Source: Acutalibacteraceae bacterium (lineage in GTDB: Bacteria > Bacillota > Clostridia > Oscillospirales > Acutalibacteraceae). From it: 64,000 nt of DNA. The notes beneath the pieces are model-generated. The model was not told the origin of the DNA. It made no database searches and saw only the letters and a list, made by a program, of their open reading frames with translations. Shown here piece by piece: positions 1 through 64,000 of this stretch (positions within the stretch are counted from its first letter, which is position 1; each line of letters begins with the position of its first letter). Location: contig JAZUNJ010000024.1 in NCBI GenBank assembly GCA_045604105.1, positions 44,956 through 108,955 on the forward strand, written 5' to 3'. A program made the translations under genes and the position numbers.

Positions 1-7
1 AGCTCTT

Positions 8-1495
8 ATGTGGTGGTTCGTTTGTGACAATCTCGGCTTCCTGCCAAAGAAAACCGAAAAGAAATTTTACGGTGTTTATGTCGGCATGATGCTGTTCGGT
101 ATATCAACCATTCTGTTTGACTATTCACTTTTGTTCAACCAGTCAAGCTCATTTATTACATATCTTAACGGACTTGAGGGCATGAGTGCCACAGCCTGCT
201 TCAAAACCTTCGGTACTCACTTCCTTTACACAGGCTGGGTGGGAGCAAGAAACATTTTCTGGCGCAAGAAGCTTCTTCCGAAATACGGCAGATACAAGTA
301 TTCACTTTACTGTGACGTTGTTCCCAAGTGCATCATGGTTATCCTTATCGGCTGGCTTCCCGTTTACAACATTCCCGATGTTGCAACAAGAGTATGGGTC
401 GCAAACCTTCTGTTTGCCACATACAATGTGTTCGGCTTTGCAAATAACCTTGAAACCTGCACAAAAAGCATCAGCCCCAATCTTCAGGAAAGAATCCTTG
501 TCCGTTCCTATCCGGTTAAGATTTCCCACATTTTCCATTCAATCCTTGCAATCATTCTTCCCGCAGTCATCGGCATGCTCCGTCATGAGTGGGCAGATAT
601 CAATGTTTACAGATATGTTATTCCCGTAACCTTCATCACCTTTGCCACACTTACAATGATTTTTGCAGGCAGAATCAAGGAAAGAATTCCTCAGCCTCCC
701 ATTGAACAGAAGCCTGACATCAAGTTCTGGGACGGTATGTTCGGTGTGCTCAAGAACAAATACCTTCTTATCAATACCATTGTAGGACTTATTGACTCAC
801 TTGGTAACGGTATGCTTCCCTTTGTTACAATTCTTTATTTCTATACCTTCCGTCTCAGCGGTCTTCCCTACAGCCTTATCGTGGCACTCATTTCCTTTGC
901 GGGAACACCGCCCGATCTGCTTTCACCCTATTTCCTCAAGCGCTTCTCCTATAAGCAGATTATGGTATTCTATCAGCTTTCCCGTGCAATCGGTAACGGT
1001 ATAATTGCACTTGCCATGTGGTTCTGCGGTGATAATCTTGTGCTTTGCGGAACCATCTGTGTGGTTGTTCTGTTCTTCATGGAAATGACAAAGACCGTTC
1101 CCACAACTGCAGGTCACGATATGAACGTCCGTATCGGTGACTATCAGATGTATCTTTCAGGTGAAAGACTTGAAAGCTTTGCAGGTGTTTTCGGTTGGTT
1201 CACAGGCCCCATCACATCCTTTGTCGGTCTCATCATTCCCTTGTTCCTTCTCAAATACGGCTTCAACAGTAACTGGGAGGTTCTCTTCCTTGACGATTCA
1301 AGAAGAAACATCATTGTTATTCCCATTATTGTTGACGTAATCGGCTTCTTCCTCATGACAATTCCCTATCTGTTCTGGGATTATGACAGCAAGAAGCAGA
1401 ATCTTGTTATGGAGGTTCTCAAGCGTCGTGCTGAGGTAACAGAAAAGAAGGCAGCCGAAGCGGGTGCCTCCACCGACGGCGCATATTTAGGTTAA
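8..1495 (+). CDS. Polytopic membrane transporter, GPH/MFS-like. Paralog of 32096..34270. The true N-terminus may lie upstream of the window.
   Basis: 495-aa ORF with many hydrophobic helices and a short charged C-terminal tail. Its layout and several helix segments resemble the 724-aa ORF at 32096..34270. The frame is open to the window edge. Confidence 0.55.
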   Translation: MWWFVCDNLGFLPKKTEKKFYGVYVGMMLFGISTILFDYSLLFNQSSSFITYLNGLEGMSATACFKTFGTHFLYTGWVGARNIFWRKKLLPKYGRYKYSLYCDVVPKCIMVILIGWLPVYNIPDVATRVWVANLLFATYNVFGFANNLETCTKSISPNLQERILVRSYPVKISHIFHSILAIILPAVIGMLRHEWADINVYRYVIPVTFITFATLTMIFAGRIKERIPQPPIEQKPDIKFWDGMFGVLKNKYLLINTIVGLIDSLGNGMLPFVTILYFYTFRLSGLPYSLIVALISFAGTPPDLLSPYFLKRFSYKQIMVFYQLSRAIGNGIIALAMWFCGDNLVLCGTICVVVLFFMEMTKTVPTTAGHDMNVRIGDYQMYLSGERLESFAGVFGWFTGPITSFVGLIIPLFLLKYGFNSNWEVLFLDDSRRNIIVIPIIVDVIGFFLMTIPYLFWDYDSKKQNLVMEVLKRRAEVTEKKAAEAGASTDGAYLG

Positions 1496-1508
1496 AGGAG
1501 GCGACAGT

Positions 1509-2774
1509 ATGAGTTTATTTAAGAAAAAAGATAAATCAACGGCTTCGTTGGGTGCTGCAGATGCTCCTAATGTCGAATCCCGTGTTATAGATGCTGAGGT
1601 ACATCTGGATATTCCCGACGATGAAATCTGGACCTATCAGATTGAAGGTCTTGCCGCACCTCACATCAATAAGCCCTATAAGAACTTTACCCTTAAAAAG
1701 GTAATCTTTACCCTTGTTATTCTTGTTGCTGTTTCACTTTCCTGCTATTTCAGTGTAAGAACTGTTCAGAGTGATACATTTGAATACAAGGCAGTTGACG
1801 GTGGCTATTCACTTTCAAAATTCGGTAACACAGGCTATATAACAGAGCTTACAATCGACTATGTTTCCGACATCGAATACGACCGCACCAATGAAGATGT
1901 AACCTCCAATTTTGAAATTGTGAAGGATAAAAGTAAAAAGGTTGTCGCTGTCGGTAAATATGCACTTAACTGTGACGGCACCGTAAAGGTAATAAACATC
2001 GGTGCAGAGGTTGAATCAATTGATCCCAAGGCATTTTATTCCTGCTGGGCACTTCAGAGAATTGAGGTTGACGAAAACAACCCGAATTACTGTGATATTG
2101 ACGGTGTTCTTTACAATAAGGATAAAACAGAGCTTATCAATTATCCCTGTAATCATGACCAGTATCTCAGAGAAAAGCACGGCTATGAGGCAGAGCCCTA
2201 CAGAGCAGATGCAGATGAAAAGTACATAAAGGAAATTCAGACCTATGTTGTACCTTCAACTGTTAAGAAAATCGGTCAGCTCGCATTGGCATACACAAAC
2301 CTCAGAGTTCTCTATCTTCCCGAAGGACTTGAGACGGTTGAAACACTGGGTGTGTTCAAGCTTCATGAGCCAAAGGATCAGTACAGTAACACTCCGTCAC
2401 TTGAAAACATTTATACCTATAAGCCTGAAGCAGAAATTTCAGAGACTTCCTTCACTTCACAGAAAGCTCTCGGCGAAATCTACAATTCTCTTCCTGACTC
2501 ACTTCAGTATATCGGCTCTGATGCATTCAGCTATAATCAGGTGCTCGGCTATATGTATATTCCCGAAAGTGTTACCTATATCGGCCACCATGCCTTCTGG
2601 GACACTGTTTATAAAGAAAACGGTGAGCTTGTGGGCGTAACACAGATTAATGTTCAGGCAGATAAGGACACCTTCTCCTCCAATGTTAAAACAGGCGACC
2701 AGTGGCGTCCCCAGTATGACTACATGCTTTTCAAAAAGAGTGTAGACATTGCATATTCAGCTGAAAGACAGTAA
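1509..2774 (+). CDS. Membrane-anchored BspA-type leucine-rich-repeat (LRR_5-like) surface protein
   Basis: RBS aaaggagg sits 7 nt upstream of the ATG. An N-terminal TM helix is present (VIFTLVILVAVSLSCYF). Repeated units match the BspA-like LRR pattern (I..G.....I...AF..C..L..I; VDENNPNYCDIDGVLYNKDKTELINYP). Confidence 0.75.
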   Translation: MSLFKKKDKSTASLGAADAPNVESRVIDAEVHLDIPDDEIWTYQIEGLAAPHINKPYKNFTLKKVIFTLVILVAVSLSCYFSVRTVQSDTFEYKAVDGGYSLSKFGNTGYITELTIDYVSDIEYDRTNEDVTSNFEIVKDKSKKVVAVGKYALNCDGTVKVINIGAEVESIDPKAFYSCWALQRIEVDENNPNYCDIDGVLYNKDKTELINYPCNHDQYLREKHGYEAEPYRADADEKYIKEIQTYVVPSTVKKIGQLALAYTNLRVLYLPEGLETVETLGVFKLHEPKDQYSNTPSLENIYTYKPEAEISETSFTSQKALGEIYNSLPDSLQYIGSDAFSYNQVLGYMYIPESVTYIGHHAFWDTVYKENGELVGVTQINVQADKDTFSSNVKTGDQWRPQYDYMLFKKSVDIAYSAERQ

Positions 2775-2781
2775 AGCAGCA

Positions 2782-2825
2782 AAAATCCGTGGATCGGTTA
2801 TTCCCGTCCACGGATTTGTTTTATT
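2782..2825. terminator. Bidirectional intrinsic terminator between convergent LRR and TIR genes
   Basis: Stem aatccgtgga/tccacggatt, flanked by an A-run and a T-run. Confidence 0.65.
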
Positions 2826-5800
2826 TTTCATTTTCAATACCGAATGCCCATTTCTGAAGGAAGGGGATACGGTTAAGAATCAGTGAGCGTTTGCAGTACC
2901 TGACCAGCTCCTTGAGCTGCTCATTGTCAGGCATTAAGCGCAAGAGCTCTTTTGCATCAGAAAGAGCCTCTTTAAGTATATCCTTGCTTTGAAGAATTAT
3001 GCCAAGAGTTATTTTTGCCTGAACCAAGCTGTTTCTTTCTGCAACTGTAAAATTATAATCTTCAGGGATAGTCTCTTTTATTTCAAAGATTTTTTCAAGA
3101 ATCTCCCTTGCCGAATCCGCTTTTTCAGAATAAAGATAGGAATTAGCCAGAGTAATCATGGTTCTTACCACGGAAGCCTTATCTCCGATATATCTGCTTT
3201 CTGCGTAAACATTTTCATAAAGCTCTTTTGCTGTAAGTGAAAGCTGAATTGCTTTTTCATAGTTTTCATCGGCAAAGCAAATCAGTGCAAGCTTGAGGTA
3301 GCATTCACTGTATATCCGTTTGTGAGCAGGTGATTGAGTTTTCTCGATAAGCCCTTTGAGCATATCTATAGACTTAAGGAACAACTGCTCTGCACGAACG
3401 GTATCATCCCGCATTAAATGCATAAAGCCAAGGTTATGACAAATGATTGCACGGATAAACTGAACTTCAATATTAGTGCTGTCAGAAGCCATGGCTTCTG
3501 ATATGCTGAATGCTTTTTCATACATCTCAAGAGAGCCGTCGGTATTACCCTCAGCCTCAAATATTCTTGCCATTGAGTTGTAGCTGATAATCAGATTATC
3601 CTTACCTCTGAAGCCTTCCGAGGTTTCCGCATAGGCTTCTGTAATCTTCAGTGCCTTTTCACAATACGGGCGAGCCTTAGCAATTTCACCTATGTTTATA
3701 AGCATCTCGCCAAGCTTACTGAGAACAGATGATGTTGTAAGGGAATAATCCTTGTTTTTATAATCTTCAAGCAGCTTCAAGGCCTTCAGATACATCTGTT
3801 CGGCCTTTTCCTGGTCATTAAGAAGAATATACATGTCTCCGAGATCGCCGTAAATATTGGCAGCCTCTGTTACTAAAGAGGGCAACTCAGTTTCTTCAAT
3901 AAGCTCGTTTGTGATTTTCAGGGCTTTCAGTGCTTCTGCTTCAGCTTCATAAAAATTGCTCTGATGTGCAAAGGTCTGATAAAGCTTTTTATGGGTGAAA
4001 AATATATTTATTTTGGTTTCAATTGCAGAGTCCTCACTGTAAAGCTTTGTAAGGATAGAAAGAGCCTTGCTGTGACATTCTTCAGCTTTTGAAAAATCAC
4101 CAACATAAGTATAATTTTCACCAAGATTATTAAGTGACCTGCAAAGCATATTTTTCGATTTTGAATCCGGAAAAATTTTCACAGCCTTCTCATCATTTTC
4201 CACTGCCTTGAGATACATCTGCTCTGCCTCATCAAGTCGGTTTATTCCAAACAAGCCGTCACCCATGGTATTATATGACAGGGAAAGAAAATTCATTGCT
4301 GTGAAATCCATTTTAATGCTTATCAGTTCAAGTGCAAGGTCAATTGCTTTTTGGCACATTTCTTCTGCTTTGCTGTTTTTATTTTGCATGAAAAGTGTGT
4401 ATGCAAGGTTGGAATATCCTGCACAAAGGTCACACTTTTCATCATATGAGTCACTTTCCTTGACTGTTTCTTCAAGAACCTCAATTGTTTTTTCATACAA
4501 CCTTGCGGCAAGCTCATTTTCTTCTGTTGCACGGTATGCATTTCCCAGATTGTTGCTTGCTGCAGCAAGAAAGTACAAGGCCTCGTCACGAAGATATTTA
4601 TTGCTGCTATATAACTCTTCACAAAAATCATGAAGCTCGGAATAGATTTTTATGGCAGAGCTTGATTTGAACATTTCATAGTGATAGTCACCGAGACGTA
4701 ACAGAGCAACGCACAACGACATAGTATTCATATAATTCTGAGATTCTTTCCAACGTGCCTTGAAAACAGCCACCAGCTTTTCCTGCCATTCAATCGCAGT
4801 GTCGTAGTTTCTTTCAACGCCTTCACCGTTTCGATACATGAAAACAAGCTTTTCCAAGGCTTCGGGAAGGTTATCATTGGCGGCAGAGGTGATAAGCTTC
4901 ACAGCTCTTTCGTGGTTAACCTCAACATCAATACCGGAAAGATATGCAAGACCGATGAAGAAGTTATGCTCGGGGTCACCGTCATTTTCTCTCAGGGCAA
5001 TGCTTTTGAGAGAATTAAGCAGTGCCTGTGAAAGCTCGCCCTCGTTATGAGCGTCTGCACAGTCAGGTATATCCTTGTACTTTTCTTTAAGTGCGTTTTT
5101 ATCTGTTGAAACAATTTCAGCAGGCAGAATGGTTTTTCCCGCTTTCCTTGCCATGGGATACTCGACATTCATAACATAGTTTTCTTCATTCACGATGTTA
5201 GGTGTTACTGCAAGGGCAAAAAGCTCACTCTTTTTCAGCGCTTCTTCAATTGAATCATTGAAGTTTTCACCGGGAGTGAGGAATTCGTCATACCAGATTG
5301 CAATATCACGGCAGAAGTCGTTTCTGTGAATAAGCCGCATGAGCTCCTGGGCATATATTCTGTCTTTTTTACGGTAGCTCAGGAAAATATAGGCGTCAAA
5401 GGCAGCTCTTACCTTAGAAGCAAGCTCGTCACCGATAAGAACGGAGCTGAGGTATGATTCCAGCTTCTTTTCATAGCTTATGGAAGTGGAATCTCTGCTG
5501 ACTCTGTTAAGATATTGAAGTGAACCTATTTTCTGTTTGAAAAGCTCTTCCAGTCCGTTTTCCTGCATAATAGGCAGAACCGGAATGTGTTTTTCTTCTG
5601 CAAAGCAGAATTCAAGGCTTAAAGCCTTGCTTTCAGTTGTGAGAAGCTTTGTTGTAACAGGCATAACAAAAAGCTGCATTTCACCAAGATATGAAAGCCA
5701 ATCCTCTTTATCCGTTTTACCGTATGGCTCACTGTCATAGTAAAATGCACAATCCTGCTTAAACATTATTTCATCAGAAATATCCTCAAAAAATCTGTTA

Positions 5801-5886
5801 AAATCATCGGGGTGGCAGCAAAAATAAACCTTGGGCTTACCCTGTGGATTTGAACCGCCTTTTGTTTTACAGCTAAGACTTGGCAT
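2821..5886 (-). CDS. Tandem TIR-domain protein with Sel1-like and long TPR repeat region (1021 aa)
   Basis: I chose the ATG at 5886 because AAGGAG lies 8 nt upstream; the GTG at 5895 lies inside that RBS. TIR-like domain 1 is KVYFCCHPDD...MQLFVMPVT...LEFCFAEEKHIPVLPI. TIR domain 2 is YIFLSYRKKDRIYA...IAIWYDEFLTPGENFNDSIEEALKKSELFALAVTPN...NVEYPMARKAGKTILP. A Sel1-like unit follows (FFIGLAYLSGIDVEVNHERAVKL...MYRNGEGVERNYDTAIEW). The remaining ~650 aa are TPR-like helical repeats. Confidence 0.75.
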   Translation of the reverse strand: MPSLSCKTKGGSNPQGKPKVYFCCHPDDFNRFFEDISDEIMFKQDCAFYYDSEPYGKTDKEDWLSYLGEMQLFVMPVTTKLLTTESKALSLEFCFAEEKHIPVLPIMQENGLEELFKQKIGSLQYLNRVSRDSTSISYEKKLESYLSSVLIGDELASKVRAAFDAYIFLSYRKKDRIYAQELMRLIHRNDFCRDIAIWYDEFLTPGENFNDSIEEALKKSELFALAVTPNIVNEENYVMNVEYPMARKAGKTILPAEIVSTDKNALKEKYKDIPDCADAHNEGELSQALLNSLKSIALRENDGDPEHNFFIGLAYLSGIDVEVNHERAVKLITSAANDNLPEALEKLVFMYRNGEGVERNYDTAIEWQEKLVAVFKARWKESQNYMNTMSLCVALLRLGDYHYEMFKSSSAIKIYSELHDFCEELYSSNKYLRDEALYFLAAASNNLGNAYRATEENELAARLYEKTIEVLEETVKESDSYDEKCDLCAGYSNLAYTLFMQNKNSKAEEMCQKAIDLALELISIKMDFTAMNFLSLSYNTMGDGLFGINRLDEAEQMYLKAVENDEKAVKIFPDSKSKNMLCRSLNNLGENYTYVGDFSKAEECHSKALSILTKLYSEDSAIETKINIFFTHKKLYQTFAHQSNFYEAEAEALKALKITNELIEETELPSLVTEAANIYGDLGDMYILLNDQEKAEQMYLKALKLLEDYKNKDYSLTTSSVLSKLGEMLINIGEIAKARPYCEKALKITEAYAETSEGFRGKDNLIISYNSMARIFEAEGNTDGSLEMYEKAFSISEAMASDSTNIEVQFIRAIICHNLGFMHLMRDDTVRAEQLFLKSIDMLKGLIEKTQSPAHKRIYSECYLKLALICFADENYEKAIQLSLTAKELYENVYAESRYIGDKASVVRTMITLANSYLYSEKADSAREILEKIFEIKETIPEDYNFTVAERNSLVQAKITLGIILQSKDILKEALSDAKELLRLMPDNEQLKELVRYCKRSLILNRIPFLQKWAFGIENEK

Positions 5887-6080
5887 TGACCTCACTCCTT
5901 GTGTGTAATGTGATAAAATTATATCATTGTTTGCTTTTGTTTACAATATAAAAAACAGCTCTATCGGAACAGAAAAGTGAGAAAAGGGCATCTTTTTGTA
6001 AAATAAAGTGTGAAATCCACTATGCCAAATGCGGCATTTTGTGGTACAATTAAAAAAACAGCAAAAAGGAAGGAAAAAGC

Positions 6081-7325
6081 ATGACAGTTGTTGAGTTTTA
6101 TGACAGAGATTCTGCTCAGAATATAGTCGGTGCTCTGCTTCAGGAGCCTGACAGGGTAGTATTTCTCGGTGACAGTGAAAAGCAGATGAAAAAGAGCGTT
6201 GAGATATACCGTGAAATCACTTCATCGAGATATCTTGATATTGAATTTGTTATAAAGAAAACTGCGAAAAATGACCTTCTTAAAATCCGTGACACTCTTG
6301 CGGAAATTGTCGAAGAGTATGACGACTGTATTTTTGACCTTGGCGGCGGTGAAGACCTTTTTCTTGTTGCCGCAGGAATGGTGTATGAGCAGTATAAGGA
6401 CAGAATACAGCTTCAGAAGTTCAATGTTCTCAGCAGTGTTCTTGCCGACTGTGACGATGGCAGCAGCAGGAACGTGTCAGATATGGTAAGGCTTACCGTT
6501 GAAGAAAACATCAGGCTTTACGGTGGAAAGATACTCTACGGTGATAAAAGAGAGGGCGGCACCTTCGATTGGGACATTGATGAGGAGTTTGCAGACGATA
6601 TTTTTGTCATGTGGTCTGTGTGCAGGGCTGACCCCACTAAATGGAACAGACACACCCATGCAATGGGACTTATGGATAATCTTTTCCGCAAGCCCGGTAC
6701 TCTCGAAATGAAGGTAAACCCTGAGGAAGCTGAAAAAAGGCTCAGTGAAAAAGGGGATAGCTACTGCTTTTTCAAGGATCTGATGTCAACCTTAGGCAAA
6801 TACGGACTTATTAAAAACCTTGTATATAAGAACGATGGCTTTTCTTTTTCATACAAAAATGAAAAAGTGAGAAAATGCCTCACAAAAGCAGGGCAGATAC
6901 TTGAGCTTTATGTTACAGTAAAGGCTCTCGGTCTTTGTGATAATGACGGTGAGCCCTATTATAACGATGTTATGACAGGTGTGTTCATCGACTGGGATGC
7001 AAAGGAACCGGGAGAGGATGAGGCCAACATTGCAAATGAAATTGACATCATTCTTATGAAGGATATGGTGCCTGTTTTTATCTCCTGCAAAAACGGTGCA
7101 GTGAGTGTGGATGAGCTTTATAAGCTGTCATCTGTTGCAAAAAAATTCGGCGGCAATCACGCCAAAAGAGTTCTTGTTGCAACGAACCTTGACAAAATGG
7201 GCAGCACGGCAAAATATATCAGAGCCCGTGCAAGGGATATGAAAATCAGAGTTATCGAGAATGTACATAAGCAGTCCGAAGCTGAAATAGAAAGAGCCGT
7301 CAAGTCTCTTTACCACGGAATGTAA
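6081..7325 (+). CDS. Card1/Can2-like (DUF1887-type) protein: N-terminal CARF-like Rossmann domain plus C-terminal PD-(D/E)xK nuclease fold
   Basis: RBS aaggaagga precedes the start. The N-terminus has a beta-alpha-beta pattern (RVVFLGDSEK ... CIFDLGGGEDLFLVAAG). The C-terminus reads GQILELYV...NEIDIILMKDMVPVFISCKNG...AKRVLVAT, matching the restriction-endonuclease-like core (E...ExD...x-C-K). Assignment is from remembered family motifs, not a search. Confidence 0.5.
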   Translation: MTVVEFYDRDSAQNIVGALLQEPDRVVFLGDSEKQMKKSVEIYREITSSRYLDIEFVIKKTAKNDLLKIRDTLAEIVEEYDDCIFDLGGGEDLFLVAAGMVYEQYKDRIQLQKFNVLSSVLADCDDGSSRNVSDMVRLTVEENIRLYGGKILYGDKREGGTFDWDIDEEFADDIFVMWSVCRADPTKWNRHTHAMGLMDNLFRKPGTLEMKVNPEEAEKRLSEKGDSYCFFKDLMSTLGKYGLIKNLVYKNDGFSFSYKNEKVRKCLTKAGQILELYVTVKALGLCDNDGEPYYNDVMTGVFIDWDAKEPGEDEANIANEIDIILMKDMVPVFISCKNGAVSVDELYKLSSVAKKFGGNHAKRVLVATNLDKMGSTAKYIRARARDMKIRVIENVHKQSEAEIERAVKSLYHGM

Positions 7326-7330
7326 AATCA

Positions 7331-7368
7331 AAAAAGCTGTAAAAACGAAAGTTTTTACAGCTTTTTTA
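7331..7368. terminator. Bidirectional intrinsic terminator (Card1-like gene / GH2 gene)
   Basis: aaaaagctgtaaaaac-gaaa-gtttttacagctttttt. 12-bp stem. Confidence 0.75.
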
Positions 7369-7377
7369 TATCTGCTT

Positions 7378-9618
7378 TTATTCAGGCTTTTTAATCTTGT
7401 TAAGCATTTCGTTAAGACCTAAAAGCTGTTCCTTTGTCAGCTTGAGACCGGTCATGCCAAGAAGAGATGTAAGACGGATAACAGTGAAGCCGCCCATCAT
7501 CTGCATCATGCCCTCGTTCATTTCAAAGCCCATAACATCTGTGCCTGCACCGATGCCTGCCTGTGCCATCATACCCTGGAAGAGTGCTGCACCCTCCTGA
7601 GTTCTGAGAACATCACTCATTTTATCGTTGAGTGAAAGATAGCCCTCAACCTCAGTAATGTCAAACCAGTTAAGAATTGCGCCCTTTTCCTTGAGTCTGT
7701 AGCTTTCGTTGAAGGTGTCAACCTTTCTGATAAGGCTTTCGTCGGTAAAGTCGCCTGCCTTAGCAGTGAGAACAGTTTCGCCCTCGTTGGGAACATCAAA
7801 ATAGAAGAAGTGAACATCAGATGTTTTTTTGCCAAGGCTCTTGCCGTTTGCAAAAAGCTCAACCTCGGGAAGGTTGGAGTAAACTGTAACCTTTGTTACA
7901 TCCTCAACTCTGTCAACATATCTTTTGCCGCAGATGTGAACAAACTTTTTGTCGCTGAGCCATGCCTTGTAAGCATAGAAGGAATCCTTCTTGTACTTTC
8001 TGTCGAAGGTAACAAGACCCTTGTGGTTCTGACCGTTTTCGCCGCCCTCGTTTCTTGCATCTGCGCCGAAGTCAAACATGTTCCACACATGAGTTGCCCA
8101 CATGTATTTTCTTGTAAAGAGCTGCTTGATAAGCTCTTCGTGGTAGTATGCCTGGTATTCCTCGGTATAGTCGCCCTGAGTGGGATTTGATGTGTGCCAG
8201 TCAAGGGCTTCACAGCCGTATTCACTGCAACCGATGGGAATATTTGGGAAGGTCTTGTGGAAGTTGTCAAACCAGGGACCGTTCATGCTTGTGTCGCCGC
8301 CGTACCAGCCGAAGTAGTGGTTGTAGGAAACGGTGTCGGGAATCTGAACATAGGGATCGTTGATGTCGCACATTGAAACACAAGCCATTGTTGTAAGTCT
8401 TGTTTTGTCCATTTCGTGGCAGAGATCGTTAAGAATGTTGTGGTTTTCAAGAAGATCCTCATCGGTGCCGTTCATTGAAATTTCGTTTGAAAGGCCCCAA
8501 ACAACAATTGAAGGATGGTTATAATTCTGAGTGATAAGCTCCTTCATCTGTGAAATTGTGTTTTCACGTCCGCCGGGCATGTGCTTTGAAATATAGGGAA
8601 TTTCAGCCCAGATTACCATACCTCTTTCATCGCAGAGGTCATAGAAATACTGATCATGCTGATAATGTGCAAGACGGATTGTTGTTGCACCAACCTCGCA
8701 GATAAGGTCCATATCCTCTTCGTGATGCTCGGGAAGAAGAGCATTACCGAAGCCCCAACGGTCCTGATGGCGTGAAACGCCGCGAAGGGGATATTCCTCG
8801 CCGTTGAGAATGAAGCCTCTGTCAGGGTCAATTTCGAAGCTTCTGCAGCCAAAGCGTGCTGAAACGTTGTCAAGTACATTTTCTCCGTCAAGAAGCTCAA
8901 TCACTGCAGTGTAAAGATAGGGATTCTTTTTGCCGTGCCAGAGGTGAACATTTTCAATATCGAAAGCTGCTTTCCTTTCACAGCATACACACTGTGACTT
9001 TTCTGCAACAACATTGCCTTCTGCATCTAGAAGCTTAAAGCGCAGAGTCTGTCCTTCCTTTACATTTGTGAGGAATGCTTCAATTTCAACCTTTGCATTT
9101 TTTCCGTCAACAGTGGGGGTAACAGCAAGACCGGGGCCGCCGTAGTAGTCGAGGTCAAAGTGGCTTTCTGAAACGCAGATGAGGTTTATGTCTCTGTAAA
9201 GACCGCCGTAGAAGGTGAAGTCTGCCATCTGGGGATAAACTGTTTCGTTTGCACTGTTGTCAACGGTGATTGCAACCATTGTAGAAACGCCGATTTCCTC
9301 TGTTATGTCAACTCTCCATGTGGAATAGCCGCCGTCATGGTGAGCAAGCTTTTTGCCGTTCAGATAAACATCTGCAGAAGAGTTTGCACCCTTAATTTCA
9401 AGGTAATATCTTTCTGAAACGGGAAGGTCCTCTTTTTTGATTTCCTTCATGTAAAGGCATGTGCCTCTGTAATAGTCGTTGTCACCGTCCTGACCGTCAA
9501 TCGCATTCCATGAATGGGGAAGATTAACGAAATTCCACTTGCTGTCAATTGCAGCGGGGATTTCACTGAAATCCTTGGTGAAGGACCATTTGCGGTTAAG
9601 ATTAATAATCTGTCTCAT
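7378..9618 (-). CDS. Glycoside hydrolase family 2 (beta-galactosidase/beta-glucuronidase-like)
   Basis: The N-terminus is GH2-like (WSF...NLPHSWN...YYRGTCLY). The acid/base motif is NHPSIVVWGLSNE and the nucleophile region is IGCSEYGCEA. RBS aaggag is present. Confidence 0.85.
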   Translation of the reverse strand: MRQIINLNRKWSFTKDFSEIPAAIDSKWNFVNLPHSWNAIDGQDGDNDYYRGTCLYMKEIKKEDLPVSERYYLEIKGANSSADVYLNGKKLAHHDGGYSTWRVDITEEIGVSTMVAITVDNSANETVYPQMADFTFYGGLYRDINLICVSESHFDLDYYGGPGLAVTPTVDGKNAKVEIEAFLTNVKEGQTLRFKLLDAEGNVVAEKSQCVCCERKAAFDIENVHLWHGKKNPYLYTAVIELLDGENVLDNVSARFGCRSFEIDPDRGFILNGEEYPLRGVSRHQDRWGFGNALLPEHHEEDMDLICEVGATTIRLAHYQHDQYFYDLCDERGMVIWAEIPYISKHMPGGRENTISQMKELITQNYNHPSIVVWGLSNEISMNGTDEDLLENHNILNDLCHEMDKTRLTTMACVSMCDINDPYVQIPDTVSYNHYFGWYGGDTSMNGPWFDNFHKTFPNIPIGCSEYGCEALDWHTSNPTQGDYTEEYQAYYHEELIKQLFTRKYMWATHVWNMFDFGADARNEGGENGQNHKGLVTFDRKYKKDSFYAYKAWLSDKKFVHICGKRYVDRVEDVTKVTVYSNLPEVELFANGKSLGKKTSDVHFFYFDVPNEGETVLTAKAGDFTDESLIRKVDTFNESYRLKEKGAILNWFDITEVEGYLSLNDKMSDVLRTQEGAALFQGMMAQAGIGAGTDVMGFEMNEGMMQMMGGFTVIRLTSLLGMTGLKLTKEQLLGLNEMLNKIKKPE

Positions 9619-9651
9619 AATAAACTCCTTAAGTTATTTTCTTATATGAAA

Positions 9652-9682
9652 CAGCCGACAGGCATTGCTGTCGGCTGTTTTT
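9652..9682. terminator. Hairpin between the GPH transporter and GH2 genes (possible attenuating terminator)
   Basis: Stem cagccgacag/ctgtcggctg. The T-run is strong on the plus strand and only TTTCAT on the coding (minus) strand. Confidence 0.4.
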
Positions 9683-9693
9683 GCCTGTAAAAA

Positions 9694-11136
9694 TTATTCA
9701 GCGTCTGTTTTGCCTGCTGCACGTCTTGCTTCAAGCTCAGCGGACATTTCTGCAACCTTTTTCTTGTTAAGGTCATATATAAATGCAATTGAAATGAACA
9801 TAACTGCCGCGCTGAAGGTATAAAGAGCAGCAACAAGCCACTTCATGTTTTCGGCAACCTCAAAGGGCTGAGCAGCACCGAGGCTTCCGTCGTAACCGAG
9901 CATGCCCATAATTGCGATAACAGCTGAGGGGCCTACACCCTGAGCGAGCTTTCTGAAGAATGAGTGAAGCGAATATACTGTGCCTTCTTCTTTGGTGTGG
10001 TTTTTCCATTCGTTATAGTCAATAGCATCAGCCATGAGAGCCCATGAAACACATGTGTAGAAGCCAAGACCGAGGCCGAAGAATACCTGAGCTATAATAT
10101 AACCGATAAGACCGGTTGAACCGTTTCCGAGAGGGAGGAAGAGAAGAAGTGCGCCGAAGGTGCTTACTGCTGCACCTGCTGCACAAGCTTCCTTCTTGCC
10201 GTACTTGTTAACGATCTTCTTAAGGAAGGGCATGAACAGGAACATGGGAAGGTAGCTGATAAGCATAATGACACCTGATGCCTTTGCATTTCCGAAGTAT
10301 GACTGGAAGAGAACTGTTGTTGCTGTGGTTGAGCCCTGCATACCGATGAACATTGCCATAGCAGCAAGTGTTGCACCAACAGCAGCACGGTTTTTTATGA
10401 AGTTACCGAAAGCCTTGATGGGGCTGAATTTCTGCTTCTTTTCACTGATTGTAACTGAATTTTCCTCAACACGGATTTCAGTTGTTTTGAGCATGAAGAT
10501 GAATGAGATAAGACCGATAACGCCCATGATGATGGCTGCAACAAAAACAACTTCGCCCTTGAGCTCGTTGCTTGCGTCATAGCAGATCATGGGAAGAACA
10601 ACCATAGGAACAATGTTACCGAACATTGAGCCGATTGAACGCCATGTGGAAAGCTCTGAACGTTCTGCACCGTCAGTTGTGATAACAGACATCATTGAGC
10701 CGTAGGGAACGTTTGCAACTGTGTAGAATGCGTCCCAGAGAACATAACCGAGAACGAAAAGAATACATCTCATTGCAAGGGGAGCGCCGGGAAGAGGAAG
10801 GAAGAAGAAGAGACCTGAGAAGAGAAGGCCCACAGCACCGATGAAGATGTAGGTCTTGAACTTACCTCTTTTATACCTTCTCTTGTCTGCGTCGAACAAT
10901 GAGCCGAGAAGGGGGTCGTTGATAGCGTCCCAAATCTGAACAACAAGAAGTAATGTTGCATACATTTCTTCACCGAGAGCCATAAACTGTGTCCAGAAAA
11001 TAGCCATAATTGAGCTCTTGAGAGCGAAGCTCATGTTACAGCCTAAGTCACCTGCGGCGTAAGAAAGCTTGTCAATCATGCCAAACCTACGGTAGCCGTT
11101 GGCATCAAGCTTTTTTTCTTTAACTTTTTTTGCCAT
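9694..11136 (-). CDS. Glycoside-pentoside-hexuronide (GPH) family sugar:cation symporter
   Basis: The N-terminus is MelB/GPH-type (KLSYAAGDLGCNMSFALKSSIMAIFWTQ) with about 12 TM helices. It is co-oriented with and directly upstream of the GH2 gene. Confidence 0.85.
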   Translation of the reverse strand: MAKKVKEKKLDANGYRRFGMIDKLSYAAGDLGCNMSFALKSSIMAIFWTQFMALGEEMYATLLLVVQIWDAINDPLLGSLFDADKRRYKRGKFKTYIFIGAVGLLFSGLFFFLPLPGAPLAMRCILFVLGYVLWDAFYTVANVPYGSMMSVITTDGAERSELSTWRSIGSMFGNIVPMVVLPMICYDASNELKGEVVFVAAIIMGVIGLISFIFMLKTTEIRVEENSVTISEKKQKFSPIKAFGNFIKNRAAVGATLAAMAMFIGMQGSTTATTVLFQSYFGNAKASGVIMLISYLPMFLFMPFLKKIVNKYGKKEACAAGAAVSTFGALLLFLPLGNGSTGLIGYIIAQVFFGLGLGFYTCVSWALMADAIDYNEWKNHTKEEGTVYSLHSFFRKLAQGVGPSAVIAIMGMLGYDGSLGAAQPFEVAENMKWLVAALYTFSAAVMFISIAFIYDLNKKKVAEMSAELEARRAAGKTDAE

Positions 11137-11355
11137 AGAAAGATTCCTCCAAATGAAATTTTTTTCTCCGTTTTGATAAGCGGACCAATGCCCACGATCC
11201 TAACAATAGTATTCTACACTATTTCCCGATGTATCAGTGAGTATTGTTTTTGTTTTTTATGGTAAAATTTTTGTTTATATCTTGATTTTTTATGAAAATT
11301 GTACCATAATATAATGGAAATATTACAAAATTTTAACAGAAAGAAGAAGGAATCT

Positions 11356-12111
11356 ATGAATTTTAACGATTATTACCGTTCAAATCCTCTTTCAGAGCTT
11401 GAAATATACTCAGATAACCGCGGAATTGACTCCATTAAAGAGCTTGAAGCAAGATACAGCCTTGAAAATGAGATGATAAGGGCAGTATCCCAGGGAAATT
11501 ATAAGGCTCTTTCAAAAATGGTAACGGCTCAGCAGTTTTCAAAAAGCATTGAAAAAAGAGTGGACGACCCCATAAGAAACATGAAAAACTTTATGATAAT
11601 TATGAATACCCTCATGAGAAAGGGTGTCGAGGTGGGAAATGTCCATCCCTTTTATATTCATGAAATGAGCTCAGACTTTGCCATAAAAATTGAAGCCTGC
11701 AGAACAAACAACGACATTGAAAGGCTCTGGGACGAAATGGTTTATTCCTATTGCAGGCTTGTGAAGAACCACGCACAAAAGGGCTATTCTCCTCTTGTGC
11801 AGAATGTGATTATGCTCATCGACGCCGATATTACTGCAGACTTATCACTGAAAGCCATGTCAGAGCGCTTCAATGTTAATGCAAGCTATCTTTCCTCTGC
11901 CTTCAAAAAGGATACAAAAAAGACACTGACCCAGTATGTCACCACAAAAAGGGTTGAAAAGGCTATGCTTATGCTTCGGACAACCTCACTTCAGGTGCAG
12001 CAGATTTCCCATGAGTGCGGACTTCTTGACGTTAATTATTTTACCAAGATTTTTAAAAAGAATACAGGCTGCACTCCGAAAGAATACAGAGAAAACAACA
12101 GGCTGAAATAA
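11356..12111 (+). CDS. AraC-family transcriptional regulator
   Basis: The C-terminus carries a double HTH (LSLKAMSERFNVNASYLSSAFKK...QISHECGLLDVNYFTKIFKKNTGCTPKEYR). I chose the ATG at 11356 (aaggaatct upstream); the TTG at 11299 is less likely. Confidence 0.8.
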   Translation: MNFNDYYRSNPLSELEIYSDNRGIDSIKELEARYSLENEMIRAVSQGNYKALSKMVTAQQFSKSIEKRVDDPIRNMKNFMIIMNTLMRKGVEVGNVHPFYIHEMSSDFAIKIEACRTNNDIERLWDEMVYSYCRLVKNHAQKGYSPLVQNVIMLIDADITADLSLKAMSERFNVNASYLSSAFKKDTKKTLTQYVTTKRVEKAMLMLRTTSLQVQQISHECGLLDVNYFTKIFKKNTGCTPKEYRENNRLK

Positions 12112-12115
12112 AAAA

Positions 12116-12153
12116 AGCAGGTGTTTTTAAGTTTTTGCTCAAAAATACCTGTT
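12116..12153. terminator. Bidirectional terminator (AraC gene / GNAT gene)
   Basis: caggtgttttt ... aaaaatacctg with flanking A and T runs. Confidence 0.5.
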
Positions 12154-12161
12154 AATCTTTT

Positions 12162-12653
12162 TTATTCTGTTTTCTGATAAGCAAGTCTCGGGTCGCCGTC
12201 AAGAAGAAAAATTGTTCCGCAGAATTCAAAGCCGGTTTTTTCAAGAAGCTTCTGCATAACATAGTTATCCTCATGGGTGTCAATTCTCACATTGGGAAAC
12301 TGTGAGAATGCCCACTCAAGCATGAAGGTGCCTGCGCCCTTTTTTTCTCCCGAGGAAGCAATTCTGTGAACAACAGCGTATCTGCCGCCCTTCTTCCACT
12401 TGCCGATTATGGTTTTGTAGGTGGGGTCATCACCGATGAAAAAGCACATGACGCCGTGAATTTCACCGTCACAGATGCAAACATAGCCGTTACCCGTTGC
12501 AATGTCATCTTCAATCTGGCTGAGAGTCGGTTTTATATCCTTCCACTGGTTGGGATTGCCGTGCTCTGCCATAAATGCTCTGGCATGGGCATAAATTTCA
12601 AGAATCCTCTCAAGGTCTGCTTTTTCTGATTTTCTTATATAAAATTCACTCAT
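12162..12653 (-). CDS. GNAT-family N-acetyltransferase
   Basis: 163 aa with an acetyl-CoA binding-like segment (VHRIASSGEKKGAGTFMLEWAF) and a GNAT C-terminus (NYVMQKLLEKTGFEFCG). Confidence 0.75.
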   Translation of the reverse strand: MSEFYIRKSEKADLERILEIYAHARAFMAEHGNPNQWKDIKPTLSQIEDDIATGNGYVCICDGEIHGVMCFFIGDDPTYKTIIGKWKKGGRYAVVHRIASSGEKKGAGTFMLEWAFSQFPNVRIDTHEDNYVMQKLLEKTGFEFCGTIFLLDGDPRLAYQKTE

Positions 12654-12765
12654 AACATCACATACTCCGAAAATAATAAACTGATTTTATCATAACACAG
12701 GGCTATTTTCAATAGTTGACACAAACTGTTTTTATGTGTTAACATGGAAAAAAAGAGGTGATAGC

Positions 12766-13812
12766 TTGAAGGACATATCTGCAAAAAGAAATTATGCTTT
12801 TGATGTTATGCGTGTCATTGCGCTTTCGGCAGTAATTATGATTCATGTAAGCTCACGCCTTTTTGACGGCTTTGAGTTTTCTTCGTTTTTTGTGGGCAAC
12901 ATTTTTAATTCCGTCTCAAGGTTTGCCGTCCCCGTTTTTGCAATGGTGACAGGAGCACTTCTTCTGAACGAAGAAAAGAAGCTGAGCTTTAAAGCAGTGC
13001 TTTCAGGATATATATTAAAAACAGCGGCTCTTTTTCTTTTCTGGTCTTTTTTGTACGCCATGCTGTTTTTTGTTGCCGTGCCAATTAAAAACGGAGAAGC
13101 TGTTGCTGTATCCGATGTGCTTGTAAGAGCCTTCAAGGGTCACTATCACATGTGGTATCTGCAGATGCTTCTTGCCTTTTATTGTGTATTACCTCTTATA
13201 AGGCACTTCACAGAAAAGCAAAGCAAAAAAGCTGCACAGATACTGATATGCTCACTCGTTTTAATACAGAGCCTCCTTCCCTTGATTGACTTGCTTTTGT
13301 CCGAAAAGAAGCTGATGCCATTTTATGAAAAATCGGGGCTCAGAATTTTTTTCGGCTTTCATCTGTTTTTTCTTGCAGGCTGGTATTTCAACACCTTCCG
13401 CCTTTCACAAAAGCAGAGAAGTTTTTTATACACGGCAGGTGCTTTGTCGCTTGCTTTCACCGTAATCGTGTCAGCAGTGGTTGCTTTTGACCGTCAGACG
13501 GCTTACACAGAAATATATAACAGTCTCTATCTTAACAACGTGATTTTTTCCTTTGCTGTTTTCGAATTCTTCCGTCACAGATTCGGAAATGCAGATAAGG
13601 TGCCCGAATATATAACGGGGATATCGTCCCTGTCCTTCGGAATTTACATTGTGCATCCAATTGTACTTGAATTATTCTGTGAAAAAGGCTTCATGCCATC
13701 ATCACCGCTTCTGTATGTTATAACACTGTGGCTGATAACGGCTGTGCTTTCATATCTTATATGCTTTGTAATTTCCAAAATCCCTTTTATAAAAAAGATA
13801 ATCAGAACTTAA
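12766..13812 (+). CDS. Membrane acyltransferase (acyltransferase family 3)
   Basis: The N-terminus is Acyl_transf_3-like (NYAFDVMRVIALSAVIMIHVS) with about 10 TM helices. A TTG start at 12766 follows agaggtg; the GTG at 12736 is the alternative. Confidence 0.7.
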   Translation: MKDISAKRNYAFDVMRVIALSAVIMIHVSSRLFDGFEFSSFFVGNIFNSVSRFAVPVFAMVTGALLLNEEKKLSFKAVLSGYILKTAALFLFWSFLYAMLFFVAVPIKNGEAVAVSDVLVRAFKGHYHMWYLQMLLAFYCVLPLIRHFTEKQSKKAAQILICSLVLIQSLLPLIDLLLSEKKLMPFYEKSGLRIFFGFHLFFLAGWYFNTFRLSQKQRSFLYTAGALSLAFTVIVSAVVAFDRQTAYTEIYNSLYLNNVIFSFAVFEFFRHRFGNADKVPEYITGISSLSFGIYIVHPIVLELFCEKGFMPSSPLLYVITLWLITAVLSYLICFVISKIPFIKKIIRT

Positions 13813-13843
13813 AAAACTATCCGTTTTTTCCGGATAGTTTTTT
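13812..13843 (+). terminator. Intrinsic terminator of the acyltransferase gene
   Basis: aactatccg-ttttttc-cggatagtt followed by tttt. Confidence 0.7.
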
Positions 13844-13894
13844 AGTGTGATGAATATATATCATAAAAAGACAGTTTCAAAAAAGGGTGACAGC

Positions 13895-14509
13895 ATGAAG
13901 AAAACGGCAGTGGCCATTATCTGCATAAGCCTTGTTACAGCCATGCTTACGGGCTGCAGCAAGGATGAATTTATGGGAATAAGCAGATTCACGGATAACA
14001 TGAATTCAATTTCGGCTGACGGAGAAGGAATAAGCCTTTCGTCATATCTTATTTATAACGGCACATATTATCTTCCCTTTGATGAAGACAGGGAAAGTGT
14101 TGTCATGGCACTGAAAGAGGGCGAGAGCGGCCATATTGACGAAATCAGAGTAACTATTTCCAAAGCTGATGAAAATGGTAATGAAAAGCCCGTAACAGAA
14201 AAGGGAAAGGCTCTTTTTCTGGAAGCCTTTATTAAAGCTGTCAGAGCATATTCATATTTCACCCCGGAAGAAGCAGAAGAAATTATAAAGGATATGAAGA
14301 TGAATTATCTTTCTGCTTTCGAAAGTGAAGGTGAAGTGACGCTTAAAAAAGAAAACTATTACTTCGTTTATTATTCAGTCGATATTGCAAGCACACTCAT
14401 GATATTCAACACGCACCTTCACAGCATTGAAAAAACAGAAAAGCCTGAAAGCAAGCCATTTTTCGGTAACACGACTAATATAAGAACAGAAACAGTACCT
14501 CTCAGGTGA
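13895..14509 (+). CDS. Lipoprotein of unknown function
   Basis: Signal peptide with lipobox (MKKTAVAIICISLVTAMLTGC|SKDE). I recognise no family. Confidence 0.6.
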   Translation: MKKTAVAIICISLVTAMLTGCSKDEFMGISRFTDNMNSISADGEGISLSSYLIYNGTYYLPFDEDRESVVMALKEGESGHIDEIRVTISKADENGNEKPVTEKGKALFLEAFIKAVRAYSYFTPEEAEEIIKDMKMNYLSAFESEGEVTLKKENYYFVYYSVDIASTLMIFNTHLHSIEKTEKPESKPFFGNTTNIRTETVPLR

Positions 14510-14522
14510 GAGGTACTGTTTA
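14491..14522. terminator. Hairpin spanning the lipoprotein stop codon, between convergent genes
   Basis: aacagtacctctc-aggt-gagaggtactgtt. 13-bp stem. Confidence 0.55.
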
Positions 14523-14525
14523 AGC

Positions 14526-14738
14526 TTATTTTTTGTTTTTTCTTGTAACCTTGGTTTTGTTGCCCTTTTCGTCAACAATGTAAGTGTTTTCAAGCTGCCC
14601 CACAAGGCTTCTTTTGAAGGAGTCAATATACTCACGTCTTAAAAGCTGCTGCTCTGCTTTTTCTTCTTCTGTGAGACCTTCCGGCGTTTTCGACTTTCTT
14701 GAAAGAAAATTTATTCTGTCAATTTTTTCCTGTGTCAT
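14526..14738 (-). CDS. DUF896 (YnzC-like, UPF0291) small protein
   Basis: 70 aa. INFLSRKSKTPEGLTEEEKAEQQLLRREYIDSFKRSL matches the YnzC family pattern. Confidence 0.75.
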   Translation of the reverse strand: MTQEKIDRINFLSRKSKTPEGLTEEEKAEQQLLRREYIDSFKRSLVGQLENTYIVDEKGNKTKVTRKNKK

Positions 14739-15091
14739 TATTTTTCATCCTCCCATTTTTTCCATTCATCGGGGCAGTAGCCCACAGTTGCCTTTTTGCC
14801 GTTACGGACAATAGGTGTTTTAAAAAGCTCCTGATTTTCCAAAAGCTTTTCTTCTTTTGCATCCTCTGAGGCAAGATACTTTATAAATGATGAATCGTAT
14901 TTTTTGCTTTTCTCGTTCACAAGGTCATCAAGGGAGCACCTGAGAGCCGTTTTTATGGATTTGTATTCACCCTTGCTCATGCCGAATTTAACAAGGTCAA
15001 CAAACTGGAATTTTATGTTCCTTTCCTTGAAATAGCGTTGAGCCTTTTTTGTGTCAAAGCACTTTGTAGTGCCGTAAATCTGAATGTTCAT
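14738..15091 (-). CDS. ArsC-family (arsenate-reductase/YffB-like thioredoxin-fold) protein
   Basis: MNIQIYGTTKCFDTKKAQRYFKERNIKFQFVDL...LFKTPIVRNGKKATVGY. The ATG at 15091 is preceded by aaggagc. Its stop overlaps the DUF896 start (TAATG). Confidence 0.75.
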   Translation of the reverse strand: MNIQIYGTTKCFDTKKAQRYFKERNIKFQFVDLVKFGMSKGEYKSIKTALRCSLDDLVNEKSKKYDSSFIKYLASEDAKEEKLLENQELFKTPIVRNGKKATVGYCPDEWKKWEDEK

Positions 15092-15217
15092 TTTTAGCTC
15101 CTTAAATTTTTCTGTCACTATTTTAGAGTATAATCACAATTTTGTAAAGCCTTTTTTGTAATATTGAATTAATTTCAGCTGTGTGGTATAATGAAAACCA
15201 AATAAGAGGTGAATATT

Positions 15218-15841
15218 ATGGATGGAATTTGCTATATTATCGGAGCGGGAGATGTTTTTCCCACAGATCTGAGAGCGAAAAAAGAGGATTATATAATCTG
15301 CGCTGACGGCGGCTACATATATTCTGAGCTTCTTGGCAGAAAGGCAGACCTTGTTGTTGGGGATTTCGATTCCCTGGGCAGTATACCCGATTCTGACAAT
15401 AGAATTGTGGCTCCCTGCGAAAAGGATGAAACAGACATGACCCTTGCCGTTATGGAGGGCATGAAAAGGGGATACAGCAATTTTGTTCTGTTCGGTGCCC
15501 TTGGCGGCGAAAGGTTTGATCATACCGTTGCAAATATTCAGCTTCTTTCTTTTATATGCTCTAAGGGAGCACGTGGCACAATAATTCATTCAGACACTGT
15601 ACTCACTGCCTTTTCAAACGGTGAAATAACTCTTCCCGAAGCTCTTGAGGGATATGTTTCCGTTTTCTCTCTTTGGAACGAAAGCAGGGGAGTTACAATA
15701 GAGAATCTTAAATATAATGTAACCGATTATACTCTCAAAAGCAGTATGCCTTTAGGTGTCAGCAACGAATTCACAGGTAAAGAAAGCCGTATTTCCGTAA
15801 AAGACGGAGCTTTGCTTGTAATATATAACAGTAAGACATAA
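15218..15841 (+). CDS. thiN: Thiamine pyrophosphokinase
   Basis: ICADGGY...LVVGDFDSLGS...EKDETDMTLAV...GALGGERFDH are typical TPK motifs. The ATG at 15218 follows aagaggtg. Confidence 0.85.
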   Translation: MDGICYIIGAGDVFPTDLRAKKEDYIICADGGYIYSELLGRKADLVVGDFDSLGSIPDSDNRIVAPCEKDETDMTLAVMEGMKRGYSNFVLFGALGGERFDHTVANIQLLSFICSKGARGTIIHSDTVLTAFSNGEITLPEALEGYVSVFSLWNESRGVTIENLKYNVTDYTLKSSMPLGVSNEFTGKESRISVKDGALLVIYNSKT

Positions 15842-15860
15842 TTTAAAAGGACGAATAAAA

Positions 15861-16523
15861 GTGGAAAGAATCAAGAAACTGCTTTCATACATAACAAAAC
15901 TTAATAAAGAGGACAGAACAATTTTCTTTTTGCAGCTTTCAGCTTTGGGCAATATTATCATGGTAATTGTAAAGTTTACCGCATCCTTTATTCTGCCGTC
16001 ACTGTGGTTTTTTGTCAATGCATGGTTTGTGCTTATTATCACTGTTTCAAGAGCGGTCGCAATAAGGGACTACACAAGAAGCAAGGTGATAGAAAGCAAA
16101 GAAGAAAAACTGAAAACAGGCTTCCGCAATTACCGCAACAACGGAATTATTCTCATTTTTCTGGGTGTTGTTTATTTCTGTGTTAGCCTTTATATGCTGT
16201 TCAGAACATCAAGAATATCAATGCATGAATATATGACTTATCTTACAGCGCTTATTGCCTTCTGGTCAATCGGCTCGGCAATTTATGGGATTGTAAAATA
16301 TAAAAGAGATCACAGCCCCATAATCAAAGCGGTTAAAATCACCAACCTTGCCAATGCACTGACCTCCATTGTGCTCACACAGGTTGTGCTTCTGAACACA
16401 TTTTCCGGGGGAGCTGAAAATCTTAATATCGCTAACGGACTGGTCGGCATGGCTGTAAGCATTGTGATTTTTGCCTTAGGCGTTTATATGATAGTCGGAA
16501 TTGAAAAAATGAAAAGCAGATAG
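15861..16523 (+). CDS. Integral membrane protein, unknown function
   Basis: 220-aa ORF with about 5-6 hydrophobic helices. GTG start. I recognise no family. Confidence 0.45.
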   Translation: MERIKKLLSYITKLNKEDRTIFFLQLSALGNIIMVIVKFTASFILPSLWFFVNAWFVLIITVSRAVAIRDYTRSKVIESKEEKLKTGFRNYRNNGIILIFLGVVYFCVSLYMLFRTSRISMHEYMTYLTALIAFWSIGSAIYGIVKYKRDHSPIIKAVKITNLANALTSIVLTQVVLLNTFSGGAENLNIANGLVGMAVSIVIFALGVYMIVGIEKMKSR

Positions 16524-16547
16524 GATTTTTCCCATCTGCTTTTTTTA
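16513..16547. terminator. Bidirectional terminator (membrane protein gene / two-module paralog)
   Basis: aagcagatagg...cccatctgctt followed by ttttttt. Confidence 0.6.
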
Positions 16548-18719
16548 TTAAAGTAAGCCTGTGATTGTTGTAAGAACACTGCTGTCAATGCCGAGAACAT
16601 CGGAAAGTAGTGCTGTTATAATCTGAAGGTTTCCTTCCTGTCTTACAACCTGAACAAGGTAGGTGGCAAGACCCATGAAAACAACCTCTCTGTCGCCCTT
16701 AAGCTCCATTCTGTATCCGCCATAAACACCGCTTTCAACAGCTGTGGCAGTTGCCATTTTTGTGAAAACGCTGAAATCGTGCTGGGGAAGATTAAGACCG
16801 AGGCCTGAAACGATGTCATTAAGAAGACCGTTGATATCAGTAAGGTGAAGAGGACTTACTGCATTGCTGCCCATTGCTGCCGCAGCCTTGTTGTAGCCCG
16901 AAATAAGGTCGGGAAGAATTTCACAAAGGTAAGTGAGAGGAGCAGCCTTAACGGGCTCAAGGATTGTGAGAACCTTTGAGGTAATATCCTCCATTCTTTT
17001 TGCACCGTCAAGTCCCTGAGCTGAAACAAACTGCTCAAGTGTGGGCATGGGACCGGTATGAAGTGCTTCAAGCAAGGGAACAAGAGCCTCGTCATAGGAG
17101 TGAGGATCAACAAGAAGGCAAAGGGCAAGGGCATCACCGAAATGCTCTGCGCCTGCACCGCAGGCCTTGATGAACATATCCTTGTCACCTGCAGTAATTC
17201 CGAAGGGAATGGTTTCAACATCAGCCCATGTTTTGTTTTCGCTCTGAAGCGTTGCTATATAGCTGTAAGCTTCGGGGAAGCTCTTTTTAAGTGCGGCAAA
17301 GGAAATGTCTGCAAGCTCTTTTCCGCAAAGCTTTGCTGTAAGCTTTGAAACGGTGGTTGCAATGCCGTCAGTGAAAATAATTTCTTCAATGTTTGCACCT
17401 GCAAGTGCCTCAACAACAGTGGATTCAATGGAATCCATTACTGAAGTAACATTTTCTTCTGTTGCAGGCCACTTAAAAAGGTCTGAATAATCTTTGGGTT
17501 CTGCATTGTAGGCTTCAGTCTGTGCGTTGACGTCAACGCTTTCTCTCACTTCAAGCTTTGCAATGATGTCCATAAGTGCTGCAATCATGCTGTTAGCCTG
17601 GGGTGAAGTGAGCACTGAAGCAAAGGGACTTGTCTGAACTGCATCGGATTTCAGGTCCTTTGTGAGGATTTTTTCAACAACGGAATAGTTGTTTCCGTAA
17701 GTGAAAAGACCGGTGATGAAATCTGCAAGGTAAGCAAAAATAACCTCTCTGTCACCGTCAATCTGAACTCTCTTACCGCCTGTGGCAGCACTGTCAACAA
17801 CTGAAGCAGTGCCCATTTTTGAAAGCTGATCGTAATCAACCTGTGGGGCAGTCATGTGAAGAGCAGAAATAAGCTGCTGAATGATTGAATCAATGGTGGG
17901 CATGGTGAGCTTTGCATTCTGTGCAATTTTTTCGTTGCCGTTAATGAATTCACATGCCTTGTTATAGCTTATTATAAAATCGGGAAGAATACCGCAAAGA
18001 TATGTGAGTGGAGAGCTCTTTATGGGCTCAATGATGGCGAGTATTCTTTCAGCCATGAACTCAATTCTTTTTGAACGGCTTAAGCCTGTTTTGAGAACAA
18101 AGCCGAAAAGAGAAGGCATTTTTTCTGTGTGTGTTGATTCGAGTGCGGGAACAAGAGCATCGTAATATGATGAGGGAGCATCAAGAACAACCTGAAGAAG
18201 GCTGTCACCCATTGGAGCAGCACCTGCGCCGCAGGCCTTGATAAATGCATCCTTGTCACCTGCAGTAATTCCGAAGGGGATAGTGCCGATACCGTTCCAG
18301 GTAATGCCTGATGCCTTCTGAGCCTCAATATATTCGTAGGCTGCAGGGAATTCTTTTTTCAGCTCCTTGAATTTTATACTGTCAAGATTTTTTTGTGTAA
18401 GCTCTGCAGTGAATCTTGTAACAAGGGTTGCAACAGCATCGGAATAAAGCAGGGAGTCAATGTTAACCGTGGAAAGTATTCCCGCAAGCTTAGCGTCAAG
18501 GTCGTCAAGCTCGGCTGAAAGTGCATCTTCAGTAATGCCCGTTGTGAGAGAAGCATATGTAACCTTGCTTGCGTTGTAATCTGCCGCAACGGTTTCGCAG
18601 TCAATTTTTTCACCGGCAGTAACATTCAGAATGATGCCTATGCCTGAAGTGAAAAGAATTGCGATAACAAGAACTATGCTGACAGCAATGAGGAATTTTT
18701 TATTTTTGAGAATTTCCAT
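16548..18719 (-). CDS. Membrane-anchored two-module paralog of the giant repeat protein (723 aa)
   Basis: The ATG at 18719 follows agaaagaagg. An N-terminal TM anchor is present (FLIAVSIVLVIAILFTSGIGIILNV). Two ~357-aa copies each carry IPFGITAGDKD.FIKACGAGA...ALVP(A/L)LE(S/A)(T/L)HT..MP(S/T)L...LTYLC.ILPD(F/L)I. These resemble the GY..G..PLLEALGC / LPNLIYF core of 49293..59249. Confidence 0.7.
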   Translation of the reverse strand: MEILKNKKFLIAVSIVLVIAILFTSGIGIILNVTAGEKIDCETVAADYNASKVTYASLTTGITEDALSAELDDLDAKLAGILSTVNIDSLLYSDAVATLVTRFTAELTQKNLDSIKFKELKKEFPAAYEYIEAQKASGITWNGIGTIPFGITAGDKDAFIKACGAGAAPMGDSLLQVVLDAPSSYYDALVPALESTHTEKMPSLFGFVLKTGLSRSKRIEFMAERILAIIEPIKSSPLTYLCGILPDFIISYNKACEFINGNEKIAQNAKLTMPTIDSIIQQLISALHMTAPQVDYDQLSKMGTASVVDSAATGGKRVQIDGDREVIFAYLADFITGLFTYGNNYSVVEKILTKDLKSDAVQTSPFASVLTSPQANSMIAALMDIIAKLEVRESVDVNAQTEAYNAEPKDYSDLFKWPATEENVTSVMDSIESTVVEALAGANIEEIIFTDGIATTVSKLTAKLCGKELADISFAALKKSFPEAYSYIATLQSENKTWADVETIPFGITAGDKDMFIKACGAGAEHFGDALALCLLVDPHSYDEALVPLLEALHTGPMPTLEQFVSAQGLDGAKRMEDITSKVLTILEPVKAAPLTYLCEILPDLISGYNKAAAAMGSNAVSPLHLTDINGLLNDIVSGLGLNLPQHDFSVFTKMATATAVESGVYGGYRMELKGDREVVFMGLATYLVQVVRQEGNLQIITALLSDVLGIDSSVLTTITGLL
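16600..18650 (-). repeat. Internal duplication (2 x ~1071 bp) in the two-module paralog
   Basis: An identical 30-mer, atccttgtcacctgcagtaattccgaaggg, occurs at 17178-17207 and 18249-18278. The two copies are exactly 1071 bp (357 codons) apart. Flanking protein sequence is co-linear. Confidence 0.85.
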
Positions 18720-18980
18720 AAGAAAACCTTCTTTCTGTGAAACTTCTTGTATATGATGCAGATAATATAACATACAAATGTTAATTTTTTGTTTACAAAT
18801 GAAGTGAATTACTCTTTTGTTGCAACGTTTTTATGTAAAATGTTTAAAAATTAGCAAAACAAAGGGAAGTGATTAATGAAAAATACACACAGTTAACAAA
18901 TAGTTCATAATTATGAGACTTTTAAGTGATATTTGAGTGATATCATATATTTATTAAAAAATATTAAAAGGACTGATATT

Positions 18981-20645
18981 ATGAAGAAGATTATTTCTGT
19001 TGTTCTGGCATTGGTTATTGCTTTTTCGTGCACTGTGACAGCCTTTGCCGGTATTGATCAGAATGCAACAAAAAGTACTGTTCCTGTTATCCGAATTTCC
19101 GGCGACGGTGACGCTCTTTATAACAGTGAGGGCGAAAAAGTTATGCATTTCAGAGGACTTCTCGAAAACAATGAGGATGACGACGATGATGATAACAGCG
19201 GAATTTATGAATCCATTGCAAATGTTCTTCTGCCCTTCCTCATTGAAGGTGTAGTATTTGACCAGTGGGATAATTATTACAATAACCTTCAGAAGGAAAT
19301 CGGCGACCTTTTCGGTGATGCACTTCTTGACAAAAACGGTGACCCCGTTAACGGAACAGGTCTTCCCCAAAACAGACTTGACGAAATGGAATACAACAAA
19401 AAAACAGACAAGGGCGCAGACAGAGGCTATTATAGATACAATGACTATTGGTTCCGTTATGACTGGCGTCTGGATCCCCTTTACACAGCTGATTTGTTTG
19501 ATGATTATGTCAGGAGCATCAAGACTGCGACAGGTGCAGACAAGGTTGCAATCATTTCAACCTGCCTTGGCACAAATGTTGTAACTGCATATGTTGCAAA
19601 ATACGGTCTTGATGATATTCACGGTATTACCTTTGACGGCGGTGTTGCTTACGGTGCTGAAATTCTCAGTGAAACAATCAGTGGTAAGTTTCAGCTCGAC
19701 GGCAATGCAATAGAAAGAGTTCTCATTGACTGCGCTAACTATGATCTTTTTGATGTAGGTAGCTTTGTTCTTGCAACTGTTGATCTTCTTACGTCAAGTG
19801 GCGCACTTGACGCTGTTAAGGGTGTTACCAAGGAATATATCTATTATAAGGTAATTGAGGGCGTAACCTCAGCCCTTGCTCTTTCGACCTTCTTCACATG
19901 GCCTAACTATTGGGCAGCTGTTACTGCTGAGGATTATGAAACTGCAATTGAGTATGTTTTCGGCGAAGAGGGCAGTGAAAAGTATAATGAATACGCAGGT
20001 CTCATTGAAAAGCTTGATGCATACGATGAGCTTGTACGTCAGCACATCCCTGAGATTATGCAGAGCATCAAGGATGCAGAGGTAAATCTCGGTATCATGG
20101 CAAAGTACGGCAGCCAGATGATTCCCGTGTGTGAGTCGTCAGACATGATTTCAGACCAGATTGCGTCTGTTCACAGAGCTTCCTACGGTGCAACAACCTC
20201 AACTGTTTATGAGCCTCTGCCCGAGGATTATATTGCCAGCAGGATTGAGGAGGGCTTCGGAAAATACATTTCACCCGATAAGCAGATTGATGCTTCCACC
20301 TGCATGTTCCCTGATTACACTTGGTTCTATAAGGGCGCAACTCACTCAAACTGGACAAGCTATGAAATGAAGATTATGTATGATGTTGCAACAGCAGACA
20401 GACAGCTCACCGTTGACGATTTTGAGTGGGGACAGTTTATTGTTTATGATAATGACACTGACACCGCTTATAAAATGGATGAGAACAACTGCCACACAGA
20501 AGCCTGGGAGGCTGACAAGGAGCAGGACGCTCCCAATACTCCCTATGCAAAGCTTTTCGTCTTCATCAAATCAGTTATTAACTGGTTCAGGGAGCTGTTC
20601 AGAATCCTTTCAGATAAGTTCGCAGCAAAGGAACCCACAGTATAA
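18981..20645 (+). CDS. Secreted LCAT-like alpha/beta-hydrolase-fold protein with C-terminal amphipathic tail
   Basis: Signal peptide MKKIISVVLALVIAFSCTVTAFAG. FRYDWRLDP...KVAIISTCLGTNVVTAYV aligns to the LCAT/PDAT family YDWRL and nucleophile-elbow region (from memory). The C-terminus is KLFVFIKSVINWFRELFRIL. Confidence 0.6.
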   Translation: MKKIISVVLALVIAFSCTVTAFAGIDQNATKSTVPVIRISGDGDALYNSEGEKVMHFRGLLENNEDDDDDDNSGIYESIANVLLPFLIEGVVFDQWDNYYNNLQKEIGDLFGDALLDKNGDPVNGTGLPQNRLDEMEYNKKTDKGADRGYYRYNDYWFRYDWRLDPLYTADLFDDYVRSIKTATGADKVAIISTCLGTNVVTAYVAKYGLDDIHGITFDGGVAYGAEILSETISGKFQLDGNAIERVLIDCANYDLFDVGSFVLATVDLLTSSGALDAVKGVTKEYIYYKVIEGVTSALALSTFFTWPNYWAAVTAEDYETAIEYVFGEEGSEKYNEYAGLIEKLDAYDELVRQHIPEIMQSIKDAEVNLGIMAKYGSQMIPVCESSDMISDQIASVHRASYGATTSTVYEPLPEDYIASRIEEGFGKYISPDKQIDASTCMFPDYTWFYKGATHSNWTSYEMKIMYDVATADRQLTVDDFEWGQFIVYDNDTDTAYKMDENNCHTEAWEADKEQDAPNTPYAKLFVFIKSVINWFRELFRILSDKFAAKEPTV

Positions 20646-20656
20646 AATAAAGAATT

Positions 20657-20689
20657 GAAGCCCTGCAGGAATCAATCCTGCAGGGCTTC
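20657..20689. terminator. Strong hairpin terminator downstream of gpmI (and of the LCAT-like gene)
   Basis: gaagccctgcagga-atcaa-tcctgcagggcttc. 14-bp stem. A T-rich tract follows on the minus strand. Confidence 0.75.
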
Positions 20690-20734
20690 AATGTGTAATC
20701 ATCGGGTAGCTTTTACCCGATATAACAATGTATA

Positions 20735-20764
20735 ATGCAATTTTGCATTTTGCATTCTGCATTT
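20735..20764 (-). repeat. (ATGCARA)n heptad element directly after the gpmI stop
   Basis: The coding strand reads TAA-ATGCAGA-ATGCAAA-ATGCAAA-ATTGCAT. Confidence 0.8.
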
Positions 20765-22295
20765 ATTTGACAATGCTTTCTCCGTCCATTTCAGTGGGCT
20801 GAGGAAGCTCCATAATCTTGAGCATTGTGGGAGCGATATCGCAAAGCTTGCCGCCTTCACGAAGCTCGCAGTCATAACCGCAAACAACAAAGGGTACGGG
20901 GAAGGTTGTGTGAGCTGTGAAGGGTGAGCCGTCCTCTTCATACATCTTGTCAGCGTTACCGTGGTCGGCAGTGATAAGCATAACGCCGTCCATTTCCATA
21001 ACTGCATCGTAAACCCTGCCTACAGACTTGTCAACAGCTTCAACGGCTGCCTTTGCAGCGTCAAATACACCTGTGTGACCAACCATGTCGCAGTTTGCGA
21101 AATTGAGAATGATAGCATCGTATTTGCCTGACTTGATTGCTTCAACAACCTTGTCTGTTACTTCGTATGCGCTCATTTCGGGCTGAAGGTCATAGGTTGC
21201 AACCTTGGGGGAAGCAACAAGTATTCTGTCTTCACCGTCATACTGCTTTTCAACGCCGCCGTTGAAGAAGAAGGTTACATGAGCATACTTTTCTGTTTCA
21301 GCAATACGAAGCTGAGTCTTACCCATCCTTGAAAGGTATTCACCGAAGGTGTTTTCAAGAGTCTGAGGCTTGAATGCAACATGAACGTTGGGCATTGTGG
21401 CGTCATACTGGGTCATACATACATAGTAAAGGGGGAAGAAGCCCTTTCTTCTTTCAAAGCCTGAGAAAGCCTCGTCAACGAAGGTTCTTGTAATTTCTCT
21501 TGCTCTGTCGGGGCGGAAATTGAAGAATACAACGCTGTCGTTTGCATTAACGGTTGCATTATCAAGGCATACTGTGGGAAGCACGAATTCGTCTGTAAGG
21601 TTCTTTCCGTCCTCGTCAATTGTTTCGTAGGATTCTCTGATAGCCTTAACCGGGCATTCTGCCTTGTTGCCTTCACCGTAAACCATTGCAGCGTAAGCCT
21701 TGCCAACTCTTTCCCAACGGTTGTCACGGTCCATGGCGTAGTATCTGCCCATAACGGTAGCAACCTTACCAATGCCGATTTCTTCAAGTTTTTTCATTGT
21801 TTCTTCAACAAAATCTGCACCTGAAGCAGGGGGAACATCACGTCCGTCAAGGAAGCAGTGTACGAAAACATCCTTAACACCGTACTTCTTAGCCATTTCA
21901 ACAATAGCCCAGAGGTGAGTGTTGTGGGAGTGAACACCGCCGTCACTCATAAGACCCATGAGGTGAAGAGCTGAGCCGTTCTTGAGGCAGTTTTCCATAG
22001 CGCCCTTAAGTGCTTCGTTGTTGAAAAAATCACCGTCCTTGATGCTCTTTGTGATTCTTGTTAATTCCTGATAAACAACACGGCCGGCACCGATGTTTGT
22101 GTGACCAACCTCACTGTTGCCCATCTGACCGTCGGGAAGACCTACATCCATACCTGATGCGCCGATAAAGGTCATGGGGTTTGCTTTCATAATCTTATCA
22201 AGATTGGGAGTTTCAGCGGCAACAATTGCATTGCCGTAATCGGAAGGATTCTTACCGAAACCGTCCATGATACAAAGTAATACAGGTTTTTTCAT
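20763..22295 (-). CDS. gpmI: 2,3-bisphosphoglycerate-independent phosphoglycerate mutase
   Basis: MKKPVLLCIMDGFG...NSEVGHTNIGAGR...ITADHGNA are canonical iPGM motifs. 510 aa. Confidence 0.95.
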   Translation of the reverse strand: MKKPVLLCIMDGFGKNPSDYGNAIVAAETPNLDKIMKANPMTFIGASGMDVGLPDGQMGNSEVGHTNIGAGRVVYQELTRITKSIKDGDFFNNEALKGAMENCLKNGSALHLMGLMSDGGVHSHNTHLWAIVEMAKKYGVKDVFVHCFLDGRDVPPASGADFVEETMKKLEEIGIGKVATVMGRYYAMDRDNRWERVGKAYAAMVYGEGNKAECPVKAIRESYETIDEDGKNLTDEFVLPTVCLDNATVNANDSVVFFNFRPDRAREITRTFVDEAFSGFERRKGFFPLYYVCMTQYDATMPNVHVAFKPQTLENTFGEYLSRMGKTQLRIAETEKYAHVTFFFNGGVEKQYDGEDRILVASPKVATYDLQPEMSAYEVTDKVVEAIKSGKYDAIILNFANCDMVGHTGVFDAAKAAVEAVDKSVGRVYDAVMEMDGVMLITADHGNADKMYEEDGSPFTAHTTFPVPFVVCGYDCELREGGKLCDIAPTMLKIMELPQPTEMDGESIVK

Positions 22296-22370
22296 TTTTA
22301 AATTTTCCTTTCCTGGAAGCTTATTTGCCTCTCCCTGAAAGGGGAGGTGCCCGAAGGGCGGAGGGGTTTA

Positions 22371-22385
22371 TTGCATTCTGCATTT
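22371..22385 (-). repeat. Short (ATGCARA)2 element after the tpiA terminator
   Basis: The coding strand reads AA-ATGCAGA-ATGCAAT, immediately 3' of the tpiA terminator hairpin. Confidence 0.6.
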
Positions 22386-22410
22386 AAAAAGGGCTCATAG
22401 AGCCCTTTTT
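22386..22410 (-). terminator. Intrinsic terminator immediately after tpiA
   Basis: aaaaagggctc-atag-agcccttttt, located 1 nt after the tpiA stop. Confidence 0.7.
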
Positions 22411-22411
22411 A

Positions 22412-23185
22412 TTATTTCTGTTCTGAAGCTACCTTAACGATAACTGAGAAGTCAGCTGCCTTGAGTGATGCACCGCCGATAAGACCGCCGTCAACGTTTA
22501 CCTTTGCAACAAGCTCAGCTGCGTTGCCTGCGTTCATTGAGCCGCCGTACTGAATTGTAACTGTTTCAGCAACATCAGCACCGTAAGCTTCTGCAATAGC
22601 TGCACGGCAGAAGCCGTTGCCTTCGTCAGCCTGGTCTGCAGTTGCAGTAACGCCTGTGCCGATAGCCCATACGGGCTCGTAAGCAATAACAACATCCTTA
22701 AGCTGTTCTGCAGTAACGTTTGTAAGAGCCATCTTTGTCTGATACTTAAGAAGAGTTTCGGTGTAGCCGAGCTCTCTCTGCTCGAGTGTTTCACCAACGC
22801 AAACGATGGGCTTGAGACCTGCATTAAGAGCAGCAAGAGTACGAAGGTTAACAGTCTGATCTGTTTCAGCAAAGTACTGTCTTCTTTCGCTGTGGCCGAT
22901 TACAACATATTCAACGCCAAGCTCTGTGAGCATATCAGCAGCAATTTCACCTGTGTATGCGCCTGAAGCTTTGAAGTGAACGTTTTCAGCACCGATTCTG
23001 ATGTTTGAGCCCTTAGCTGCTTCAACAGCTGCGGGAATATCTACAAAAGGTACGCAAAGAACAACTTCACAGTCAGCACCTGCAACGAGGGGCTTCATTT
23101 CTTCAATAAGTGCCTTTGCCTTTGAGGGAGTCATGTTCATTTTCCAGTTACCTGCGATAACTGCTTTACGTGTAGCTTTGTTCAT
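22412..23185 (-). CDS. tpiA: Triosephosphate isomerase
   Basis: IAGNWKMN...VIGHSERR...IAYEPVWAIGTG...GGASL are canonical TIM motifs. Confidence 0.95.
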   Translation of the reverse strand: MNKATRKAVIAGNWKMNMTPSKAKALIEEMKPLVAGADCEVVLCVPFVDIPAAVEAAKGSNIRIGAENVHFKASGAYTGEIAADMLTELGVEYVVIGHSERRQYFAETDQTVNLRTLAALNAGLKPIVCVGETLEQRELGYTETLLKYQTKMALTNVTAEQLKDVVIAYEPVWAIGTGVTATADQADEGNGFCRAAIAEAYGADVAETVTIQYGGSMNAGNAAELVAKVNVDGGLIGGASLKAADFSVIVKVASEQK

Positions 23186-23302
23186 TTTAATTACTCCTTT
23201 AAATTATTTATAAGGAGAATGCTGAGCAAATCTGCAGTCAGGCGGGCAGGATGCTTTGTTATCCTGAAGCTTTATCCGGATATAATAAGAGCGAAGCGAC
23301 CC

Positions 23303-23337
23303 GCAATTCTGCATTTTGCATTTTGCATTCTGCATTT
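23303..23337 (-). repeat. (ATGCARA)4 heptad element just after the pgk stop
   Basis: The coding strand reads TAA-TTAAAA-ATGCAGA-ATGCAAA-ATGCAAA-ATGCAGA-ATTGCGG. Confidence 0.8.
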
Positions 23338-23341
23338 TTAA

Positions 23342-24532
23342 TTATTTATCGTTAAGAGCAACAACGCCGGGAAGGTCCTTACCTTCAAGGAATTCAAGTG
23401 AAGCACCGCCGCCTGTTGAGATGTGGCTCATCTTGTCAGCAAAGCCGAGCTTCTGAACTGCTGCAGCTGAGCCACCGCCGCCAACGATGGAGATTGCACC
23501 GCTTTCAGCAATAGCTGTTGCAACTGCGATTGTACCTGAAGCAAAGTTCTTCCATTCGGAAACGCCCATGGGACCGTTCCAGATAACTGTGCCTGCGCCC
23601 TTGATAGCCTCTGCGAAAAGAGCCTCTGTTTTGGGGCCGATGTCAAGACCCATCCAACCGTCGGGGATATCGTCTGAATCAACAATCTTGTGTTCTGTGT
23701 TTTCGTTATATTCAAGACCAACTCTGTTGTCAACAGGGATAAGGAACTTAACGCCCTTAGCCTTAGCTGTTTCCATCATTTCCTTAGCAAGCTCAATCTT
23801 GTCTTCTTCACAGATTGAAGTACCAACGCTGTGACCCTGAGCTGCGAAGAAGGTGTAAGCCATACCGCCGCCTACGATGAGGGTGTCAACAGTTTCCATG
23901 AGGTTTGTGATAACACCGATCTTGTCACTTACCTTAGCACCGCCGAGAATAGCAACGAGGGGACGCTTGGGATTAGCAAGAGCACCGCCGATGTATTCAA
24001 GCTCCTTACGGATAAGGTAGCCGCCAACAGCGGGAAGGTAATCAGCAACACCTGTTGTGGATGAGTGAGCTCTGTGAGCTGAGCCGAAAGCATCGTTTAC
24101 ATAAATTTCTGCAAGTGAAGCAAGAGCCTTTGAGAATTCGGGATCGTTCTTTGTTTCTTCCTTGTGGAAACGAACATTTTCAAGAAGAAGAACTTCGCCT
24201 TCCTTGAGCTCAGCAGCAAGAGCCTGAGCGCTTTCGCCAACAACGTCCTTAGCCATTTTTACTTCGATACCGAGAAGCTCGCCGAGTCTTTCAGCAACGG
24301 GAGCGAGTGAAAATTCGGGCTTGAATTCTCCTTTGGGTCTGCCGAGGTGTGAGCAAGCGATAACCTTTGCACCGTTATCAAGAAGATACTTGATTGTGGG
24401 AAGAGAAGCAACGATTCTCTTGTCGCTTGTGATAACGCCGTTTTCCATTTTTACATTGAAATCGCAACGGATGAGGACCTTTTTGCCTCTTACGTCAATG
24501 TCTTCAACTGATTTCTTGTTTAATACGTTCAT
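23342..24532 (-). CDS. pgk: Phosphoglycerate kinase
   Basis: [11 protein letters not shown]...SHLGRPKG...[13 protein letters not shown]...[11 protein letters not shown] are canonical PGK motifs. Confidence 0.95.
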
Positions 24533-25108
24533 GTGTTTCGTTCCTTTCGTAACATAATGTTATTTTGAAAAAATTACACCATCAATCATTTTATAACATT
24601 ATGAGTTATTTTTCAAGTATTTAGCCATAATTTTTAATGATATCGTTATGTTTAATTTATGATATAATGTAAACCAAAAAACCGAAAAACCGATTTCAAT
24701 ATAAATATTTATTTTCTCCTTTTATTAAATCTATACTTTTATACAAACAATGGTTTACAAAGTTCACAATGTGTTGCAACCTAAACAAAGGTGTAGCCTT
24801 CAAGGATACAATAGTTAATAATGAAAACCATAGTTTTGTCGGATTATATCAATACAGAACAGAAAAAATTGGAGTTATTACAATGAAAGCGCATCAAAAG
24901 CTTTCGTGGATTCTGATTCCACTCGTCTGATTTACGTCTTCACAGGCTCAGCCGTAAAAAAACGCTTCAATCGTTGAACATTAAATTTTATTGCAAAATG
25001 GCACTAATCTTAAGAAAATCTTAAAGACTTATGTAAATCAATATGATATAATTAAAATATCAAATGGCAAAAGTTAATAAAATATCACTTGTTTTAATTG
25101 AATTTTTG

Positions 25109-25138
25109 TTGACTTTTTGCACTGAAAAATGGTATTTT
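25109..25138 (+). promoter_or_regulatory. Promoter candidate for the LRR/FN3 gene
   Basis: TTGACT (25109-25114), an 18-nt spacer with TGn, then TATTTT (25133-25138). Weak -10. Confidence 0.3.
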
Positions 25139-25318
25139 GAAGATGCAATGCAAATTAATAATCTTCAAAAACAGGGAAACTTTTAAATTAAGTGTAGCTC
25201 TATGTAGTTATATCTGCTTTTGAAAAATTCAGCTTGTGTTGCATCGGATTAGTGGTGTTTTAGCCACCTCATTTAGGAGCAAATTTTTTTATTATTTTAT
25301 TTAAGGAGGTTTTTTCTG

Positions 25319-26578
25319 ATGAAGAGACTTAAATCGGCAATTTTATTCGTTTCATTGTTTATATCGTTAGCAGCGATTCTGTGCTTTAGTGCAAGTGCTG
25401 CTGAATGGAAGGATTTGGGCAACTTAAAAAGTAATTATGACAAAGACACAGGCGTAATGGTAATAAAGGGTGAAAACTCAACTATAAATCCTCACGACTT
25501 TGGTGTTTTACCAATGGCAGATGCCGAACAGTTAGCAAATGAGCTTAAGGAAGAAGACGGCTCGGGTGTTAATTGGGGTGATGATGACGGTTTGGAAGCT
25601 GACCGTGACGAGAATGAATTTGCCCTTGCTGATGCGGATGCATCAAGAGCAAAAATAGTTATTATCGAGGACAGCATTGTTAAACTTGAAACTTTAAGCC
25701 TTTCACATTTTGAAAGTGCTGAAGTTATAATCCTGCCTGAAAGCATTACAGAAATTCCCGTGGGAGCTTTTCATCGTTTGGAAAATCTTAAAACTGTTGT
25801 ACTTTCGTCAAAGACAACAAAGATTGATGATTATGCATTTTACGGATGTAAAAATCTTAAAACAATCAACTTCCCTTCAACTTTAAAATATGTTGGAAGA
25901 AGAGCTTTCTTCAAATGTAACATTGATCATATAGAAATTCCTGATACCATTAAAACAGTTAAAGAAGGCAATAAGGCTATTCCTGATAATCTTAAATCAG
26001 TTGAAATTACAGGGGTAAGTGACGGTTTCGTTACATTGAAATGGAACAAGGTTAAGGATGCTAATGGTTACAGAGTGTTCGTGCGTAAAAACGGCAAATG
26101 GAAAAAGATAGTCGATGTGTTCAAACAGGAGTATTACAACATTAAAACAGAACCTAACAAGAAATATACTTTTGCTGTAAGACCGTTTAATGCTCTTGAT
26201 CTCAATTGTCAAACGAAAAATTCTGTAATAATTAATGTAAGTTACTCAAAGCTTGTTTTTGCAAAGAAATATGTAAAGCTCCCCTCTGTTACAACTGCGC
26301 CGGCAAAGCCCGAATTCAAGCTCGAAAGCAAACAAAAGGGTAAGGTGTCAATCAAGTGGGATAATGTTGCAGGTGAAACCGGCTATCAGGTATGGTACTC
26401 AACAAAGTCAAATAAGAATTTTAAAAAGATTGCAAACTACAAATCAAATGTTGTTTCTGCAACAAAAACGGGACTGACAAGCGGTAAAACTTACTACTTC
26501 AAAGTAAGAGCGTATAAAAAGACAGCTAACGGTTATGTTTACAGTAGCTGGCAGCCTAAATCAATAAAAGTTAAATAA
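25319..26578 (+). CDS. Secreted surface protein: BspA-type LRR region plus two fibronectin-type-III-like domains
   Basis: RBS aaggagg and signal peptide (...CFSASA|AEW). LRR_5-like units are present (IPVGAFHRLENLKTVVLSSKTTKIDDYAFYGCKNLKTINFP). Two FN3-like units are present (FVTLKWNKVKDANGYRVFVRKNGKWKK; VSIKWDNVAGETGYQVWYS...GKTYYFKVRAYKK). Confidence 0.75.
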   Translation: MKRLKSAILFVSLFISLAAILCFSASAAEWKDLGNLKSNYDKDTGVMVIKGENSTINPHDFGVLPMADAEQLANELKEEDGSGVNWGDDDGLEADRDENEFALADADASRAKIVIIEDSIVKLETLSLSHFESAEVIILPESITEIPVGAFHRLENLKTVVLSSKTTKIDDYAFYGCKNLKTINFPSTLKYVGRRAFFKCNIDHIEIPDTIKTVKEGNKAIPDNLKSVEITGVSDGFVTLKWNKVKDANGYRVFVRKNGKWKKIVDVFKQEYYNIKTEPNKKYTFAVRPFNALDLNCQTKNSVIINVSYSKLVFAKKYVKLPSVTTAPAKPEFKLESKQKGKVSIKWDNVAGETGYQVWYSTKSNKNFKKIANYKSNVVSATKTGLTSGKTYYFKVRAYKKTANGYVYSSWQPKSIKVK

Positions 26579-26588
26579 AATAACAAGA

Positions 26589-26634
26589 GCAGGCACGCCG
26601 TGCATTAAACACAGCGTGCCTGCCTTTATCTTTT
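26589..26634. terminator. Terminator between the convergent LRR/FN3 gene and topB
   Basis: gcaggcacgc ... gcgtgcctgc followed by ctttatctttt. Confidence 0.6.
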
Positions 26635-28801
26635 AAAAGTCCTTCAGCAAAGCTGCAAAGGGATTGTCGCTGTTGTCCTTCTTTTCTTCTCTTTGCTGCT
26701 TTTTCATATAGTTCATAACATCGAACTTGTTTGCTCCTGCGCTTTCCTTTCTCTTGTTGAAATCGGAAAGTCTTTCTCTGTAGCCGCAGACGCAGACGAA
26801 CATTTTTTTGTCACCCTCACCTCTGAGCTCAAGCTTTTTGTGGCAGTCGGGGCAGCGTGCGTTTGTCACCTGAGTCAGACCCTTACGGTAGCCGCATTCT
26901 CTGTCCTGACAAATGAGCATCTTGCCCTTTTTGCCGTTGACCTCAAGAAGATACTTTCCGCAGACGGGGCACTTGTCCTTGGTGGCGTTTTCGTGGTTAT
27001 ACTGAGCACTGCTTGTGATTACCATTGAAACAAGGGATGTGGAATAATCACGCATTTCTTTTATGAATCTGTTTTTGTCTGCAGTACCCTTTGAGATGTT
27101 CTGCAGCTGCTGCTCCCACTTTGCGGTAAGCTCTGCACTTTTAAGGTCGGGAGGCACAATGTTTATCAGCTGCTTGCCCTTGGCTGTGGGGTGAATTTCC
27201 TTGCCCACACGCTCAATCGAGAAGTTGTCGAAGAGCTTTTCGATGATATCGGCTCTTGTGGCAGGAGTGCCCAGACCACTCGTCTGACTGATAACAGCCT
27301 TGAGATTTTTGTCCGTAATCTGCTTTGACGGGTTTTCCATTGCTGAAAGCAGAGTAGCTTCAGTGTATCTTGCAGGGGGTCTTGTTTTGCCCTGAGTGAT
27401 TTTTGTTGAAAGCACGGGAAATTTTGCACCCTCTCTGATAACGGGCAGGCTTTGTGAACGGTTTTCGATGTCTTCCTCTTCCTCGTCATCAATTGCAGAG
27501 CCATAATATTCCTTCCAGCCCTGCACCTTTGCAGTTTTGCCCTTGGCAAAAAAGCTGTTGCCCTCAACGTCAACCTGCACCTTCACTTCGTCATATTCAT
27601 AGGGTGCGGAAAGCACCGCAAGAAAACGTCTGACAACAAGGTCATAGATGTTTCTTTCTTCGTAAGAAAGCTTCTGCAGGTTAGGTGACTGCTCTGTGGG
27701 TATGATGGCATGGTGGTCGCTGACCTTCGCATTGTTTACGATATATTTCGTGTCGATTTTGCCTCTCACAAGTCCCATTGCCCATTTCGCATAAGGTCCC
27801 ACAGCCATCGCACGAAGACGCTCGGGTATTGTGGCAACAACATCGTCTGTTATGTAGCGTGAGTCTGTTCTCGGGTAGGTGAGAACCTTGTGATATTCAT
27901 AAAGGCTCTGCATGTATGAAAGGGTCTGCTTTGCGCTGTAGCCGTACTTTTTGTTGGCGTCTCTCTGAAGCTCCGTCAGGTCATAGGCGGCAGGGGGAGA
28001 TTGCTTTTTTGCGCTTTTTTCAACCTTTACGGCAGTACCCGTTTTATTTTTAACGGCAGCTTCAATTTTTTCAACAAATTCACGGCTTGAAAACCTTGTG
28101 TTGTTTTTACCGTCTCTGAAGGTTCCCTTGAAGCCCTGGAAGGAAGCCTGAAGAGTGAAATAATCCTTAGGCTGAAACTTCATGATTTCCTCTTCTCTCT
28201 GCACAATGAGAGCGAGAGTGGGTGTCTGAACTCTGCCTGCAGAAAGCTGAGCGTTGTATTTGCAGGTAAGGGCTCTTGTGGTGTTAAGGCCAACAAGCCA
28301 GTCAGCCTCAGCTCTTGCCTGGGCAGAATAATAGAGATTGTCATATTCCTTGGCAGGCTTTAATTTAGCAAAGCCCTCCTTGATTGCTCTGTCGGTCTGA
28401 GATGAAATCCACAGTCTGTATGTGGGCTTTTTCCAGTGAGCCTTCATCATAATCCAACGTGCAACAAGCTCACCCTCACGTCCTGCGTCCGTTGCAATAA
28501 CAAGGGAGTCAACGTCGGGACGTTTCATAAGAGCCGATACAGCTCTGTATTGCTTTGAGGTCTGCTTTATAATAACAAGCTTCATTTTTTCGGGGAGCAT
28601 GGGCAAATCCTCAAGCTCCCATCTTTTATATTTGTCGTCATAGGCGTCAGGGTCAGCCAGTGTCACAAGGTGACCGAGTGCCCATGTGATAATGTATCTG
28701 TCACCGATAATACAGCCGTCGCCCTTGCCCTTACAGCCGAGTACCCTTGCAATATCTCTTGCCACAGAGGGCTTTTCGGCAAGCACCAATTGTTTTCCCA
28801 T
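26633..28801 (-). CDS. topB: DNA topoisomerase III
   Basis: Toprim N-terminus (LVLAEKPSVARDIARVLG), active-site region (LTYPRTDSRY) and C-terminal Cys4 zinc ribbons (CPVCGK...CQDRECGY; CPDCHKK...CVCGY). Confidence 0.9.
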   Translation of the reverse strand: MGKQLVLAEKPSVARDIARVLGCKGKGDGCIIGDRYIITWALGHLVTLADPDAYDDKYKRWELEDLPMLPEKMKLVIIKQTSKQYRAVSALMKRPDVDSLVIATDAGREGELVARWIMMKAHWKKPTYRLWISSQTDRAIKEGFAKLKPAKEYDNLYYSAQARAEADWLVGLNTTRALTCKYNAQLSAGRVQTPTLALIVQREEEIMKFQPKDYFTLQASFQGFKGTFRDGKNNTRFSSREFVEKIEAAVKNKTGTAVKVEKSAKKQSPPAAYDLTELQRDANKKYGYSAKQTLSYMQSLYEYHKVLTYPRTDSRYITDDVVATIPERLRAMAVGPYAKWAMGLVRGKIDTKYIVNNAKVSDHHAIIPTEQSPNLQKLSYEERNIYDLVVRRFLAVLSAPYEYDEVKVQVDVEGNSFFAKGKTAKVQGWKEYYGSAIDDEEEEDIENRSQSLPVIREGAKFPVLSTKITQGKTRPPARYTEATLLSAMENPSKQITDKNLKAVISQTSGLGTPATRADIIEKLFDNFSIERVGKEIHPTAKGKQLINIVPPDLKSAELTAKWEQQLQNISKGTADKNRFIKEMRDYSTSLVSMVITSSAQYNHENATKDKCPVCGKYLLEVNGKKGKMLICQDRECGYRKGLTQVTNARCPDCHKKLELRGEGDKKMFVCVCGYRERLSDFNKRKESAGANKFDVMNYMKKQQREEKKDNSDNPFAALLKDF

Positions 28802-28813
28802 AATTTATACCTC

Positions 28814-30076
28814 TTATTTTATAACAGACAGGCAGCAGTTACTTGTGTCAAAGCTGCAGATTGTCTTTTCAATTTCTTCTTTTGTGATTGTTTTGTAAAG
28901 CTCAAGTGTGTCAAAAAGGCCGTAGCCGTTGAAGTAGCAGTCAACAAGGCTGTTTGCAAGGTCATCAACATCATTGAAGGAGTTGACCTCGGCTCCGTAA
29001 AGCCTTTTCAGTGAAACGTCGAAATCCTCATCGGATATGCCCTGTGCCTGAAGTCTTTCAATTTCGGCAATAATTTTTTCCTGCACCTTGTGAGGGTTAT
29101 TGCTTTCACCCATGAACATTTTTGCGCTGAAGCCTCTGCCCGTGAAATATTCCTTTCCGAAGCTGCTGTTGATGATACCCTCTGAAAGCATTTCACTGTA
29201 AAGGGGAGAAACCTTGCCTGCAATGATATCAAGCACCAGGTTGCAAAGAACGGTTTCCTTTGCCGTGGGTACGGGGGAACTGAGAGCCTCTTTAAAGCCT
29301 ATGGCAAATTTCGGCATATCGACCTTAAGGTCCTCTTCAATATATTTTTCTTTAACCTCATAAGGCTCTTCGGGGATAATCTGCTCAAAGAAAACAGGTT
29401 CTTCCTTTTTGAGAATTCTGTCAGCAATGGAAAGAACCGCTTCCTTTTTCACATTGCCTGCAACGGCAAGAGTCATGTTTGAAAGGTTATAGAAGGTGTT
29501 ATAGCAGGAATAGAGAAGACCGGCATTGATTTGTGCGATGGATTCAATTGTACCTGCAATGTCAATGCGTACCGGGTTGTTGTGATAAAGACCTCTGAGC
29601 AGGTTGAAAAGCACCTGCCAGTCAGGGTCGTCCTGATACATTCTTATTTCCTGACCGATTATACCCTGCTCCTTGAGTACGGTTTTCTCAGTGAAGAAGG
29701 GAGCTTTCACAAAATCAAGAAGAATTTCAAGGTTCTTTTCAAAATTATCTGCACAACGGAAAAGGTAGCAGGTGCGGTCAAAGGATGTGAAGGCATTTGC
29801 CGAAGCACCTGTTTTTGCAAATCTTTCAAAGGCGTCAAGCTCCTCGCTTTCAAAAAGCTTGTGCTCAAGAAAATGAGCAATACCCTCAGGAACCGATGTG
29901 TAGCTTTCTTCGCCCTTTATTCTGAAGCAGGTATCCACTGAGCCGTACTTTGTGCCGAACATCGCAAAGGCACCTGAATAATCGGGCTTTTCCATAACAA
30001 AAATCTTAAGCCCCGAGGAGTGTTCAATTTCATAGTAGCTTTCATTAAGAAGCTCATTTTTTATAAGCTTTTCCAT
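28814..30076 (-). CDS. M16-family zinc peptidase (active subunit, YmfH-like)
   Basis: The inverted zinc motif HxxEH is present (GIAHFLEHKLFE). 420 aa. It abuts the upstream M16 gene with no intergenic gap (upstream stop ends at 30077, this start at 30076). Confidence 0.85.
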   Translation of the reverse strand: MEKLIKNELLNESYYEIEHSSGLKIFVMEKPDYSGAFAMFGTKYGSVDTCFRIKGEESYTSVPEGIAHFLEHKLFESEELDAFERFAKTGASANAFTSFDRTCYLFRCADNFEKNLEILLDFVKAPFFTEKTVLKEQGIIGQEIRMYQDDPDWQVLFNLLRGLYHNNPVRIDIAGTIESIAQINAGLLYSCYNTFYNLSNMTLAVAGNVKKEAVLSIADRILKKEEPVFFEQIIPEEPYEVKEKYIEEDLKVDMPKFAIGFKEALSSPVPTAKETVLCNLVLDIIAGKVSPLYSEMLSEGIINSSFGKEYFTGRGFSAKMFMGESNNPHKVQEKIIAEIERLQAQGISDEDFDVSLKRLYGAEVNSFNDVDDLANSLVDCYFNGYGLFDTLELYKTITKEEIEKTICSFDTSNCCLSVIK

Positions 30077-31360
30077 TTATTCTGCCTCCTTTTCGCTTTC
30101 AAGGATGAATACGGTGTCTTCCGTTACCATGTTTGCGGCAATAATAATTTCCTCACGGCTTACATTTTTGATAAGCTTTGTGTATTCCTCGGGTGTTCTG
30201 AATTCACCTGAAAGGCAGTTGATTGTGAACCATGAATCAATTGAGCCCACAGAATCCATAACGGATTTATACATGTCTGTAAGACTCAGAATTGCATTGC
30301 TGACTGTTTCATCGGTGAAAATGCCCTGTCTTACATCGTCAAGCTCATGTCTTATTGCATCAAGAGCCTTTTGTGCATTTTCTGTTTCAACACCGCTTTC
30401 AACAACGATAAGACCCTTGTTGTTGATAAGCCTTGCAGAGCAGTAATAGCAAAGGCTCATTTTTTCACGCACATTCATAAACAGCTTTGAAAAGGTGCCG
30501 CTGCCGAAAATTGCCGTCATAACCTTAATGGCTGCAAAGTTGTCCCATTCATAGGTCATGCCTGCCCTCATTCCAATAACAAGCTTGCCCTGCTTCACCT
30601 TCTGCTTTTCGGTGATAAGATTGCTTTCGTAGCTTTCCGTAAGAAATTCCGTACGGATTTCTTTTATATCCTCTTTCTTTCTCTGTAAGGAATCAAAACG
30701 GCATCTGATTTTGCTCTCGATCTCATTTTCGTCAAAGTTACCTGTAACATTAATCTGAACAGGGCAGGTGAAAAGAATGCTTTTCCATGCTTCAAAAAGG
30801 TCTTTTCCGCAAAGCTCAGCAATTCTTTCCTTTTTTCCAAGGCGTTCAATGCCGTAATTTTCATTACAGCACATTTCTTCAATCATTCTGCCAAAGGCAT
30901 AAACACGCTTGTCGTCCTTTTCGCTTTCAATTTTTTCAATAAGAAGGCGCTTTTCACGCTCAATATTTTCTTCCTTGAAGCCTTCGGGAGTTATGTCGGG
31001 CTCAAAAAGGCATGAAAGAAGAAGGTCAACCCCCTCAGAAAGAAGCTTCTCACCTCTGAGAGAGAAGCGCTCGTCAATTGAAGCAAGGGTCAGGGATAAA
31101 ACCTGGGCTTCACCAACCTTGAGCACAGAGGGTGAAAGTGAAGCACCGTAAAGTGAGGCGAGCTTACGGTTCATTGTTATAACAGAGGGATAATTTTTAT
31201 TTGTTCTGGCAAGAAGATAGGTGAGAAGAGCCTTCTCACTTGCACAGGCATCAAGGGGAGTGATGATGTTGAGTGTCACAACAGATGTTTTGAACTGAGT
31301 GGTTTTATGAGTGCAAAGCTTCACGCCGTTCAATATTTCTTTTATGTTCATTTGAGTCAC
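30077..31360 (-). CDS. M16-family peptidase-like protein lacking HxxEH (non-catalytic partner, YmfF-like)
   Basis: 427 aa with M16-like length and layout. The HxxEH position reads ALLTYLLARTNK. It is adjacent to and co-oriented with the active M16 gene. Confidence 0.75.
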   Translation of the reverse strand: MTQMNIKEILNGVKLCTHKTTQFKTSVVTLNIITPLDACASEKALLTYLLARTNKNYPSVITMNRKLASLYGASLSPSVLKVGEAQVLSLTLASIDERFSLRGEKLLSEGVDLLLSCLFEPDITPEGFKEENIEREKRLLIEKIESEKDDKRVYAFGRMIEEMCCNENYGIERLGKKERIAELCGKDLFEAWKSILFTCPVQINVTGNFDENEIESKIRCRFDSLQRKKEDIKEIRTEFLTESYESNLITEKQKVKQGKLVIGMRAGMTYEWDNFAAIKVMTAIFGSGTFSKLFMNVREKMSLCYYCSARLINNKGLIVVESGVETENAQKALDAIRHELDDVRQGIFTDETVSNAILSLTDMYKSVMDSVGSIDSWFTINCLSGEFRTPEEYTKLIKNVSREEIIIAANMVTEDTVFILESEKEAE

Positions 31361-31468
31361 CTCGTATAAAAATGAGTATTTAGTTTATTATACCATAAAA
31401 TGCCGACAGTATGCAAGAACGAAAAAACAGCGGCAGAGCTCGGGCGTCTGTCGCTGTGTATGAAAAGC

Positions 31469-31966
31469 TTATTTTGGCAGATTGTCGTCACTGAGAGTAT
31501 TGACAACAATGGGTTCATTTTTACTTGTCTTAAAAGCAGTGCCGTTTCCGTTGGTCTGCTTGGGTGCTGTCCAGCATACAGGAAGACCGAAAGCATCCTG
31601 CTTATATGCTCCGAAGAGGATTTTTGTGGTCTCCGTTGCAGTGTAAATCATGCTGAGTATGAGTCGCATAATGGGCGATGAAAGTCCGGGAGAGGGAGTA
31701 CCGGAATCGGAAACAAGGCTGATTCCGGCAAGGGTTGCCTCGGTAGTGAATTCCACATATTCCTTAAGTCCCATTTTGTATTTGGAGCGTACCTCCTGAG
31801 CCTCATCATAAAAGCCTAACCATTCAAGATGCAGACCGTAATCAGCTTTAAGCCATGCTTTGAACAGCAAGGTAAATCTGGAGCGCCAGCCTTTTTTCAG
31901 TGCCTCTTGTTTGATTTGTTCTCTTTTTTGCATTTCTTTAATAACCTTTTTAGTGTTATTGTTCAT
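31469..31966 (-). CDS. Hypothetical protein (165 aa)
   Basis: The ATG at 31966 is preceded by agaggaggg. The N-terminus is a lysine-rich helix. I recognise no family. Confidence 0.45.
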   Translation of the reverse strand: MNNNTKKVIKEMQKREQIKQEALKKGWRSRFTLLFKAWLKADYGLHLEWLGFYDEAQEVRSKYKMGLKEYVEFTTEATLAGISLVSDSGTPSPGLSSPIMRLILSMIYTATETTKILFGAYKQDAFGLPVCWTAPKQTNGNGTAFKTSKNEPIVVNTLSDDNLPK

Positions 31967-32063
31967 GTGTATTACCCTCCTCTTTGTACAGTAACAGTAT
32001 ATAGTGCATGATTTCAAAAGTCAATAAATTATATCAGAAAACAGTTGAGTATTATTGATTTTA

Positions 32064-32095
32064 AATTAAAGCCGGCACTCAGTGCCGGCTTTAAT
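32064..32095 (-). terminator. Terminator after the 724-aa transporter gene
   Basis: aaagccggcact-c-agtgccggcttt palindrome with AT-rich flanks. Confidence 0.55.
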
Positions 32096-34270
32096 TTAAA
32101 CGCTTTGTGCTGCCATAAGGGCGCTGTATCTTTCCTCAAGCTCTTCATAATGGGTGTAATACTGAGTCTGGTCAATAAGACTTCTGGCCTGAGTATAGGG
32201 CTTATTGACTCTGTTATAAACAGATTCAGCCTTCAGATATTTTTTAATTTCCCTTCTTTGCTGAAGGCTCTGCATGAAGCCTGAGGTTTCACGCTCAAGG
32301 ATTTCATTCTTTACTGACTCGTTGGGAGCATGAATGTTTTCCTTGCCGTATTTCTCAATAAGATGTGCAGCTTCCTTTTTAATCCGTGCATTTTTAATCA
32401 TTTCTTCACGGATTTCCTTTTCTTCCTTTGTGGATTTGGGGAGCATTCTGGCTTCACGGAGAAGCTCGGAAGCGTTGACATAATGATACATGGGGCCTTG
32501 TGCAAGGTCTGCATGGGCAACTTTAAGCTTTGCTATTCCTGTTTTGGTTGAGAATTTGTTCAGGTCTTCAAGAATAATGGGAGCTCTTTCAATTGCAAGG
32601 TTAGTTTCCTTTATATCTCTTATTTCCTGACGAGCCTTTTTAATTGCCGCATAACGGATTTCCTTTTCTTCTTCCGTCTTGCTGGGAAGCTTCCTTGCTT
32701 TTTTCAAGGCAGTCTTATCTATAGCAGATTTTTCCTTTCCGTAAAGCTCCTTTGCCTGATGAATAATTTCCATTGCATCTGTAAGCTCATCGTCTTCAAG
32801 AAGTCCCAGAGTGTAGTTTTCAAACATGGCACGGATTCTAAGTACATCAACATAGGCTTTGTGCTTGTTTTCCGTAAGGTCGTAAAACAGGTAGGGGATA
32901 AGATTGAATATAGCACCAAAAATTGAGCAGATGATAAGAACCTCAAAAAGGCCATTTCTCATATTGTCGTCATAAAGAACGTTGTAATCCTCTAAAAGAC
33001 CCATTTTTTCGTATATTGCGGGGTAGAAGGAGCCGGTAAAAAATCCGATTACCGTACCAATCATACCTAAAGGTCCGAAAAGTCCGTCAACACGGACGCC
33101 TGTTTTCCACTGGTGGTAGTCACGCATATCTGCACTGATGTTGTGCTGAACAATGTTCCAGAAGGTGTTTATAAAGTTGTTGAAATACCAGAGAACGCAG
33201 ATAAGAATAAGATTCTCATATGTGAAATAAAGGGCAATAAGCACCAATACATTAATGGAGTTTGCCGTAATAAGAAGATTCCTTTTGCCGATTGCCTTGA
33301 TAACAATGGGTGCAAGGAGCATTGACCAGAGAGCCGCATTACCGATAATTGTGTTTGCAAGGCCGAGAGATGCCTGATACTGTCCGCCGTGGCCGTAAAC
33401 GAATGACCAGCCCAAAATAACGCCGTAGCCCGATTCAAGGAACACTACCCAAGCGGCCGCATGAATAATCCAGTAATACTTATTTTTTGCAACCTCACGT
33501 ATTGCATCAAGCATTCTTACAGGCTCAGGATTTTTCTTGGGAAGAATAAGTCTTTCCTTAACCTTGCGGAAAAATACCATGCTGAATACAAGACCGATTA
33601 CCGAGAAAACGGGGTAAATTATTCTGTATGTCTGAATGTTGTTAAGGCCGCCTGTGAGGGGCGCCAGAAGGGGAATGAAAAGATTTGAAAGAGTCGGAGC
33701 CAAAGAGTAAATTACCTGAGAAATACTTGTGACCGTTGCTCTTTCCTGAGCGTCGGGGCTTATTATCTGCTGAAAATATGTATAGCTTTCAGTGTAAAAG
33801 CTTAGAAACACATTCAAAAGCAGATACATCACTTCAACCACAACTGCCTTGGTGATATAATTCCAGTTTTCATAAGGAAGCCAGACGAAGATAATTGATA
33901 TAAGGAAAATAGGTACGGCGGTCATTCTTATAAAGGGAAGGAATTTTCCTCCTTTTATATGGTGGTTGTCGTAATACCAGCTTCTGAAAATACCCATAGG
34001 GATACCCACAAAATTTGCCACTATGAGCATTATCTGCAAATCCATGGGCTTAAGACCGATGCACGCGCCTACAAGAAAGTTGGATGCATTAAGTCCTATT
34101 GTTGATGCTAAAAGTCCAAGCCAGTTTGCACCGAAGCCGGCTCCGCTGATAGAGGCAATCTCCTTATAAGGAACATAATTGCCCTTGGGCGGCGTTGTCC
34201 AGTATTCCTTTGCTGTTGAAATAATGTTTTTAACCTTCTGAACAGGCGTAGCTCTTGAATAATTCTCCAT
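32096..34270 (-). CDS. GPH/MFS-like membrane transporter with ~250-aa cytoplasmic coiled-coil C-terminal extension
   Basis: About 12 TM helices over the first ~470 aa. A charged helical tail follows, containing a duplicated motif ARKLPSKTEEEKEIRYAAIKKAR / ARMLPKSTKEEKEIREEMIKNAR. Paralog of ORF 8..1495. Confidence 0.6.
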   Translation of the reverse strand: MENYSRATPVQKVKNIISTAKEYWTTPPKGNYVPYKEIASISGAGFGANWLGLLASTIGLNASNFLVGACIGLKPMDLQIMLIVANFVGIPMGIFRSWYYDNHHIKGGKFLPFIRMTAVPIFLISIIFVWLPYENWNYITKAVVVEVMYLLLNVFLSFYTESYTYFQQIISPDAQERATVTSISQVIYSLAPTLSNLFIPLLAPLTGGLNNIQTYRIIYPVFSVIGLVFSMVFFRKVKERLILPKKNPEPVRMLDAIREVAKNKYYWIIHAAAWVVFLESGYGVILGWSFVYGHGGQYQASLGLANTIIGNAALWSMLLAPIVIKAIGKRNLLITANSINVLVLIALYFTYENLILICVLWYFNNFINTFWNIVQHNISADMRDYHQWKTGVRVDGLFGPLGMIGTVIGFFTGSFYPAIYEKMGLLEDYNVLYDDNMRNGLFEVLIICSIFGAIFNLIPYLFYDLTENKHKAYVDVLRIRAMFENYTLGLLEDDELTDAMEIIHQAKELYGKEKSAIDKTALKKARKLPSKTEEEKEIRYAAIKKARQEIRDIKETNLAIERAPIILEDLNKFSTKTGIAKLKVAHADLAQGPMYHYVNASELLREARMLPKSTKEEKEIREEMIKNARIKKEAAHLIEKYGKENIHAPNESVKNEILERETSGFMQSLQQRREIKKYLKAESVYNRVNKPYTQARSLIDQTQYYTHYEELEERYSALMAAQSV

Positions 34271-34363
34271 ATTTTTCTACCTCCGTTGACAGGATTATAT
34301 CATGAAATAAAAATAAAATAAATAGTATATCGTATTTTTTAAGCCAAAGTTTGCGTTTTTTTG

Positions 34364-34392
34364 CAAAAAAACACAGGCAGATAATCTACCTG
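34364..34392 (-). terminator. Terminator after putP
   Basis: The minus strand reads caggtag-attat-ctgcctg followed by tgttttttt. Confidence 0.5.
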
Positions 34393-34409
34393 CGTTATTA
34401 TAGGATTTA

Positions 34410-36014
34410 TTATTCTTCAATTGTTCCTGCTTTAACTTTTTCAAATTCTTCCTCAATTTCCTTTGAGGGCTTCTTTGTGAGAAGTGAAACCGCAACAATG
34501 AAAATGCAGGAAATAATGAATGCGGGCATAAGCTCATAAATTGCAAACACACCGCCGAGAGGCTTGAGGGCAAGCTTCCAGATGAAGACCATTGCTGCAC
34601 CTGAAACCATACCGGCAATTGCACCGGGGTAGGTTGTTCTCTTCCAGAACAGTGAGAAGAGAATGATGGGTCCGAAGGTTGCACCGAAGCCTGACCATGC
34701 AAAGGAAACAATATCAAAAATAACGCTGTCTTCGTCCCATGCAATCACAATGCCGATGGCAGAGATGATAAGAAGAGCAATTCTTGAAATCCACATAACT
34801 GATTTGTCGTCTGCATCCTTTTTGGTAAGCTTTTTGAAAAGGCCTGTTGCTCTGGGTGATTTTTCATAAATATTCTTGGCAAAGGCTGAGGAGGCAATGA
34901 GAAGATATGAGTCTGAGGAGCTGATTGTTGCTGCAAGAATACCTGCCATAACAACACCTGCAAGAATTGCGGGAAGAAGATACTGTGAAAGATTGATAAA
35001 GATGTTTTCTGCTCCGCCGCTTGTGAGAAGATTTGCCTCTGTGGGGAAAATTGATCTTCCGATAACACCGATGCAAACTGCAGCAAACAGTGAAATGATA
35101 ACCCATACGGTTGCAATTCGGCGGGACTTCTTAAGCTCGCTTGTTTTTCTGATAGCCATAAATCTCAGAAGAACCTGAGGAATGCCGAAGTAGCCGAGAC
35201 CCCATGATGCAGTTGAAAGAATTGTGAGGAGGCTGTAATCTGAAGCCTCGCCGAACTGTGCCACACCGTCAACAACCTGCTGAACACCGTTTGCATCTGT
35301 TATGGGGGAAGCCATGCTTGTGAGTGAAAGGTAGCCGGGAATTGCCTGTGCGTTAGCTATAACAGCTTCAATGCCGCCTGCATTGATTGTACCGGTTACA
35401 AGAACTGCAACAAGTGCCACAACCATAACAATTGCCTGCATGAAGTCAGAAACGCTTTCTGCAAGGAAGCCGCCAAGGAAGGTATAGAACACAACGAAAA
35501 CAGCGCCGACGATAAGCATTGAATGGTAGCTGTAGCCGAAAAGGGTGCTGAAAAGCTTTCCGCAGGTCACAAAGCAGCTTGAAGCATAAACGGTAAAGAA
35601 GATGAGAATAAACACAGCTGAAAGAGTCATTATGATATTCTTCTTTTCGTGATATCTGTTTGAGAAGAATTCGGGAATTGTAATTGCATTGCCTGCAACT
35701 GCTGAATAATTTCTCAGCCTTTTTGCAACGATGAGCCAGTTTACGTATGTACCGACAGCAAGGCCGATAGCAGTCCATGCAGCGTCGGCAATGCCGCACC
35801 AGTAAGCAACACCGGGCAGACCCATAAGCAGCCAGCCGCTCATGTCTGAGGCTTCAGCACTCATTGCTGCAACCCAGGGACCGAGCGTTCTGCCACCGAT
35901 AAAATAATCCTCGGAGCTTTTATTTGCACGCTTTGCATAGAACAGGCCGATTGCTACAACTATAAGCATATAGCCTGCCATTGCAAGAAAAATCTGTAAG
36001 GTTGATGAATCCAT
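34410..36014 (-). CDS. putP: Sodium:proline symporter (SSS family)
   Basis: GGRTLGPWVAAMSAEASDMSGWLLMGLPG is the PutP-type signature. About 13 TM helices. The ATG at 36014 follows ggaggaaaag. Confidence 0.85.
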   Translation of the reverse strand: MDSSTLQIFLAMAGYMLIVVAIGLFYAKRANKSSEDYFIGGRTLGPWVAAMSAEASDMSGWLLMGLPGVAYWCGIADAAWTAIGLAVGTYVNWLIVAKRLRNYSAVAGNAITIPEFFSNRYHEKKNIIMTLSAVFILIFFTVYASSCFVTCGKLFSTLFGYSYHSMLIVGAVFVVFYTFLGGFLAESVSDFMQAIVMVVALVAVLVTGTINAGGIEAVIANAQAIPGYLSLTSMASPITDANGVQQVVDGVAQFGEASDYSLLTILSTASWGLGYFGIPQVLLRFMAIRKTSELKKSRRIATVWVIISLFAAVCIGVIGRSIFPTEANLLTSGGAENIFINLSQYLLPAILAGVVMAGILAATISSSDSYLLIASSAFAKNIYEKSPRATGLFKKLTKKDADDKSVMWISRIALLIISAIGIVIAWDEDSVIFDIVSFAWSGFGATFGPIILFSLFWKRTTYPGAIAGMVSGAAMVFIWKLALKPLGGVFAIYELMPAFIISCIFIVAVSLLTKKPSKEIEEEFEKVKAGTIEE

Positions 36015-36444
36015 ATCTTTTCCTCCAATCAAATAAATAGGAATCTAGTATATCACAACTTTTTAGCTTTGTAAAGTGATAAATCGATAAAATGCTGAAT
36101 CAGAACAATTAAACTAACATTAAAGTAGAAATGCTATAATTTCTTCATTGGTAAAACTGTACACAGCAAAAGACGAAAAAGGCTTTTCAAATCGAAAACA
36201 GACCATGAAAAAGGTTTTAATGGTAATTTTTAACAATGTTTAAATTGACTAAAAAAGCCCCTGAAACCCAAGCTTAAATGCCGTAAATGTCAAAATTAAT
36301 CATTAAAATTTTAAATAAATGAAAAAATATCTAAAAAAATTGCTCCTTTATATTGCAAAATGCCGATAAGTTTTGTATAATGGTAAAAGTGACGATAGTC
36401 AAAATATCCAATTCGTGCAAAATTTAAAGTTGGGGGACAGTTTT

Positions 36445-37530
36445 ATGTCTAACAGATTATTTCAGGGAATCATACATCAGATGAAGGATGCAATCGACCG
36501 TACAATCGGTGTTGTTGACTCAACAGGCACAATTGTATGCTGCAGTGATCTCGGCCGTATAGGCGAAACAGGCTTTGTTGACATGAAGGAAATTCTTGTT
36601 TCTTCAGATGTAAGAGTAATCGGCACAAAAACATTTCTTGCAATCGGCGGACAGAATCATCCTGACAGTGCAATTTTCGTTGACGGCAATGATGAAAGTG
36701 CGGCAAACTACGCCAAGCTTATTTCAATTTCCCTTGGAGGCATCAAGCAGTACTATGACGTAAAGTTCGACAGAAGCAACTTTATCAAGAATGTTATTCT
36801 TGACAATATTCTTCAGGGTGATATTTACCTTAAAACAAGAGAGCTCGGCTTCAACAACGAGGTTTCACGCTGTGTTCTTCTTATCAGAACAGCAGAAAGA
36901 ACTGAAATTTCCGTAAGCGAGACCATTCAGGCTCTTTTCCCCGATAAGAACAAGGATTTTGTTATCAACATCAACGAAACAGATATTGCTCTTGTTAAGG
37001 AAGTGCGTCAGGGTAATGAAATCAAAGACCTTGAAAAGCTTGCAAGAAGCATTGTTGATTCACTTCACACAGAATACTATATCAACTCAATTATCGGTAT
37101 CGGCACAATCGTTACCGGTATCAAGGAGCTTCCCCGTTCCTTCAAGGAATCACAGATTGCTCTTGAGGTCGGCAAGGTATTCGACACCGAAAAAACTATT
37201 GTTACCTATGAAAACCTGGGTATTGCAAGACTTATTTATCAGCTCCCCACAACTCTTTGTGAGATGTTCCTTAAGGAAATTTTCAAAAAGGGTTCAATTT
37301 CAGGTCTTGACCACGAAACCCTTTTCACAATTCAGAAATTCTTTGAAAACAACCTTAATGTTTCCGAAACATCAAGGAAGCTTTTCGTGCACAGAAATAC
37401 CCTTGTTTACAGACTTGAAAAAATCAAGAAGCTCACAGGTCTTGACCTGAGAGAATTTGATGATGCTATTGTATTCAAAGTAGCACTTATGGTTAAGAAG
37501 TATCTTGACGCAAAACCTATTAAATACTAA
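36445..37530 (+). CDS. CdaR/PucR-family transcriptional regulator (sugar-diacid-regulator-like)
   Basis: N-terminal diacid-recognition-like segment (IIHQMKDAIDRTIGVVDSTGTIVCCSDLGRIGE). C-terminal PucR HTH (NLNVSETSRKLFVHRNTLVYRLEKIKKLTGLDLR). Confidence 0.75.
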   Translation: MSNRLFQGIIHQMKDAIDRTIGVVDSTGTIVCCSDLGRIGETGFVDMKEILVSSDVRVIGTKTFLAIGGQNHPDSAIFVDGNDESAANYAKLISISLGGIKQYYDVKFDRSNFIKNVILDNILQGDIYLKTRELGFNNEVSRCVLLIRTAERTEISVSETIQALFPDKNKDFVININETDIALVKEVRQGNEIKDLEKLARSIVDSLHTEYYINSIIGIGTIVTGIKELPRSFKESQIALEVGKVFDTEKTIVTYENLGIARLIYQLPTTLCEMFLKEIFKKGSISGLDHETLFTIQKFFENNLNVSETSRKLFVHRNTLVYRLEKIKKLTGLDLREFDDAIVFKVALMVKKYLDAKPIKY

Positions 37531-37657
37531 ATTTTTCGATTCTGCCGGCATTTATGTCGGCAAAATCAGGTTTAAACGGGTGTTTTAACTCAATAAAGAG
37601 ATAAAGCACTGATTCAAACACATACTTTCGGCGTTGCCGGAGAAAGAGAAGTATTTT

Positions 37658-38524
37658 ATGATTGAATTTAAAAATGTATCCATGAAGTATAAGACCAACG
37701 GTGCAGTTGCTCTTGACAAGGTCAACGTTAAAATTGAAGACGGTGAATTTGTCTTTATCGTAGGTGCATCGGGAGCCGGAAAAAGCTCATTCCTGAATGT
37801 TATTATGGGTCAGGAAAAGGTTGATGCCGGTGAAGTGATTGTGGGTCCATATAACCTTAAAAGAATTAAAAGGAGAGAGCTTCCCTATCTTCGCCGTATG
37901 CTTGGAATTGTTTTCCAGGATTTCAGACTTATACCGAAGATGACCGTTTACGACAATGTTGCATTCGCACTTCGTGTTATAGGTATGGGTGAAAGAAAAA
38001 TTACAAAGCGTGTGCGCTATGTTCTTAAGCTTGTTGACCTTTCAAACAAAGCAAAGAATTTTCCCAATCAGCTTTCCCAGGGTGAAAGGCAGCGTGTGGC
38101 AATTGCAAGAGCTCTTGTAAACAATCCCGAGGTTATTATTGCAGACGAGCCCACAGGTAACCTGGACCCTGTGCTTTCGGGCGAAATTATGAGCCTTTTC
38201 GATAAAATCAATGCACTCGGTGCAACGGTTGTTGTTGTTACTCATGACCTTGAGCTTGTTCATCAGTTTGACCACAGAATTGTAACAATTGAAAACGGAA
38301 AAATCGTGTCCGATATTCCCGCAAGAACTCATTCCGTATCTGTGCCTGAGCAGGAAGCTGAGGACGAAGAAGAAAATGAAGAGGTGCAGGCTTCTTCCGA
38401 GGAAGCTGAAGACTCTGACGAATCTGAAGCTTATGAGGGCGAGGACGACCGCCTTGAGCTTTTTGAAGAGGAAGATGTTGAAATAAACATGGATGATATC
38501 AAGGAGGATGAGGCCAATGGCTAA
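37658..38524 (+). CDS. ftsE: Cell-division ABC transporter ATP-binding protein FtsE, with acidic C-terminal extension
   Basis: MIEFKNVSMKY, Walker A GASGAGKSS, signature LSQGERQRVAIARAL and Walker B IIADEPTGNLD. It is followed by ftsX. Confidence 0.9.
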   Translation: MIEFKNVSMKYKTNGAVALDKVNVKIEDGEFVFIVGASGAGKSSFLNVIMGQEKVDAGEVIVGPYNLKRIKRRELPYLRRMLGIVFQDFRLIPKMTVYDNVAFALRVIGMGERKITKRVRYVLKLVDLSNKAKNFPNQLSQGERQRVAIARALVNNPEVIIADEPTGNLDPVLSGEIMSLFDKINALGATVVVVTHDLELVHQFDHRIVTIENGKIVSDIPARTHSVSVPEQEAEDEEENEEVQASSEEAEDSDESEAYEGEDDRLELFEEEDVEINMDDIKEDEANG

Positions 38525-39461
38525 GAAGAAAAACAAAAAAAGATCCTCCGGAGGTCTTAACACCTCGTATCTTACCAAAATGGGCGGACATAATCTTATT
38601 GCAAACAGAAGCATGTCCTTTTCTTCAATCAGCGTGCTTACTGCCTGCCTTCTGCTCATAGGTATATCTCTTATGATTCTTCTCAATATCCGGACTCTTG
38701 TTAAGGATGTTGAAAAGCAGAATGTTGTTATCGCTTTCGTTGAAGACGGAGCCGATGACACTGTTGTTGCGCAGGTAGGCGCAGAGCTTCGTGCAATTTC
38801 TGATGTTACAAATGTTGAATTTGTGTCAAGGGAGGTTGCTTATCAGGAGCAGCTTGAGGATTTCGGTGTTGAAAAGGATCTTTTTGATGATGTTATTGAA
38901 AATCCTCTTCCCGATTCCTACAGAATATCAGTGGGTAATCTTGAAGAATTCAATGTAACGCTTGAAAAAATCAAATCTGTGAAAAATGTCAGCAGCGTAA
39001 GAGAAAGTCAGGACGTTGTAAATCAGATTTCAACCCTTCAGTCATCAATCACCATAATCTGTATCATGATTGTTGTTGTGCTGCTGTTTGTTTCAATGTT
39101 CATCATTTCAAACACAATCAGAATCACCATGGTATCAAGAAAAATTGACATTCAGGTTATGAAGTCCGTTGGTGCAACAAACACCTTCATCTGCTGGCCC
39201 TTTATGATTGAAGGTATCATAATCGGTCTCATATCAGGTGTGCTTGCAATGCTTCTCACTCTCGGCGTTGAAAAGCTTGAGGGACAGGCAATGCAGTCAC
39301 TTCTTGGCATGTTCGGCAGCAAAGGCATTTCAATTATGGATTATCTGCCCGTGCTTATCGGCGGCTATCTTCTTTCAGGTGTTCTCATAAGCTCGATCGG
39401 AAGCTTGGTATCAATCAGAAAATACCTTAAGAAGGAAGGCAGCGAAGCCCACGATATATAA
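38517..39461 (+). CDS. ftsX: Cell-division permease FtsX
   Basis: It overlaps ftsE by 8 nt. It has an N-terminal TM helix, an extracellular domain and three C-terminal TM helices (MKSVGATNTFICWPFMIEG). Confidence 0.85.
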   Translation: MAKKKNKKRSSGGLNTSYLTKMGGHNLIANRSMSFSSISVLTACLLLIGISLMILLNIRTLVKDVEKQNVVIAFVEDGADDTVVAQVGAELRAISDVTNVEFVSREVAYQEQLEDFGVEKDLFDDVIENPLPDSYRISVGNLEEFNVTLEKIKSVKNVSSVRESQDVVNQISTLQSSITIICIMIVVVLLFVSMFIISNTIRITMVSRKIDIQVMKSVGATNTFICWPFMIEGIIIGLISGVLAMLLTLGVEKLEGQAMQSLLGMFGSKGISIMDYLPVLIGGYLLSGVLISSIGSLVSIRKYLKKEGSEAHDI

Positions 39462-39496
39462 ATCGGAAACTATATCAGAAATCAGGAGCCGGATAA

Positions 39497-40825
39497 ATGA
39501 AAAACAGAATTTTATGCTTGCTTTTATCTTTTGTTCTAATATTCTCCGCCTTTGCAGTAATTGAGCCTTCCATGTGGGCATCAGCTGCAACAAAGGAAGA
39601 GCTGCAGGACAAAATTGATGAGCTTGACGATGAAATTGCAGCAAACAGAAAAAAGCTCAACAGCCTGAAAAATGACCAGGCCAAGAAAAAAGAGTATCTT
39701 GAAACTCTTGAAAAGCAGATTGAAACCGTTGAAGCAAAAGCAACAAATATTCAGACTCAGATTCAGAAAATCGATAATGAAATTGAAGAGCTCAACAGGG
39801 AAATCAAGCAGATTACCCGTGAAATCAATCAAACAGAAAAGGACATTATCGAAACTGAAAACAATATTACTTCATCAAGCGACCTTCTTGCGGCAAAGCT
39901 TCGCAGTGCCTATATGAACGGCAATGAATCCACCCTCAAAATTCTTATGGGTGCCGATTCTCTTGCAAGCTTCCTCACAAGGCTCGAAATGATGAAAAGA
40001 ACATCGGAAAACGACAAAAAGGTTATCGATGATTTCAAGCAGCAGGTTATTGATTTAAGAAAAGCCAAATTAAAGCTTGAGGATAACAAAAAGGCCCTTG
40101 ACGAAAAAAAGGCAGTGCAGGTTGAGAAAAAGGAAGCACTGGAGGTAAAGCAGAAGGAATATAACAAAACTGTTGAGTCTCTTGAGGGTCAGTATGTTGA
40201 AATAGAAAAGTATATTGAAGACCTTGACAAATCAAGTGCTGCTTATAAGCAGTATATCAAGGAGCTTCAGGACGAGAAGGCTGCAGCTGATGCTGAAATT
40301 GACAGAATTCTCAAGGAATACTATGCAACAAGCCATCAGACCACGCTTCCTGCAGCAAATAATGACCCTAACGGCGGAGGCTCGGTGGGCGGCACTGCAG
40401 GTCCCGGTTATGTTTCAGGCGAAAGCTGGGCATGGCCTCTCGGCAGTCAGTCCTGCTATATCAGCAGTCCCTACGGCTACAGAAGCGCCTCAATTTCCGG
40501 ATGGTCTTATCATGGCGGTGTTGACATTTCAGGCAGCGGCTTCTACGGAAGAGCAATTTATGCAACAAGAAGCGGTAAGGTTATTTCAGCCGTTTCAAGT
40601 GACCGTGGCTACGGTGTTTATGTTATTATTGACCATGGTGATGGCTTCTCAAGCCTTTATGCCCACATGTCAACACGTTATGTTTCAACAGGTGACACCG
40701 TTTCAAAGGGACAGATGATAGGCAGAGCCGGCAGCAGCGGTAACTCAACAGGTCCTCACCTTCATTTCGAGGTCCGTTATTACGGCCAGAAGCAGGATCC
40801 GATGAAGTATGTAAGAAAGCCGTAA
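39497..40825 (+). CDS. Coiled-coil M23 peptidoglycan metalloendopeptidase (EnvC/PcsB-like partner of FtsEX)
   Basis: Signal peptide, a ~250-aa coiled coil, then an M23 domain with intact metal ligands (HGGVDISG ... GSSGNSTGPHLHFEV). Confidence 0.85.
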   Translation: MKNRILCLLLSFVLIFSAFAVIEPSMWASAATKEELQDKIDELDDEIAANRKKLNSLKNDQAKKKEYLETLEKQIETVEAKATNIQTQIQKIDNEIEELNREIKQITREINQTEKDIIETENNITSSSDLLAAKLRSAYMNGNESTLKILMGADSLASFLTRLEMMKRTSENDKKVIDDFKQQVIDLRKAKLKLEDNKKALDEKKAVQVEKKEALEVKQKEYNKTVESLEGQYVEIEKYIEDLDKSSAAYKQYIKELQDEKAAADAEIDRILKEYYATSHQTTLPAANNDPNGGGSVGGTAGPGYVSGESWAWPLGSQSCYISSPYGYRSASISGWSYHGGVDISGSGFYGRAIYATRSGKVISAVSSDRGYGVYVIIDHGDGFSSLYAHMSTRYVSTGDTVSKGQMIGRAGSSGNSTGPHLHFEVRYYGQKQDPMKYVRKP

Positions 40826-40924
40826 AAAATCAGTTTTTATAGAGGGGTAGGTTTCTATCCCTCTGCTTGTGTTTTATGAGACAGTCAGACAAGGTTGTTC
40901 CAATTTGTCGGAATGGGGGATAAT

Positions 40925-42127
40925 ATGAACAAAAAAATATCACTTGGTATCGTTGTGGGTCTTCTGGTGCTTGCCATTGCTGCATCATCGGCCATTTCAA
41001 TCGGCGTGATGGCAGGTGAATATAACAGAATTCTTGAGGGTATACCCGAAAAGCTTGCAAGATATGAAATTCTTGATGAGCTTGACGATATCATCAACAG
41101 GAATTACTATGGCAAAAGTGAAGAAGAAAACCTTGAGCAGGCAATTGCTCAGGGCTATGTTGAAGGTCTCGGCGACGGCAAGTCAAAGTATATGACAGCT
41201 GAAAAGTATGCCGATTATCTTTCTGAAAACAACGGTAACATGCTCGGTATCGGTATTGAGTATGTGAAGAATTCACTGGGCTATATTGAAATCACAAAGG
41301 TTTATCCCTCATCTCCCGCAAAAAGTGCAGGTCTGAGAAAGGGTGACCAGATTTTTGCCTTTGACGGTATTATGATTGATGCCGAAAACTATAAGGAAAT
41401 GGAAGAAAAGCTGACAGGTGACAGACTTACAAGCGTCAATCTCATTTATAAAAGGGGAAAAACGGAAACCAATGTAAGCGTTGTCAAGGGCTATGAGGCC
41501 TCCTCAGTGTTCACCTCTGTTTATGAAAACACGGGTTATATCGGTATTACCGATTTTTATCCCGGCACAACAGAGCAGGTGCAGACAGCAGTTGATAAAT
41601 TCACCTCCTCAGGTCTTTCCTCAATTGTGATTGACCTGAGAGAAAACAACAGTGACAATTACGATGTTGCCATGAAGGTGCTTGACATTTTTGTTCCCAT
41701 GTCAGACAGTCAGAAGCCTGCAGCCACAGTGGTTGACGAAAACGGCAATGTTGTAAAAAGCTATTCAACAACAAGCGGTGAGGTAAACTCACGAATCGGT
41801 GTTCTTGTTTCAACAAAAACAAAGCAGGCAGCAGAGCTTTTTGCATGTAATTTAAGAGACTTCGGTAAGGGTGAAATTTTTGCCGTAACAACAACGGGCG
41901 GCTCTGCCCTTGTTCAGGAGGTTTTTGAGCTTTCCTCGGGAAGCGCCGTGCTTCTCACGACGGGTAAGGTTCTTCCCTATATCAGCGAAAGCTTTGACAA
42001 AGAAGGTATCACACCTGATTATGTTCTTGAAAGTGCATCAATTTCAGATAATATTGAAGAGGATACACAGTTTTTATATGCAGTTTCAATGCTTTCCGTT
42101 GCAGCAGGTGTTGAAGAATCACAATAA
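40925..42127 (+). CDS. S41 (C-terminal processing peptidase)-like protein with PDZ domain; catalytic residues appear substituted
   Basis: TM anchor and PDZ domain (YPSSPAKSAGLRKGDQIFAFDG). The S41 core is recognisable (IVIDLRENNSDNY ... VLVSTKTKQAAELF ... TTGGSALVQ). The GG, Ser and Lys positions differ from the consensus I remember (DLRNNGGG / GSASASE / FGKG). Confidence 0.7.
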   Translation: MNKKISLGIVVGLLVLAIAASSAISIGVMAGEYNRILEGIPEKLARYEILDELDDIINRNYYGKSEEENLEQAIAQGYVEGLGDGKSKYMTAEKYADYLSENNGNMLGIGIEYVKNSLGYIEITKVYPSSPAKSAGLRKGDQIFAFDGIMIDAENYKEMEEKLTGDRLTSVNLIYKRGKTETNVSVVKGYEASSVFTSVYENTGYIGITDFYPGTTEQVQTAVDKFTSSGLSSIVIDLRENNSDNYDVAMKVLDIFVPMSDSQKPAATVVDENGNVVKSYSTTSGEVNSRIGVLVSTKTKQAAELFACNLRDFGKGEIFAVTTTGGSALVQEVFELSSGSAVLLTTGKVLPYISESFDKEGITPDYVLESASISDNIEEDTQFLYAVSMLSVAAGVEESQ

Positions 42128-42145
42128 ACAGGAAGGGGTTAATAT

Positions 42146-44986
42146 ATGGATATCAGAGTTTCTGTTATAGTTGCAATCCATAACGGCGGACATGACCTTG
42201 TAAATGCTCTTGATTCAATAAAAAAACAGACCCTTAAGGAAATCGAGGTTCTTATGATTGATGCTGCTTCAACAGATGAAACGGCAGAAATCATGAAAAG
42301 CTTCACTGAGGATTCAAGGTTCAGATATTTATACCGTGAATCGGAAAGTATTTCTGAAGCAAGAAACCACGGTGTTGAAATTTCAAAGGGTAAGTATATT
42401 GCCTTTGGTGACACAAGCGTAGTTTTTACAAGCAATTTAATTGAAGAGATGTATAACTGTGCAGAAAAGGAAAAGGCACAGCTTTGTGTGGCTCCCATGG
42501 GCTCCTCGGACATTTACGGAAAACACGAATTCTCTTCTTCAGGTCTTCTTTCAAGAAGACGCAGAACAAGCAAATTTGACACGGACCTTATATGGAATCC
42601 GGCTGTTACAAACAAGCTTTTTCTGAAAAAAGAGATTACAGAAAAAAATCATACCTTTAAAACCTTCGGAAAGGCAAGGGAGGCTGCCTTCACAATTCCA
42701 TTTGCCTTTGAAAGCGAGGTCATTGCCTGCAGCAACAAGGGTGCGGCAAGCTATATAATACCGGTTCAGAATGAGGGCGTATCTGAGTTTCTTATTGAGC
42801 ATTACCTTGATGCATATGAATTTATTATTTCTCATGCACAAAAGGCCTTCGAAAAGGCAATCAAAGAAAGTAAATCGGAATTTGACCGTAAAGAGCTGAA
42901 AAAGCTGATGATATGCTATATCGATCAGGTTTACCATAAGGAAGTGACAGTGCTTTTATATAGCTATTACCGTCATTTCTGGAGCCTTTCCGATGAAGAA
43001 ATAAAGAAATATGCCGATATTATAACGGGTCTTATGAAAAAGCTTTCAAAAACCGGTTATACGGCACTCAAAAAGAAGAACAAGGATATTTTTTACGGCG
43101 ACAGACTGCCTGAAACAAAAAAGGAAATGGCAGAAAATCCCAAGGTGACGGTATGTATCGGCAAAAACGAAAAAAATGCTCACCATGAGGGCAGACTGCA
43201 GATACAGGTGCAGTCAATTTTCAGTCAGACAATGCCTTCCTTTGAGCTTCTTGTTGATTCACGCCTTCGTGATATTTTCCCTGCTGAGTGGAAGGACAAC
43301 GAAAACGTAACCTTCATTGAATGTGAATCTCTCGGTGAATTCAAGGATATTGCACTTCAGACATCAAAAACGGATTACATCATGTTCCAGGACGGCTTTG
43401 CAAGGCTGAATCCGAAAATACTCATGCGCCACTACAATGCCCTTGAAAGCAAGGAAAAATACGGCTTCACAACCTCACCTCTTACAAGGTTTGACGGTAA
43501 AAAAACCGCAGAGTATTCATTTTCAGATTTATGCTTCTACTCGGATATGAAAGCCACAAGAGTAAAGCAGGGAGACGAATCTCACACTCTTGATCTGTTT
43601 TTCTGCAACAAGCTGTTCAGAACAGAGCATCTTAAGGGTATACGCTTTGATTTTTCCGATAACACAATTATGGATATGTATAAGCTTTACGGTCACTCCC
43701 GCTTCAAAAAGCTTACACACAGAGGTGCCTATCTTCCTTACACTGAGGAGGAGGCAATTCAATATCTTATGACGGAAAATCACATCATGCATGCTCAATG
43801 CAAAACAATTCTCAGACATTACAAAACTCTGCTTTTCCGTAAGGTAAAGGTTAAAAGACTGAAGAATAAGGTTATCGGTCTGCTTAAAAAGGTTAAGAGA
43901 GTGGGAATTAACTATATCAGCAAATGGATAACAGACTATTACAGAAGAAAGCCGATTGAAAACAGAGTTTTCTTTTACACAATCAGGGCAAACGATGCTC
44001 TTCTTGAAAACATAAATTATGTTTATAAGGCATGCAACTGTGAAAAGGTTGTGTTTGCAAAAATGCTTCCCCATTCCTTCAGACAGATAGCTCTTGTAAG
44101 AAAGTATATGCTCACAAGCAAGGTTATTGTTACTGACGATTATATGAAATATCTTCGTGCCGTTAGGCTTCGTGAAGGTCAGAAGGTGATTCAGCTGTGG
44201 CACGCAGGAGGCGCCTTCAAGCGCTTCGGTCTTGATGCACCGTCAAGACTCACAAGGCTTGAAGAGTATAAAACCCATTCACAGTACAGTGATGTGTGTG
44301 TTACAAGTGAATATGTAAGACAGTTCTATTCTCACGCCTTCGGTGTTGATATGGATGTTGTGAAGGCAATAGGCTCGCCCAGAACAGATGCAATTCTTGA
44401 TGAAGCTCAGATCAGGGATAAGCGTGAATCCATATGCACAAAGCATCCTCTTCTCAGAAACAAAAAGGTGTATGTCTATTTTCCAACCTTCAGAGAATCT
44501 GAAGGTGCACTGATTCCTCTTGACACAAAAATAGACTGGGCAAAGCTCAACGAGGAGCTTTCTGACGACGAGGTTTTTGTTGTATCCCGTCATCCCGTTA
44601 TGAAGGAGGATTTCTTCAAGGGGGCCTTTTATTCAAGAGTAAAGGATTATACGGCTGATCCCACACCGGAGCTTCTTGCAATAGCCGATGTGGTTATAAC
44701 AGACTACTCATCAATAATCTTTGATGCTTCCCTCATGGATAAATCAATGCTTTTCTACTGTCCCGATTACGGCAATTACGAAAGAGATTTCTATCTTGAT
44801 TACGATAATGACCTTCCCGGTGAAATTATCAGTGAATTCAGTGAGCTTGTTCCTGCCTTGAGAAGGGCCGATGAAACAAGCTCAAAGGATGTTATTGCAA
44901 AATTCCGTGAAAAGGAAATGGGTGCCTGTGACGGCAATTCAACCGGAAGAGTAGTAAGTATAATCGAAAATTATTTGAAAAATTAA
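42146..44986 (+). CDS. Multidomain glycosyltransferase: GT2 + degenerate GT2-like + CDP-glycerol glycerophosphotransferase (TagB/TagF-like) domain
   Basis: N-terminal GT2 domain (VSVIVAIHNGGHDLVNALDSIKKQTLKEIEVLMIDAASTDET). C-terminal TagF-like segment (QLWHAGGAFKRFG...VYFPTFRE...VITDYSSIIFDASLMDKSMLFYCPDYGNYERDFYLDY). Confidence 0.8.
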   Translation: MDIRVSVIVAIHNGGHDLVNALDSIKKQTLKEIEVLMIDAASTDETAEIMKSFTEDSRFRYLYRESESISEARNHGVEISKGKYIAFGDTSVVFTSNLIEEMYNCAEKEKAQLCVAPMGSSDIYGKHEFSSSGLLSRRRRTSKFDTDLIWNPAVTNKLFLKKEITEKNHTFKTFGKAREAAFTIPFAFESEVIACSNKGAASYIIPVQNEGVSEFLIEHYLDAYEFIISHAQKAFEKAIKESKSEFDRKELKKLMICYIDQVYHKEVTVLLYSYYRHFWSLSDEEIKKYADIITGLMKKLSKTGYTALKKKNKDIFYGDRLPETKKEMAENPKVTVCIGKNEKNAHHEGRLQIQVQSIFSQTMPSFELLVDSRLRDIFPAEWKDNENVTFIECESLGEFKDIALQTSKTDYIMFQDGFARLNPKILMRHYNALESKEKYGFTTSPLTRFDGKKTAEYSFSDLCFYSDMKATRVKQGDESHTLDLFFCNKLFRTEHLKGIRFDFSDNTIMDMYKLYGHSRFKKLTHRGAYLPYTEEEAIQYLMTENHIMHAQCKTILRHYKTLLFRKVKVKRLKNKVIGLLKKVKRVGINYISKWITDYYRRKPIENRVFFYTIRANDALLENINYVYKACNCEKVVFAKMLPHSFRQIALVRKYMLTSKVIVTDDYMKYLRAVRLREGQKVIQLWHAGGAFKRFGLDAPSRLTRLEEYKTHSQYSDVCVTSEYVRQFYSHAFGVDMDVVKAIGSPRTDAILDEAQIRDKRESICTKHPLLRNKKVYVYFPTFRESEGALIPLDTKIDWAKLNEELSDDEVFVVSRHPVMKEDFFKGAFYSRVKDYTADPTPELLAIADVVITDYSSIIFDASLMDKSMLFYCPDYGNYERDFYLDYDNDLPGEIISEFSELVPALRRADETSSKDVIAKFREKEMGACDGNSTGRVVSIIENYLKN

Positions 44987-45004
44987 AAAGGAAAAAATTT
45001 AAAA

Positions 45005-45042
45005 GCTCTCTGCTTGCAAATAAATGCTTGCAGAGAGTTTTT
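45005..45042 (+). terminator. Terminator of the GT2/TagF gene
   Basis: gctctctgcttgca...tgcttgcagagag followed by tttttt. Confidence 0.7.
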
Positions 45043-45118
45043 TCACCTCATTTTACCGATAATAAAAAAGTGCGAATCTGTGCAAATTATTTTTGTGCGG
45101 AAAAGGTGAGGTGAAAAA

Positions 45119-46306
45119 ATGAAAAAAGCAGTAAAATATATAAGAGCAATTTCCTTTAGTTTAACCGTGTGTTTTTTATTTATTTTGGTTTACTCCTTTT
45201 ATACCGTTCCCGATGAAATATATTCTGTATCGGACGAGGAAATAAGGGTAAACGATTTTTATACCGTCAGGGTTGAAAGCTCAGAAATCGAAGGCATGGC
45301 AAGAAGCAGAGCTGCAGGAAAATACAATGTTCAGATAAGTCTGTTCAATGCTATTCCCGTAAAAAATTCCTCTCTCACAGTAACTCAGAGACGCTATGTC
45401 AATCTGTCAGGTGAAATAATAGGGCTGAGATTATTCACTCAGGGTGTAATGATTGTGGGAATAGACAGTGTTGAAACAGACAAAGGAAGCATCAGTCCCG
45501 GTAACGGAGCAGGTTTTCTCAAGGGCGATGTAATTTGTGCAATTGACGGCATTGTAACAGATAGCAGCAGTAAGGTCAATGAGCTGATTTCCCAAAGTGG
45601 TGGAAGGGTTCTTAAGGTTGAATACATCAGAAACGGTGAAAGAATAAAAACGGATTTTACGCCCGTGTTTTCCTTGTCGGAGCAAAAATATAAAGGCGGT
45701 CTGTGGGTAAGAGACAGTGCGGCAGGCATTGGCACAATGACGTGCTTTGACACCCAAAGCGGGGCCTTTGCCGCTTTGGGGCACGCAGTGTGTGACATTG
45801 ACACAGGTGAAATACTTCCTCTTTCAAACGGTGACATTGTTTCGGCAGAAATCATGAGCTGTAACAAAGGCACCAACGGCAAGGCAGGGGAGCTTTGCGG
45901 TGTGTTTAACAGCGACAGTATCGGCATACTGACCAAAAACAGCAGCTGTGGGCTTTTCGGGGTGCTGAATTACGCTGCCGATAATAATCTGAGGGTACCC
46001 GTTGCAACGGAAAACGAGGTTGAAAAAGGCCGGGCACAGATTCTGTCCACAGTTGATTCAGGCACACCGCAGTATTATGACATTGAAATTATGAAAATTT
46101 CAAAAGATGACGCCGCACACAAAAATATGGTTATAAAGGTTACAGATGAAGAGCTGATTGAGAAAACAGGGGGTATTGTTCAGGGAATGAGCGGCAGCCC
46201 CATTGTGCAGAACGGCAGGCTTGTGGGAGCAGTAACCCATGTTCTTGTGGGTGACCCCACAAAGGGCTACGGCATTTTTATTGATAACATGCTGGAAGCT
46301 GCGTAA
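45119..46306 (+). CDS. spoIVB: SpoIVB peptidase (S55), stage IV sporulation signalling protease
   Basis: N-terminal TM helix, PDZ domain (GFLKGDVICAIDG) and S55 core (GIGTMTCFD...FAALGHAV...GMSGSPIVQNGRLVGAVTHV). Confidence 0.85.
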   Translation: MKKAVKYIRAISFSLTVCFLFILVYSFYTVPDEIYSVSDEEIRVNDFYTVRVESSEIEGMARSRAAGKYNVQISLFNAIPVKNSSLTVTQRRYVNLSGEIIGLRLFTQGVMIVGIDSVETDKGSISPGNGAGFLKGDVICAIDGIVTDSSSKVNELISQSGGRVLKVEYIRNGERIKTDFTPVFSLSEQKYKGGLWVRDSAAGIGTMTCFDTQSGAFAALGHAVCDIDTGEILPLSNGDIVSAEIMSCNKGTNGKAGELCGVFNSDSIGILTKNSSCGLFGVLNYAADNNLRVPVATENEVEKGRAQILSTVDSGTPQYYDIEIMKISKDDAAHKNMVIKVTDEELIEKTGGIVQGMSGSPIVQNGRLVGAVTHVLVGDPTKGYGIFIDNMLEAA

Positions 46307-46316
46307 ATATCCGAAG

Positions 46317-46352
46317 TGACACCTTGCATTTTTTGCAGGGTGTCATTTTCTT
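46317..46352 (+). terminator. Terminator of spoIVB
   Basis: tgacaccttgc-atttttt-gcagggtgtca followed by ttttctt. Confidence 0.65.
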
Positions 46353-46444
46353 GCTTGATTGTTAAAATTTATTACAATTTATCTTGTTATTGATAACAAT
46401 ATGTGATAAAATATTTTGATAAATGAAATCGTGGAGGAGATTTT

Positions 46445-48238
46445 ATGGATATCTGGAGTTTGTGCTTACTGTGTGCCATTGTTCTTCTTTGCTGTGGTGC
46501 AGCAGGGTGTTATATAGTTTCAAAAATGAAAAAGAAGCCTCTTGTGAATGCTCAGACCGTTTTTGCAGCAGGCATAGCACTTGCAAGCATTGTTGCTTTT
46601 TATCCGATATATAAGCATGCCTTCAGAGATGAGGGTCTTACCGTGCTTAATCATGCTCTTCTTTCCGTTCATAACACAATCCGTCTTTTTGTTGTGGACA
46701 GTGATTACAGCTTCATTTCGGAAAACCTTGTAGGTGTTGAGGGTGCTGTGGGCAAAGCATACAACATGCTCATGACAGTGTTATACATCATTGCTCCTGC
46801 AATGACCTTCGGCTTTGTGCTTTCCTTTTTCAAAAACCTTTCGGCATATAAAATAATGCTGTTCAAATTCAGAAGGAAGTTCTTTGTTTTCTCCGAGCTT
46901 AATGACGGCTCTCTTGCCCTTGCAAGTAATCTTAAAAAAGCAAACCCGAAAAGCCTGATCATATTCACGGATGTTTATGAAAAGGATGACGAATACTCCT
47001 TTGAGCTTAAGGAAAAAGCAGACGAGCTTAAGGCTATCTGCTTCAGAAAGGACATTACCGCCATACATTTCAACCTTCACAGCAAAAAATCCACCGTTGA
47101 TCTTTTCATTATCGGTGAGGATGAAGATGAAAATGTGAAGCAGGTATATGACCTTGCAGGAAGATATAACAAATACTCCAACATGGCACTGTATATTTTC
47201 TCTTCAAATGTTGAAAGCGGCTTCATCGTTAACACAATAGACAGAGGAAAGCTCAAAGTGAGAAGAATTGACACTGTCCGTTCACTTATTCAGGAAAATC
47301 TTTATGAAAATGGTTATAACTGCATTTTCAGTAAGGCAGAAGAAACAGATGAGGGCTACAAGAAGATTTCAGCTCTTGTGCTCGGTATGGGTAAGCATGG
47401 CACTGAAATGACAAAGGCTCTTCCCTGGTTCTGCCAGATGGACTCCTACCGTGCTTACATCAACTGCTTTGATGCTGATAAAAATGCAGAAAGCCGCTTT
47501 AAGGCACTTTGCCCTGAGCTTTATGATGAGGAGCACAACGGCAATTTTGAAAAATACGGTGAAGCTCAGTATAAGCTGAAGATTCACCCGGAAACGGATG
47601 TGCTTTCCAATGAGTTTTATGATAAGCTCAGAGAAATCGGAACCGTAACATATATTCTTGTGGCTTTGGGTGATGACGGACTCAACATTCAGCTTGCAAC
47701 AAATCTAAGGTCATATTATGCTGCAAAGGGTATGTATCCTGCCATTCAGGCAGTTGTTTATTCAACAGAAAAGAAGCGCACCTTCAGCAACATGTCAACC
47801 TTCAATAACCTGAAATATGACATTGATTTCATCGGTGACCTTGATTCAAAGTATTCGATTGATGTTGTGCTTAACAGTGACCTTGAAAACAAGTGTATTA
47901 TCCGACATGAGGATGCAAAAAGCACTGACGATTTCTGGAAGTATGAATACAACTACCGTTCATCAATCGCTTCCGTTATGCATCAGAGAATGAAGCGTCT
48001 TTGCAAAATTTCTGCAGCAAGCAAGTATAAAAAGGACAGAACAGCTGAGGAAGCTTATCAGTTCAGCGTAATTGAGCACAGAAGATGGAACGCATATATG
48101 CGAAGTGAGGGCTACTGCTGCGGTGAAGAAAAAAATCACCTTGCAAAAACTCACCCTTGCCTCATTGATTTTGAAGCACTCACTCCCGAGGACAGGGAAA
48201 AAGATAACTATGAGCTTGTTGAAGATGATATGATATAA
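46445..48238 (+). CDS. Membrane protein with cytoplasmic Rossmann-like region and C-terminal RyR-like domain
   Basis: About 4 N-terminal TM helices. The C-terminus (VIEHRRWNAYMRSEGYCCGEEKNHLAKTHPCLIDFEALTPEDREKD) resembles the bacterial RyR-domain pattern (H..W......GW..G.......HP.L..(Y/F)..L....K..D). Confidence 0.5.
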   Translation: MDIWSLCLLCAIVLLCCGAAGCYIVSKMKKKPLVNAQTVFAAGIALASIVAFYPIYKHAFRDEGLTVLNHALLSVHNTIRLFVVDSDYSFISENLVGVEGAVGKAYNMLMTVLYIIAPAMTFGFVLSFFKNLSAYKIMLFKFRRKFFVFSELNDGSLALASNLKKANPKSLIIFTDVYEKDDEYSFELKEKADELKAICFRKDITAIHFNLHSKKSTVDLFIIGEDEDENVKQVYDLAGRYNKYSNMALYIFSSNVESGFIVNTIDRGKLKVRRIDTVRSLIQENLYENGYNCIFSKAEETDEGYKKISALVLGMGKHGTEMTKALPWFCQMDSYRAYINCFDADKNAESRFKALCPELYDEEHNGNFEKYGEAQYKLKIHPETDVLSNEFYDKLREIGTVTYILVALGDDGLNIQLATNLRSYYAAKGMYPAIQAVVYSTEKKRTFSNMSTFNNLKYDIDFIGDLDSKYSIDVVLNSDLENKCIIRHEDAKSTDDFWKYEYNYRSSIASVMHQRMKRLCKISAASKYKKDRTAEEAYQFSVIEHRRWNAYMRSEGYCCGEEKNHLAKTHPCLIDFEALTPEDREKDNYELVEDDMI

Positions 48239-48252
48239 AAAACAATTAATTG

Positions 48253-48289
48253 AACTCTGGCGAAGAATTATCCTTCGTCAGAGTTTTTT
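48253..48289 (+). terminator. Terminator of the RyR-domain membrane protein gene
   Basis: aactctggcgaag...cttcgtcagagtt followed by ttttt. Confidence 0.7.
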
Positions 48290-48369
48290 CATAATAAGAA
48301 AAATATTGACTGAATGAAAATGTATTGCTATAATGTTACTGTAATTTTTAATCTTTTAAGGAGATGCAT

Positions 48370-49140
48370 ATGAAACCTGTAAATATTAACCCTGAGCTTT
48401 GTGTAGGCTGCGGCAAATGTGTAAATGACTGTGTGTCGGAAAAACTCAGAATAGTAAACGGAAAAGCACAATTTATGTTTGAGCGCTGCATTGAATGCGG
48501 TCACTGCTATGCAATTTGTCCCACGGGGGCGGTTTCGATGACAAGCTATCCCGATGCAGAAGATGTAATGCCTATTGATTTCACCGAATTTGACAGTGAC
48601 AGACTTCTTCTTGCCATGAGAAGCAGAAGAACAATCCGCAAATTCAGAAAAGAAGCGGTGAGTGATGAAGCAATTGAAAAAATCATTGAAGCCGGAAGGT
48701 ATTGTCCCACAGGCACCAACGCTCAGGATTTTTCATTCACCGTCATAAAGGAAGGCCTACCCGAAATTGAAAAAGAGGCACTGAAGCTTTTCAGATTCGC
48801 ACAGAAAACAGTATCTCCTCTTGCAAAGTATATTAAAAACACAACTCTTGATGACAACTTCTTTTTCAAGGGTGCTCCCGTTGCTATTGTCGTTAACGGA
48901 AAGGGGTCTACAAGCCCTTGCCTTGCTTCATCATACATGGAGCTCATGGCAGAAAGCATGGGCCTTGGAGTGCTTTACAGCGGCTTTTTTGTGGCTGCTG
49001 CCAAGCTTAATCCGAAAATTGCAGCAATGCTTCAGACAGAAAAGGGTCATTCTCCCGTCACATGCCTTGTAATCGGCTATCCCGATGTCAGCTATGAGCG
49101 CATACCTCCAAGAAGGAAGGCAAAAATCAATTATATCTGA
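48370..49140 (+). CDS. Nitroreductase-family protein with N-terminal 2x[4Fe-4S] ferredoxin domain
   Basis: Ferredoxin clusters CVGCGKCVNDC and CIECGHCYAICP. A nitroreductase core follows (RRTIRKFRKEAVSDE...RYCPTGTNAQDFSF). Confidence 0.8.
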   Translation: MKPVNINPELCVGCGKCVNDCVSEKLRIVNGKAQFMFERCIECGHCYAICPTGAVSMTSYPDAEDVMPIDFTEFDSDRLLLAMRSRRTIRKFRKEAVSDEAIEKIIEAGRYCPTGTNAQDFSFTVIKEGLPEIEKEALKLFRFAQKTVSPLAKYIKNTTLDDNFFFKGAPVAIVVNGKGSTSPCLASSYMELMAESMGLGVLYSGFFVAAAKLNPKIAAMLQTEKGHSPVTCLVIGYPDVSYERIPPRRKAKINYI

Positions 49141-49245
49141 TGCTGAAAAGAGCAGATTTTCTTATACCATATTATATATTATAAAGCTTGTGTTTAAAAA
49201 AGACAGATACACAGTGTAACTGTCTTTTTGCTTTTACATGAATAG

Positions 49246-49281
49246 CAAAAAAGAACCCCCGAAGGATTTCCTTCGGGGGTT
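49246..49281 (-). terminator. Terminator of the giant gene
   Basis: The minus strand reads aacccccgaagg-aaatc-cttcgggggtt followed by cttttttg. Confidence 0.8.
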
Positions 49282-49292
49282 AATTCAGTTAA

Positions 49293-52200
49293 TCAGTTGA
49301 AAAGGTTTTTAAACCATTCAATGATCTTGTTGAACCATTCAATAATTCTCTGGAAGAAGGCGATGAGACCGTTAGGTGCAATACCTTCAGATGTGAGAAT
49401 ATCTTCAAAGTTCGTATCAAGGAACTGAGCAAGGAGATTACCGATAGTCTGCTCATTGGGATCGTCTGACATGCCGAGATCCTTGAGAATCTGCTGCCAC
49501 TGAGCATTGATATCCTTGAGGCCGCCGGCTGTTTCGCCAACACCGAGGTCTGCTCCGTAGAACAGATAGTAAAGTGTTGCGAGAGCCTTGTCCATGCCAA
49601 GGTATGTTTCTGTTGCGCATGTAGCAATTGTATCAAGAACACCTCTTACATACTTTTCGGCATCAGCAGTCATACCAAGATGATCTCTGAGGAGGCCGAG
49701 AAGTATTTCCTGATTATTTTCATGCATGATGAATGTAACAATCAGTCTCATTACAACTGTAACCATTTCAGTCTTTGCTTCTTCAGACTGATAAATCATT
49801 CTGTAAGCGGTCTTTCCGTTAGCTGATTCATAGGATACAAGAGTACCGATGGTAAGCTCGGAAACAGCGCTTGCATTGAGATTTTCAAATCTGTAGCCTG
49901 TTGCATCTGCAATCATGTCAAGAAGCATTTCGAAGAGCTTCTCGAATGTAAGAGTTGAAAGATCAAGGCCGATGATTTCGTAAAGGTCAATCTTAGCAAT
50001 GGGTTCAATTGCATCAAGAAGAGCGTAAACTGCATTGAGTGTATTCTTAACAACTGTGTCAACACCGTTTGAATTGATGAAGTAGATAAGGTTGGGAAGC
50101 ATTGAGAGAATCTCTTCAGCAGGATCAACCATAATTTCGTCTACTCTGTCAAGAAGGGGATTGAGAATTGAAGTAAGAAGTACATCACCGTTTGCCTCAA
50201 CAGCTGCATAGTAATCAGCAGGAGTCATAACGTTGTCGCATTCAAGAGTTTCAAGAAGAGGAATGATACCGTAAGCATAGCCTTCAGCACCTTCAAGCTT
50301 GATTGCGTCAACAGGACCGTTTGCACCTTCCTTGGCAAGAAGAGCGATATCTTCGTCAGCAAGTACCCACTTAAGAACGCCGTAGAGAGGTTCAAGAACA
50401 TCGCAAAGGCTTGCAACGAACTGAGCTCTGTCGTCTGTGAATTCGGGAACTTCAACCTTGGCAACTGCTGCGATATCTGCAATGCCGGCTGTCTTAAGAA
50501 CTGCGGCAATGTGCTTGCCAACGTTCTTGCCCTTAGCTTCAAGGTTAACAATTCCGTCAAGAACACCTGCGAGGGCGTCACGGATAGCAATTACGTTCTT
50601 GCTGTTGTAAAGTCCGCCGTTAATAAGCTCATCAATAAGCTCATTGAGGTTATCAATGCTTACACCGTTAATGTTGATACCGAGAAGGTAAATGATGTTG
50701 TTGATAAAATCACCAACATTGTCAGCAATGTACTGAGCCATTTCTTCAGTGTAAAGAGGACCGTATTTGTGGTTTGTGAGATAAAGCTTTGAGGATTCAA
50801 TTGCTGAGAATGCATAGCCTGTGTCTGCCTTATCAACAAACTTCCAATCGAATTCCTGAATGTCTGCAGGAACAACACCCTTATTGAAGATGTAATCGAT
50901 TACCTTATAAGCGTCTTCACCAACAAGGTCTTCAACGAAGTCTTTGTTTGCTGAATCTGCAAGGGTAAGAACGATGAGGTTAGCAAGAACTGTTACCATG
51001 TCGTACTTATCGAATTCATCAACATAAGTCATCTTCTTAGCAACGCTGATGCTTACTGAATCATATTCGTTAACCTGGCCGAGACCGAAGCCCACAAGAA
51101 CATTTTCAAGCTTTGTAAGGTCAAGACCTGTCATAAGTGAAACTGCCTGAAGGATATCCTTCATTGCAAGGTGGTCAAGGTCGATTGTTGCGCCCTTGCC
51201 CTCAATGTTCATAAGCTTCTGAAGGTTTACAAGCTCGTTGATGTCAACGTTCACACCTAATGCTTCAAGCTTTGTGAGAAGAACTGTGATAGCAGCAAGT
51301 GTGTTGTCAACCACTGCAGCAACACCGTTGGTGTTGAGGAAGTAGAGAAGGTTGGGAAGAAGTGCGATAACTTCTTCTACAGGATTTTCAAGAATTTCAT
51401 CAATGCGTGCTGCAAGAGAATTGAGAACGCCTGAAACGATTTCTTCTGTTGTTGTTTCAGCGCCGTAAACAGTGGGAAGGTTTTCACAGCCGAGTGCTTC
51501 AAGAAGAAGTGCAAGTCCTTCTGCATAACCCTGAGCACCGTTAATCACGATGAAGTCTACGGGAAGGTCGTTATCGTCAACATCCTTAACAAAGAATCTG
51601 TAATCGTTACCAAGAAGGAACCATTCAACAAGACCCTTAGCATAGGTGTTAAGAACATTTGCAAGCTCTGAAGCGAATGCGTCAACAGTTGTAATTCCTT
51701 CGGGAGCCTTGTAAGCCTTAAGACCCACAACATCAGCACCGAGAAGAACTCCTGCTGCGTCAAGAAGACCGTTGTCGATATCCTTAAGAAGATTTGCAAG
51801 AAGATCAACGACAGCCTGAAGGTTTTCGCTTGTGAATACGTTAACCTTGTCATTGAGAAGTGCGCTGAGTGAATCGTAGTTGCTGTCGATGAGAGAAGCA
51901 ACGAGGTCAGCAAGCTCAGGAAGGTTATCTGTCACATACTGTGCTGTTGCTTCGTTCCAGTTGTTGGGATAAGTAATAGCATACTTCATAGCATCAACTG
52001 TACCGTTGTCAGCAAGGGGATAGTCCCAATCGGGAACTGTATAGATGATTTCTACGTCTGCGAAAACATCCTTGAGAGCTGAGATGATTTCAGTGCCGAT
52101 CATTTCGTCAAGCTTTGCAGCGTTTTCTTCATCTTCAACTGCAACAAGAAGAGCAGCTGTCACAAGAACGGTAATCATATCGTGCTTGTCAAATTCGTCT

Positions 52201-55200
52201 GCATATTCCATCTTAGCAGTATAATCGAAGCTGCTTACTGAATCGTATGCAGTAACCTTACCAAGAGCAAAGCCTGTGAGTACATCCTTAAGAACTGTGA
52301 GATTAAGACCTGTAATTTCTGAAACGAGTTCAAGGATTGCTTCAATTGTAAGGTTGTCAAGGCCGATTGCGAGATCCTTTTCGATACCGCAGAGTTCTTC
52401 AATGTTAACAAGATCATCAAGAGTAATGTTAAGACCGAATGCCTTGAGCTTGAGAGCAAGGGCGTTGAATGCGCCTGCAAGGTTATTTACGGAAGCTGCA
52501 ACGCCGTTAGCGTTGAGGAAGTAAATAAGGTTGGGAAGAATGTCGAGAGCTCTTTCAACGGGAGAATTGAAGATTTCACCGATTCTTGCAGCAACTGACT
52601 TGAGAACTGCAACAACTACGTCTTCAGTCTTGAGGTTTTCAACACCGTAAACCTCGGGAAGGTTCTGACAGCCGAGAGCCTCAAGAAGGGGAGCAAGACC
52701 TTCAGCATAACCCTGAGCACCGTTGATTGTGATGATATCTGTGCCTTCAAGCTTTGTGCCCTTAGCGTCAACATCGTTAACGAAGAGCTTGATATCGTCG
52801 CCGAGAAGGAGCCATTCAACAACGCCCTTAGCATAGGTGTTAAGAACATTAGCAAGCTCAAGTGCGAATTCTTCAACAGTGTCAATTCCTTCGGGAGCCT
52901 TGTAAGCCTTGAGACCAACAAGATCAACCTTGAGAAGAACGCCGAGACTGAGAAGCTTATCGTCAACATTGCCAAGAAGCTTTGTGATAAGACCAACAAG
53001 GTCATCAAGAGTCTTTGAGGTGAATACGTCAACCTCTGACTTAAGAAGAGCTGCAAGTGAATCGTGGTCGCTTACCATGCCAACAACGATATCAACAAGA
53101 GCGGGAAGGTTGTCAGCAAGATACTGTGCCTTTTCTTCTGTCCAGTCGTTGGGATATGTGATTGCACTTTCAATTACTTCGATTGTACCTTCGTCATAGT
53201 TGATTTCACCGTTGAAGTAGTTGTAGTTGGGTTTAATATATTCAACGGGAGTGCTCTCGAATACTTCGTCAAGTGCTGAGATGATGTCAGTACCGATTGC
53301 CTTGTCAAGAGCTGCTGCGTTAGCTTCATCCTGAACAAAGATAAGAGCGATTGTAAGGATAATTGTAACAACGTCAGATTTTGCTGCGTCCATTCTGTAA
53401 ATGTAGTTGCCCTTTGTAATCTTACCTGTGCAGAAGTTTACAAGGTAATCTTCAACAACTGCAAAGTTGAATTCGGGAAGAACTGCTTCAAGAATTTCAA
53501 CAACATCAGCAAGTGAAAGCTCTTCAAGGTTAAGAACAAATTCAGTACCGTCTGCCTTCTTGAACTTGATAAGATCTGAAAGGCTTACGTTGAGACCGAA
53601 TGCCTGAAGCTTTGTAAGAAGAGCATTTACGGGAGCAAGAAGATTGCCGATTGCAACACCTGCGCCGTTTGCATTAAGGAAGTAGATAAGGTTGGGAAGA
53701 AGCTCAACAACTTCATCAACGGGCTTTTCAAGAATTTCGTCAACTCTTGCTGCAAGAGCACCGAGAACATTAGCAGTTGTTGCTTTTTCTGCGGTGGGAG
53801 CATCTGCACCGAGAGCTTCGAGAATGAGTGCAAGACCCTTTTCGTAGCCGTAGCCGCCGTTGATAACAATTGTATCGTTAAGGTCTGTCTTCTTAGCGAA
53901 TCTGTAGTCATCGCCGAAGAAGAGCCAGTTGATAAGACCGCCTGCATAGGTGTCAAGAACATTTGCAAGCTCTGCTGCGAATGCTTCTGTGAGTGTCTTA
54001 TCCTCGGTTGCAACGATTTCAGGTGCCTTATATGCCTTGAGACCGTTGATGTCAACATCAAGAAGTCTGCCGGCAGCTTCAATGAGGTTTGCATCAATAT
54101 CTTCAAGAAGACCTGTGATGAGACCAACAAGCTGATTGAGTGAATCAGCGGTAAGATAGCCGTTGAGAAGGTCTGAAAGAAGAGCTGAAACTGTTGCGGG
54201 AGCATCTGCCTTATCCTTATTGATAAGACCGATTACAAGGTCAGCAAGCTCGGGAAGGTTATCAGCGATATACTGTGCCTTTTCCTCAGTCCAGTCGTTG
54301 GGATACTCAAGTGCATAAAGAGTGTTGGGAAGGCCTGCGCCTGTTGCGATGTAAGCGTCAAGTGCTTCCTGTGAATCGAACCAGTAGTACCAGTTGGGTT
54401 CTGCATAATCAAATTCGCCAAGGTCAGCGAATACGCCTTCAAGCTTACTGATAATGTCAGTGCCGATAAGCTTGTCGAGTGCTGCAGCATTATTCGGCTT
54501 TGCACCCCATTCGAGAACGTATGAAAGAATTACTGTAAGAAGGTCATGTGCTTCGAAGTCATTATGGAATGCGCCCTTCTTCCATGTGCTGTTGAGAGTT
54601 GAAGCTGAATCATATTCAACACCGATGTGCTTACATACATCGTATACAAGTGTGCCGAGGAAATCGATATCAAGACCGAGAAGCTTATAAAGAAGGTCAA
54701 CAACAAAGTTGATATCAAGATGCTTAAGATCAATGTTAAGACCTGTGCTTTCAGTTGCAGTTTTAATCATTTCTGCAAGGTTGATATCGAAGAGAGGACG
54801 GATTGTGTCAAGCACTGCATAAACAGGAGTGAGGAGCTTGTCAACACCCTGTGAAAGTCCGTCGCTTGCGAGATAGTAGATAACACCGGGAATGCTGTCA
54901 AGCATATCCTTGATAGTGCTGTTGTACTTATTATTTGTGAGCCTTGCAAGTCTTGTAATAAGAGCATCAACAAGCTTTGCAAGTGCATCTTCATTTTCAC
55001 CAAGGGCAGTTACATTGTCACAGCCGAGAGCTTCAAGAAGGGGAACAATTGCATTGTCATAGCCCTTATAGCCCTGAAGTGTGATTGCACTGTCGATGAG
55101 AGTGAGATCCTTACCTGCAAAAATGAAGTCGATTGCAGGTCTGAAGGGAGCGAGAAGCTGAACAAGCTTTGCACCGAATGCTGCACCGTTGCCGTCTTCA

Positions 55201-58200
55201 AAGCCCCAGTTGTAATCGTCTGCAAGGTCCTTATACTGTGCAAACACTGCAAGGTCAATACCAAGCTCATCTTTAAGCAGAGCATTGATGTCGAATGCGG
55301 GAGCCTCGGCTTCGCCACCTTCTTCTGCAGTTTCAGTGTCACCTGCAAGAAGAGCGTTCAGGTCGAGACCTGCAAGGAGCTTTGCAAGAGCTGTGAGATT
55401 TGCATTTGAGTAAAGAGCATTGATTTTGCTTGCAAGCTCATCTTCAATGTCAAATGTTGATTCTGCATCTATGGTTTTGATGATGCCGCTTACAATAGCA
55501 TCAAGGTTGTCATAAAGGTATTCAGCCTTACCTTCTGTCCAGTCATTGTCATAGCTGAGATAGATTTCATCAGCAGGAGTCAGAGGTGTCTGAGTACCCT
55601 TTGAGCCGTCATACCAATAATATCCGCCAACGGGGTATTCGGTCTGGTTTGCAAGCTCAACAATTGCAGCAATTACATCGCCGACATCCATTTCGTCAAG
55701 ATTGAGATCTTCATAGATAACCTTCTTGAGACCGGCAATTGCTTCCTCGTCGGGAATTGTCTTGCCGTTGGCGTCTTTGATAGCTACACCGTTTTCATCC
55801 TTCTGAGTCATGAACAGACCAAGGAGGCTTGTAAGTGCTGCTTCATCCTTAACTGCGTTAAGAATGTATGAAAGAAGGTAATAGCCTACGCCTGCCTTGT
55901 CAGCAACGATTGTGTAAGCTTCACCTGCGTTAACGCCGGAATAGATAGCTGCTTTTCTTCCGGTTGAAACCTTTGTGAGTTTACCGAGAGTTGCAAGAGT
56001 TGTCTGGTCGATTGCGGGAAGCTCAAGACCGAAGTTTGAAAGCAGTGAGTTAATACCGCCTGCAAACATGCTTTCGGGAAGAAGAGCACCTTCGTCACTT
56101 GTGATAAGAATATCACCAAGGAAGATATCAACGCCGTCACTGACAACTGTTACAGCACCGCCGCCGATAACACCGGCCTTGTACCATACCTTTGTTGTAA
56201 GGTTGTTAAGAAGAGGCTTAACCATACCGAATGCAAGAGCATAAACAAGGTTGGGAAGAATTCCGAGAATTGTGTCAACGGGCTTTTCACCGAGAGTTTC
56301 AAGGAATGTGAAAATAGGCTTGAGAATTTCTTTAAGAACATAAGCAATGTCATCGTTGCCTTCAATTGATGCCACCGGGGTGTAAGGAACACCGAGAAGC
56401 TCATAAATGGGAACAAGAGTGTTAGCATAACCGGGGTTACCGTATGCACCAAGATCAAGTGTTACGTTAAGAACAAGTGCATGAGCAAACTGAAGAATAC
56501 TGTCGGGTTCCCAGTTAATGTTTGTGATAAGAGCTGTCAGAAGAGGCTTGATACCTTCTGCTGCATCAGCAAATACTTCATAGAACTTAGCTTCTCTTTC
56601 TTCAAGATCTTCAATTTCATCAATACCCCAGACGAACTTGAGTTTGCCTGTTTCTGTGTCAAGAATGTGAACTGATGTCCATGAATCGTCATAACCACCT
56701 GCTGCCTTAAGCATAGCAACTGTTTCGGGATATTTTGTTTCATCAAGAACACCTGCGAGAAGGTCAGGATAAAGCTCAAGACCTGTTTCTTTACATACAG
56801 TGTAGAAGTCCTTATTGTATGTAACCTTCATACCTGATGCTTCAGAGGGAAGGTTTGAGAAAGCCTTTGTGAACTCATTGAGAACAAGAGGATAAAGCAG
56901 CTGAATAAATGTGTTGATGAAGTCATCCTTAAACAGGAAGCCCTTTACAGTGTCTGAAAGCAAGGCACCGATGTCAAGAGCGCTTCCGTCTTCGTTGATA
57001 AGTGAGCCGACAAGGTCACTTGTGATGATAGTGTCAAGGTCATTTACAAGGTTAAGAAGATTCTGCTCTGTAACTTCGTAAGCATCCTTTCTGACTTCAT
57101 CATTGGGATAAACGTCACGGTCTTCATAATCGATAACTGTCTGCTCATAATCAGCAAAACCGAAGGTTGTAGCATATCTGCAGTACTCATAATAAATTTC
57201 ATCAAAGTATGCATTATATGTGTTCATTGTGTCTGCGCTGATATATGAACCCTTACCTTCATTGTTGAGGTAATCCTGGATACCGTCGCTCTTACCCTTA
57301 TTGTTGGTTGCATCATCATCATAGTTTTCTGCATGATAAAGCTTATCCCAACCGTCTTCGAGGGGAACAACAACAGCTTTAAGCTTGAGATATGACATCA
57401 TGTCAAGAGTAGTGGGTCTTTCAAGCTCGTTGTAAACAGCATCAACAGCATTTACCTGAGCTGTGAAACGGTCTGCAAGAAGTCTGTAAAGACCGTCGAG
57501 CATGTTGTCAGCATCAGTTCTGATCTGACCGAGAAGAAGATCTCTTCTGGCGTAAGTGAGTGTGTTATAGAACTCGTCAAGGCCTAATTTCTGTTCCTTG
57601 ACTTCCTGAATCTTTGCATAAACATCTTCTGTTTTGAGGCCAACAAAAGACTTGTGAGCATTTTCTGCAAAGTAAAGAACATACTCATTGATTTCGCACT
57701 TCAGTTCTTCCTGAAGGTCAAGAAGATATACATAGCCTTCACTGTAAACAGCATTGATTACCTGAAGCTCGCCGCCTCTTGCATTTGAACGGTATGTACC
57801 GATTGCGTTGATGTAACCTGAAATTTCTGAATAGAGGCTCTGCTGTTCAACTGTTTCATAGTCCTTGTAAGTATCCTTGTAAGTATTATAGAAGTTGTCT
57901 GCAGCATTTCTGCTGTCGTTAAGGTAGTATACCTGATAGTTATCTGTGAAGTTGTAGAGATAGTTCATATCGATATCGCCGTTGTTAACGAAATAGTCGA
58001 GAACTGTACCACCTGCTACAAGTGCATCGTAGTAGCCCATGAAGGTAAGGTAATCAGCTTCCATCTTTGCATGTGTGGCTGAACCCTTTTCACCAAAAGC
58101 ACCCCAGTTATTTGCACCGCCGCCTTCACCCCAGCTGAATACACCGTATGAGGGGTTAGCTGCTATAAAATTCTTATAGTTTTCAACTATGGGAAGGAAT

Positions 58201-59249
58201 TCCTGCATATCTTTTGCAGACTGAATTGAAGCCTTCTGTGTTGCAACTGCTGTTGCAAATGAACCGAAGAGCTTGCTATAGGTTGAAGCGCCGCCGACAT
58301 AAGTCTGTGTGCTTGCAACAGCTGCATCAAAATCTGAAAGGAAGGTGTCGATTGTGCCGTTATTTACCTTTGCAAGAAGATCATCAAAGCTTACTGATGT
58401 GAAAGCATTGATAGCTGCTGCATGAGCATCAACGGTTGTTTTTGCTGCTGTGTTTGAATTCTGATTATAAGCGGGTGCTGAGGGAGGAGTCTGCACATAG
58501 TTGTGGAAACGCCAATAGGTTGTCAGACCGGATTTCGAAGTATAATAGCCTCTGGTCATTGCAAAAACATATTTAACACCGAGATCAATTGTTGATTCAA
58601 CATTTGTGTATGCACCGATTGAATCAAGATAGCCCTTGTATGCTTCATCCTTGGCTTTGATAATGAGTGTGTTAGTGTGGTTTGCGGGAGTTGTTGAAGA
58701 AGAGGGATTACTTAAAAGGGGCTTCCTCTTTTCCTCATAGTCGTCGTGCTGTCTTGCCTTTGAGTCGTCAAGAACAAGCTTGAGGAAGTACACTACAGGC
58801 TCAGTCATTGTACAACCGTATTTGGGAAGCTTTTTCTCAAATTCAGTGTACATATGCGTTGCACTTGTGCATGTTCTTGTTGCTGCGTCACCTGAACCGG
58901 TCTTTCCGATTTCTTCAGAAGCCATAATTGCTTCATGGAAGAGAGCAACAAGATTTTTAAGTGTTGCGTACTGATGGTATGTGTTAACTGTGAGTGTTGT
59001 TGTGTTAACAATGTTATTGGTGCTGCCGGCACTACCTGTTGCAGCGGTGTTGCCGTAAGAACCAAAATCTTTGTTATACACCTGCGCAAGAACATCTGAG
59101 CTGTTCTTGAGTGCATTGGCGAAAGTTTCAAACTTTGTGTCATCCGCCGCTGCGGCTGTAAAGCTGATAGTGCCAAAGCAAACGCTCATGCTTGACATAA
59201 TCATAATTACAGCAAGCAGAACGCTTAAAAGTTTTTTGGTAACTTTCAT
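49293..59249 (-). CDS. Giant secreted repeat protein (3318 aa), six ~400-aa modules, unknown function
   Basis: RBS ggagga and signal peptide (MKVTKKLLSVLLAVIMIMSSMSVCFGTISFTAAAA). The reading frame is uninterrupted. Repeated cores are YPNDWTEEKAQY(I/L)ADNLP, GLKAYKAPE, ING(A/G)xGYxxGLxxLLEALGC and LLPNLIYFLNANG. The C-terminal tail is IAFFQRIIEWFNKIIEWFKNLFN. A strong terminator lies downstream. Confidence 0.85.
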   Translation of the reverse strand: MKVTKKLLSVLLAVIMIMSSMSVCFGTISFTAAAADDTKFETFANALKNSSDVLAQVYNKDFGSYGNTAATGSAGSTNNIVNTTTLTVNTYHQYATLKNLVALFHEAIMASEEIGKTGSGDAATRTCTSATHMYTEFEKKLPKYGCTMTEPVVYFLKLVLDDSKARQHDDYEEKRKPLLSNPSSSTTPANHTNTLIIKAKDEAYKGYLDSIGAYTNVESTIDLGVKYVFAMTRGYYTSKSGLTTYWRFHNYVQTPPSAPAYNQNSNTAAKTTVDAHAAAINAFTSVSFDDLLAKVNNGTIDTFLSDFDAAVASTQTYVGGASTYSKLFGSFATAVATQKASIQSAKDMQEFLPIVENYKNFIAANPSYGVFSWGEGGGANNWGAFGEKGSATHAKMEADYLTFMGYYDALVAGGTVLDYFVNNGDIDMNYLYNFTDNYQVYYLNDSRNAADNFYNTYKDTYKDYETVEQQSLYSEISGYINAIGTYRSNARGGELQVINAVYSEGYVYLLDLQEELKCEINEYVLYFAENAHKSFVGLKTEDVYAKIQEVKEQKLGLDEFYNTLTYARRDLLLGQIRTDADNMLDGLYRLLADRFTAQVNAVDAVYNELERPTTLDMMSYLKLKAVVVPLEDGWDKLYHAENYDDDATNNKGKSDGIQDYLNNEGKGSYISADTMNTYNAYFDEIYYEYCRYATTFGFADYEQTVIDYEDRDVYPNDEVRKDAYEVTEQNLLNLVNDLDTIITSDLVGSLINEDGSALDIGALLSDTVKGFLFKDDFINTFIQLLYPLVLNEFTKAFSNLPSEASGMKVTYNKDFYTVCKETGLELYPDLLAGVLDETKYPETVAMLKAAGGYDDSWTSVHILDTETGKLKFVWGIDEIEDLEEREAKFYEVFADAAEGIKPLLTALITNINWEPDSILQFAHALVLNVTLDLGAYGNPGYANTLVPIYELLGVPYTPVASIEGNDDIAYVLKEILKPIFTFLETLGEKPVDTILGILPNLVYALAFGMVKPLLNNLTTKVWYKAGVIGGGAVTVVSDGVDIFLGDILITSDEGALLPESMFAGGINSLLSNFGLELPAIDQTTLATLGKLTKVSTGRKAAIYSGVNAGEAYTIVADKAGVGYYLLSYILNAVKDEAALTSLLGLFMTQKDENGVAIKDANGKTIPDEEAIAGLKKVIYEDLNLDEMDVGDVIAAIVELANQTEYPVGGYYWYDGSKGTQTPLTPADEIYLSYDNDWTEGKAEYLYDNLDAIVSGIIKTIDAESTFDIEDELASKINALYSNANLTALAKLLAGLDLNALLAGDTETAEEGGEAEAPAFDINALLKDELGIDLAVFAQYKDLADDYNWGFEDGNGAAFGAKLVQLLAPFRPAIDFIFAGKDLTLIDSAITLQGYKGYDNAIVPLLEALGCDNVTALGENEDALAKLVDALITRLARLTNNKYNSTIKDMLDSIPGVIYYLASDGLSQGVDKLLTPVYAVLDTIRPLFDINLAEMIKTATESTGLNIDLKHLDINFVVDLLYKLLGLDIDFLGTLVYDVCKHIGVEYDSASTLNSTWKKGAFHNDFEAHDLLTVILSYVLEWGAKPNNAAALDKLIGTDIISKLEGVFADLGEFDYAEPNWYYWFDSQEALDAYIATGAGLPNTLYALEYPNDWTEEKAQYIADNLPELADLVIGLINKDKADAPATVSALLSDLLNGYLTADSLNQLVGLITGLLEDIDANLIEAAGRLLDVDINGLKAYKAPEIVATEDKTLTEAFAAELANVLDTYAGGLINWLFFGDDYRFAKKTDLNDTIVINGGYGYEKGLALILEALGADAPTAEKATTANVLGALAARVDEILEKPVDEVVELLPNLIYFLNANGAGVAIGNLLAPVNALLTKLQAFGLNVSLSDLIKFKKADGTEFVLNLEELSLADVVEILEAVLPEFNFAVVEDYLVNFCTGKITKGNYIYRMDAAKSDVVTIILTIALIFVQDEANAAALDKAIGTDIISALDEVFESTPVEYIKPNYNYFNGEINYDEGTIEVIESAITYPNDWTEEKAQYLADNLPALVDIVVGMVSDHDSLAALLKSEVDVFTSKTLDDLVGLITKLLGNVDDKLLSLGVLLKVDLVGLKAYKAPEGIDTVEEFALELANVLNTYAKGVVEWLLLGDDIKLFVNDVDAKGTKLEGTDIITINGAQGYAEGLAPLLEALGCQNLPEVYGVENLKTEDVVVAVLKSVAARIGEIFNSPVERALDILPNLIYFLNANGVAASVNNLAGAFNALALKLKAFGLNITLDDLVNIEELCGIEKDLAIGLDNLTIEAILELVSEITGLNLTVLKDVLTGFALGKVTAYDSVSSFDYTAKMEYADEFDKHDMITVLVTAALLVAVEDEENAAKLDEMIGTEIISALKDVFADVEIIYTVPDWDYPLADNGTVDAMKYAITYPNNWNEATAQYVTDNLPELADLVASLIDSNYDSLSALLNDKVNVFTSENLQAVVDLLANLLKDIDNGLLDAAGVLLGADVVGLKAYKAPEGITTVDAFASELANVLNTYAKGLVEWFLLGNDYRFFVKDVDDNDLPVDFIVINGAQGYAEGLALLLEALGCENLPTVYGAETTTEEIVSGVLNSLAARIDEILENPVEEVIALLPNLLYFLNTNGVAAVVDNTLAAITVLLTKLEALGVNVDINELVNLQKLMNIEGKGATIDLDHLAMKDILQAVSLMTGLDLTKLENVLVGFGLGQVNEYDSVSISVAKKMTYVDEFDKYDMVTVLANLIVLTLADSANKDFVEDLVGEDAYKVIDYIFNKGVVPADIQEFDWKFVDKADTGYAFSAIESSKLYLTNHKYGPLYTEEMAQYIADNVGDFINNIIYLLGININGVSIDNLNELIDELINGGLYNSKNVIAIRDALAGVLDGIVNLEAKGKNVGKHIAAVLKTAGIADIAAVAKVEVPEFTDDRAQFVASLCDVLEPLYGVLKWVLADEDIALLAKEGANGPVDAIKLEGAEGYAYGIIPLLETLECDNVMTPADYYAAVEANGDVLLTSILNPLLDRVDEIMVDPAEEILSMLPNLIYFINSNGVDTVVKNTLNAVYALLDAIEPIAKIDLYEIIGLDLSTLTFEKLFEMLLDMIADATGYRFENLNASAVSELTIGTLVSYESANGKTAYRMIYQSEEAKTEMVTVVMRLIVTFIMHENNQEILLGLLRDHLGMTADAEKYVRGVLDTIATCATETYLGMDKALATLYYLFYGADLGVGETAGGLKDINAQWQQILKDLGMSDDPNEQTIGNLLAQFLDTNFEDILTSEGIAPNGLIAFFQRIIEWFNKIIEWFKNLFN
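49600..57000 (-). repeat. Six tandem ~1.16-1.37 kb coding modules inside the giant gene
   Basis: LPN(L)(I/V)Y-encoding segments recur at about 50085, 51350, 52525, 53685, 54885 and 56255. (Y)PNDWTE-type segments recur at about 50760, 51960, 53150, 54295 and 55545. Outer boundaries are approximate. Confidence 0.8.
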
Positions 59250-59302
59250 TTTGTTTCCTCCATTTAGAGTTTTTGTATAAAACGAATTTATACTCTTGTT
59301 TT

Positions 59303-59391
59303 CTGCTGAAAAGCTTCAGCGGTTTTTCAGCCACCGGAGTAGCTGGTTTTTAGCTACCGGAGCAGCTGTTTTTTGCTGAAAAATTTTCAGC
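59303..59391. repeat. Cluster of two GCTGAA/TTCAGC palindromes flanking a 17-nt direct repeat, each unit separated by T5-6
   Basis: ctgctgaaaagcttcagcgg (59303-59322), cagccaccggagtagctgg, agctaccggagcagctg and gctgaaaaattttcagc (59375-59391). The cluster lies 55-140 nt upstream of the giant gene start. Confidence 0.7.
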
Positions 59392-59532
59392 ATGCCAATG
59401 GTATAAACCATTGTGTCTTAAACAATAAGACAGGGGATAAATACGTTTTTGTCTTTGAATCGCCTCCTTGTTTTTACCGATTGTATTGCATTGAAGTCCA
59501 TAAAATACGGACTTCCACATATATACATGCAT

Positions 59533-59561
59533 ATAATACTATATATATTCTTTTTTAGCAA
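59533..59561 (-). promoter_or_regulatory. Promoter candidate for the giant gene (implies a ~275-nt leader)
   Basis: The minus strand reads TTGCTA, a 17-nt spacer, then TATTAT. Sequence match only. Confidence 0.35.
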
Positions 59562-59660
59562 TAGAAAAGCCGCCCTTTTAGCCATTTTTAATACCTTTTA
59601 AGAATTTATTCATACGTTAAAAACCGACTTTATTTTGTTCACAATAAGCATTATTTTTTA

Positions 59661-59688
59661 TTGACTTTTTGTGCTTCAGTGTGATAAT
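59661..59688 (+). promoter_or_regulatory. Sigma-A-type promoter candidate for the DUF285 LRR gene
   Basis: TTGACT (59661-59666), a 16-nt spacer ending in TGt, then GATAAT (59683-59688). Confidence 0.5.
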
Positions 59689-59728
59689 ATAATTGTGTAT
59701 AATTTTAAGCTTCCGGGAGGAATTGATT

Positions 59729-61174
59729 ATGAAGTCTGTTATGAAGAAAACACTTGCACTGCTTCTTGCACTGGTTCTCAGCTTCAGCGTAACAACTGTT
59801 GCTCTTGGTGCACTTGGTACGGGCGGTGTTATGAAAAGCTACTCGGCAACCTCAATTGAGGATTTCCATGCCGAAGAATTTGAGGGGAGAATAGGAAGAA
59901 TAATCTTCCTCAACCTTTCTGAAGAAGATTTCCCTGATAATGTTACATATGTTGCTGAAATGGACCTTTCCGCAAGTGAGGACACAGGTACCGTAACAGC
60001 AAAGCTTGTTCTTAGCCAGAACATTGCAGGCATTAATAACCTTGATATGTATATCGGTGCCTATGACGGTGTAATTGCCCCTGCAGACTGCTCCTATCTT
60101 TTTGCAGAAACAGGCGTCAGAGAGGTTATTGGCCTTGAAAATTTTGACACCTCAGGTGTAACAAGCATGAAGGCTATGTTCAAAAACTGCGGACTTCGTG
60201 AGTTCAATCTTGATGATTTCGGCGATACCTCCAATGTAAGAGACATGTCCTTTATGTTCAACGATTGCTGGTATCTTGAAAAAATCACAGCCCAAAGCTT
60301 TGATACTTCATCCGTTTCACACTTTGAGCATATGTTTGCAGGCTGTTCAGCTCTTACTGAATTCAAGGTGAAAAACCTTGACCTTTCATCTGCATCTGAC
60401 CTTAATTACATGTTCTATGAATGTGTTCTTCTCACTGAGGCTGACCTCAGCACATGGAAAAACACGTCAGGCATGGTAAGCGTAAATGCTTTCAGAAACT
60501 GTCCTGCACTCGAAACCGTAAAGCTCAGCAACTGGGATCTTTCATCACTTGTAACCCTTGACGGCATTTTTGCTGCCTGTGCTGCTCTTACTGATGTGTA
60601 TCTTTGCGGTGTTACTCAGCCGACCGGCTTTTCATCATCATGGGATAATCCTCTCAAGGGTACAGACGGAATTAATGTGCACACAGATGATATCGATTTC
60701 ACCTCAACACCTCTTTGGAAGGACTGCTTTGGTAAGGGTATTGACGTGAATGTTGTTTATGAGCTCAATGATACTGCTGATATGGTAAATATTGACTTCG
60801 AAAGAAACGAAGCAGTTGAGTATTACACTGTAACAGTAAACGGCGATGTGAGAACCATCTATGGCGGCTCATCGATGAACATCAGAAAAGGTACCGAAAT
60901 TGCAATTGATATCAAAGCTTCAGAAGAAGCAAATCCCATGTCACTGAATGTGAACGGCGGTATATTCGATTTCGGCACATCCTTCACTGTTGAATGTGAC
61001 ACCACCGTTTCAATTCAGACCTACCACGACACAACACCCATCGTGCCCGACAAGGCAGAGCAGACTCTCACCGGTGCAATTTTTGCAATCAGAGATTTCA
61101 TAAACAGAATCATCGATATTCTTCAGGGCTTCTTCGGAAGATTCATGCCCTGGATACCGGAAGTTGAAGAATAA
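59729..61174 (+). CDS. Secreted BspA-family/DUF285-type leucine-rich-repeat surface protein with C-terminal amphipathic tail
   Basis: RBS gggagg and signal peptide. DUF285-like repeats are present (FDTSGVTSMKAMFKNC; GDTSNVRDMSFMFNDC; FDTSSVSHFEHMFAGC; LSSASDLNYMFYEC). The C-terminus is AIFAIRDFINRIIDILQGFFGRF. Confidence 0.75.
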   Translation: MKSVMKKTLALLLALVLSFSVTTVALGALGTGGVMKSYSATSIEDFHAEEFEGRIGRIIFLNLSEEDFPDNVTYVAEMDLSASEDTGTVTAKLVLSQNIAGINNLDMYIGAYDGVIAPADCSYLFAETGVREVIGLENFDTSGVTSMKAMFKNCGLREFNLDDFGDTSNVRDMSFMFNDCWYLEKITAQSFDTSSVSHFEHMFAGCSALTEFKVKNLDLSSASDLNYMFYECVLLTEADLSTWKNTSGMVSVNAFRNCPALETVKLSNWDLSSLVTLDGIFAACAALTDVYLCGVTQPTGFSSSWDNPLKGTDGINVHTDDIDFTSTPLWKDCFGKGIDVNVVYELNDTADMVNIDFERNEAVEYYTVTVNGDVRTIYGGSSMNIRKGTEIAIDIKASEEANPMSLNVNGGIFDFGTSFTVECDTTVSIQTYHDTTPIVPDKAEQTLTGAIFAIRDFINRIIDILQGFFGRFMPWIPEVEE

Positions 61175-61213
61175 AGAATAATTCTTCAGCCGATAAAAAT
61201 GAATGAATAAAAT

Positions 61214-61257
61214 AAGAGGTAACGCGGATATAATATCTGCATTACCTCTTTTGTTTT
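61214..61257 (+). terminator. Terminator of the DUF285 LRR gene
   Basis: agaggtaacgcggatat-aat-atctgcattacctct followed by tttgttttt. Confidence 0.7.
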
Positions 61258-61298
61258 TGTGTATAATTTCATATAAGTCAAGGTCAGAAAATGGAGAT

Positions 61299-62162
61299 TT
61301 ATTCTATTCCCTTAAGAGCCTCAAGCTCTTTTTTGTCAACACGAATCTGAGAATCCTTGATAACATTAACCTTTTTTCTGCTTACAACAATGGGAGCTGC
61401 ATCGGGCTTTTTGTCAAGGGAAACCTTGAGCATACCTGTAAGAAGATTAAAGTCAACAACAGTGCCTCTTCCTTCCTCAGTGTCAACAATTGCACCGTTT
61501 TTGGGTGTAACCCTGAGAAGATGCTCGTATGCATCCTGCTCATATTTGAGACAGCACATGAGTCTTCCGCAGGTGCCGCTGATTTTAACAGGGGAGAGTG
61601 AGAGACTCTGCTCCTTTGCCATTTTGATTGATACAGGCTGGAAGTCTCCAAGGAAGGTGTTGCAGCAGAAGGGTCTGCCGCAGATGCCGAGTCCGCCCAC
61701 CTTTTTGCTCTCGTCTCTGACACCGATTTGTCTGAGCTCAATTCGGGTGCGGAAAACGGAAGCGAGGTCCTTGACAAGATCTCTGAAATCCACTCTGCCG
61801 TCAGCTGTAAAGTAGAAAAGAATCTTATTTCTGTCAAAGGTATATTCAACATCAACAAGCTTCATCTGAAGCTTGTGAGCCTGAATTTTTTTAAGGGCAA
61901 TGTCAAAGGCTTCCTTTTCCTTTGCTCTGTTTTCAGAAACGGTCTTAAGGTCAGCTTCCGTTGCAAGTCTTATAACGGGCTTGAGTGCTGAGGGGATTTC
62001 ATCCTCCGGAATATCTCTGTTTGCAATTGTAACCTCACCGCATTCAAGACCTCTTGCGGTTTCAACAATTACCTTGTCGCCTTTTTTGAATTCTTTTCCA
62101 AGGGGGTCAAAGTGGTAATACTTTCCCACTTCCTTGAATCTGACTGAAATAACTTCTGCCAT
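61299..62162 (-). CDS. yaaT: PSP1-domain protein (YaaT/RicT, stage 0 sporulation / RNA maturation factor)
   Basis: MAEVISVRFKEVGKYYHFDP...CGRPFCCNTFL...CGRLMCCLKYE are typical YaaT Cys motifs. It lies downstream of holB, as in Bacillus. Confidence 0.85.
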   Translation of the reverse strand: MAEVISVRFKEVGKYYHFDPLGKEFKKGDKVIVETARGLECGEVTIANRDIPEDEIPSALKPVIRLATEADLKTVSENRAKEKEAFDIALKKIQAHKLQMKLVDVEYTFDRNKILFYFTADGRVDFRDLVKDLASVFRTRIELRQIGVRDESKKVGGLGICGRPFCCNTFLGDFQPVSIKMAKEQSLSLSPVKISGTCGRLMCCLKYEQDAYEHLLRVTPKNGAIVDTEEGRGTVVDFNLLTGMLKVSLDKKPDAAPIVVSRKKVNVIKDSQIRVDKKELEALKGIE

Positions 62163-62197
62163 TTATATCATCCTTTCAGGGAGTGTTTTTATAGTTG

Positions 62198-63079
62198 TCA
62201 GTGCGATTTTATGTCATAAAGAAGGGCTGAAAGCCGTGTGATTGAAAGGTTGTGGTTTGCACTGAGAGCCACTGCATCGCTCAGCTGCTGAATACCCTCA
62301 AGAAGCTCCAGGTTTTTCTTTTGTGTAAGCACTGCAGAAATACGCTTGGCTGTGTCCTCATATCCTGATATAAGGCTTTTGCCTCCGCTTTGTATAATGA
62401 GAGCGTCACGTATAATAGGAATCATGGAAGAAAGAGTTGCCTTGAAAAGGGACTTGTCCTTCTGGAAGGCAGCTGTTTTCTGAATAAAATAAAACTCATT
62501 TGAGCTTAAGAAAACGCTGAGAAGCTCGTTAGCAAATTCCTTTCCCTCATCAGCCTTGTCGGCTTGCACGGTGTCATATTTTTCCTGACCGAGTGAATAT
62601 ACCGTTGTTCTTGAAATAACCGTTTCAAGAAAAGCAGACTTGGAGGGACAGGTGAGAATGAAGCAGACATGTTGTGAGGGCTCTTCAAGAATTTTCAGAA
62701 GAGCGTTCTGTGCCTGCGGGTTCATATACTGTGCTTCACGGATGATGAACACGCTTTTGCTTCCCTCGTTCGGGAACACAAGAGCCATGGCGCGTATGCT
62801 TCTCACAGCGTCAACCTTTATCATGGTGCTGTCTTCTTCCTTCTGAAGAATATGAACATCAGGGTGAATTGCCTTGTCGCATTTCATGCAGGCAGTGCAT
62901 GTGTTGCAGGGCACTGTGTCGCCTTTGCAAAGCAGAGCCTTTGCAATTTCCCCGGCGGCACTGAAGCGTGTTTCGTCATCACTGCCTTCAAGAATGAGTG
63001 CATGTGAAATTCTGCCTGAACGGATTGCGGAGCTGACAGAGCTTTTAAAAGCCGGTGTCACGTTAAGGTTTTCAAACAC
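62198..63079 (-). CDS. holB: DNA polymerase III delta-prime subunit
   Basis: ISHALILEG...AKALLC....PCNTCTACMKCDKAIHPDVHIL...NALLKILEEP are canonical HolB motifs. GTG start. Confidence 0.85.
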   Translation of the reverse strand: MFENLNVTPAFKSSVSSAIRSGRISHALILEGSDDETRFSAAGEIAKALLCKGDTVPCNTCTACMKCDKAIHPDVHILQKEEDSTMIKVDAVRSIRAMALVFPNEGSKSVFIIREAQYMNPQAQNALLKILEEPSQHVCFILTCPSKSAFLETVISRTTVYSLGQEKYDTVQADKADEGKEFANELLSVFLSSNEFYFIQKTAAFQKDKSLFKATLSSMIPIIRDALIIQSGGKSLISGYEDTAKRISAVLTQKKNLELLEGIQQLSDAVALSANHNLSITRLSALLYDIKSH

Positions 63080-63193
63080 TGCACAAATCTCCCTTCAGTC
63101 ACATAATCCATAACATTATATAATAAAATGCTGATTATTACAAGAGCTACAGAAAAATATTTGTGTGGTTTATTTTTACTTTTTGTTATGCGA

Positions 63194-63222
63194 TTGACAA
63201 AGGTGAAAAAGGCTGATAAAAT
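63194..63222 (+). promoter_or_regulatory. Sigma-A-type promoter candidate for the ZIP transporter
   Basis: TTGACA (63194-63199), a 17-nt spacer, then TAAAAT (63217-63222). It lies about 30 nt upstream of the ATG. Confidence 0.5.
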
Positions 63223-63251
63223 TATAAAAAATAAATTTGAGGGGTGAAAGA

Positions 63252-64000
63252 ATGAAACTTGTTCTGCTCACTGCGGCAGGTGTTGGAGCTGCCACCTTTT
63301 TCGGTTCATTTCTGGGTTTTGTTTTTAAAAAAGTTTCTCACAAGTTCTCCGATATTGTGCTTTCCTTCGCAGCGGGAGTAATGCTCGCTGCCGCTGTTCT
63401 GGGGCTGATTATTCCCTCTCTTGAGCACAGCGGAAAATACGGCGTAATTGTTACTGTTGCAGGTATTTTTGTTGGTGCCGTGTGCCTTAATTTAATCGAT
63501 AAGCTTGTGCCGCATCTTCACAGATTAGTGGGTGCTGATGTGGAAGAGCATCACAACTCAAATCTCAGCAAGGTGCTGCTGTTTGTTACTGCGATTGCAA
63601 TTCATAACTTGCCTGAAGGCATTGCGGCAGGTGTGGGCTTCGGCTCAGGTGACACATCTCAGGCGCTGATTATTGCAGGGGGTATAGCTCTGCAGAATAT
63701 TCCCGAGGGTATGGTAATCATCGGTCCTATGCTTGCTGCAGGGGTAACACCGAAGAAAACCTTTATATGCGCAGTAATAACGGGCGTTGTAGAAGTAATA
63801 GGAACCCTGATAGGCTATTTTGCAGTCAGCATTGCATCCGCAATTTTGCCCTTTGCCCTGGCCTTTGCAGGCGGAACAATGCTTTATGTAATAAGTGATG
63901 AAATGATACCGGAAACTCATGCTCACGGCAGTGAAAGGGGAGCGACCTATGCTCTGATTTTCGGCTTTTGCGTTATGCTTGTTACGGATTATCTGCTTGG
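63252..64000 (+). CDS. ZIP-family divalent metal (zinc) transporter, 3'-truncated by window end
   Basis: Not in the ORF track because no stop lies in the window. My translation reads MKLVLLTAAGVGAATFFGS...AIAIHNLPEGIAAGVGF...ALQNIPEGMVI...GGTMLYVISDEMIPETH, matching ZupT/GufA-type motifs. Confidence 0.8.
   Translation, partial: MKLVLLTAAGVGAATFFGSFLGFVFKKVSHKFSDIVLSFAAGVMLAAAVLGLIIPSLEHSGKYGVIVTVAGIFVGAVCLNLIDKLVPHLHRLVGADVEEHHNSNLSKVLLFVTAIAIHNLPEGIAAGVGFGSGDTSQALIIAGGIALQNIPEGMVIIGPMLAAGVTPKKTFICAVITGVVEVIGTLIGYFAVSIASAILPFALAFAGGTMLYVISDEMIPETHAHGSERGATYALIFGFCVMLVTDYLL

Follow-up and report, generated by a model that had tools for sequence, protein, structure and literature searches.

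Within the stretch of DNA that was analysed (the window, 64,000 nucleotides from an Acutalibacteraceae bacterium), the proteins A and B are distant relatives in one undescribed family, their modules being remote homologues as judged by sequence comparison. We lean, with a little more than even confidence for the explanation as a whole, towards the view that A and B would be two architectural forms of an uncharacterised all-helical extracytoplasmic repeat family of gut Clostridia (Acutalibacteraceae/Oscillospirales and relatives), that aromatic amphipathic tails would serve as anchors, that A and the hydrolase PA would be the only conserved gene pair, and that the adjacency of B and the DUF285 protein PB would be a local accident. 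The observations on which this explanation is built are the homology, the architecture, the conservation of the tail, the neighbourhood statistics and the Cys at the nucleophile position. Table 1 lists the features of both loci.

Table 1. Features of locus A and locus B, with coordinates in the window.
Feature	Coordinates	Strand	Remarks
Terminator-like hairpin	16512..16543	-	immediately 3' of gene A; 14-bp stem and T-run
Gene A	16548..18719	-	723-aa two-module protein; start taken at second Met
A module 2	16551..17549	-	contains ALVPLLEALHTGPMPTL and LTYLCEILPDLI; repeat comparison, motif search, AF2 model
A module 1	17619..18620	-	40% identical to module 2
A N-terminal hydrophobic segment, aa ~8-33	18621..18698	-	FLIAVSIVLVIAILFTSGIGIIL; helical, low pLDDT in AF2 model
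A/PA divergent spacer	18720..18980	.	AT-rich; promoter-like hexamers on + strand
Gene PA	18981..20645	+	554-aa secreted alpha/beta hydrolase, Cys nucleophile, C-terminal amphipathic helix
PA Cys195 codon	19563..19565	+	nucleophile elbow STCLG
PA His455 codon	20343..20345	+	probable catalytic His; invariant; after strand 447-451 in model
PA tail, amphipathic helix aa 521-548	20541..20624	+	moment 0.78, window maximum; helix in model
17-bp hairpin between convergent PA and iPGM genes	20654..20692	.	minus-strand terminator score; palindromic stem
Gene B	49293..59249	-	3318-aa giant; signal peptide, six modules, C-terminal tail
B tail	49296..49385	-	APNGLIAFFQRIIEWFNKIIEWFKNLFN; moment 0.72; tail HMM 66 bits
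B module 6, aa 2812-3216	49602..50816	-	alignment
B module 5, aa 2413-2802	50844..52013	-	alignment
B module 4, aa 2016-2410	52020..53204	-	alignment
B module 3, aa 1631-2011	53217..54359	-	contains LLPNLIYFL; alignment, motif search
B module 2, aa 1214-1622	54384..55610	-	contains AIVPLLEALGCDNVTAL; alignment, motif search
B module 1, aa 775-1172	55734..56927	-	8-module alignment
Gene PB	59729..61174	+	secreted DUF285/PARCEL LRR protein, amphipathic C-terminus

The preliminary description had placed two modules of one type in A and six in B. Both sets are present, the open reading frames of A, PA, B and PB all lie where they had been placed (Table 1), and all the motifs that it quoted were found verbatim in the modules of A and B. 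The reading frame of gene A is open as far as 18773, and the second Met is the start in database orthologues. The identity between the two A modules extends over 325 aa (E 6.5e-84), and the modules of B, each of ~400 aa, follow an N-terminal region of ~770 aa. The paralogy of A and B that had been proposed gained support from profile-profile alignment (97-99% probability, E 1e-11 to 3e-16). When 158 modules were aligned with 249 by hhalign, the local mode gave 97.4% (E 1e-11) and the global mode 98.9% (E 3e-16); with 2 sequences against 6 the probability was 92%, and direct BLASTP between A and B modules gave E 2e-4. An HMM of the B modules also picks up A-family proteins, at 45-64 bits. The shared core of the module is G-Y-x-x-[AG]-L-[VA]-P-L-L-E-A-L ... 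P-[LV]-x-x-[LI]-x-x-[IL]-L-P-[ND]-[LF]-I; a beta-hairpin and terminal helices come after it. Y, E and P are invariant across the eight aligned modules of A and B.

The module family, with modules of 330-400 aa, comprises 611 representative clusters at 50% identity. Its proteins range from 430 to 7691 aa, the largest having ~21 modules (counted as matched stretches), and the named members are all Clostridia MAGs. For A itself, the database search returned ~80 orthologue clusters (40-100% identity), none of them annotated. The AF2 model of A (pLDDT 89, pTM 0.83) shows an all-alpha module with one beta-hairpin. Nothing above threshold was obtained for the family in Pfam and NCBIfam, the best sequence-profile hit in the PDB has E 0.62 and is not a match, and the fold resembles no known fold in Foldseek searches of the PDB (best E 0.12) and BFVD (best E 0.2). 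Two candidate assignments were rejected: Lif (PF03280, 2ES4-type) has no Pfam match to A and is absent among its Foldseek matches, and for membership of the cohesin-dockerin system there is no Pfam Cohesin or Dockerin match, the modules being all-alpha and the tail a single helix. From its hydrophobic character, the N-terminus of A is probably a signal-anchor TM helix; it could instead be a signal peptide cleaved between VTA and GE. As to whether B may be a bacterial lipoprotein, a substrate of Lgt, such a protein would have the canonical lipobox [LVI][ASTVI][GAS]C closing its signal peptide; B in the window has the non-canonical M-S-V-C, and other members have FSAC or ITSC.

PA, which has a signal-peptide-like N-terminus, belongs to the alpha/beta hydrolase superfamily, with Cys replacing the nucleophile Ser. 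Cys195 is invariant in 49/49 PA-family members and is aligned with the Ser of AHSMG in the lipase 6nkc; one distant subfamily has Ser instead, and all three nearest subfamilies have Cys. In the AF2 model of PA (pLDDT 82.5), both the nucleophile elbow and a His after the last core strand are present, and Cys195 sits between strand 189-194 and helix 197-208. Foldseek with this model returned alpha/beta hydrolases only, all weakly (E 5e-3 to 3e-2). Abhydrolase_1 is matched by 47 of the 49 family members, and the PA of the window falls just short, with 25.4 bits where the cut-off is 25.8. The label 'LCAT-like' given earlier to PA has nothing beyond the YDWRL motif in its favour. LCAT (PF02450) was rejected with no match at E<=0.1 for the window PA and matches in 2/49 family members (best E 0.042); the G/A-x-S-x-G Ser elbow is absent, its place being taken by the invariant Cys195 in S-T-C-L-G.

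When the surroundings of A were compared among 28 informative species, 15 had a PA-family hydrolase gene no more than 500 bp upstream of their A orthologue, a further 2 had a PA-family gene within 4 kb of A, and 11 had none in the flanks. A is single-copy and occupies a conserved housekeeping slot, in the order iPGM, [hydrolase], A, thiamine pyrophosphokinase (TPK) and ArsC. The 15 loci are not independent, since much of their gene adjacency goes back to synteny inherited inside a single bacterial family. There may be no functional unit at all, the adjacency being inherited synteny in a housekeeping region and both divergent layouts the product of chance. The slot of A, which most species keep fixed between iPGM and TPK, the missing hydrolase in 11 of them and the restriction of the B/PB layout to this window are consistent with this, and so is the lack of anything obvious in common between the two spacers, since A/PA and B/PB show no resemblance by inspection. 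We nevertheless consider it unlikely, because hitch-hiking alone would not predict that adjacency is repeatedly re-created or retained through rearrangements. A loci contain four hydrolase subfamilies, and two of these supply the 15 adjacent genes; the two are 27-31% and 73-84% identical to PA and occupy the slot on opposite strands. In L015 and L026 a third subfamily is clustered, 2-5 kb downstream, and tblastn over six giant loci (~140 kb) detected no PA gene. These data suggest that the adjacency of A and the hydrolase is a real link and a functional pairing. Of the divergent layout that had been proposed as a unit at this locus, the adjacency is conserved and the orientation is not, with 7 of the adjacent pairs divergent and 8 co-directional.

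Two further observations count against the explanation that we prefer. A is able to work with no hydrolase beside it, because 11 of 28 species have A and no PA gene in its flanks, and most PA enzymes work without A, because the PA family is far larger (>1675 clusters versus ~80 for A).

Lif foldases serve Pseudomonas and Burkholderia lipases, and A could be a similar membrane-anchored steric chaperone of the hydrolase, or else it could confer immunity to a lipase toxin of the Tle kind. It has a putative N-terminal anchor and an all-alpha extracytoplasmic body and is encoded beside a secreted lipase-like hydrolase, whose best Foldseek match (E 5e-3) is Tle4, a T6SS phospholipase of which the structure was solved together with the immunity protein. 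However, we rate such a role as quite improbable: the Tle4 match is weak (TM 0.22), neither the sequence nor the fold of A resembles Lif or Tli proteins, A is single-copy and syntenic and has no PA in ~40% of species, and the giant paralogues suit neither role.

The aromatic amphipathic tail occurs on more than the partner proteins. The C-terminal helices of PA, B and PB have the top three hydrophobic moments (0.78, 0.72 and 0.64, respectively) among the window ORFs of >=150 aa; the next-highest is 0.57, with few aromatics. The tail is kept in nearly all complete giant-family members, where it is preceded by an APNG motif, and it is conserved in the 30 PA-family proteins inspected of 120 listed homologues, drawn from >1675 clusters. 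The B-tail HMM finds the PA-family tails, at their C-termini, and beyond the giants one non-PA ORF scores. The tail of PB is not found by this HMM and is alike in physical chemistry only. In the distant homologues P0330, P0340, P0367, P0368, P0371, P0373, P0376 and P0379, the tail is swapped for a TM helix plus KKKK. The tail had been described as a feature shared by the plus-strand partners. PA and PB do both end in amphipathic aromatic C-termini, but as a mark of the partner it fails, as the tail of PB has no sequence likeness and the tail cannot tell 'partner' from 'scaffold' because giant B itself carries it. In some homologues the place of the tail is taken by a plain TM anchor at the C-terminus. 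The tail therefore most likely serves many secreted proteins as a general device for membrane anchoring or localisation, and is not a partnership tag; we infer this anchor role from its amphipathicity and the TM-anchor replacement only.

At locus B, PB is indeed a secreted DUF285 LRR protein, as had been described. Its N-terminus is signal-peptide-like, and it matches PF03382 (DUF285; E 1e-21, 77.2 bits, cut-off 25), TIGR02167 (PARCEL; 47.1 bits, cut-off 30) and LRR_5. No close relatives of it appeared in the scan of the metagenome collection, no homologues in loci L001-L041, and no DUF285 genes among the Pfam-annotated genes of L047-L049. The survey of neighbours in other genomes, which recovered the hydrolase next to A, gave a DUF285 or other tail-bearing divergent neighbour in 0/9 related giant loci, so that B and PB are neighbours in this window only. 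In 7 of these 9 loci a divergent Lgt-like gene lies just upstream of the giant; in the window B has no such neighbour. The divergent layout of scaffold and tail-bearing cargo is accordingly not a conserved arrangement at locus B, and the larger claim of a 'scaffold plus cargo' architecture repeated across both loci finds no support: the nine giant loci have no DUF285 neighbour, PB has no close relative in the metagenome collection, the giant carries the tail, and a TM helix stands in for the tail in some homologues.

The same results bear on a docking arrangement, an all-helical counterpart of cohesin and dockerin in which the modules would be receptors for the aromatic tails, with A holding tail proteins, B as the primary scaffold docked on A, and PA and PB as cargo. 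Repeated modules varying in number from 2 to 21, a single kind of tail shared by secreted proteins that are otherwise unrelated (enzymes among them), modules and tail together in the giant, and a tail-bearing hydrolase as the preferred neighbour of A would all be expected of it. We hold it to be very unlikely, for the exchange of the tail for a plain TM anchor in distant giants fits anchoring rather than docking, tail-bearing hydrolases far outnumber module proteins, the conserved neighbour of B-type giants is the Lgt-like gene and not a tail-bearing protein (0/9), and the PB tail is without sequence similarity to other tails. If the analogy is extended so that A holds the tails of B and of enzymes, and Cys-hydrolases and LRR adhesins are arrayed on the cell surface by giants of up to 21 modules, it becomes, if anything, less credible still.

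In the explanation that we prefer, A would be a short single-copy form whose N-terminal signal-anchor holds two modules at the membrane. B would be a giant form, with a cleavable signal peptide, its long N-terminal region, six modules and the C-terminal aromatic amphipathic helix. This helix would lie as an in-plane anchor on the outer leaflet, used independently by the giants, the ~550-aa PA-family hydrolases and, in this genome, the DUF285 protein. Because an anchor helix, or the signal-anchor of A, is proposed for each, all four proteins would be exposed at the outside of the cytoplasmic membrane. A and PA may act jointly at the membrane surface, where PA would act on a lipid or another acylated substrate of the envelope by way of a thioester acyl-enzyme and A, as a non-catalytic partner, would hold, position or regulate enzyme or substrate. 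What we infer in this explanation is the membrane topology, the chemistry, the anchoring by the tail, and a coupling, whether physical or functional, between A and PA.

The module family is unannotated, holds some of the largest proteins in uncultured gut Clostridia, and has a confidently predicted structure with no known fold. The aromatic amphipathic C-terminus, a probable anchor, is sequence-conserved and recurs on hundreds of secreted enzymes; a family of alpha/beta hydrolases with Cys for Ser is preferentially encoded beside the short member of the module family; and a divergent Lgt-like transferase adjoins the giants. In combination, these features suggest that the envelope of Oscillospirales, whose surface-anchoring mechanisms are poorly understood, has a layer of organisation not described before. 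The surface proteome of these abundant gut bacteria would also become easier to predict, provided that the tail acts as a general signal for anchoring or sorting.

When compared with known systems, PA shares with LCAT and class-2 lipases the alpha/beta fold, a lipase-like elbow and a YDWRL motif ahead of the nucleophile strand, but it has a large helical insertion, a putative C-terminal anchor helix and Cys for Ser; PHA synthases and dienelactone hydrolases are Cys-nucleophile alpha/beta enzymes and parallel PA by analogy only. Like the gene pairs of Lif and lipase, A and PA are a membrane-anchored (as predicted) all-helical protein and a secreted lipase-like alpha/beta hydrolase encoded side by side, although theirs is a facultative pairing (15/28), A contains two large modules and PA has a Cys nucleophile. 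PB has DUF285, PARCEL and LRR_5 as do the BspA-like surface LRR proteins; unlike those with the usual lipoprotein or wall anchor, it terminates in an amphipathic helix. The cohesin-dockerin system of Ruminococcaceae and Clostridia similarly has variable module counts, one cell-anchored form, one form with modules and tail, and enzymes with a common C-terminal tag, whereas the A and B modules are all-alpha domains of 330-400 aa instead of beta-sandwiches and the tail is one amphipathic helix instead of Ca-binding repeats. C-terminal amphipathic-helix membrane anchors are known on exported enzymes, for example the E. coli DD-carboxypeptidases PBP5 and PBP6. Compared with these, the tail, which is predicted to bind membranes, is unusually Phe/Trp-rich, is kept in sequence across unrelated families (giants and hydrolases) and has Clostridia hosts; what it shares with them is a very high hydrophobic moment (0.64-0.78) and a signal peptide combined with a C-terminal amphipathic helix of ~20-25 residues on an otherwise soluble exported protein.

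Locus A carries a two-module protein on the minus strand (A) opposite a plus-strand hydrolase (PA), and locus B a six-module giant (B) opposite a plus-strand DUF285 LRR protein (PB). In Pfam and NCBIfam searches, A and B found no match, PA had a weak match to Abhydrolase_1, and PB was clearly a DUF285/PARCEL/LRR_5 protein. Repeats were masked in self-BLAST, and fragment BLAST and HMMs were used instead. Across 325 aa, one half of A matches the other at 40% identity (E 6.5e-84). In B, six modules of about 400 aa follow an N-terminal region of about 770 aa, as seen with fragment BLAST and with an HMM made from repeats in the window itself; a motif search found exactly the module motifs that the preliminary description had quoted. 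Direct BLASTP of A against B was marginal (E 2e-4). The two A modules aligned to the six B modules by hhalign gave a probability of 92%, and with 158 A-family and 249 B-family modules the values were 97.4% in local mode (E 1e-11, 173 columns, C-terminal half) and 98.9% in global mode (E 3e-16, 298 columns). The B-module HMM scored 45-64 bits on A-family proteins. Since these profile methods show similarity, A and B are homologous and paralogous at the module level, and the paralogy proposed for them is borne out.

Coordinates of features in the window and in related genomic loci retrieved for comparison (L handles)
Feature	Sequence	Position	Strand or orientation	Remark
A ORF	window	16548-18773	minus	723 aa from second Met, where database orthologues begin
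A, range compared with L027 and L001	window	16548-18719		
PA ORF	window	likely start 18981	plus	554 aa, opposite A
Cys195 of PA	window	19563-19565		
B ORF	window	49293-59249	minus	3318 aa
B signal peptide	window	59166-59249		
Hairpin cluster	window	59303-59400	plus	B/PB spacer
PB ORF	window	59729-61174	plus	opposite B
Lgt-family gene	L036	5983-6819	co-directional with giant	
Lgt-family gene	L037	6008-6844	co-directional with giant	
Lgt-family gene	L038	6054-6878	co-directional with giant	
Lgt-family gene	L041	6071-6922		second at 4761-5672
Lgt-family genes	L047	3101-3967, 3969-4856		tandem pair upstream of giant
Lgt-family gene	L048	3961-4848	co-directional with giant	
Lgt-family gene	L049	3977-4807	co-directional with giant	
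Tandem giants	L041	1-4702, 7001-17551		3668 aa and 3516 aa
307-aa esterase	L004	8247-9170		downstream of A orthologue
307-aa esterase	L038	16066-16989		downstream of giant
Tandem PA-family pair	L015	15581-19124		near A locus
Tandem PA-family pair	L026	14038-17590		near A locus
Tandem PA-family pair	L029	6229-9592		near A locus
Hydrolase, elbow comparison	L011	18333-20303		
Hydrolase, elbow comparison	L032	6256-8205		

The A-type comprises about 80 clusters at 90% identity, always with two modules and 718-805 aa long (a range that sets aside one 503-aa match covering only 68% of the query), and 44 clusters, whose members have 4-8 modules, make up the B-type giants. When the eight modules of the window served as profile in an exhaustive search, 611 representative clusters passed E<=1e-3 and 340 of them E<=1e-30, with members of 430 to 7691 aa and up to 21 matched stretches; all named members are called "hypothetical protein" and come from Clostridia or Eubacterium MAGs. 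The AlphaFold2 model of A, based on a 65-sequence alignment, is confident (pLDDT 89.3, pTM 0.83), and each module in it is all-alpha plus one beta-hairpin. A-type modules contain invariant E, H, R and D residues. Foldseek searches with this model were negative against the PDB (best E 0.12, TM <= 0.13) and against BFVD (best E 0.2), and the modules had no match in the PDB by sequence profile. With these searches and those of Pfam and NCBIfam all empty, assignment to a described family or fold was dropped; a literature search on giant proteins in Acutalibacteraceae returned nothing relevant. We regard the family as undescribed and without a known fold, with several testable associations.

The gene for A has a conserved position, the gene order being iPGM - [x] - A - thiamine pyrophosphokinase - ArsC. 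Among 31 species-level A loci from a genome scan, 28 had enough upstream sequence to be informative, and these were tabulated by tblastn. A PA-family gene lies less than 500 bp upstream of A in 15 species; it is divergent and 73-84% identical to PA in seven of them, and co-directional in the other eight, where the identity is 27-31% (seven species) or 51% (one). In two species such a gene is found only within 4 kb, and in 11 there is none in the flanks. The hydrolases neighbouring A fall into three Cys-bearing subfamilies, and the PA gene is absent by tblastn from six giant loci (about 140 kb). The adjacency has persisted where the hydrolase gene was inverted or another paralogue took its place, and we therefore read the pairing of A and PA as probably functional. 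The pairing is facultative, and common descent within a single bacterial family confounds the comparison. That no functional link whatever exists, a reading to be set against this persistence and beside the 11 species lacking the gene, seems unlikely to us. Tandem pairs of PA-family hydrolases occur near the A locus in several species (L015, L026 and L029). Identity to the window's proteins is 42% for the A orthologue of L027, 73% for the adjoining hydrolase and 92% for iPGM; judged from such comparisons, A appears to evolve much faster than its neighbours.

Pfam gene tables for nine related giant loci showed no DUF285 gene or tail-bearing divergent neighbour in any of them, tblastn found no PB homologue outside the window in loci L001-L041, and a metagenome scan for PB gave no close relative, the distant DUF285 proteins (27-33% identity) lying on unrelated contigs. 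On these results, a conserved pairing of B with DUF285 proteins was rejected. The preliminary description had seen the same divergent layout at both loci as a duplicated unit of scaffold plus cargo. This is supported for locus A only, as a gene pair and not as a layout; since the giant loci have no DUF285 neighbour, the shared layout is a coincidence of this genome. Strong hairpin terminators close both A and PA, which are separated by an AT-rich spacer of 260 bp. The B/PB spacer, of about 480 bp, has no obvious similarity to it on inspection and no Rfam match, and a regulatory element common to both was dropped on these grounds. Three or four short GC hairpins are clustered in the B/PB spacer, each with a T-run behind it (CTGCTGAAAAGCTTCAGCGG-TTTTT, ACCGGAGTAGCTGGT-TTTTT and others), and no plus-strand gene upstream needs termination there; they may be insulators of the divergent genes or part of the B 5' leader.

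On the other hand, an Lgt-family (PF01790) gene lies 120-190 bp upstream of the giant on the same strand in seven of the nine loci, whose wider contexts differ. The encoded proteins score 25-64 bits with the NCBIfam lgt equivalog models, whose cut-offs are far higher (119-334), and are thus divergent paralogues that may be dedicated to the giants. This neighbour is absent at locus B and at L040, which holds the closest B homologue (66% identity). In L041, a second, divergent Lgt gene adjoins the first, and the two lie between tandem giants. The signal peptides of the giants are unusually conserved (KKLLSVLLAVIMIMSSMSVCFGT), in B as well as in the homologous proteins P0081-P0124 and P0245-P0385. 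They contain a near-conserved Cys, in MSVC in B and in FSAC or ITSC elsewhere, with a few members lacking it, and this residue could be an atypical lipobox for the adjacent Lgt-like paralogue.

PA had been called LCAT-like. Pfam LCAT is essentially unmatched despite an invariant YDWRL motif in the PA family, and Foldseek gave weak generic alpha/beta matches; membership of the LCAT family was therefore rejected for PA, which is not demonstrably an LCAT. Its AlphaFold2 model (pLDDT 82.5) has an alpha/beta core in which the invariant Cys195 lies at the nucleophile elbow, between strand 189-194 and helix 197-208. The residue aligned to this Cys in lipase 6nkc is the Ser of AHSMG. An invariant His455 of PA follows strand 447-451. 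From the core, the elbow and the His, we take PA for a putative alpha/beta hydrolase that is secreted and anchored by its tail, probably with a triad of Cys, His and Asp. The elbow is Cys throughout the PA clade (xxC[LM]G[GT]) and still Ser in a distantly related sister subfamily (AVSHGG), so that the switch from Ser to Cys in this secreted alpha/beta hydrolase extends over the whole family. A thiol in the place of the nucleophile points to an acyl-enzyme that is stable and perhaps to transferase chemistry. The best Foldseek match, Tle4 (E 5e-3), prompted a toxin-immunity reading. The match is weak (TM 0.22), and A, as a syntenic single-copy gene, is inconsistent with this reading. That A is a foldase or an immunity protein we judge improbable.

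The helical hydrophobic moment was computed over the last 40 residues of all window ORFs of at least 150 aa. The three highest values belong to PA (0.78), B (0.72) and PB (0.64), followed by an ORF with 0.57 and few aromatics. The giant itself ends in the aromatic amphipathic tail (…APNGLIAFFQRIIEWFNKIIEWFKNLFN), a point missing from the preliminary description, and the tail does not distinguish a "partner" from a "scaffold"; we regard it as a shared localisation device. It is conserved among the B-type proteins and in most members of the wider family, with 90 of 141 newly retrieved top representatives passing a strict screen and most others having a weaker version or being fragments. All PA-family proteins inspected, 30 of 120 listed homologues out of more than 1675 clusters, have a tail of this type. 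The giant-tail HMM, run on 1045 sequences, matches the tails of PA-family proteins at the very C-terminus (E 3e-5 to 0.1) and does not find that of PB; the tails of giants and hydrolases are thus related in sequence, that of PB being similar in character only. The tails of the tandem PA-family pairs near the A locus close with a shared ...KLFxGELDFSFGK, an echo of the ...NLFSFGK with which some of the giants' tails end. Besides giants and PA-type hydrolases, the sole match of this HMM was the N-terminal segment (MWEKIVAFFMSIIAFFASLFG, 24 bits) of the Abhydrolase_3/BD-FAE esterase of L038. Such a 307-aa esterase lies beside module genes at L004 and L038 and at no other locus; the two copies are just 25% identical over 119 aa, so the recurrence is probably coincidence, and the esterase was dropped as a second partner.

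In eight distant giants (P0330, P0340, P0367, P0368, P0371, P0373, P0376 and P0379), the aromatic tail is replaced by a hydrophobic helix followed by KKKK, a classical C-terminal TM anchor with a stop-transfer sequence. This exchange is the best evidence available for the tail as a membrane anchor. A system like cohesin and dockerin, with modules docking tails, is a highly improbable alternative to such anchoring. As membrane-surface proteins, A, B, PA and PB would all be exported and stay attached to the cytoplasmic membrane on its outer face. An N-terminal signal-anchor would do this for A, and the C-terminal amphipathic helix for the other three. The giants would be long membrane-tethered helical arrays, perhaps also N-terminally lipidated. 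A and the Cys-hydrolase would probably act jointly at this face, A being a candidate for holding the enzyme, presenting its substrate, or serving as chaperone or regulator. We lean towards this picture with some reserve; the observation from which it started was largely real. A literature search on C-terminal amphipathic helices in Oscillospiraceae gave nothing relevant. Such helices are present at the C-termini of PBP5 and PBP6, and these are comparable in kind to the tail described here.

What the first reader, a model, noticed from the sequence alone, without database searches (positions are those of the whole stretch)
49293..59249. 3318-aa secreted protein built from six ~400-aa modules of an unrecognised helical repeat
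What the sequence shows:
- A single uninterrupted 9.96-kb ORF with a good RBS, a signal peptide and a strong terminator.
- About 750 aa of unique N-terminal sequence, then six co-linear modules with a period of 1.16-1.37 kb.
- Each module carries an (Y)PNDW(T/N)E..AQY..DN(L/V) segment, a GLKAYKAPE segment, an ING.xGY..G...LLEALGC.N segment and an LLPNLIYFLNANG segment.
- The protein is highly acidic and rich in Leu, Ala, Asp and Asn.

I cannot map these motifs to any family I know. I saw no LPXTG, dockerin, RTX, Ig/FN3, SLH or cohesin signature. Divergence between modules at the DNA level argues for an old, selected duplication rather than an assembly artefact. A protein this size is a major investment and probably forms an envelope or extracellular structure.
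Basis: partly seen in the sequence, partly recalled or inferred. Interest (0 to 1): 0.72.

Follow-up and report, generated by a model that had tools for sequence, protein, structure and literature searches.

The report
Giant modular surface protein, unknown fold
This is a real 3318-residue exported protein from an uncultured gut Clostridia bacterium, built from six copies of a ~400-residue module that matches no known family or structure, and it ends in a short greasy-faced helix that also closes many ordinary bacterial surface proteins, so it is most likely a long cell-surface fibre held on by a tag that no curated library describes.

Summary
ORF 49293..59249 (-) is intact, with a GGAGG ribosome-binding site, a Sec-type signal peptide and a strong terminator. 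It has a ~680-aa N-terminal head, six co-linear modules of 383-518 aa, and a ~90-aa tail.

- **No known family or fold.** Pfam, NCBIfam and PDB sequence searches find nothing. Confident AlphaFold models of one module (pLDDT 82.6, pTM 0.81) and of the head (pLDDT 84) have no Foldseek match.
- **A large dark family.** A module profile finds 577 representative proteins. Members reach 7691 aa and about 21 modules. The named members come from Clostridia or Acutalibacteraceae metagenome-assembled genomes (MAGs) and are all annotated "hypothetical".
- **The new lead is the C-terminus.** It is a 27-aa aromatic amphipathic helix (PNGxIxFFQKIxxFFxKIxxFFKNLF), conserved across the family. In 8 distant members a transmembrane helix plus KKKK takes its place.
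- **The tag is modular.** The same motif ends at least 22 unrelated signal-peptide proteins in metagenomes; of the ten scanned, seven carry BspA-LRR, Flg_new, Big_2, PKD or peptidoglycan-binding domains.
- **Conservation gradient.** Identity rises from the head (23-41%) to the last module plus tail (50-76%).

Best reading (about 0.55): a Sec-exported surface fibril, anchored at its C-terminus, with a stalk of variable length and a fast-evolving distal head. The ligand is unknown, and there are no expression or localisation data.

The parts
49293..59249 (-). Whole ORF, 3318 aa plus stop; the mature protein is about 359 kDa with pI 4.2
59257..59261 (-). Ribosome-binding site GGAGG, 7 nt upstream of the ATG
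59250..59480 (-). 5' leader carrying about six short hairpins (GCUGAAAA/UUUUCAGC type). Fold z-score is -6.1. No Rfam family matches. A candidate promoter lies at 59561-59533.
59145..59249 (-). Signal peptide, aa 1-35, with a predicted signal peptidase I site after TAAAA. It contains the conserved SMSVCFG motif.
57111..59144 (-). N-terminal head, aa 36-713: a beta-rich subdomain followed by long helices. It is the fastest-evolving part, is unrelated to the modules, and has no known fold.
55557..57110 (-). Module 1, aa 714-1231 (divergent, with insertions)
54303..55556 (-). Module 2, aa 1232-1649
53154..54302 (-). Module 3, aa 1650-2032
51969..53153 (-). Module 4, aa 2033-2427. This is the module modelled with AlphaFold2: pLDDT 82.6, pTM 0.81, about 55% helix plus two beta-hairpins.
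50763..51968 (-). Module 5, aa 2428-2829
49566..50762 (-). Module 6, aa 2830-3228. Together with the tail it is the most conserved part of the protein between homologues.
49296..49565 (-). C-terminal tail, aa 3229-3318
49296..49376 (-). Terminal aromatic amphipathic helix, aa 3292-3318 (PNGLIAFFQRIIEWFNKIIEWFKNLFN). Its helical hydrophobic moment of 0.72 is the highest in the protein. This is the candidate surface-retention tag.
49254..49281 (-). Intrinsic terminator: 12-bp stem with 8 GC pairs, followed by a T-run

Best explanation
The gene encodes a cell-surface fibril of an uncultured Acutalibacteraceae (Oscillospirales, Clostridia) gut bacterium.

Proposed mechanism:
1. The N-terminal signal peptide sends the protein through Sec.
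2. The 27-residue C-terminal aromatic amphipathic helix keeps it on the cell. Most likely the helix lies in-plane in the outer leaflet of the cytoplasmic membrane; alternatively it binds an envelope component.
3. The six paralogous ~400-aa alpha/beta modules form a stalk whose length is set by module number (3 to about 21 across the family).
4. The fast-evolving ~680-aa head sits at the far end and makes the lineage-specific contact with a substrate, host surface, other cell or phage. The ligand is unknown.

Shown here:
- the gene and its anatomy;
- the size of the module family and its lack of any known domain or fold;
- conservation of the tail and its extreme amphipathicity;
- replacement of the tail by a TM anchor in some homologues;
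- presence of the same tail on unrelated surface proteins;
- the head-to-tail conservation gradient.

Inferred:
- that the tail anchors the protein;
- that the modules form an extended stalk;
- that the head binds something.
For: Architecture.
- The layout is conserved in 187 retrieved family members: signal peptide, 700-1200-aa head, 3-21 modules, then a ~100-aa tail ending in PNGxIxFFQKIxxFFxKIxxFFKNLF.

The tail behaves as an anchor.
- It has the highest helical hydrophobic moment of the whole protein (0.72, top 0.03% of windows) with low mean hydrophobicity, so it is surface-seeking rather than membrane-spanning.
- In 8 of 187 members the same position carries a genuine TM helix followed by KKKK and an acidic cytoplasmic tail. 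None of the 187 has LPXTG.
- A degenerate DNA pattern for FFQKIxx[FW]FxNLF gave 80 metagenome matches. 24 lie in frame within 8 codons of a stop.
- 22 of those 24 ORFs have no module; of the 18 whose N-termini were inspected, 12 start with a Sec-type signal peptide, and seven of the ten scanned carry classic surface-protein domains: LRR_5/BspA, Flg_new, Big_2, PKD, transglutaminase or PG_binding_1.
- In the window, the three highest C-terminal hydrophobic moments among 37 genes belong to the three genes with this kind of signal peptide: the giant, the divergent DUF285/LRR_5 neighbour, and ORF 18933-20645.

Conservation.
- Identity to 42 homologues rises from the head (23-41% for most) through M1 (29-61%) and M2 (31-56%) to the last module plus tail (48-76%).
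- The pattern is mosaic. P0002 has an 81% head but a 55% base; P0030 has a 29% head but a 76% base.

Context and precedent.
- The gene stands alone, with its own long leader and terminator. Its chromosomal neighbourhood differs between species.
- Surface fibrils with a distal head, a repeat stalk and a C-terminal anchor are an established class (PMC9210967, PMC8201768). Embp/Ebh is a giant alpha-helical example with a predicted C-terminal TM region (PMC7587433).
Against: - Geometry is untested. No coordinates or multi-module model were available, so an extended stalk is assumed, not shown.
- The head has no recognisable binding fold (best Foldseek E = 0.38).
- Repeats are old (at most 70% DNA identity). 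This is not the strain-level length switching of Periscope proteins.
- A Cys in the signal peptide (SVC) is conserved in 62 of 141 N-termini, and an lgt gene sits immediately upstream in 8 of about 12 homologous loci. If the protein were lipidated at its N-terminus, both ends would be tethered and the head would not be distal.
- The tail could instead be an oligomerisation helix (hydrophobic a/d/e/g spacing) or a docking peptide.
- There are no expression, proteomic or localisation data.
Confidence: 0.55

Rival explanations
1. Envelope scaffold tethered at both ends. The conserved Cys in the signal peptide is lipidated (or the long signal peptide stays uncleaved as an anchor), and the C-terminal helix also sits on the membrane. 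The protein then forms an arch or lies along the membrane as a structural coat or spacer in the wall zone, rather than projecting a head.
For: - SMSVCFG is unusually conserved for a signal peptide; 62 of 141 N-termini have SVC.
- An lgt gene lies directly upstream on the same strand in 8 of about 12 homologous loci, even where the genes further upstream differ.
- All eight members with a C-terminal TM anchor have G or S in place of that Cys.
- The protein is very large and acidic, with no recognisable binding domain.
Against: - The window protein fails the lipobox rule: position -1 is Val, where Ala, Gly or Ser is required. Only 21 of 141 N-termini fit a Gram-positive lipobox pattern and 42 of 141 have no Cys at all.
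- An A-x-A signal peptidase I site follows 10 residues later.
- The window locus has no lgt next to the gene.
- The head-to-tail conservation gradient and head mosaicism fit an exposed tip better.
Confidence: 0.2
2. Scaffold with docking sites. Each module is a receptor for the C-terminal amphipathic tag carried by other exported proteins and by the giant protein itself. The giant protein would then organise enzymes or adhesins on the surface, analogous to cohesin-dockerin scaffoldins.
For: - The modules are repeated and contain strongly conserved motifs (G-x-x-G-Y-x-x-G-L-x-P-L-L-E-A-L-G and LPNLIYFLN) with invariant F96, G145, Y149 and E158.
- The tag is modular and sits on many unrelated exported proteins, including two others in this window.
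- Hosts include ruminant-gut bacteria.
Against: - The tag also occurs in metagenomes (groundwater, marine and sludge, judged by contig names) where no giant-module protein was seen. Only 2 of the 24 tag-bearing ORFs belong to the family.
- The tag is interchangeable with a TM anchor.
- Most conserved module positions are hydrophobic or Gly, as expected of a structural core.
- No interaction was tested.
Confidence: 0.07
3. Released effector or membrane-active toxin. The amphipathic C-terminus and the long helical head insert into target membranes.
For: - The terminal helix is strongly amphipathic.
- Noise-level Foldseek hits of the head include the alpha-pore-forming toxins AhlB, SmhB and MakA (E = 1.3-4.4, probability at most 0.08).
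Against: - Those hits are not significant.
- No toxin, immunity or secretion genes are nearby, and the neighbourhood is housekeeping and varies between species.
- The tag is shared with ordinary adhesin-type proteins.
- TM-anchored homologues cannot be released.
Confidence: 0.04
4. Assembly artefact or non-functional ORF.
For: The exact protein is known from a single contig. Several homologous contigs end inside the gene.
Against: - A 9.96-kb frame is open in 42% GC DNA, with a ribosome-binding site, signal peptide and terminator.
- Modules share at most 70% DNA identity and the longest exact repeat is 27 nt.
- 43 homologues of 2428-3931 aa come from independent assemblies with co-linear modules.
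- Family-wide conservation of motifs indicates purifying selection.
Confidence: 0.01

Closest known systems
Embp/Ebh giant extracellular matrix-binding proteins of staphylococci (PMC7587433, PMC9302970)
   Same: Both are giant (hundreds of kDa to 1 MDa), acidic, Sec-exported proteins built from many tandem, largely alpha-helical repeats. Both have their anchor at the C-terminus rather than an LPXTG motif; a TM region is predicted in Embp, and a TM helix is present in 8 distant relatives here. Sequence identity between repeats is low while secondary structure is conserved.
   Different: Embp repeats are 125-170 aa pairs of three-helix bundles (FIVAR/GA, in Pfam, with crystal structures). The modules here are ~400 aa, mix helices with two beta-hairpins, and have no Pfam or PDB match. 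There is no YSIRK signal and no DUF1542. The window protein ends in an amphipathic helix, not a TM helix.
Fibrillar adhesins and Periscope proteins such as SasG, Aap and Sgo_0707 (PMC9210967, PMC8201768, PMC9999234)
   Same: The overall logic matches: a distal N-terminal region, a repeat stalk of variable copy number, and a C-terminal cell-surface anchor. The tip evolves faster than the base.
   Different: Known stalk domains are small beta-sandwich folds (about 70-130 aa), and anchors are mostly LPXTG. Periscope repeats are near-identical in DNA and vary between strains. Here repeats are at most 70% identical and copy number varies between species. No known adhesive or stalk domain was detected.
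BspA-type LRR, Flg_new, Big_2 and PKD surface proteins that end in the same FFQKIxxFFKNLF tail (metagenome loci L076, L091, L068, L051, L043, L034)
   Same: They have the same Sec-type signal peptide style and the same extreme C-terminal aromatic amphipathic motif, often after a Ser/Gly/Pro/acid-rich linker. The window's own divergent neighbour (DUF285/LRR_5, 59693-61174) has a related tail.
   Different: Their ectodomains are known families and they have no 400-aa module. Their tails are often a single 13-residue unit, whereas the giant protein has about two units (27 aa).
In-plane C-terminal amphipathic-helix membrane anchors: pestivirus Erns (PMC4536213); E. coli PBP5/DacA (my own knowledge, not checked here)
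   Same: An exported protein is held on the extracytoplasmic face of a membrane by a terminal amphipathic helix rather than by a transmembrane segment.
   Different: There is no sequence relationship. The anchoring role of the tail here is inferred, not demonstrated, and the aromatic heptad-like FFxxIxxFF pattern is distinctive.

Membership tests
Fibrillar adhesin (as defined in PMC9210967) | Very long exported protein | tested here: met
   3318 aa with a Sec-type signal peptide
Fibrillar adhesin (as defined in PMC9210967) | Tandem repeated stalk domains that form a rod | tested here: inconclusive
   Six tandem modules are confirmed, and the family has 3 to about 21. They are not a known stalk domain. 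The geometry of tandem modules could not be modelled.
Fibrillar adhesin (as defined in PMC9210967) | Known adhesive domain at the end far from the anchor | tested here: not met
   The head has no Pfam, NCBIfam or PDB sequence hit, and its model has no Foldseek hit. Only its position and fast evolution fit.
Fibrillar adhesin (as defined in PMC9210967) | Recognised cell-surface anchor (LPXTG, SLH, LysM, CWB2 and the like) | tested here: not met
   No LPXTG in the last 60 aa of any of 187 members, and no anchor domain in Pfam. A candidate new anchor, the amphipathic tail, is present instead.
Periscope proteins (PMC8201768) | Near-identical DNA repeats that give length variation between strains | tested here: not met
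   Identity between modules is at most 70% and the longest exact repeat is 27 nt. Module number varies between species-level homologues, not demonstrably between strains.
Embp/Ebh family | FIVAR/GA repeats, YSIRK signal peptide, DUF1542 plus a C-terminal TM region | tested here: not met
   No Pfam hit of any kind. The signal peptide lacks YSIRK. The C-terminus is amphipathic and not hydrophobic enough for a TM helix.
Bacterial lipoproteins (Lgt/Lsp substrates) | Lipobox [LVI][ASTVI][GAS]C at the end of the signal peptide | tested here: not met
   The window protein has M-S-V-C, with Val at position -1. Only 21 of 141 family N-termini fit a Gram-positive lipobox pattern and 42 of 141 have no Cys. 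lgt is adjacent in 8 of about 12 homologous loci but not in the window.
Sortase substrates | LPXTG-like motif, hydrophobic segment and basic tail at the C-terminus | tested here: not met
Cellulosomal scaffoldins | Cohesin modules, dockerin or CBM domains | tested here: not met
   No Pfam hit in the protein, in 42 modules or in 12 distant members.
RTX, large clostridial and ClyA-type toxins | Toxin domains or fold | tested here: not met
   No Pfam or PDB sequence hit. Foldseek hits to AhlB, SmhB and MakA have E above 1 and probability at most 0.08.
New module family defined here (alignment A1) | A ~395-aa module with PNDW..AxY, G-x-x-G-Y-x-x-G-L-x-P-L-L-E-A-L-G and LPNLxYF motifs, repeated in tandem, followed by the FFQKI-type tail | tested here: met

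The most novel reading that the evidence does not exclude
The FFQKIxxFFKNLF aromatic amphipathic helix is a previously undescribed C-terminal surface-display signal used by many exported proteins of gut Clostridia and other bacteria. The ~400-aa modules of the giant protein are its receptors. Together they would form a cohesin-dockerin-like display system: the giant protein is the scaffold, and the tagged LRR, Flg_new and hydrolase proteins (including two in this window) are its cargo.

A weaker version is considerably more likely, at roughly 0.4. In that version the tail is simply a new, widespread membrane- or envelope-anchoring tag, and the module is a new stalk fold.
Probability: 0.08. Interest if true: 0.85.

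Novelty: new variant of a known kind. Interest (0 to 1): 0.6.

Why it matters
1. **A large unannotated family.** At least 577 representative proteins, up to 7.7 k residues long, from gut and rumen Clostridia have no Pfam, NCBIfam or PDB relative anywhere along their length. Even so, a module and the head each fold to confident models that have no structural neighbour. The module is therefore a candidate new fold and a candidate new Pfam family.

2. **A candidate new anchor.** The C-terminal aromatic amphipathic tag looks like a general, uncurated way of keeping exported proteins on the cell. About half of predicted fibrillar adhesins have no recognised anchor (PMC9210967). A new anchor class would improve surface-proteome prediction for the largely uncultured Oscillospirales that dominate animal guts.

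3. **Direct testability.** The variable head on a conserved base points to a lineage-specific interaction surface. That can be tested by proteomics, reporter fusions and EM in cultured relatives.

Tried and rejected
**Known domains**
- Pfam, NCBIfam and PDB sequence searches of the whole protein found nothing above noise.
- Pfam scans of 42 modules and of 12 distant members (46 k residues) found nothing.
- A module-profile search of PDB sequences found nothing.

**Known folds**
- Module model against PDB: best E = 3.6. Against BFVD: best E = 0.31.
- Head model against PDB: best E = 0.38. The ClyA-type toxin hits are noise.

**Internal relationships**
- The head is not a degenerate module (hhalign probability 0.1).

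**Anchoring and processing**
- A lipoprotein reading fails the lipobox test.
- A sortase-substrate reading fails: no LPXTG in 187 members.

**Genomic context**
- There is no conserved operon. Neighbourhoods differ between species. The only recurrent neighbour is lgt, and it is absent in the window.
- No phage, plasmid or defence context was seen around the gene in this window.
- No Rfam family matches the window or the leader.

**Assembly**
- Mis-assembly is rejected.

**Tool dead ends**
- The look-up of encoding contigs had no record of P0001.
- The search for homologous proteins with the tail profile returned only 5 short fragments, and with the head profile only 2 fragments. This is probably a limit of the word index, so these results say nothing about distribution.

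**Literature**
- One paper on giant proteins of gut megaplasmids concerns unrelated S-layer/MBG proteins.
- Nothing in the held library mentions the tail motif.
Full report
**1. The observation**

ORF 49293..59249 on the minus strand is uninterrupted and encodes 3318 aa.
- GGAGG lies 7 nt upstream of the ATG.
- A terminator with a 12-bp stem (8 GC) and a T-run follows the stop codon.
- The N-terminus MKVTKKLLSVLLAVIMIMSSMSVCFGTISFTAAAA|DD is a Sec-type signal peptide. It is the only stretch of the protein hydrophobic enough to span a membrane.
- Composition is L 12.9%, A 10.6%, D 8.3%, N 6.5%, with pI 4.2. The mature protein is about 359 kDa.

**2. The repeats**

Piecewise BLASTP against the whole protein, a MAFFT alignment and a module HMM give six co-linear modules:

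| Module | Residues |
|---|---|
| M1 | 714-1231 (divergent, with insertions) |
| M2 | 1232-1649 |
| M3 | 1650-2032 |
| M4 | 2033-2427 |
| M5 | 2428-2829 |
| M6 | 2830-~3228 |

- M3-M5 are 47-60% identical to each other. The outer modules are 25-35% identical to them.
- At the DNA level modules share at most 70% identity over 1 kb, and the longest exact repeat is 27 nt. Collapse or expansion during assembly is therefore not a concern.
- Homologues from independent assemblies keep the same module order.

**3. No known family or fold**

Sequence searches:
- Pfam, NCBIfam and PDB sequence searches of the whole protein return only noise.
- Scanning 42 diverse modules one by one against Pfam gives no recurrent family.
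- Twelve distant members, 46,000 residues in all, have no Pfam domain.
- A module profile finds nothing in PDB sequences.

Structure searches:
- AlphaFold2 on M4, with an alignment of 42 modules, gives a confident model: pLDDT 82.6, pTM 0.81, about 55% helix, with two beta-hairpins and a few short terminal strands.
- Foldseek finds no neighbour for it in PDB (best E = 3.6) or in BFVD (best E = 0.31).
- The head (aa 34-716) also models confidently: pLDDT 84, pTM 0.61, a beta-rich subdomain followed by helices up to 44 residues long.
- The head model has no significant PDB neighbour either (best E = 0.38). ClyA-type toxins appear only at noise level.
- The head is not a diverged module (hhalign probability 0.1).

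**4. The family**

- The word-index search found 43 relatives (plus the query itself) of 2428-3931 aa, none with a Pfam domain.
- An exhaustive profile search of 1.84 billion representative proteins found 577 with E ≤ 1e-3 and 367 with E ≤ 1e-30. They reach 7691 aa and about 21 module matches.
- The source names that exist are "hypothetical protein" from Clostridia MAGs.
- Species-representative genomes place close relatives in Acutalibacteraceae and Oscillospiraceae MAGs. One contig title names dairy-cattle rectum as its source. Some genomes hold two paralogues.
- The window itself is ordinary chromosome of a sporulating Firmicute. It carries SpoIVB, FtsEX with a PcsB-like M23 peptidase, CtpA, a TagF-like transferase, holB and PSP1.

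**5. Architecture and the C-terminus**

Across the 187 retrieved sequences the plan is constant:
1. a signal peptide;
2. a 700-1200-aa head;
3. 3-21 modules;
4. a tail of about 100 aa ending in PNGxIxFFQKIxxFFxKIxxFFKNLF.

In the window protein this helix has the highest helical hydrophobic moment of any 18-residue window (0.72, top 0.03%), with low mean hydrophobicity. That is the signature of a surface-seeking helix, not a membrane-spanning one.

Two further observations give it a role:
- **Substitution by a TM anchor.** In eight distant members the same position holds a true TM helix followed by KKKK and an acidic tail, which is a type I membrane anchor. No member has LPXTG.
- **The motif is modular.** A degenerate DNA pattern for FFQKIxx[FW]FxNLF matched 80 metagenome stretches. 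24 of these lie in frame within eight codons of the stop of an ORF of at least 60 aa. My rough expectation for random placement is 2-3; this is an inference, not a computed control.
  - Only two of the 24 ORFs belong to the giant-module family.
  - Of the 18 whose N-termini were inspected, 12 begin with a Sec-type signal peptide.
  - Seven of the ten scanned carry classic surface-protein domains: BspA-type LRR_5, Flg_new, Big_2, PKD, transglutaminase-like or PG_binding_1. Three have no hit.
  - No Pfam or NCBIfam model covers the tail.
  - Several have a Ser/Gly/Pro/acid-rich linker just before it, as wall-spanning regions do before known anchors.

In the window, the three highest C-terminal hydrophobic moments among 37 genes belong to the giant protein, its divergent DUF285/LRR_5 neighbour and ORF 18933-20645. 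All three have this kind of signal peptide.

**6. Evolutionary pattern**

Against 42 homologues, identity rises along the protein:

| Region | Identity to the window protein |
|---|---|
| Head | 23-41% for most |
| M1 | 29-61% |
| M2 | 31-56% |
| Last module plus tail | 48-76% |

The pattern is mosaic. P0002 shares an 81% head but only a 55% base, whereas P0030 shares a 29% head and a 76% base. Heads still form one transitive homology cluster. A fast-evolving, apparently exchangeable N-terminal end on a conserved C-terminal base is what one expects if the base is cell-proximal and the head is exposed.

**7. Most likely mechanism (confidence about 0.55)**

The protein is exported by Sec. Its C-terminal helix retains it on the cell, either in-plane on the outer leaflet of the membrane or bound to an envelope component. 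The modules form a stalk whose length depends on module number. The variable head makes a lineage-specific contact.

- Steps shown: anatomy, family, lack of any known domain, tail properties, the TM substitution, tag modularity and the conservation gradient.
- Steps inferred: anchoring, extended geometry and binding.

The general logic matches fibrillar adhesins and Periscope proteins (PMC9210967, PMC8201768). The closest analogue is the giant helical Embp/Ebh, which has a predicted C-terminal TM region (PMC7587433). None of those families' defining domains is present, so this is an analogue and not a member. In-plane amphipathic C-terminal anchors have precedent in pestivirus Erns (PMC4536213). 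E. coli PBP5 is a second example that I cite from my own knowledge.

**8. Rivals**

- **Scaffold tethered at both ends (0.2).**
  - For: the conserved SVC Cys in the signal peptide, and an lgt gene directly upstream in 8 of about 12 homologous loci.
  - Against: the lipobox fails (Val at -1), 42 of 141 N-termini have no Cys, and the window locus has no adjacent lgt.
- **Cohesin-dockerin-like scaffold in which modules bind the tag (0.07).** This is not excluded. It is weakened because the tag occurs widely without the giant family and because it is interchangeable with a TM helix.
- **Toxin or effector (0.04) and artefact (0.01).** Both are poorly supported.

**9. Novelty and limits**

- The kind of object, a giant modular surface protein, is known. 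The module fold, the head and the anchor tag are not described in the libraries or the literature available here.
- No tandem-module model could be made.
- No expression or localisation data exist.
- The last two word-index protein searches returned almost nothing. They should not be read as evidence of absence.

Noticed in passing
window 59693-61174 (+) and 18933-20645 (+): Two other exported proteins in the window end in aromatic amphipathic helices like the giant protein's tail. The DUF285/BspA-LRR protein ends ...GAIFAIRDFINRIIDILQGFFGRFMPWIPEVEE. A Pfam-less 570-aa protein ends ...AKLFVFIKSVINWFRELFRILSDKFAAKEPTV. Together with the giant protein they have the three highest C-terminal hydrophobic moments of 37 genes.
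   Followed up: partly
L001 8983-9819, L019 7008-7844, and L002, L003, L006, L008, L010, L017 just upstream of the giant gene: A prolipoprotein diacylglyceryl transferase (Lgt, PF01790) gene lies immediately upstream on the same strand in 8 of about 12 homologous loci. It is duplicated in L002 and L010, and it is present even where the genes further upstream differ. It is not adjacent in the window. The giant proteins carry a conserved Cys (SMSVCFG) in the signal peptide that fails the canonical lipobox.
   Followed up: partly
window 59250-59480 (-): The 5' leader of the giant gene folds into about six short hairpins built on GCUGAAAA/UUUUCAGC-like palindromes. MFE is -66.3 kcal/mol and the z-score is -6.1. 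No Rfam family matches. The exact palindrome occurs only here in the window.
   Followed up: partly
P0082, P0100, P0101 (family members); L013 107-5323 (+): In a tail variant, the amphipathic helix (FFFKIANFFRRLFG) is followed by a C-E-C-G-x-x-H-[WY] motif at the very C-terminus. A non-module 1738-aa Cys-rich protein encoded next to a giant gene also has it. Several tag-bearing metagenome proteins have a D-x-x-C-D-x-C-G motif just before the tail.
   Followed up: no
P0139, P0147, P0148, P0174, P0183, P0184, P0185, P0187: The eight family members with a C-terminal TM helix plus KKKK anchor all lack the signal-peptide Cys at the SVC position (they have SVG or SAG instead). About 70% of the other members have a Cys in the hydrophobic region. 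These sequences may be phylogenetically non-independent.
   Followed up: no
window 2821-5895 (-): A 1024-aa protein with a TIR_2 domain (aa 170-262) followed by long TPR arrays. This architecture resembles an NLR-like or anti-phage defence protein.
   Followed up: no
window 16548-18773 (-) and 46445-48238 (+): Two further large ORFs are poorly annotated. A 741-aa protein has no Pfam hit. A 597-aa protein has N-terminal hydrophobic segments and only a sub-threshold RyR-domain hit.
   Followed up: no
L008/L011 (JAZNRU), L009/L015 (JAZOVO), L016/L018 (JAZKYQ): Single MAGs carry two matching loci on different contigs. Several contigs end inside the gene, so copy number per genome is probably underestimated.
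   Followed up: no
L025, L034, L066, L073, L092, L094 (metagenome contigs): Small signal-peptide proteins ending in FFQKIxxWFRNLF come from contigs whose names point to groundwater, marine or other non-gut samples. The tag may therefore extend well beyond gut Clostridia. The taxonomy of these contigs was not determined.
   Followed up: no

Follow-up and report, generated by a model that had tools for sequence, protein, structure and literature searches.

Three exported proteins encoded in the 64,000-nucleotide window (the whole stretch of DNA analyzed here, from an uncultured Clostridia bacterium of the gut) carry short C-terminal tails whose common feature is an amphipathic, weakly cationic helix rich in Phe, Ile and Trp, with no fixed motif. 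These tails are members of a large class of C-terminal amphipathic helices, portable and restricted in lineage, whose most likely role is that of in-plane (monotopic) membrane anchors. The proteins and their tails are located in the window as follows.

18981-20645, plus strand: exported alpha/beta-hydrolase, 554 amino acids from Met17 of the open frame, signal peptide MKKIISVVLALVIAFSCTVTAFA
20544-20621, plus strand: hydrolase tail YAKLFVFIKSVINWFRELFRILSDKF, followed by the seven residues AAKEPTV (20622-20642)
49293-59249, minus strand: giant exported protein, 3318 amino acids, N-terminal signal peptide MKVTKKLLSVLLAVIMIMSSMSVCFG
49296-49370, minus strand: giant tail GLIAFFQRIIEWFNKIIEWFKNLFN, an amphipathic helix with the stop codon directly after it
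49371-49388, minus strand: conserved EGIAPN hinge, immediately preceding the giant helix
59729-61174, plus strand: exported DUF285/BspA-type (PARCEL) leucine-rich-repeat protein, 481 amino acids, signal peptide MKSVMKKTLALLLALVLSFSVTTVALG
61073-61153, plus strand: DUF285 protein tail GAIFAIRDFINRIIDILQGFFGRFMPW, followed by the six residues IPEVEE (61154-61171)

The locations given for the three tails in the earlier note are confirmed, and all three proteins are positive in our signal-peptide heuristic. Their bodies fall into three different BLAST clusters, in agreement with the statement that they are otherwise unrelated. The tails had been described as extreme C-termini, which is accurate for the giant but not for the hydrolase and the DUF285 protein, since AAKEPTV and IPEVEE trail the tails of these two. 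As had been claimed, a membrane-spanning anchor is absent: no further hydrophobic segment is present in any of the three proteins, and the top 19-residue Kyte-Doolittle windows of the tails themselves (0.84, 1.21 and 1.07) are below the mean of 1.9 taken as the cut-off for a membrane-spanning segment. The shared pattern F-x2-(I/F)-I-x-(W/I)-(F/L)-x2-(L/F)-F, on the other hand, does not hold in its literal form, which fits the giant alone; a relaxed hydrophobic version matches all three. The best-window hydrophobic moments of the three tails are 0.64-0.78, compared to a genome mean of 0.37-0.40.

Because the literal pattern fits only one protein, the genome was analyzed with a motif-free measure and a profile. 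After curation it contains 39 plain and nine Cys-flanked tails (n = 48) on proteins of 19 families that are unrelated by BLAST; all 48 proteins are positive in the signal-peptide heuristic, and about one exported protein in six, the three window proteins included, carries such a tail. The bodies that bear them include a GDSL lipase, a GH3 glycosidase, a metallophosphoesterase, an S9-type esterase, a PepSY protein, alpha/beta-hydrolases and leucine-rich-repeat proteins, and also giants of 3318 and 10047 amino acids. With signal peptides called by our own heuristic and genes by a crude ORF caller, strongly amphipathic aromatic C-termini are found in 26 of 304 signal-peptide proteins versus 5 of 1683 other proteins (odds ratio 31, p = 2e-17). 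The relaxed motif is present in the last 40 residues of 28 and 10 proteins of the same two sets, respectively (odds ratio 17, p = 5e-16), so it is clearly not equally common among cytoplasmic proteins, a frequency comparison proposed in the earlier note; its density in the C-termini of signal-peptide proteins is 7-12 times that in protein interiors. A dubious lipobox is present in one of the 48 tail proteins versus 22 of the 304 signal-peptide proteins, an apparent trend.

With one exception, the 48 tails lack the hydrophobicity of a membrane-spanning helix; 47 of them have a 19-residue Kyte-Doolittle mean below 1.9. Relative to the proteome, the tail helix is enriched in Phe (4.0-fold), Trp (2.3-fold) and Ile (2.1-fold) and depleted in Gly (0.3-fold), and Pro is essentially absent. 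It has a net charge of +1.4, with Lys and Arg on the polar face and Phe and Trp at the boundary, and the 15 residues before it form an acidic linker (net charge -2.2); several tails have a net charge of zero or below. The tails end in diverse ways, often with acidic residues as in IPEVEE and AAKEPTV, and no consistent terminal basic cluster is found in their composition. On the Wimley-White interfacial scale, the best 18-residue window has a median free energy of -3.0 kcal/mol in the tails, +0.7 in other exported proteins and +2.1 in non-exported proteins; the C-terminal anchor of Escherichia coli PBP5 has a value of -5.5 kcal/mol, which by this measure makes it more membrane-avid per 18 residues than the tails are on average. 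An alignment of 25 tails has a mean column identity of 27% and no invariant or near-invariant column. Their position is strictly C-terminal: in full-length proteins, profile matches of at least about 11 bits end 0-16 residues from the C-terminus, the exceptions being one internal and two N-terminal matches of 11-14 bits. A search for the giant-type tail in 1.84 billion library proteins gave 146 matches, of which 137 ended within six residues of the C-terminus; nine of these lie on signal-peptide proteins unrelated to the giant.

The giant has no Pfam domain when the whole protein is scanned, and its homologs retain the tail down to 35% identity. The tail has a heptad-like FFxxIIx/WFxxIIx/WFKNLF pattern (FFQRIIE/WFNKIIE/WFKNLF), with a best-window hydrophobic moment of 0.72 and six aromatic residues per 18. 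Within the last 70 residues of the giant family the best-conserved stretch is APNG, at the hinge; block -30 to -21 has a consensus fraction of 0.82 and an entropy of 0.72, and the variable linker from -70 to -41 has values of 0.39-0.58 and 1.65-2.41, respectively. The tail is also more conserved than the linker that precedes it. An AlphaFold2 model of the last 260 residues has a helix at 236-258; its confidence is low (mean pLDDT 53), so only its secondary structure is usable. Tail-bearing genes adjoin the giant-family genes in this window.

The hydrolase, called an LCAT-like protein in the earlier note, is one of 15 paralogs in the genome, and a tail is present in all 15. Among the matches listed, it forms the end of 118 of 120 homologs (53-84% identity), the other two being a fragment and a protein cut short inside the tail; among 68 aligned homologs, at least 90% keep the Trp of the tail. 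In an AlphaFold2 model the tail helix spans residues 521-547 (pLDDT 87-89). Since tail helix and linker (pLDDT 87-91) are modeled with a confidence as high as that of the body, the helix might dock on the enzyme. A Foldseek comparison of the model with the PDB gave weak matches to alpha/beta-hydrolases and lipases (best E 7e-3), which are uninformative on the tail. In sister genera the position of the tail in hydrolase homologs is taken by a tail, a sortase-type signal (an xxTG motif, a hydrophobic segment and KKK), a membrane-spanning segment, a dockerin, or nothing, some homologs stopping directly after the catalytic domain. The DUF285 protein, for which there is an identical 481-amino-acid database entry (P0124), behaves in a parallel manner. 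Its close orthologs (48-78% identity) retain LQGFFGRFMPW, and distant relatives have dockerin or SLH modules at the C-terminus in place of the tail; the C-termini of other distant relatives could be read as resembling a T9SS sorting domain.

Only this genus and a few sister genera use the tail in multiple copies. All 19 genomes of the genus have 9-21 tail matches each, about seven of 80 sister genera have four or more, and the 300 other genomes of the class have one at most; one genome of the class search (G216) gave no tail match when searched again. In an RpoB tree of 28 genomes the tail-rich genera lie mostly, and patchily, in one part of the family. No single origin is claimed for the tails, because support in this tree is low and one of its sequences was mis-picked. 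The restricted phyletic distribution is also compatible with a lineage-specific partner.

The earlier note's suggestion of a C-terminal anchoring signal, for example an in-plane membrane anchor, is thus supported by the alpha-helical amphipathic periodicity of the tails, their non-spanning character, enrichment on signal-peptide proteins, terminal position and conservation in orthologs, and by the known surface-attachment modules that homologs carry at the same position. We infer that the tails bind the membrane and retain their proteins on the cell. The proteins would be exported through Sec and their N-terminal signal peptides then removed. The last 20-27 residues, as they emerge, would form a helix with one face of Phe, Ile, Leu and Trp and a polar face of Lys, Arg, Asn, Asp and Glu; this helix would lie in the plane of the cytoplasmic membrane, within its outer leaflet, and the acidic linker, enriched in Pro, Asp and Glu, would join it to the protein body on the cell surface. 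A dedicated processing enzyme should be unnecessary for such an arrangement, in which physical chemistry would matter rather than a recognition motif. One such helix may not be enough to hold a protein of 3318 or 10047 amino acids.

That last point bears on a rather unlikely alternative, namely that the tail helices bundle into coiled coils or PSM-like cross-alpha stacks. Many different surface proteins would in this way be clustered, or enzymes linked to the giant helical-repeat proteins, whether or not the helices also contact the membrane. A single helix may anchor proteins of 3000-10000 amino acids only weakly, the giant's tail is heptad-like, and tail-bearing genes are neighbors of giant-family genes. 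In addition, the nearest profile matches among solved structures are PSM-alpha-3, which forms cross-alpha fibrils, and the N-terminal helix of Arl8 (MEFVAKLFKFFKDLLGKF and IALFNKLLDWFKALF; E about 0.07-0.4, with PSM-alpha-3 the top match at 0.07). Both are Phe-rich, membrane-active amphipathic helices like the tails, but neither serves as a C-terminal module in an exported protein: PSM-alpha-3 is a cytolytic peptide that occurs free and has no Sec signal, and the Arl8 helix is cytosolic and N-terminal. The PSM match is moreover weak and short (16 bits), and the diversity of the tails, with their low column identity and lack of any invariant position, fits lipid binding better than specific helix-helix pairing. 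That sortase-type signals, membrane-spanning anchors and dockerins take the place of the tail in homologs points to a role in attaching proteins to the cell, for which association of the helices with each other would not suffice. A different reading, to which we give a similarly low probability, sees the tails as more than passive anchors: they would address proteins to a surface-assembly system specific to this group of Acutalibacteraceae-type gut bacteria. The tails could be recognized by a membrane factor, or could co-assemble into a shared PSM-like or cross-alpha amphipathic layer, with dozens of enzymes organized about the giant helical-repeat proteins. The Cys/His-clamped variant might then be a second, metal-locked version.

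It is also doubtful, and a little more so, that lineage-specific machinery (a protease, transpeptidase, or export or attachment system, as in LPXTG/sortase, PEP-CTERM/exosortase, or the T9SS C-terminal domain) reads the tail as a true sorting signal and removes it or modifies it covalently. Like the LPXTG and PEP-CTERM signals, the tails lie at the C-terminus of signal-peptide proteins, are common to unrelated proteins and are lineage-restricted, and it is at the position of known sorting signals that they are found in homologs, where they replace signals of the sortase type. The sharp restriction of multi-copy use would fit such machinery, but it can be explained by paralogous families that inherit the tail, such as the 15 hydrolases. 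Tripartite sorting signals differ from the tails, which have no signature motif, membrane-spanning segment or consistent terminal basic cluster; NCBIfam sorting-domain models gave no match to them even at E up to 10, and the genome has LPETG-type sortase substrates that are separate from the tail proteins. No gene that could be a partner recurs among the 207 genes within three of the 48 tail genes, in which only generic ABC and sugar-transporter families are recurrent, and no partner enzyme was found in the genes adjoining the tail genes. Since there is no invariant residue and no recurrent neighboring gene, neither an enzyme-read sorting signal nor a recognition tag for a module scaffold, the other options raised by the earlier note, is favored; both are weaker than the in-plane anchor.

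Very improbable is a role of the tail as an integral element of each protein, such as a lid or the lipid-substrate-binding helix of a lipase, with convergent likeness rather than a shared localization device: many tail-bearing bodies are lipase- or esterase-like, the Trp is nearly invariant in the hydrolase family and the hydrolase helix and linker are modeled as confidently as the catalytic body, but similar tails are borne by leucine-rich-repeat proteins, a GH3 glycosidase, a PepSY protein, phosphoesterases and all-helical giants, always terminally after a variable acidic linker, they are almost absent from non-exported proteins, and hydrolase homologs work without a tail or with other anchors.

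If the membrane-anchor reading is correct, a group of abundant uncultured Clostridia of the gut and rumen relies on an unusual means, a simple and portable amphipathic helix, to retain a large share of its surface proteome. Sortase, lipidation, S-layer-homology domains and dockerins would then not be needed to hold its lipases, glycosidases, phosphoesterases, adhesin-like repeat proteins and giants of 3000-10000 residues, and an extra class would be added to the surface-anchoring mechanisms of Gram-positive bacteria. A new Pfam or NCBIfam model would be justified, prediction of localization would improve because tail proteins are at present labeled "secreted" or "hypothetical," and the helix could be a very short tag for surface display.

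The impression in the earlier note that such tails had not been described is borne out by the libraries and by the literature searched. No Pfam or NCBIfam model lies on the tails in searches with whole proteins and with isolated tails (E up to 10), including Dockerin_1, the duplicated calcium-binding loop-helix module, true dockerins of which occupy the tail position in homologs from other genera; no paper found deals with tails of this type. The closest known thing, by analogy, is the C-terminal amphipathic anchor of E. coli PBP5, a terminal helix that keeps the protein attached to the inner membrane on its outer face (PMC2909392). PBP5 (DacA), and also PBP6 and DacD, are like the tail proteins in having Sec export, a cleaved signal peptide and a short, terminal, non-spanning amphipathic helix rich in Phe, Ile and Trp, and the PBP5 tail resembles FFQKIINWFKELF of this genome. 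The tail profile aligns exactly over the anchor of E. coli DacA, but with a non-significant 4.9 bits that does not support homology, and the likeness is therefore physico-chemical. Membership in the S11 DD-carboxypeptidase/PBP family was rejected, since the tails are borne by an alpha/beta-hydrolase, a DUF285 repeat protein and a giant that lacks Pfam domains, and so the tails should be regarded as a functional analog of the PBP anchor only. Anchors of the PBP5 type belong to one enzyme class, whereas the tails are portable among about 48 proteins of 19 families, are usually longer (20-27 residues), have an acidic linker ahead of them and are expanded only in a narrow lineage of Clostridia. 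A second parallel is the pestivirus protein Erns, an exported protein held at the membrane by a C-terminal in-plane amphipathic helix that prefers negatively charged lipids and balances retention against partial release (PMC4536213); it differs in being a single viral protein of eukaryotic hosts, with a sequence-unrelated anchor of about 60 residues. The genome's own DacA homolog has a C-terminal helix that is much less aromatic.

The three tails in the window, each a C-terminal amphipathic aromatic helix on a signal-peptide protein, lie exactly where the earlier note had placed them. The window spans positions 44956-108955 of contig C24; the whole assembly comprises 2.39 Mb in 58 contigs (41.8% G+C).

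49296-49370, minus strand: tail of the giant protein (3318 aa), with the stop codon immediately downstream
20544-20621, plus strand: tail of the alpha/beta-hydrolase (the hydrolase), followed by AAKEPTV
61073-61153, plus strand: tail of the DUF285/PARCEL leucine-rich-repeat protein (the DUF285 protein), followed by IPEVEE

All three proteins have a typical N-terminal signal peptide and none has another hydrophobic segment; the tails themselves (Kyte-Doolittle 19-residue means 0.84-1.21) are not hydrophobic enough to span a membrane. Their bodies have no BLAST relationship to one another, as had been claimed; the hydrolase matches Abhydrolase_1 and the DUF285 protein matches DUF285/LRR_5, the giant body has no Pfam match, and no Pfam or NCBIfam model covers the tails. 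The proposed common pattern F-x2-(I/F)-I-x-(W/I)-(F/L)-x2-(L/F)-F holds literally for the giant and fails for the other two; all three tails conform to a relaxed, hydrophobic form of it. Three further exported proteins in the window are tail-less: one of 419 aa whose end appears FN3-like by eye (25319-26578), and, by sequence reading, a putative M23-type peptidase of 442 aa (39497-40825) and a putative lipoprotein with a lipobox (13847-14509). Tails are therefore present on three of about six exported proteins there.

Genes were called crudely on the whole assembly as longest non-overlapping frames (2140 genes, 92% coding). By a motif-free measure (best 18-residue hydrophobic moment of at least 0.55 within the last 35 residues, plus at least four aromatics), 26 of 304 signal-peptide proteins are positive versus 5 of 1683 others (odds ratio 31, p=2e-17), and the relaxed pattern occurs at 28 and 10 of the same C-termini, respectively. 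The genome-wide scan that the earlier note had proposed therefore finds strong enrichment at exported C-termini, and an equal frequency on cytoplasmic proteins, the outcome it had set against its own idea, is clearly absent. The density of the relaxed pattern at exported C-termini is 7-12 times that in protein interiors. Hand curation gave 39 plain tails and nine flanked by Cys/His clusters; after removal of the last 45 residues, BLAST divides these 48 proteins into 19 unrelated groups, the largest of which is 15 hydrolase paralogues, and the giant clusters with proteins of 2471 and 10047 aa. Bodies identified by Pfam include a GDSL lipase, a GH3 glycosidase, a metallophosphoesterase, an S9-type esterase and a PepSY protein. 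The tail is by far the most frequent C-terminal device in this genome, which also encodes two or three LPETG-type substrates and several C-terminal membrane-spanning anchors.

On full-length proteins the tail profile matches almost exclusively 0-16 residues from the C-terminus, the exceptions being one internal and two N-terminal look-alikes, all on contig C5 of the same assembly (10460-11473, 51860-52810 and 38289-38879). The N-terminal helices are MATIIQIILRFFTSVIAFFTRTFRF... and ...MIFMWERILAFFMSIIAFFAGLF..., and the internal one, SFIQKLIDLLKRILRFFFG, comes straight after the signal peptide in a protein of 196 aa; all three may represent the same device for membrane binding, placed elsewhere in the protein.

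Relative to proteome frequencies, the best window of the tail helix is rich in Phe (4.0x), Trp (2.3x) and Ile (2.1x) and poor in Gly (0.3x), and Pro is essentially absent. Ile, Phe, Leu and Val form the hydrophobic face, Phe and Trp lie at the face boundary, and the polar face consists of Lys, Arg, Asn, Asp and Glu; the net charge is +1.4, and the 15 preceding residues are enriched in Asp, Glu and Pro (net charge -2.2). The median interfacial free energy of plain tails is -3.0 kcal/mol (Wimley-White interfacial scale; best 18-residue window), compared with +0.7 for other exported proteins, +2.1 for non-exported proteins and -5.5 for the anchor of E. coli PBP5 (DacA). No column is invariant or nearly so among 25 aligned tails (mean column identity 27%).

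The same kind of terminal helix is found in 118 of the 120 listed hydrolase homologues (53-84% identity), the exceptions being a truncated fragment and a protein shortened within the helix; the tail Trp is retained in at least 90% of 68 aligned homologues, and AlphaFold2 (with 68 homologues) models the tail as a helix at residues 521-547 (pLDDT 87-89). At identities as low as 35%, giant homologues still end in APNG plus FFQKIxxWFxKIxxWFKNLF, and these blocks are conserved as well as the folded part and clearly better than the preceding linker; the last 260 residues are modelled poorly (mean pLDDT 53), with the tail predicted as a helix following a break. The DUF285 protein's tail is retained in close orthologues only, and distant DUF285 proteins end in a dockerin, SLH modules, Ig-like domains or a tail read as Bacteroidota T9SS type. 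By source name, the homologues come from metagenome-assembled genomes of Acutalibacteraceae, Ruminococcaceae or Clostridia.

Hydrolase relatives of 25-31% identity, from other genera within the taxonomic family, end in five ways: with an amphipathic tail, with a sortase-type xxTG motif, hydrophobic segment and KKK, with a plain membrane-spanning segment, with a dockerin, or right behind the catalytic domain. This makes the tail one among several interchangeable modules, and the alternatives are known cell-surface attachment devices. The sortase-type homologues at loci L009, L028 and L006 (related genomes G033, G048 and G074) deviate from LPXTG, with the unusual motifs SPDTG, PQTG and ADTG; in all three a hydrophobic segment and KKK or RKK come next.

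Whole-genome searches with a 27-position tail profile gave 29 matches in the source genome, 9-21 in each of the other 18 genomes of the genus and 0-1 in each of 12 genomes taken from other families of the order (E up to 0.1). About 7 of 80 other genera of the family have 4-10 matches (E up to 0.01) and most have none; none of 300 genomes spread over the class has more than one, a single match being the background level. In an RpoB tree of 28 genomes most tail-rich genera group in a single region of the family, but their placement is patchy and weakly supported. When 1.84 billion representative proteins were searched with a profile of the giant-type tail (E up to 0.001), 146 clusters matched; in 137 of them the match ends at most 6 residues from the C-terminus. 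Among the 105 hits with a body of more than 100 residues, 88 are giant relatives; the 17 unrelated ones comprise nine signal-peptide proteins with a C-terminal tail and eight proteins with internal repeated matches.

The simplest explanation that fits all of these findings, and one we consider fairly probable, is that the tail serves as a portable anchor lying in the membrane plane. Once the protein has been exported by Sec and has lost its signal peptide, the terminal helix would partition into the outer-leaflet interface, and the flexible acidic linker between helix and body would act as a tether; we infer from the sequences that tail proteins would be membrane-bound and retained. The helices might instead self-associate or co-assemble, as their heptad-like repeat, their resemblance to PSMs and the doubtful ability of one helix to hold the giant suggest, but the diversity of the tail sequences makes this unlikely. 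Slightly less likely still is a sorting signal read by an enzyme: the narrow distribution and the position of the tail would suit one, but the tails have no motif, membrane-spanning segment or basic cluster, and no neighbour recurs among 207 flanking genes. That the tail is an integral structural helix of each protein, at which the high pLDDT of the hydrolase model hints, is improbable in view of its occurrence in 19 families, the variability of the linker and the existence of homologues that lack it.

The known precedent for a terminal amphipathic anchor is E. coli PBP5 with its last 18 residues (PMC2909392), and pestivirus Erns is a further analogue (PMC4536213). The tail profile aligns on the PBP5 tail (E. 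coli K-12) with a score of just 4.9 bits; the two are thus alike in physico-chemical terms, and homology is not demonstrable. The best profile matches among solved structures, with weak E-values, are PSM-alpha-3 and the Arl8 N-terminus, which like the PBP5 anchor are membrane-active helices. The source genome's own DacA/PBP5 homologue (C24, contig JAZUNJ010000024.1, 116245-117390, outside the window; 30% identity to E. coli) ends in RRITFTDIVRQFLKSLTKK, an amphipathic helix that is far less aromatic and has an interfacial free energy of +1.5 kcal/mol; in this genome the Phe-rich tails are thus a type separate from the classical PBP anchor. To our knowledge, C-terminal anchors of the amphipathic kind are known for a single enzyme class. 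Searches of Pfam, NCBIfam and the searchable literature yielded no portable version, of which the earlier note knew no description either; the one here occurs on about one-sixth of exported proteins, giants included, and is expanded in a narrow lineage.

The second kind of tail, on nine exported proteins, has a similar aromatic amphipathic helix between Cys/His clusters (CxCxCH ... FFWKLF ... CxCG..HY), for example RCGCICHKDHWFMRFIYKIIRFFWKLFKISKTCDCGAVHY. The nine lie outside the window (C numbers are contigs of the assembly):

C24:21845-32935, Cys/His-flanked tail protein
C43:104882-111508, Cys/His-flanked tail protein
C47:86195-93382, Cys/His-flanked tail protein
C12:59001-64361, Cys/His-flanked tail protein
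C43:112818-114569, Cys/His-flanked tail protein
C43:111912-112679, Cys/His-flanked tail protein
C26:8611-9831, Cys/His-flanked tail protein
C26:6590-6985, Cys/His-flanked tail protein
C24:4742-5158, Cys/His-flanked tail protein

These tails have no Pfam or NCBIfam match; they look like an anchor of the same type that is locked by metal or disulfides. Immediately upstream of both plain and Cys-flanked tails are repeated Cys-rich units (C..G....Y.C..C ... H.D.(D/N).DG.CD.C), borne by the C-terminal regions of C24:21845-32935, C12:59001-64361, C43:30015-33710, C13:71629-73206 and relatives; they resemble a zinc ribbon with a calcium-loop-like motif behind it, and they join proteins of both tail kinds into one BLAST cluster.

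The usual nucleophile elbow of alpha/beta-hydrolases is G-x-S-x-G. At this position the hydrolase has S-x-C-L-G, with Cys195 (window 19563-19565; numbered from Met17 of the open frame) and the next Gly invariant in all 68 aligned homologues; the nucleophile of this family may therefore be a cysteine.
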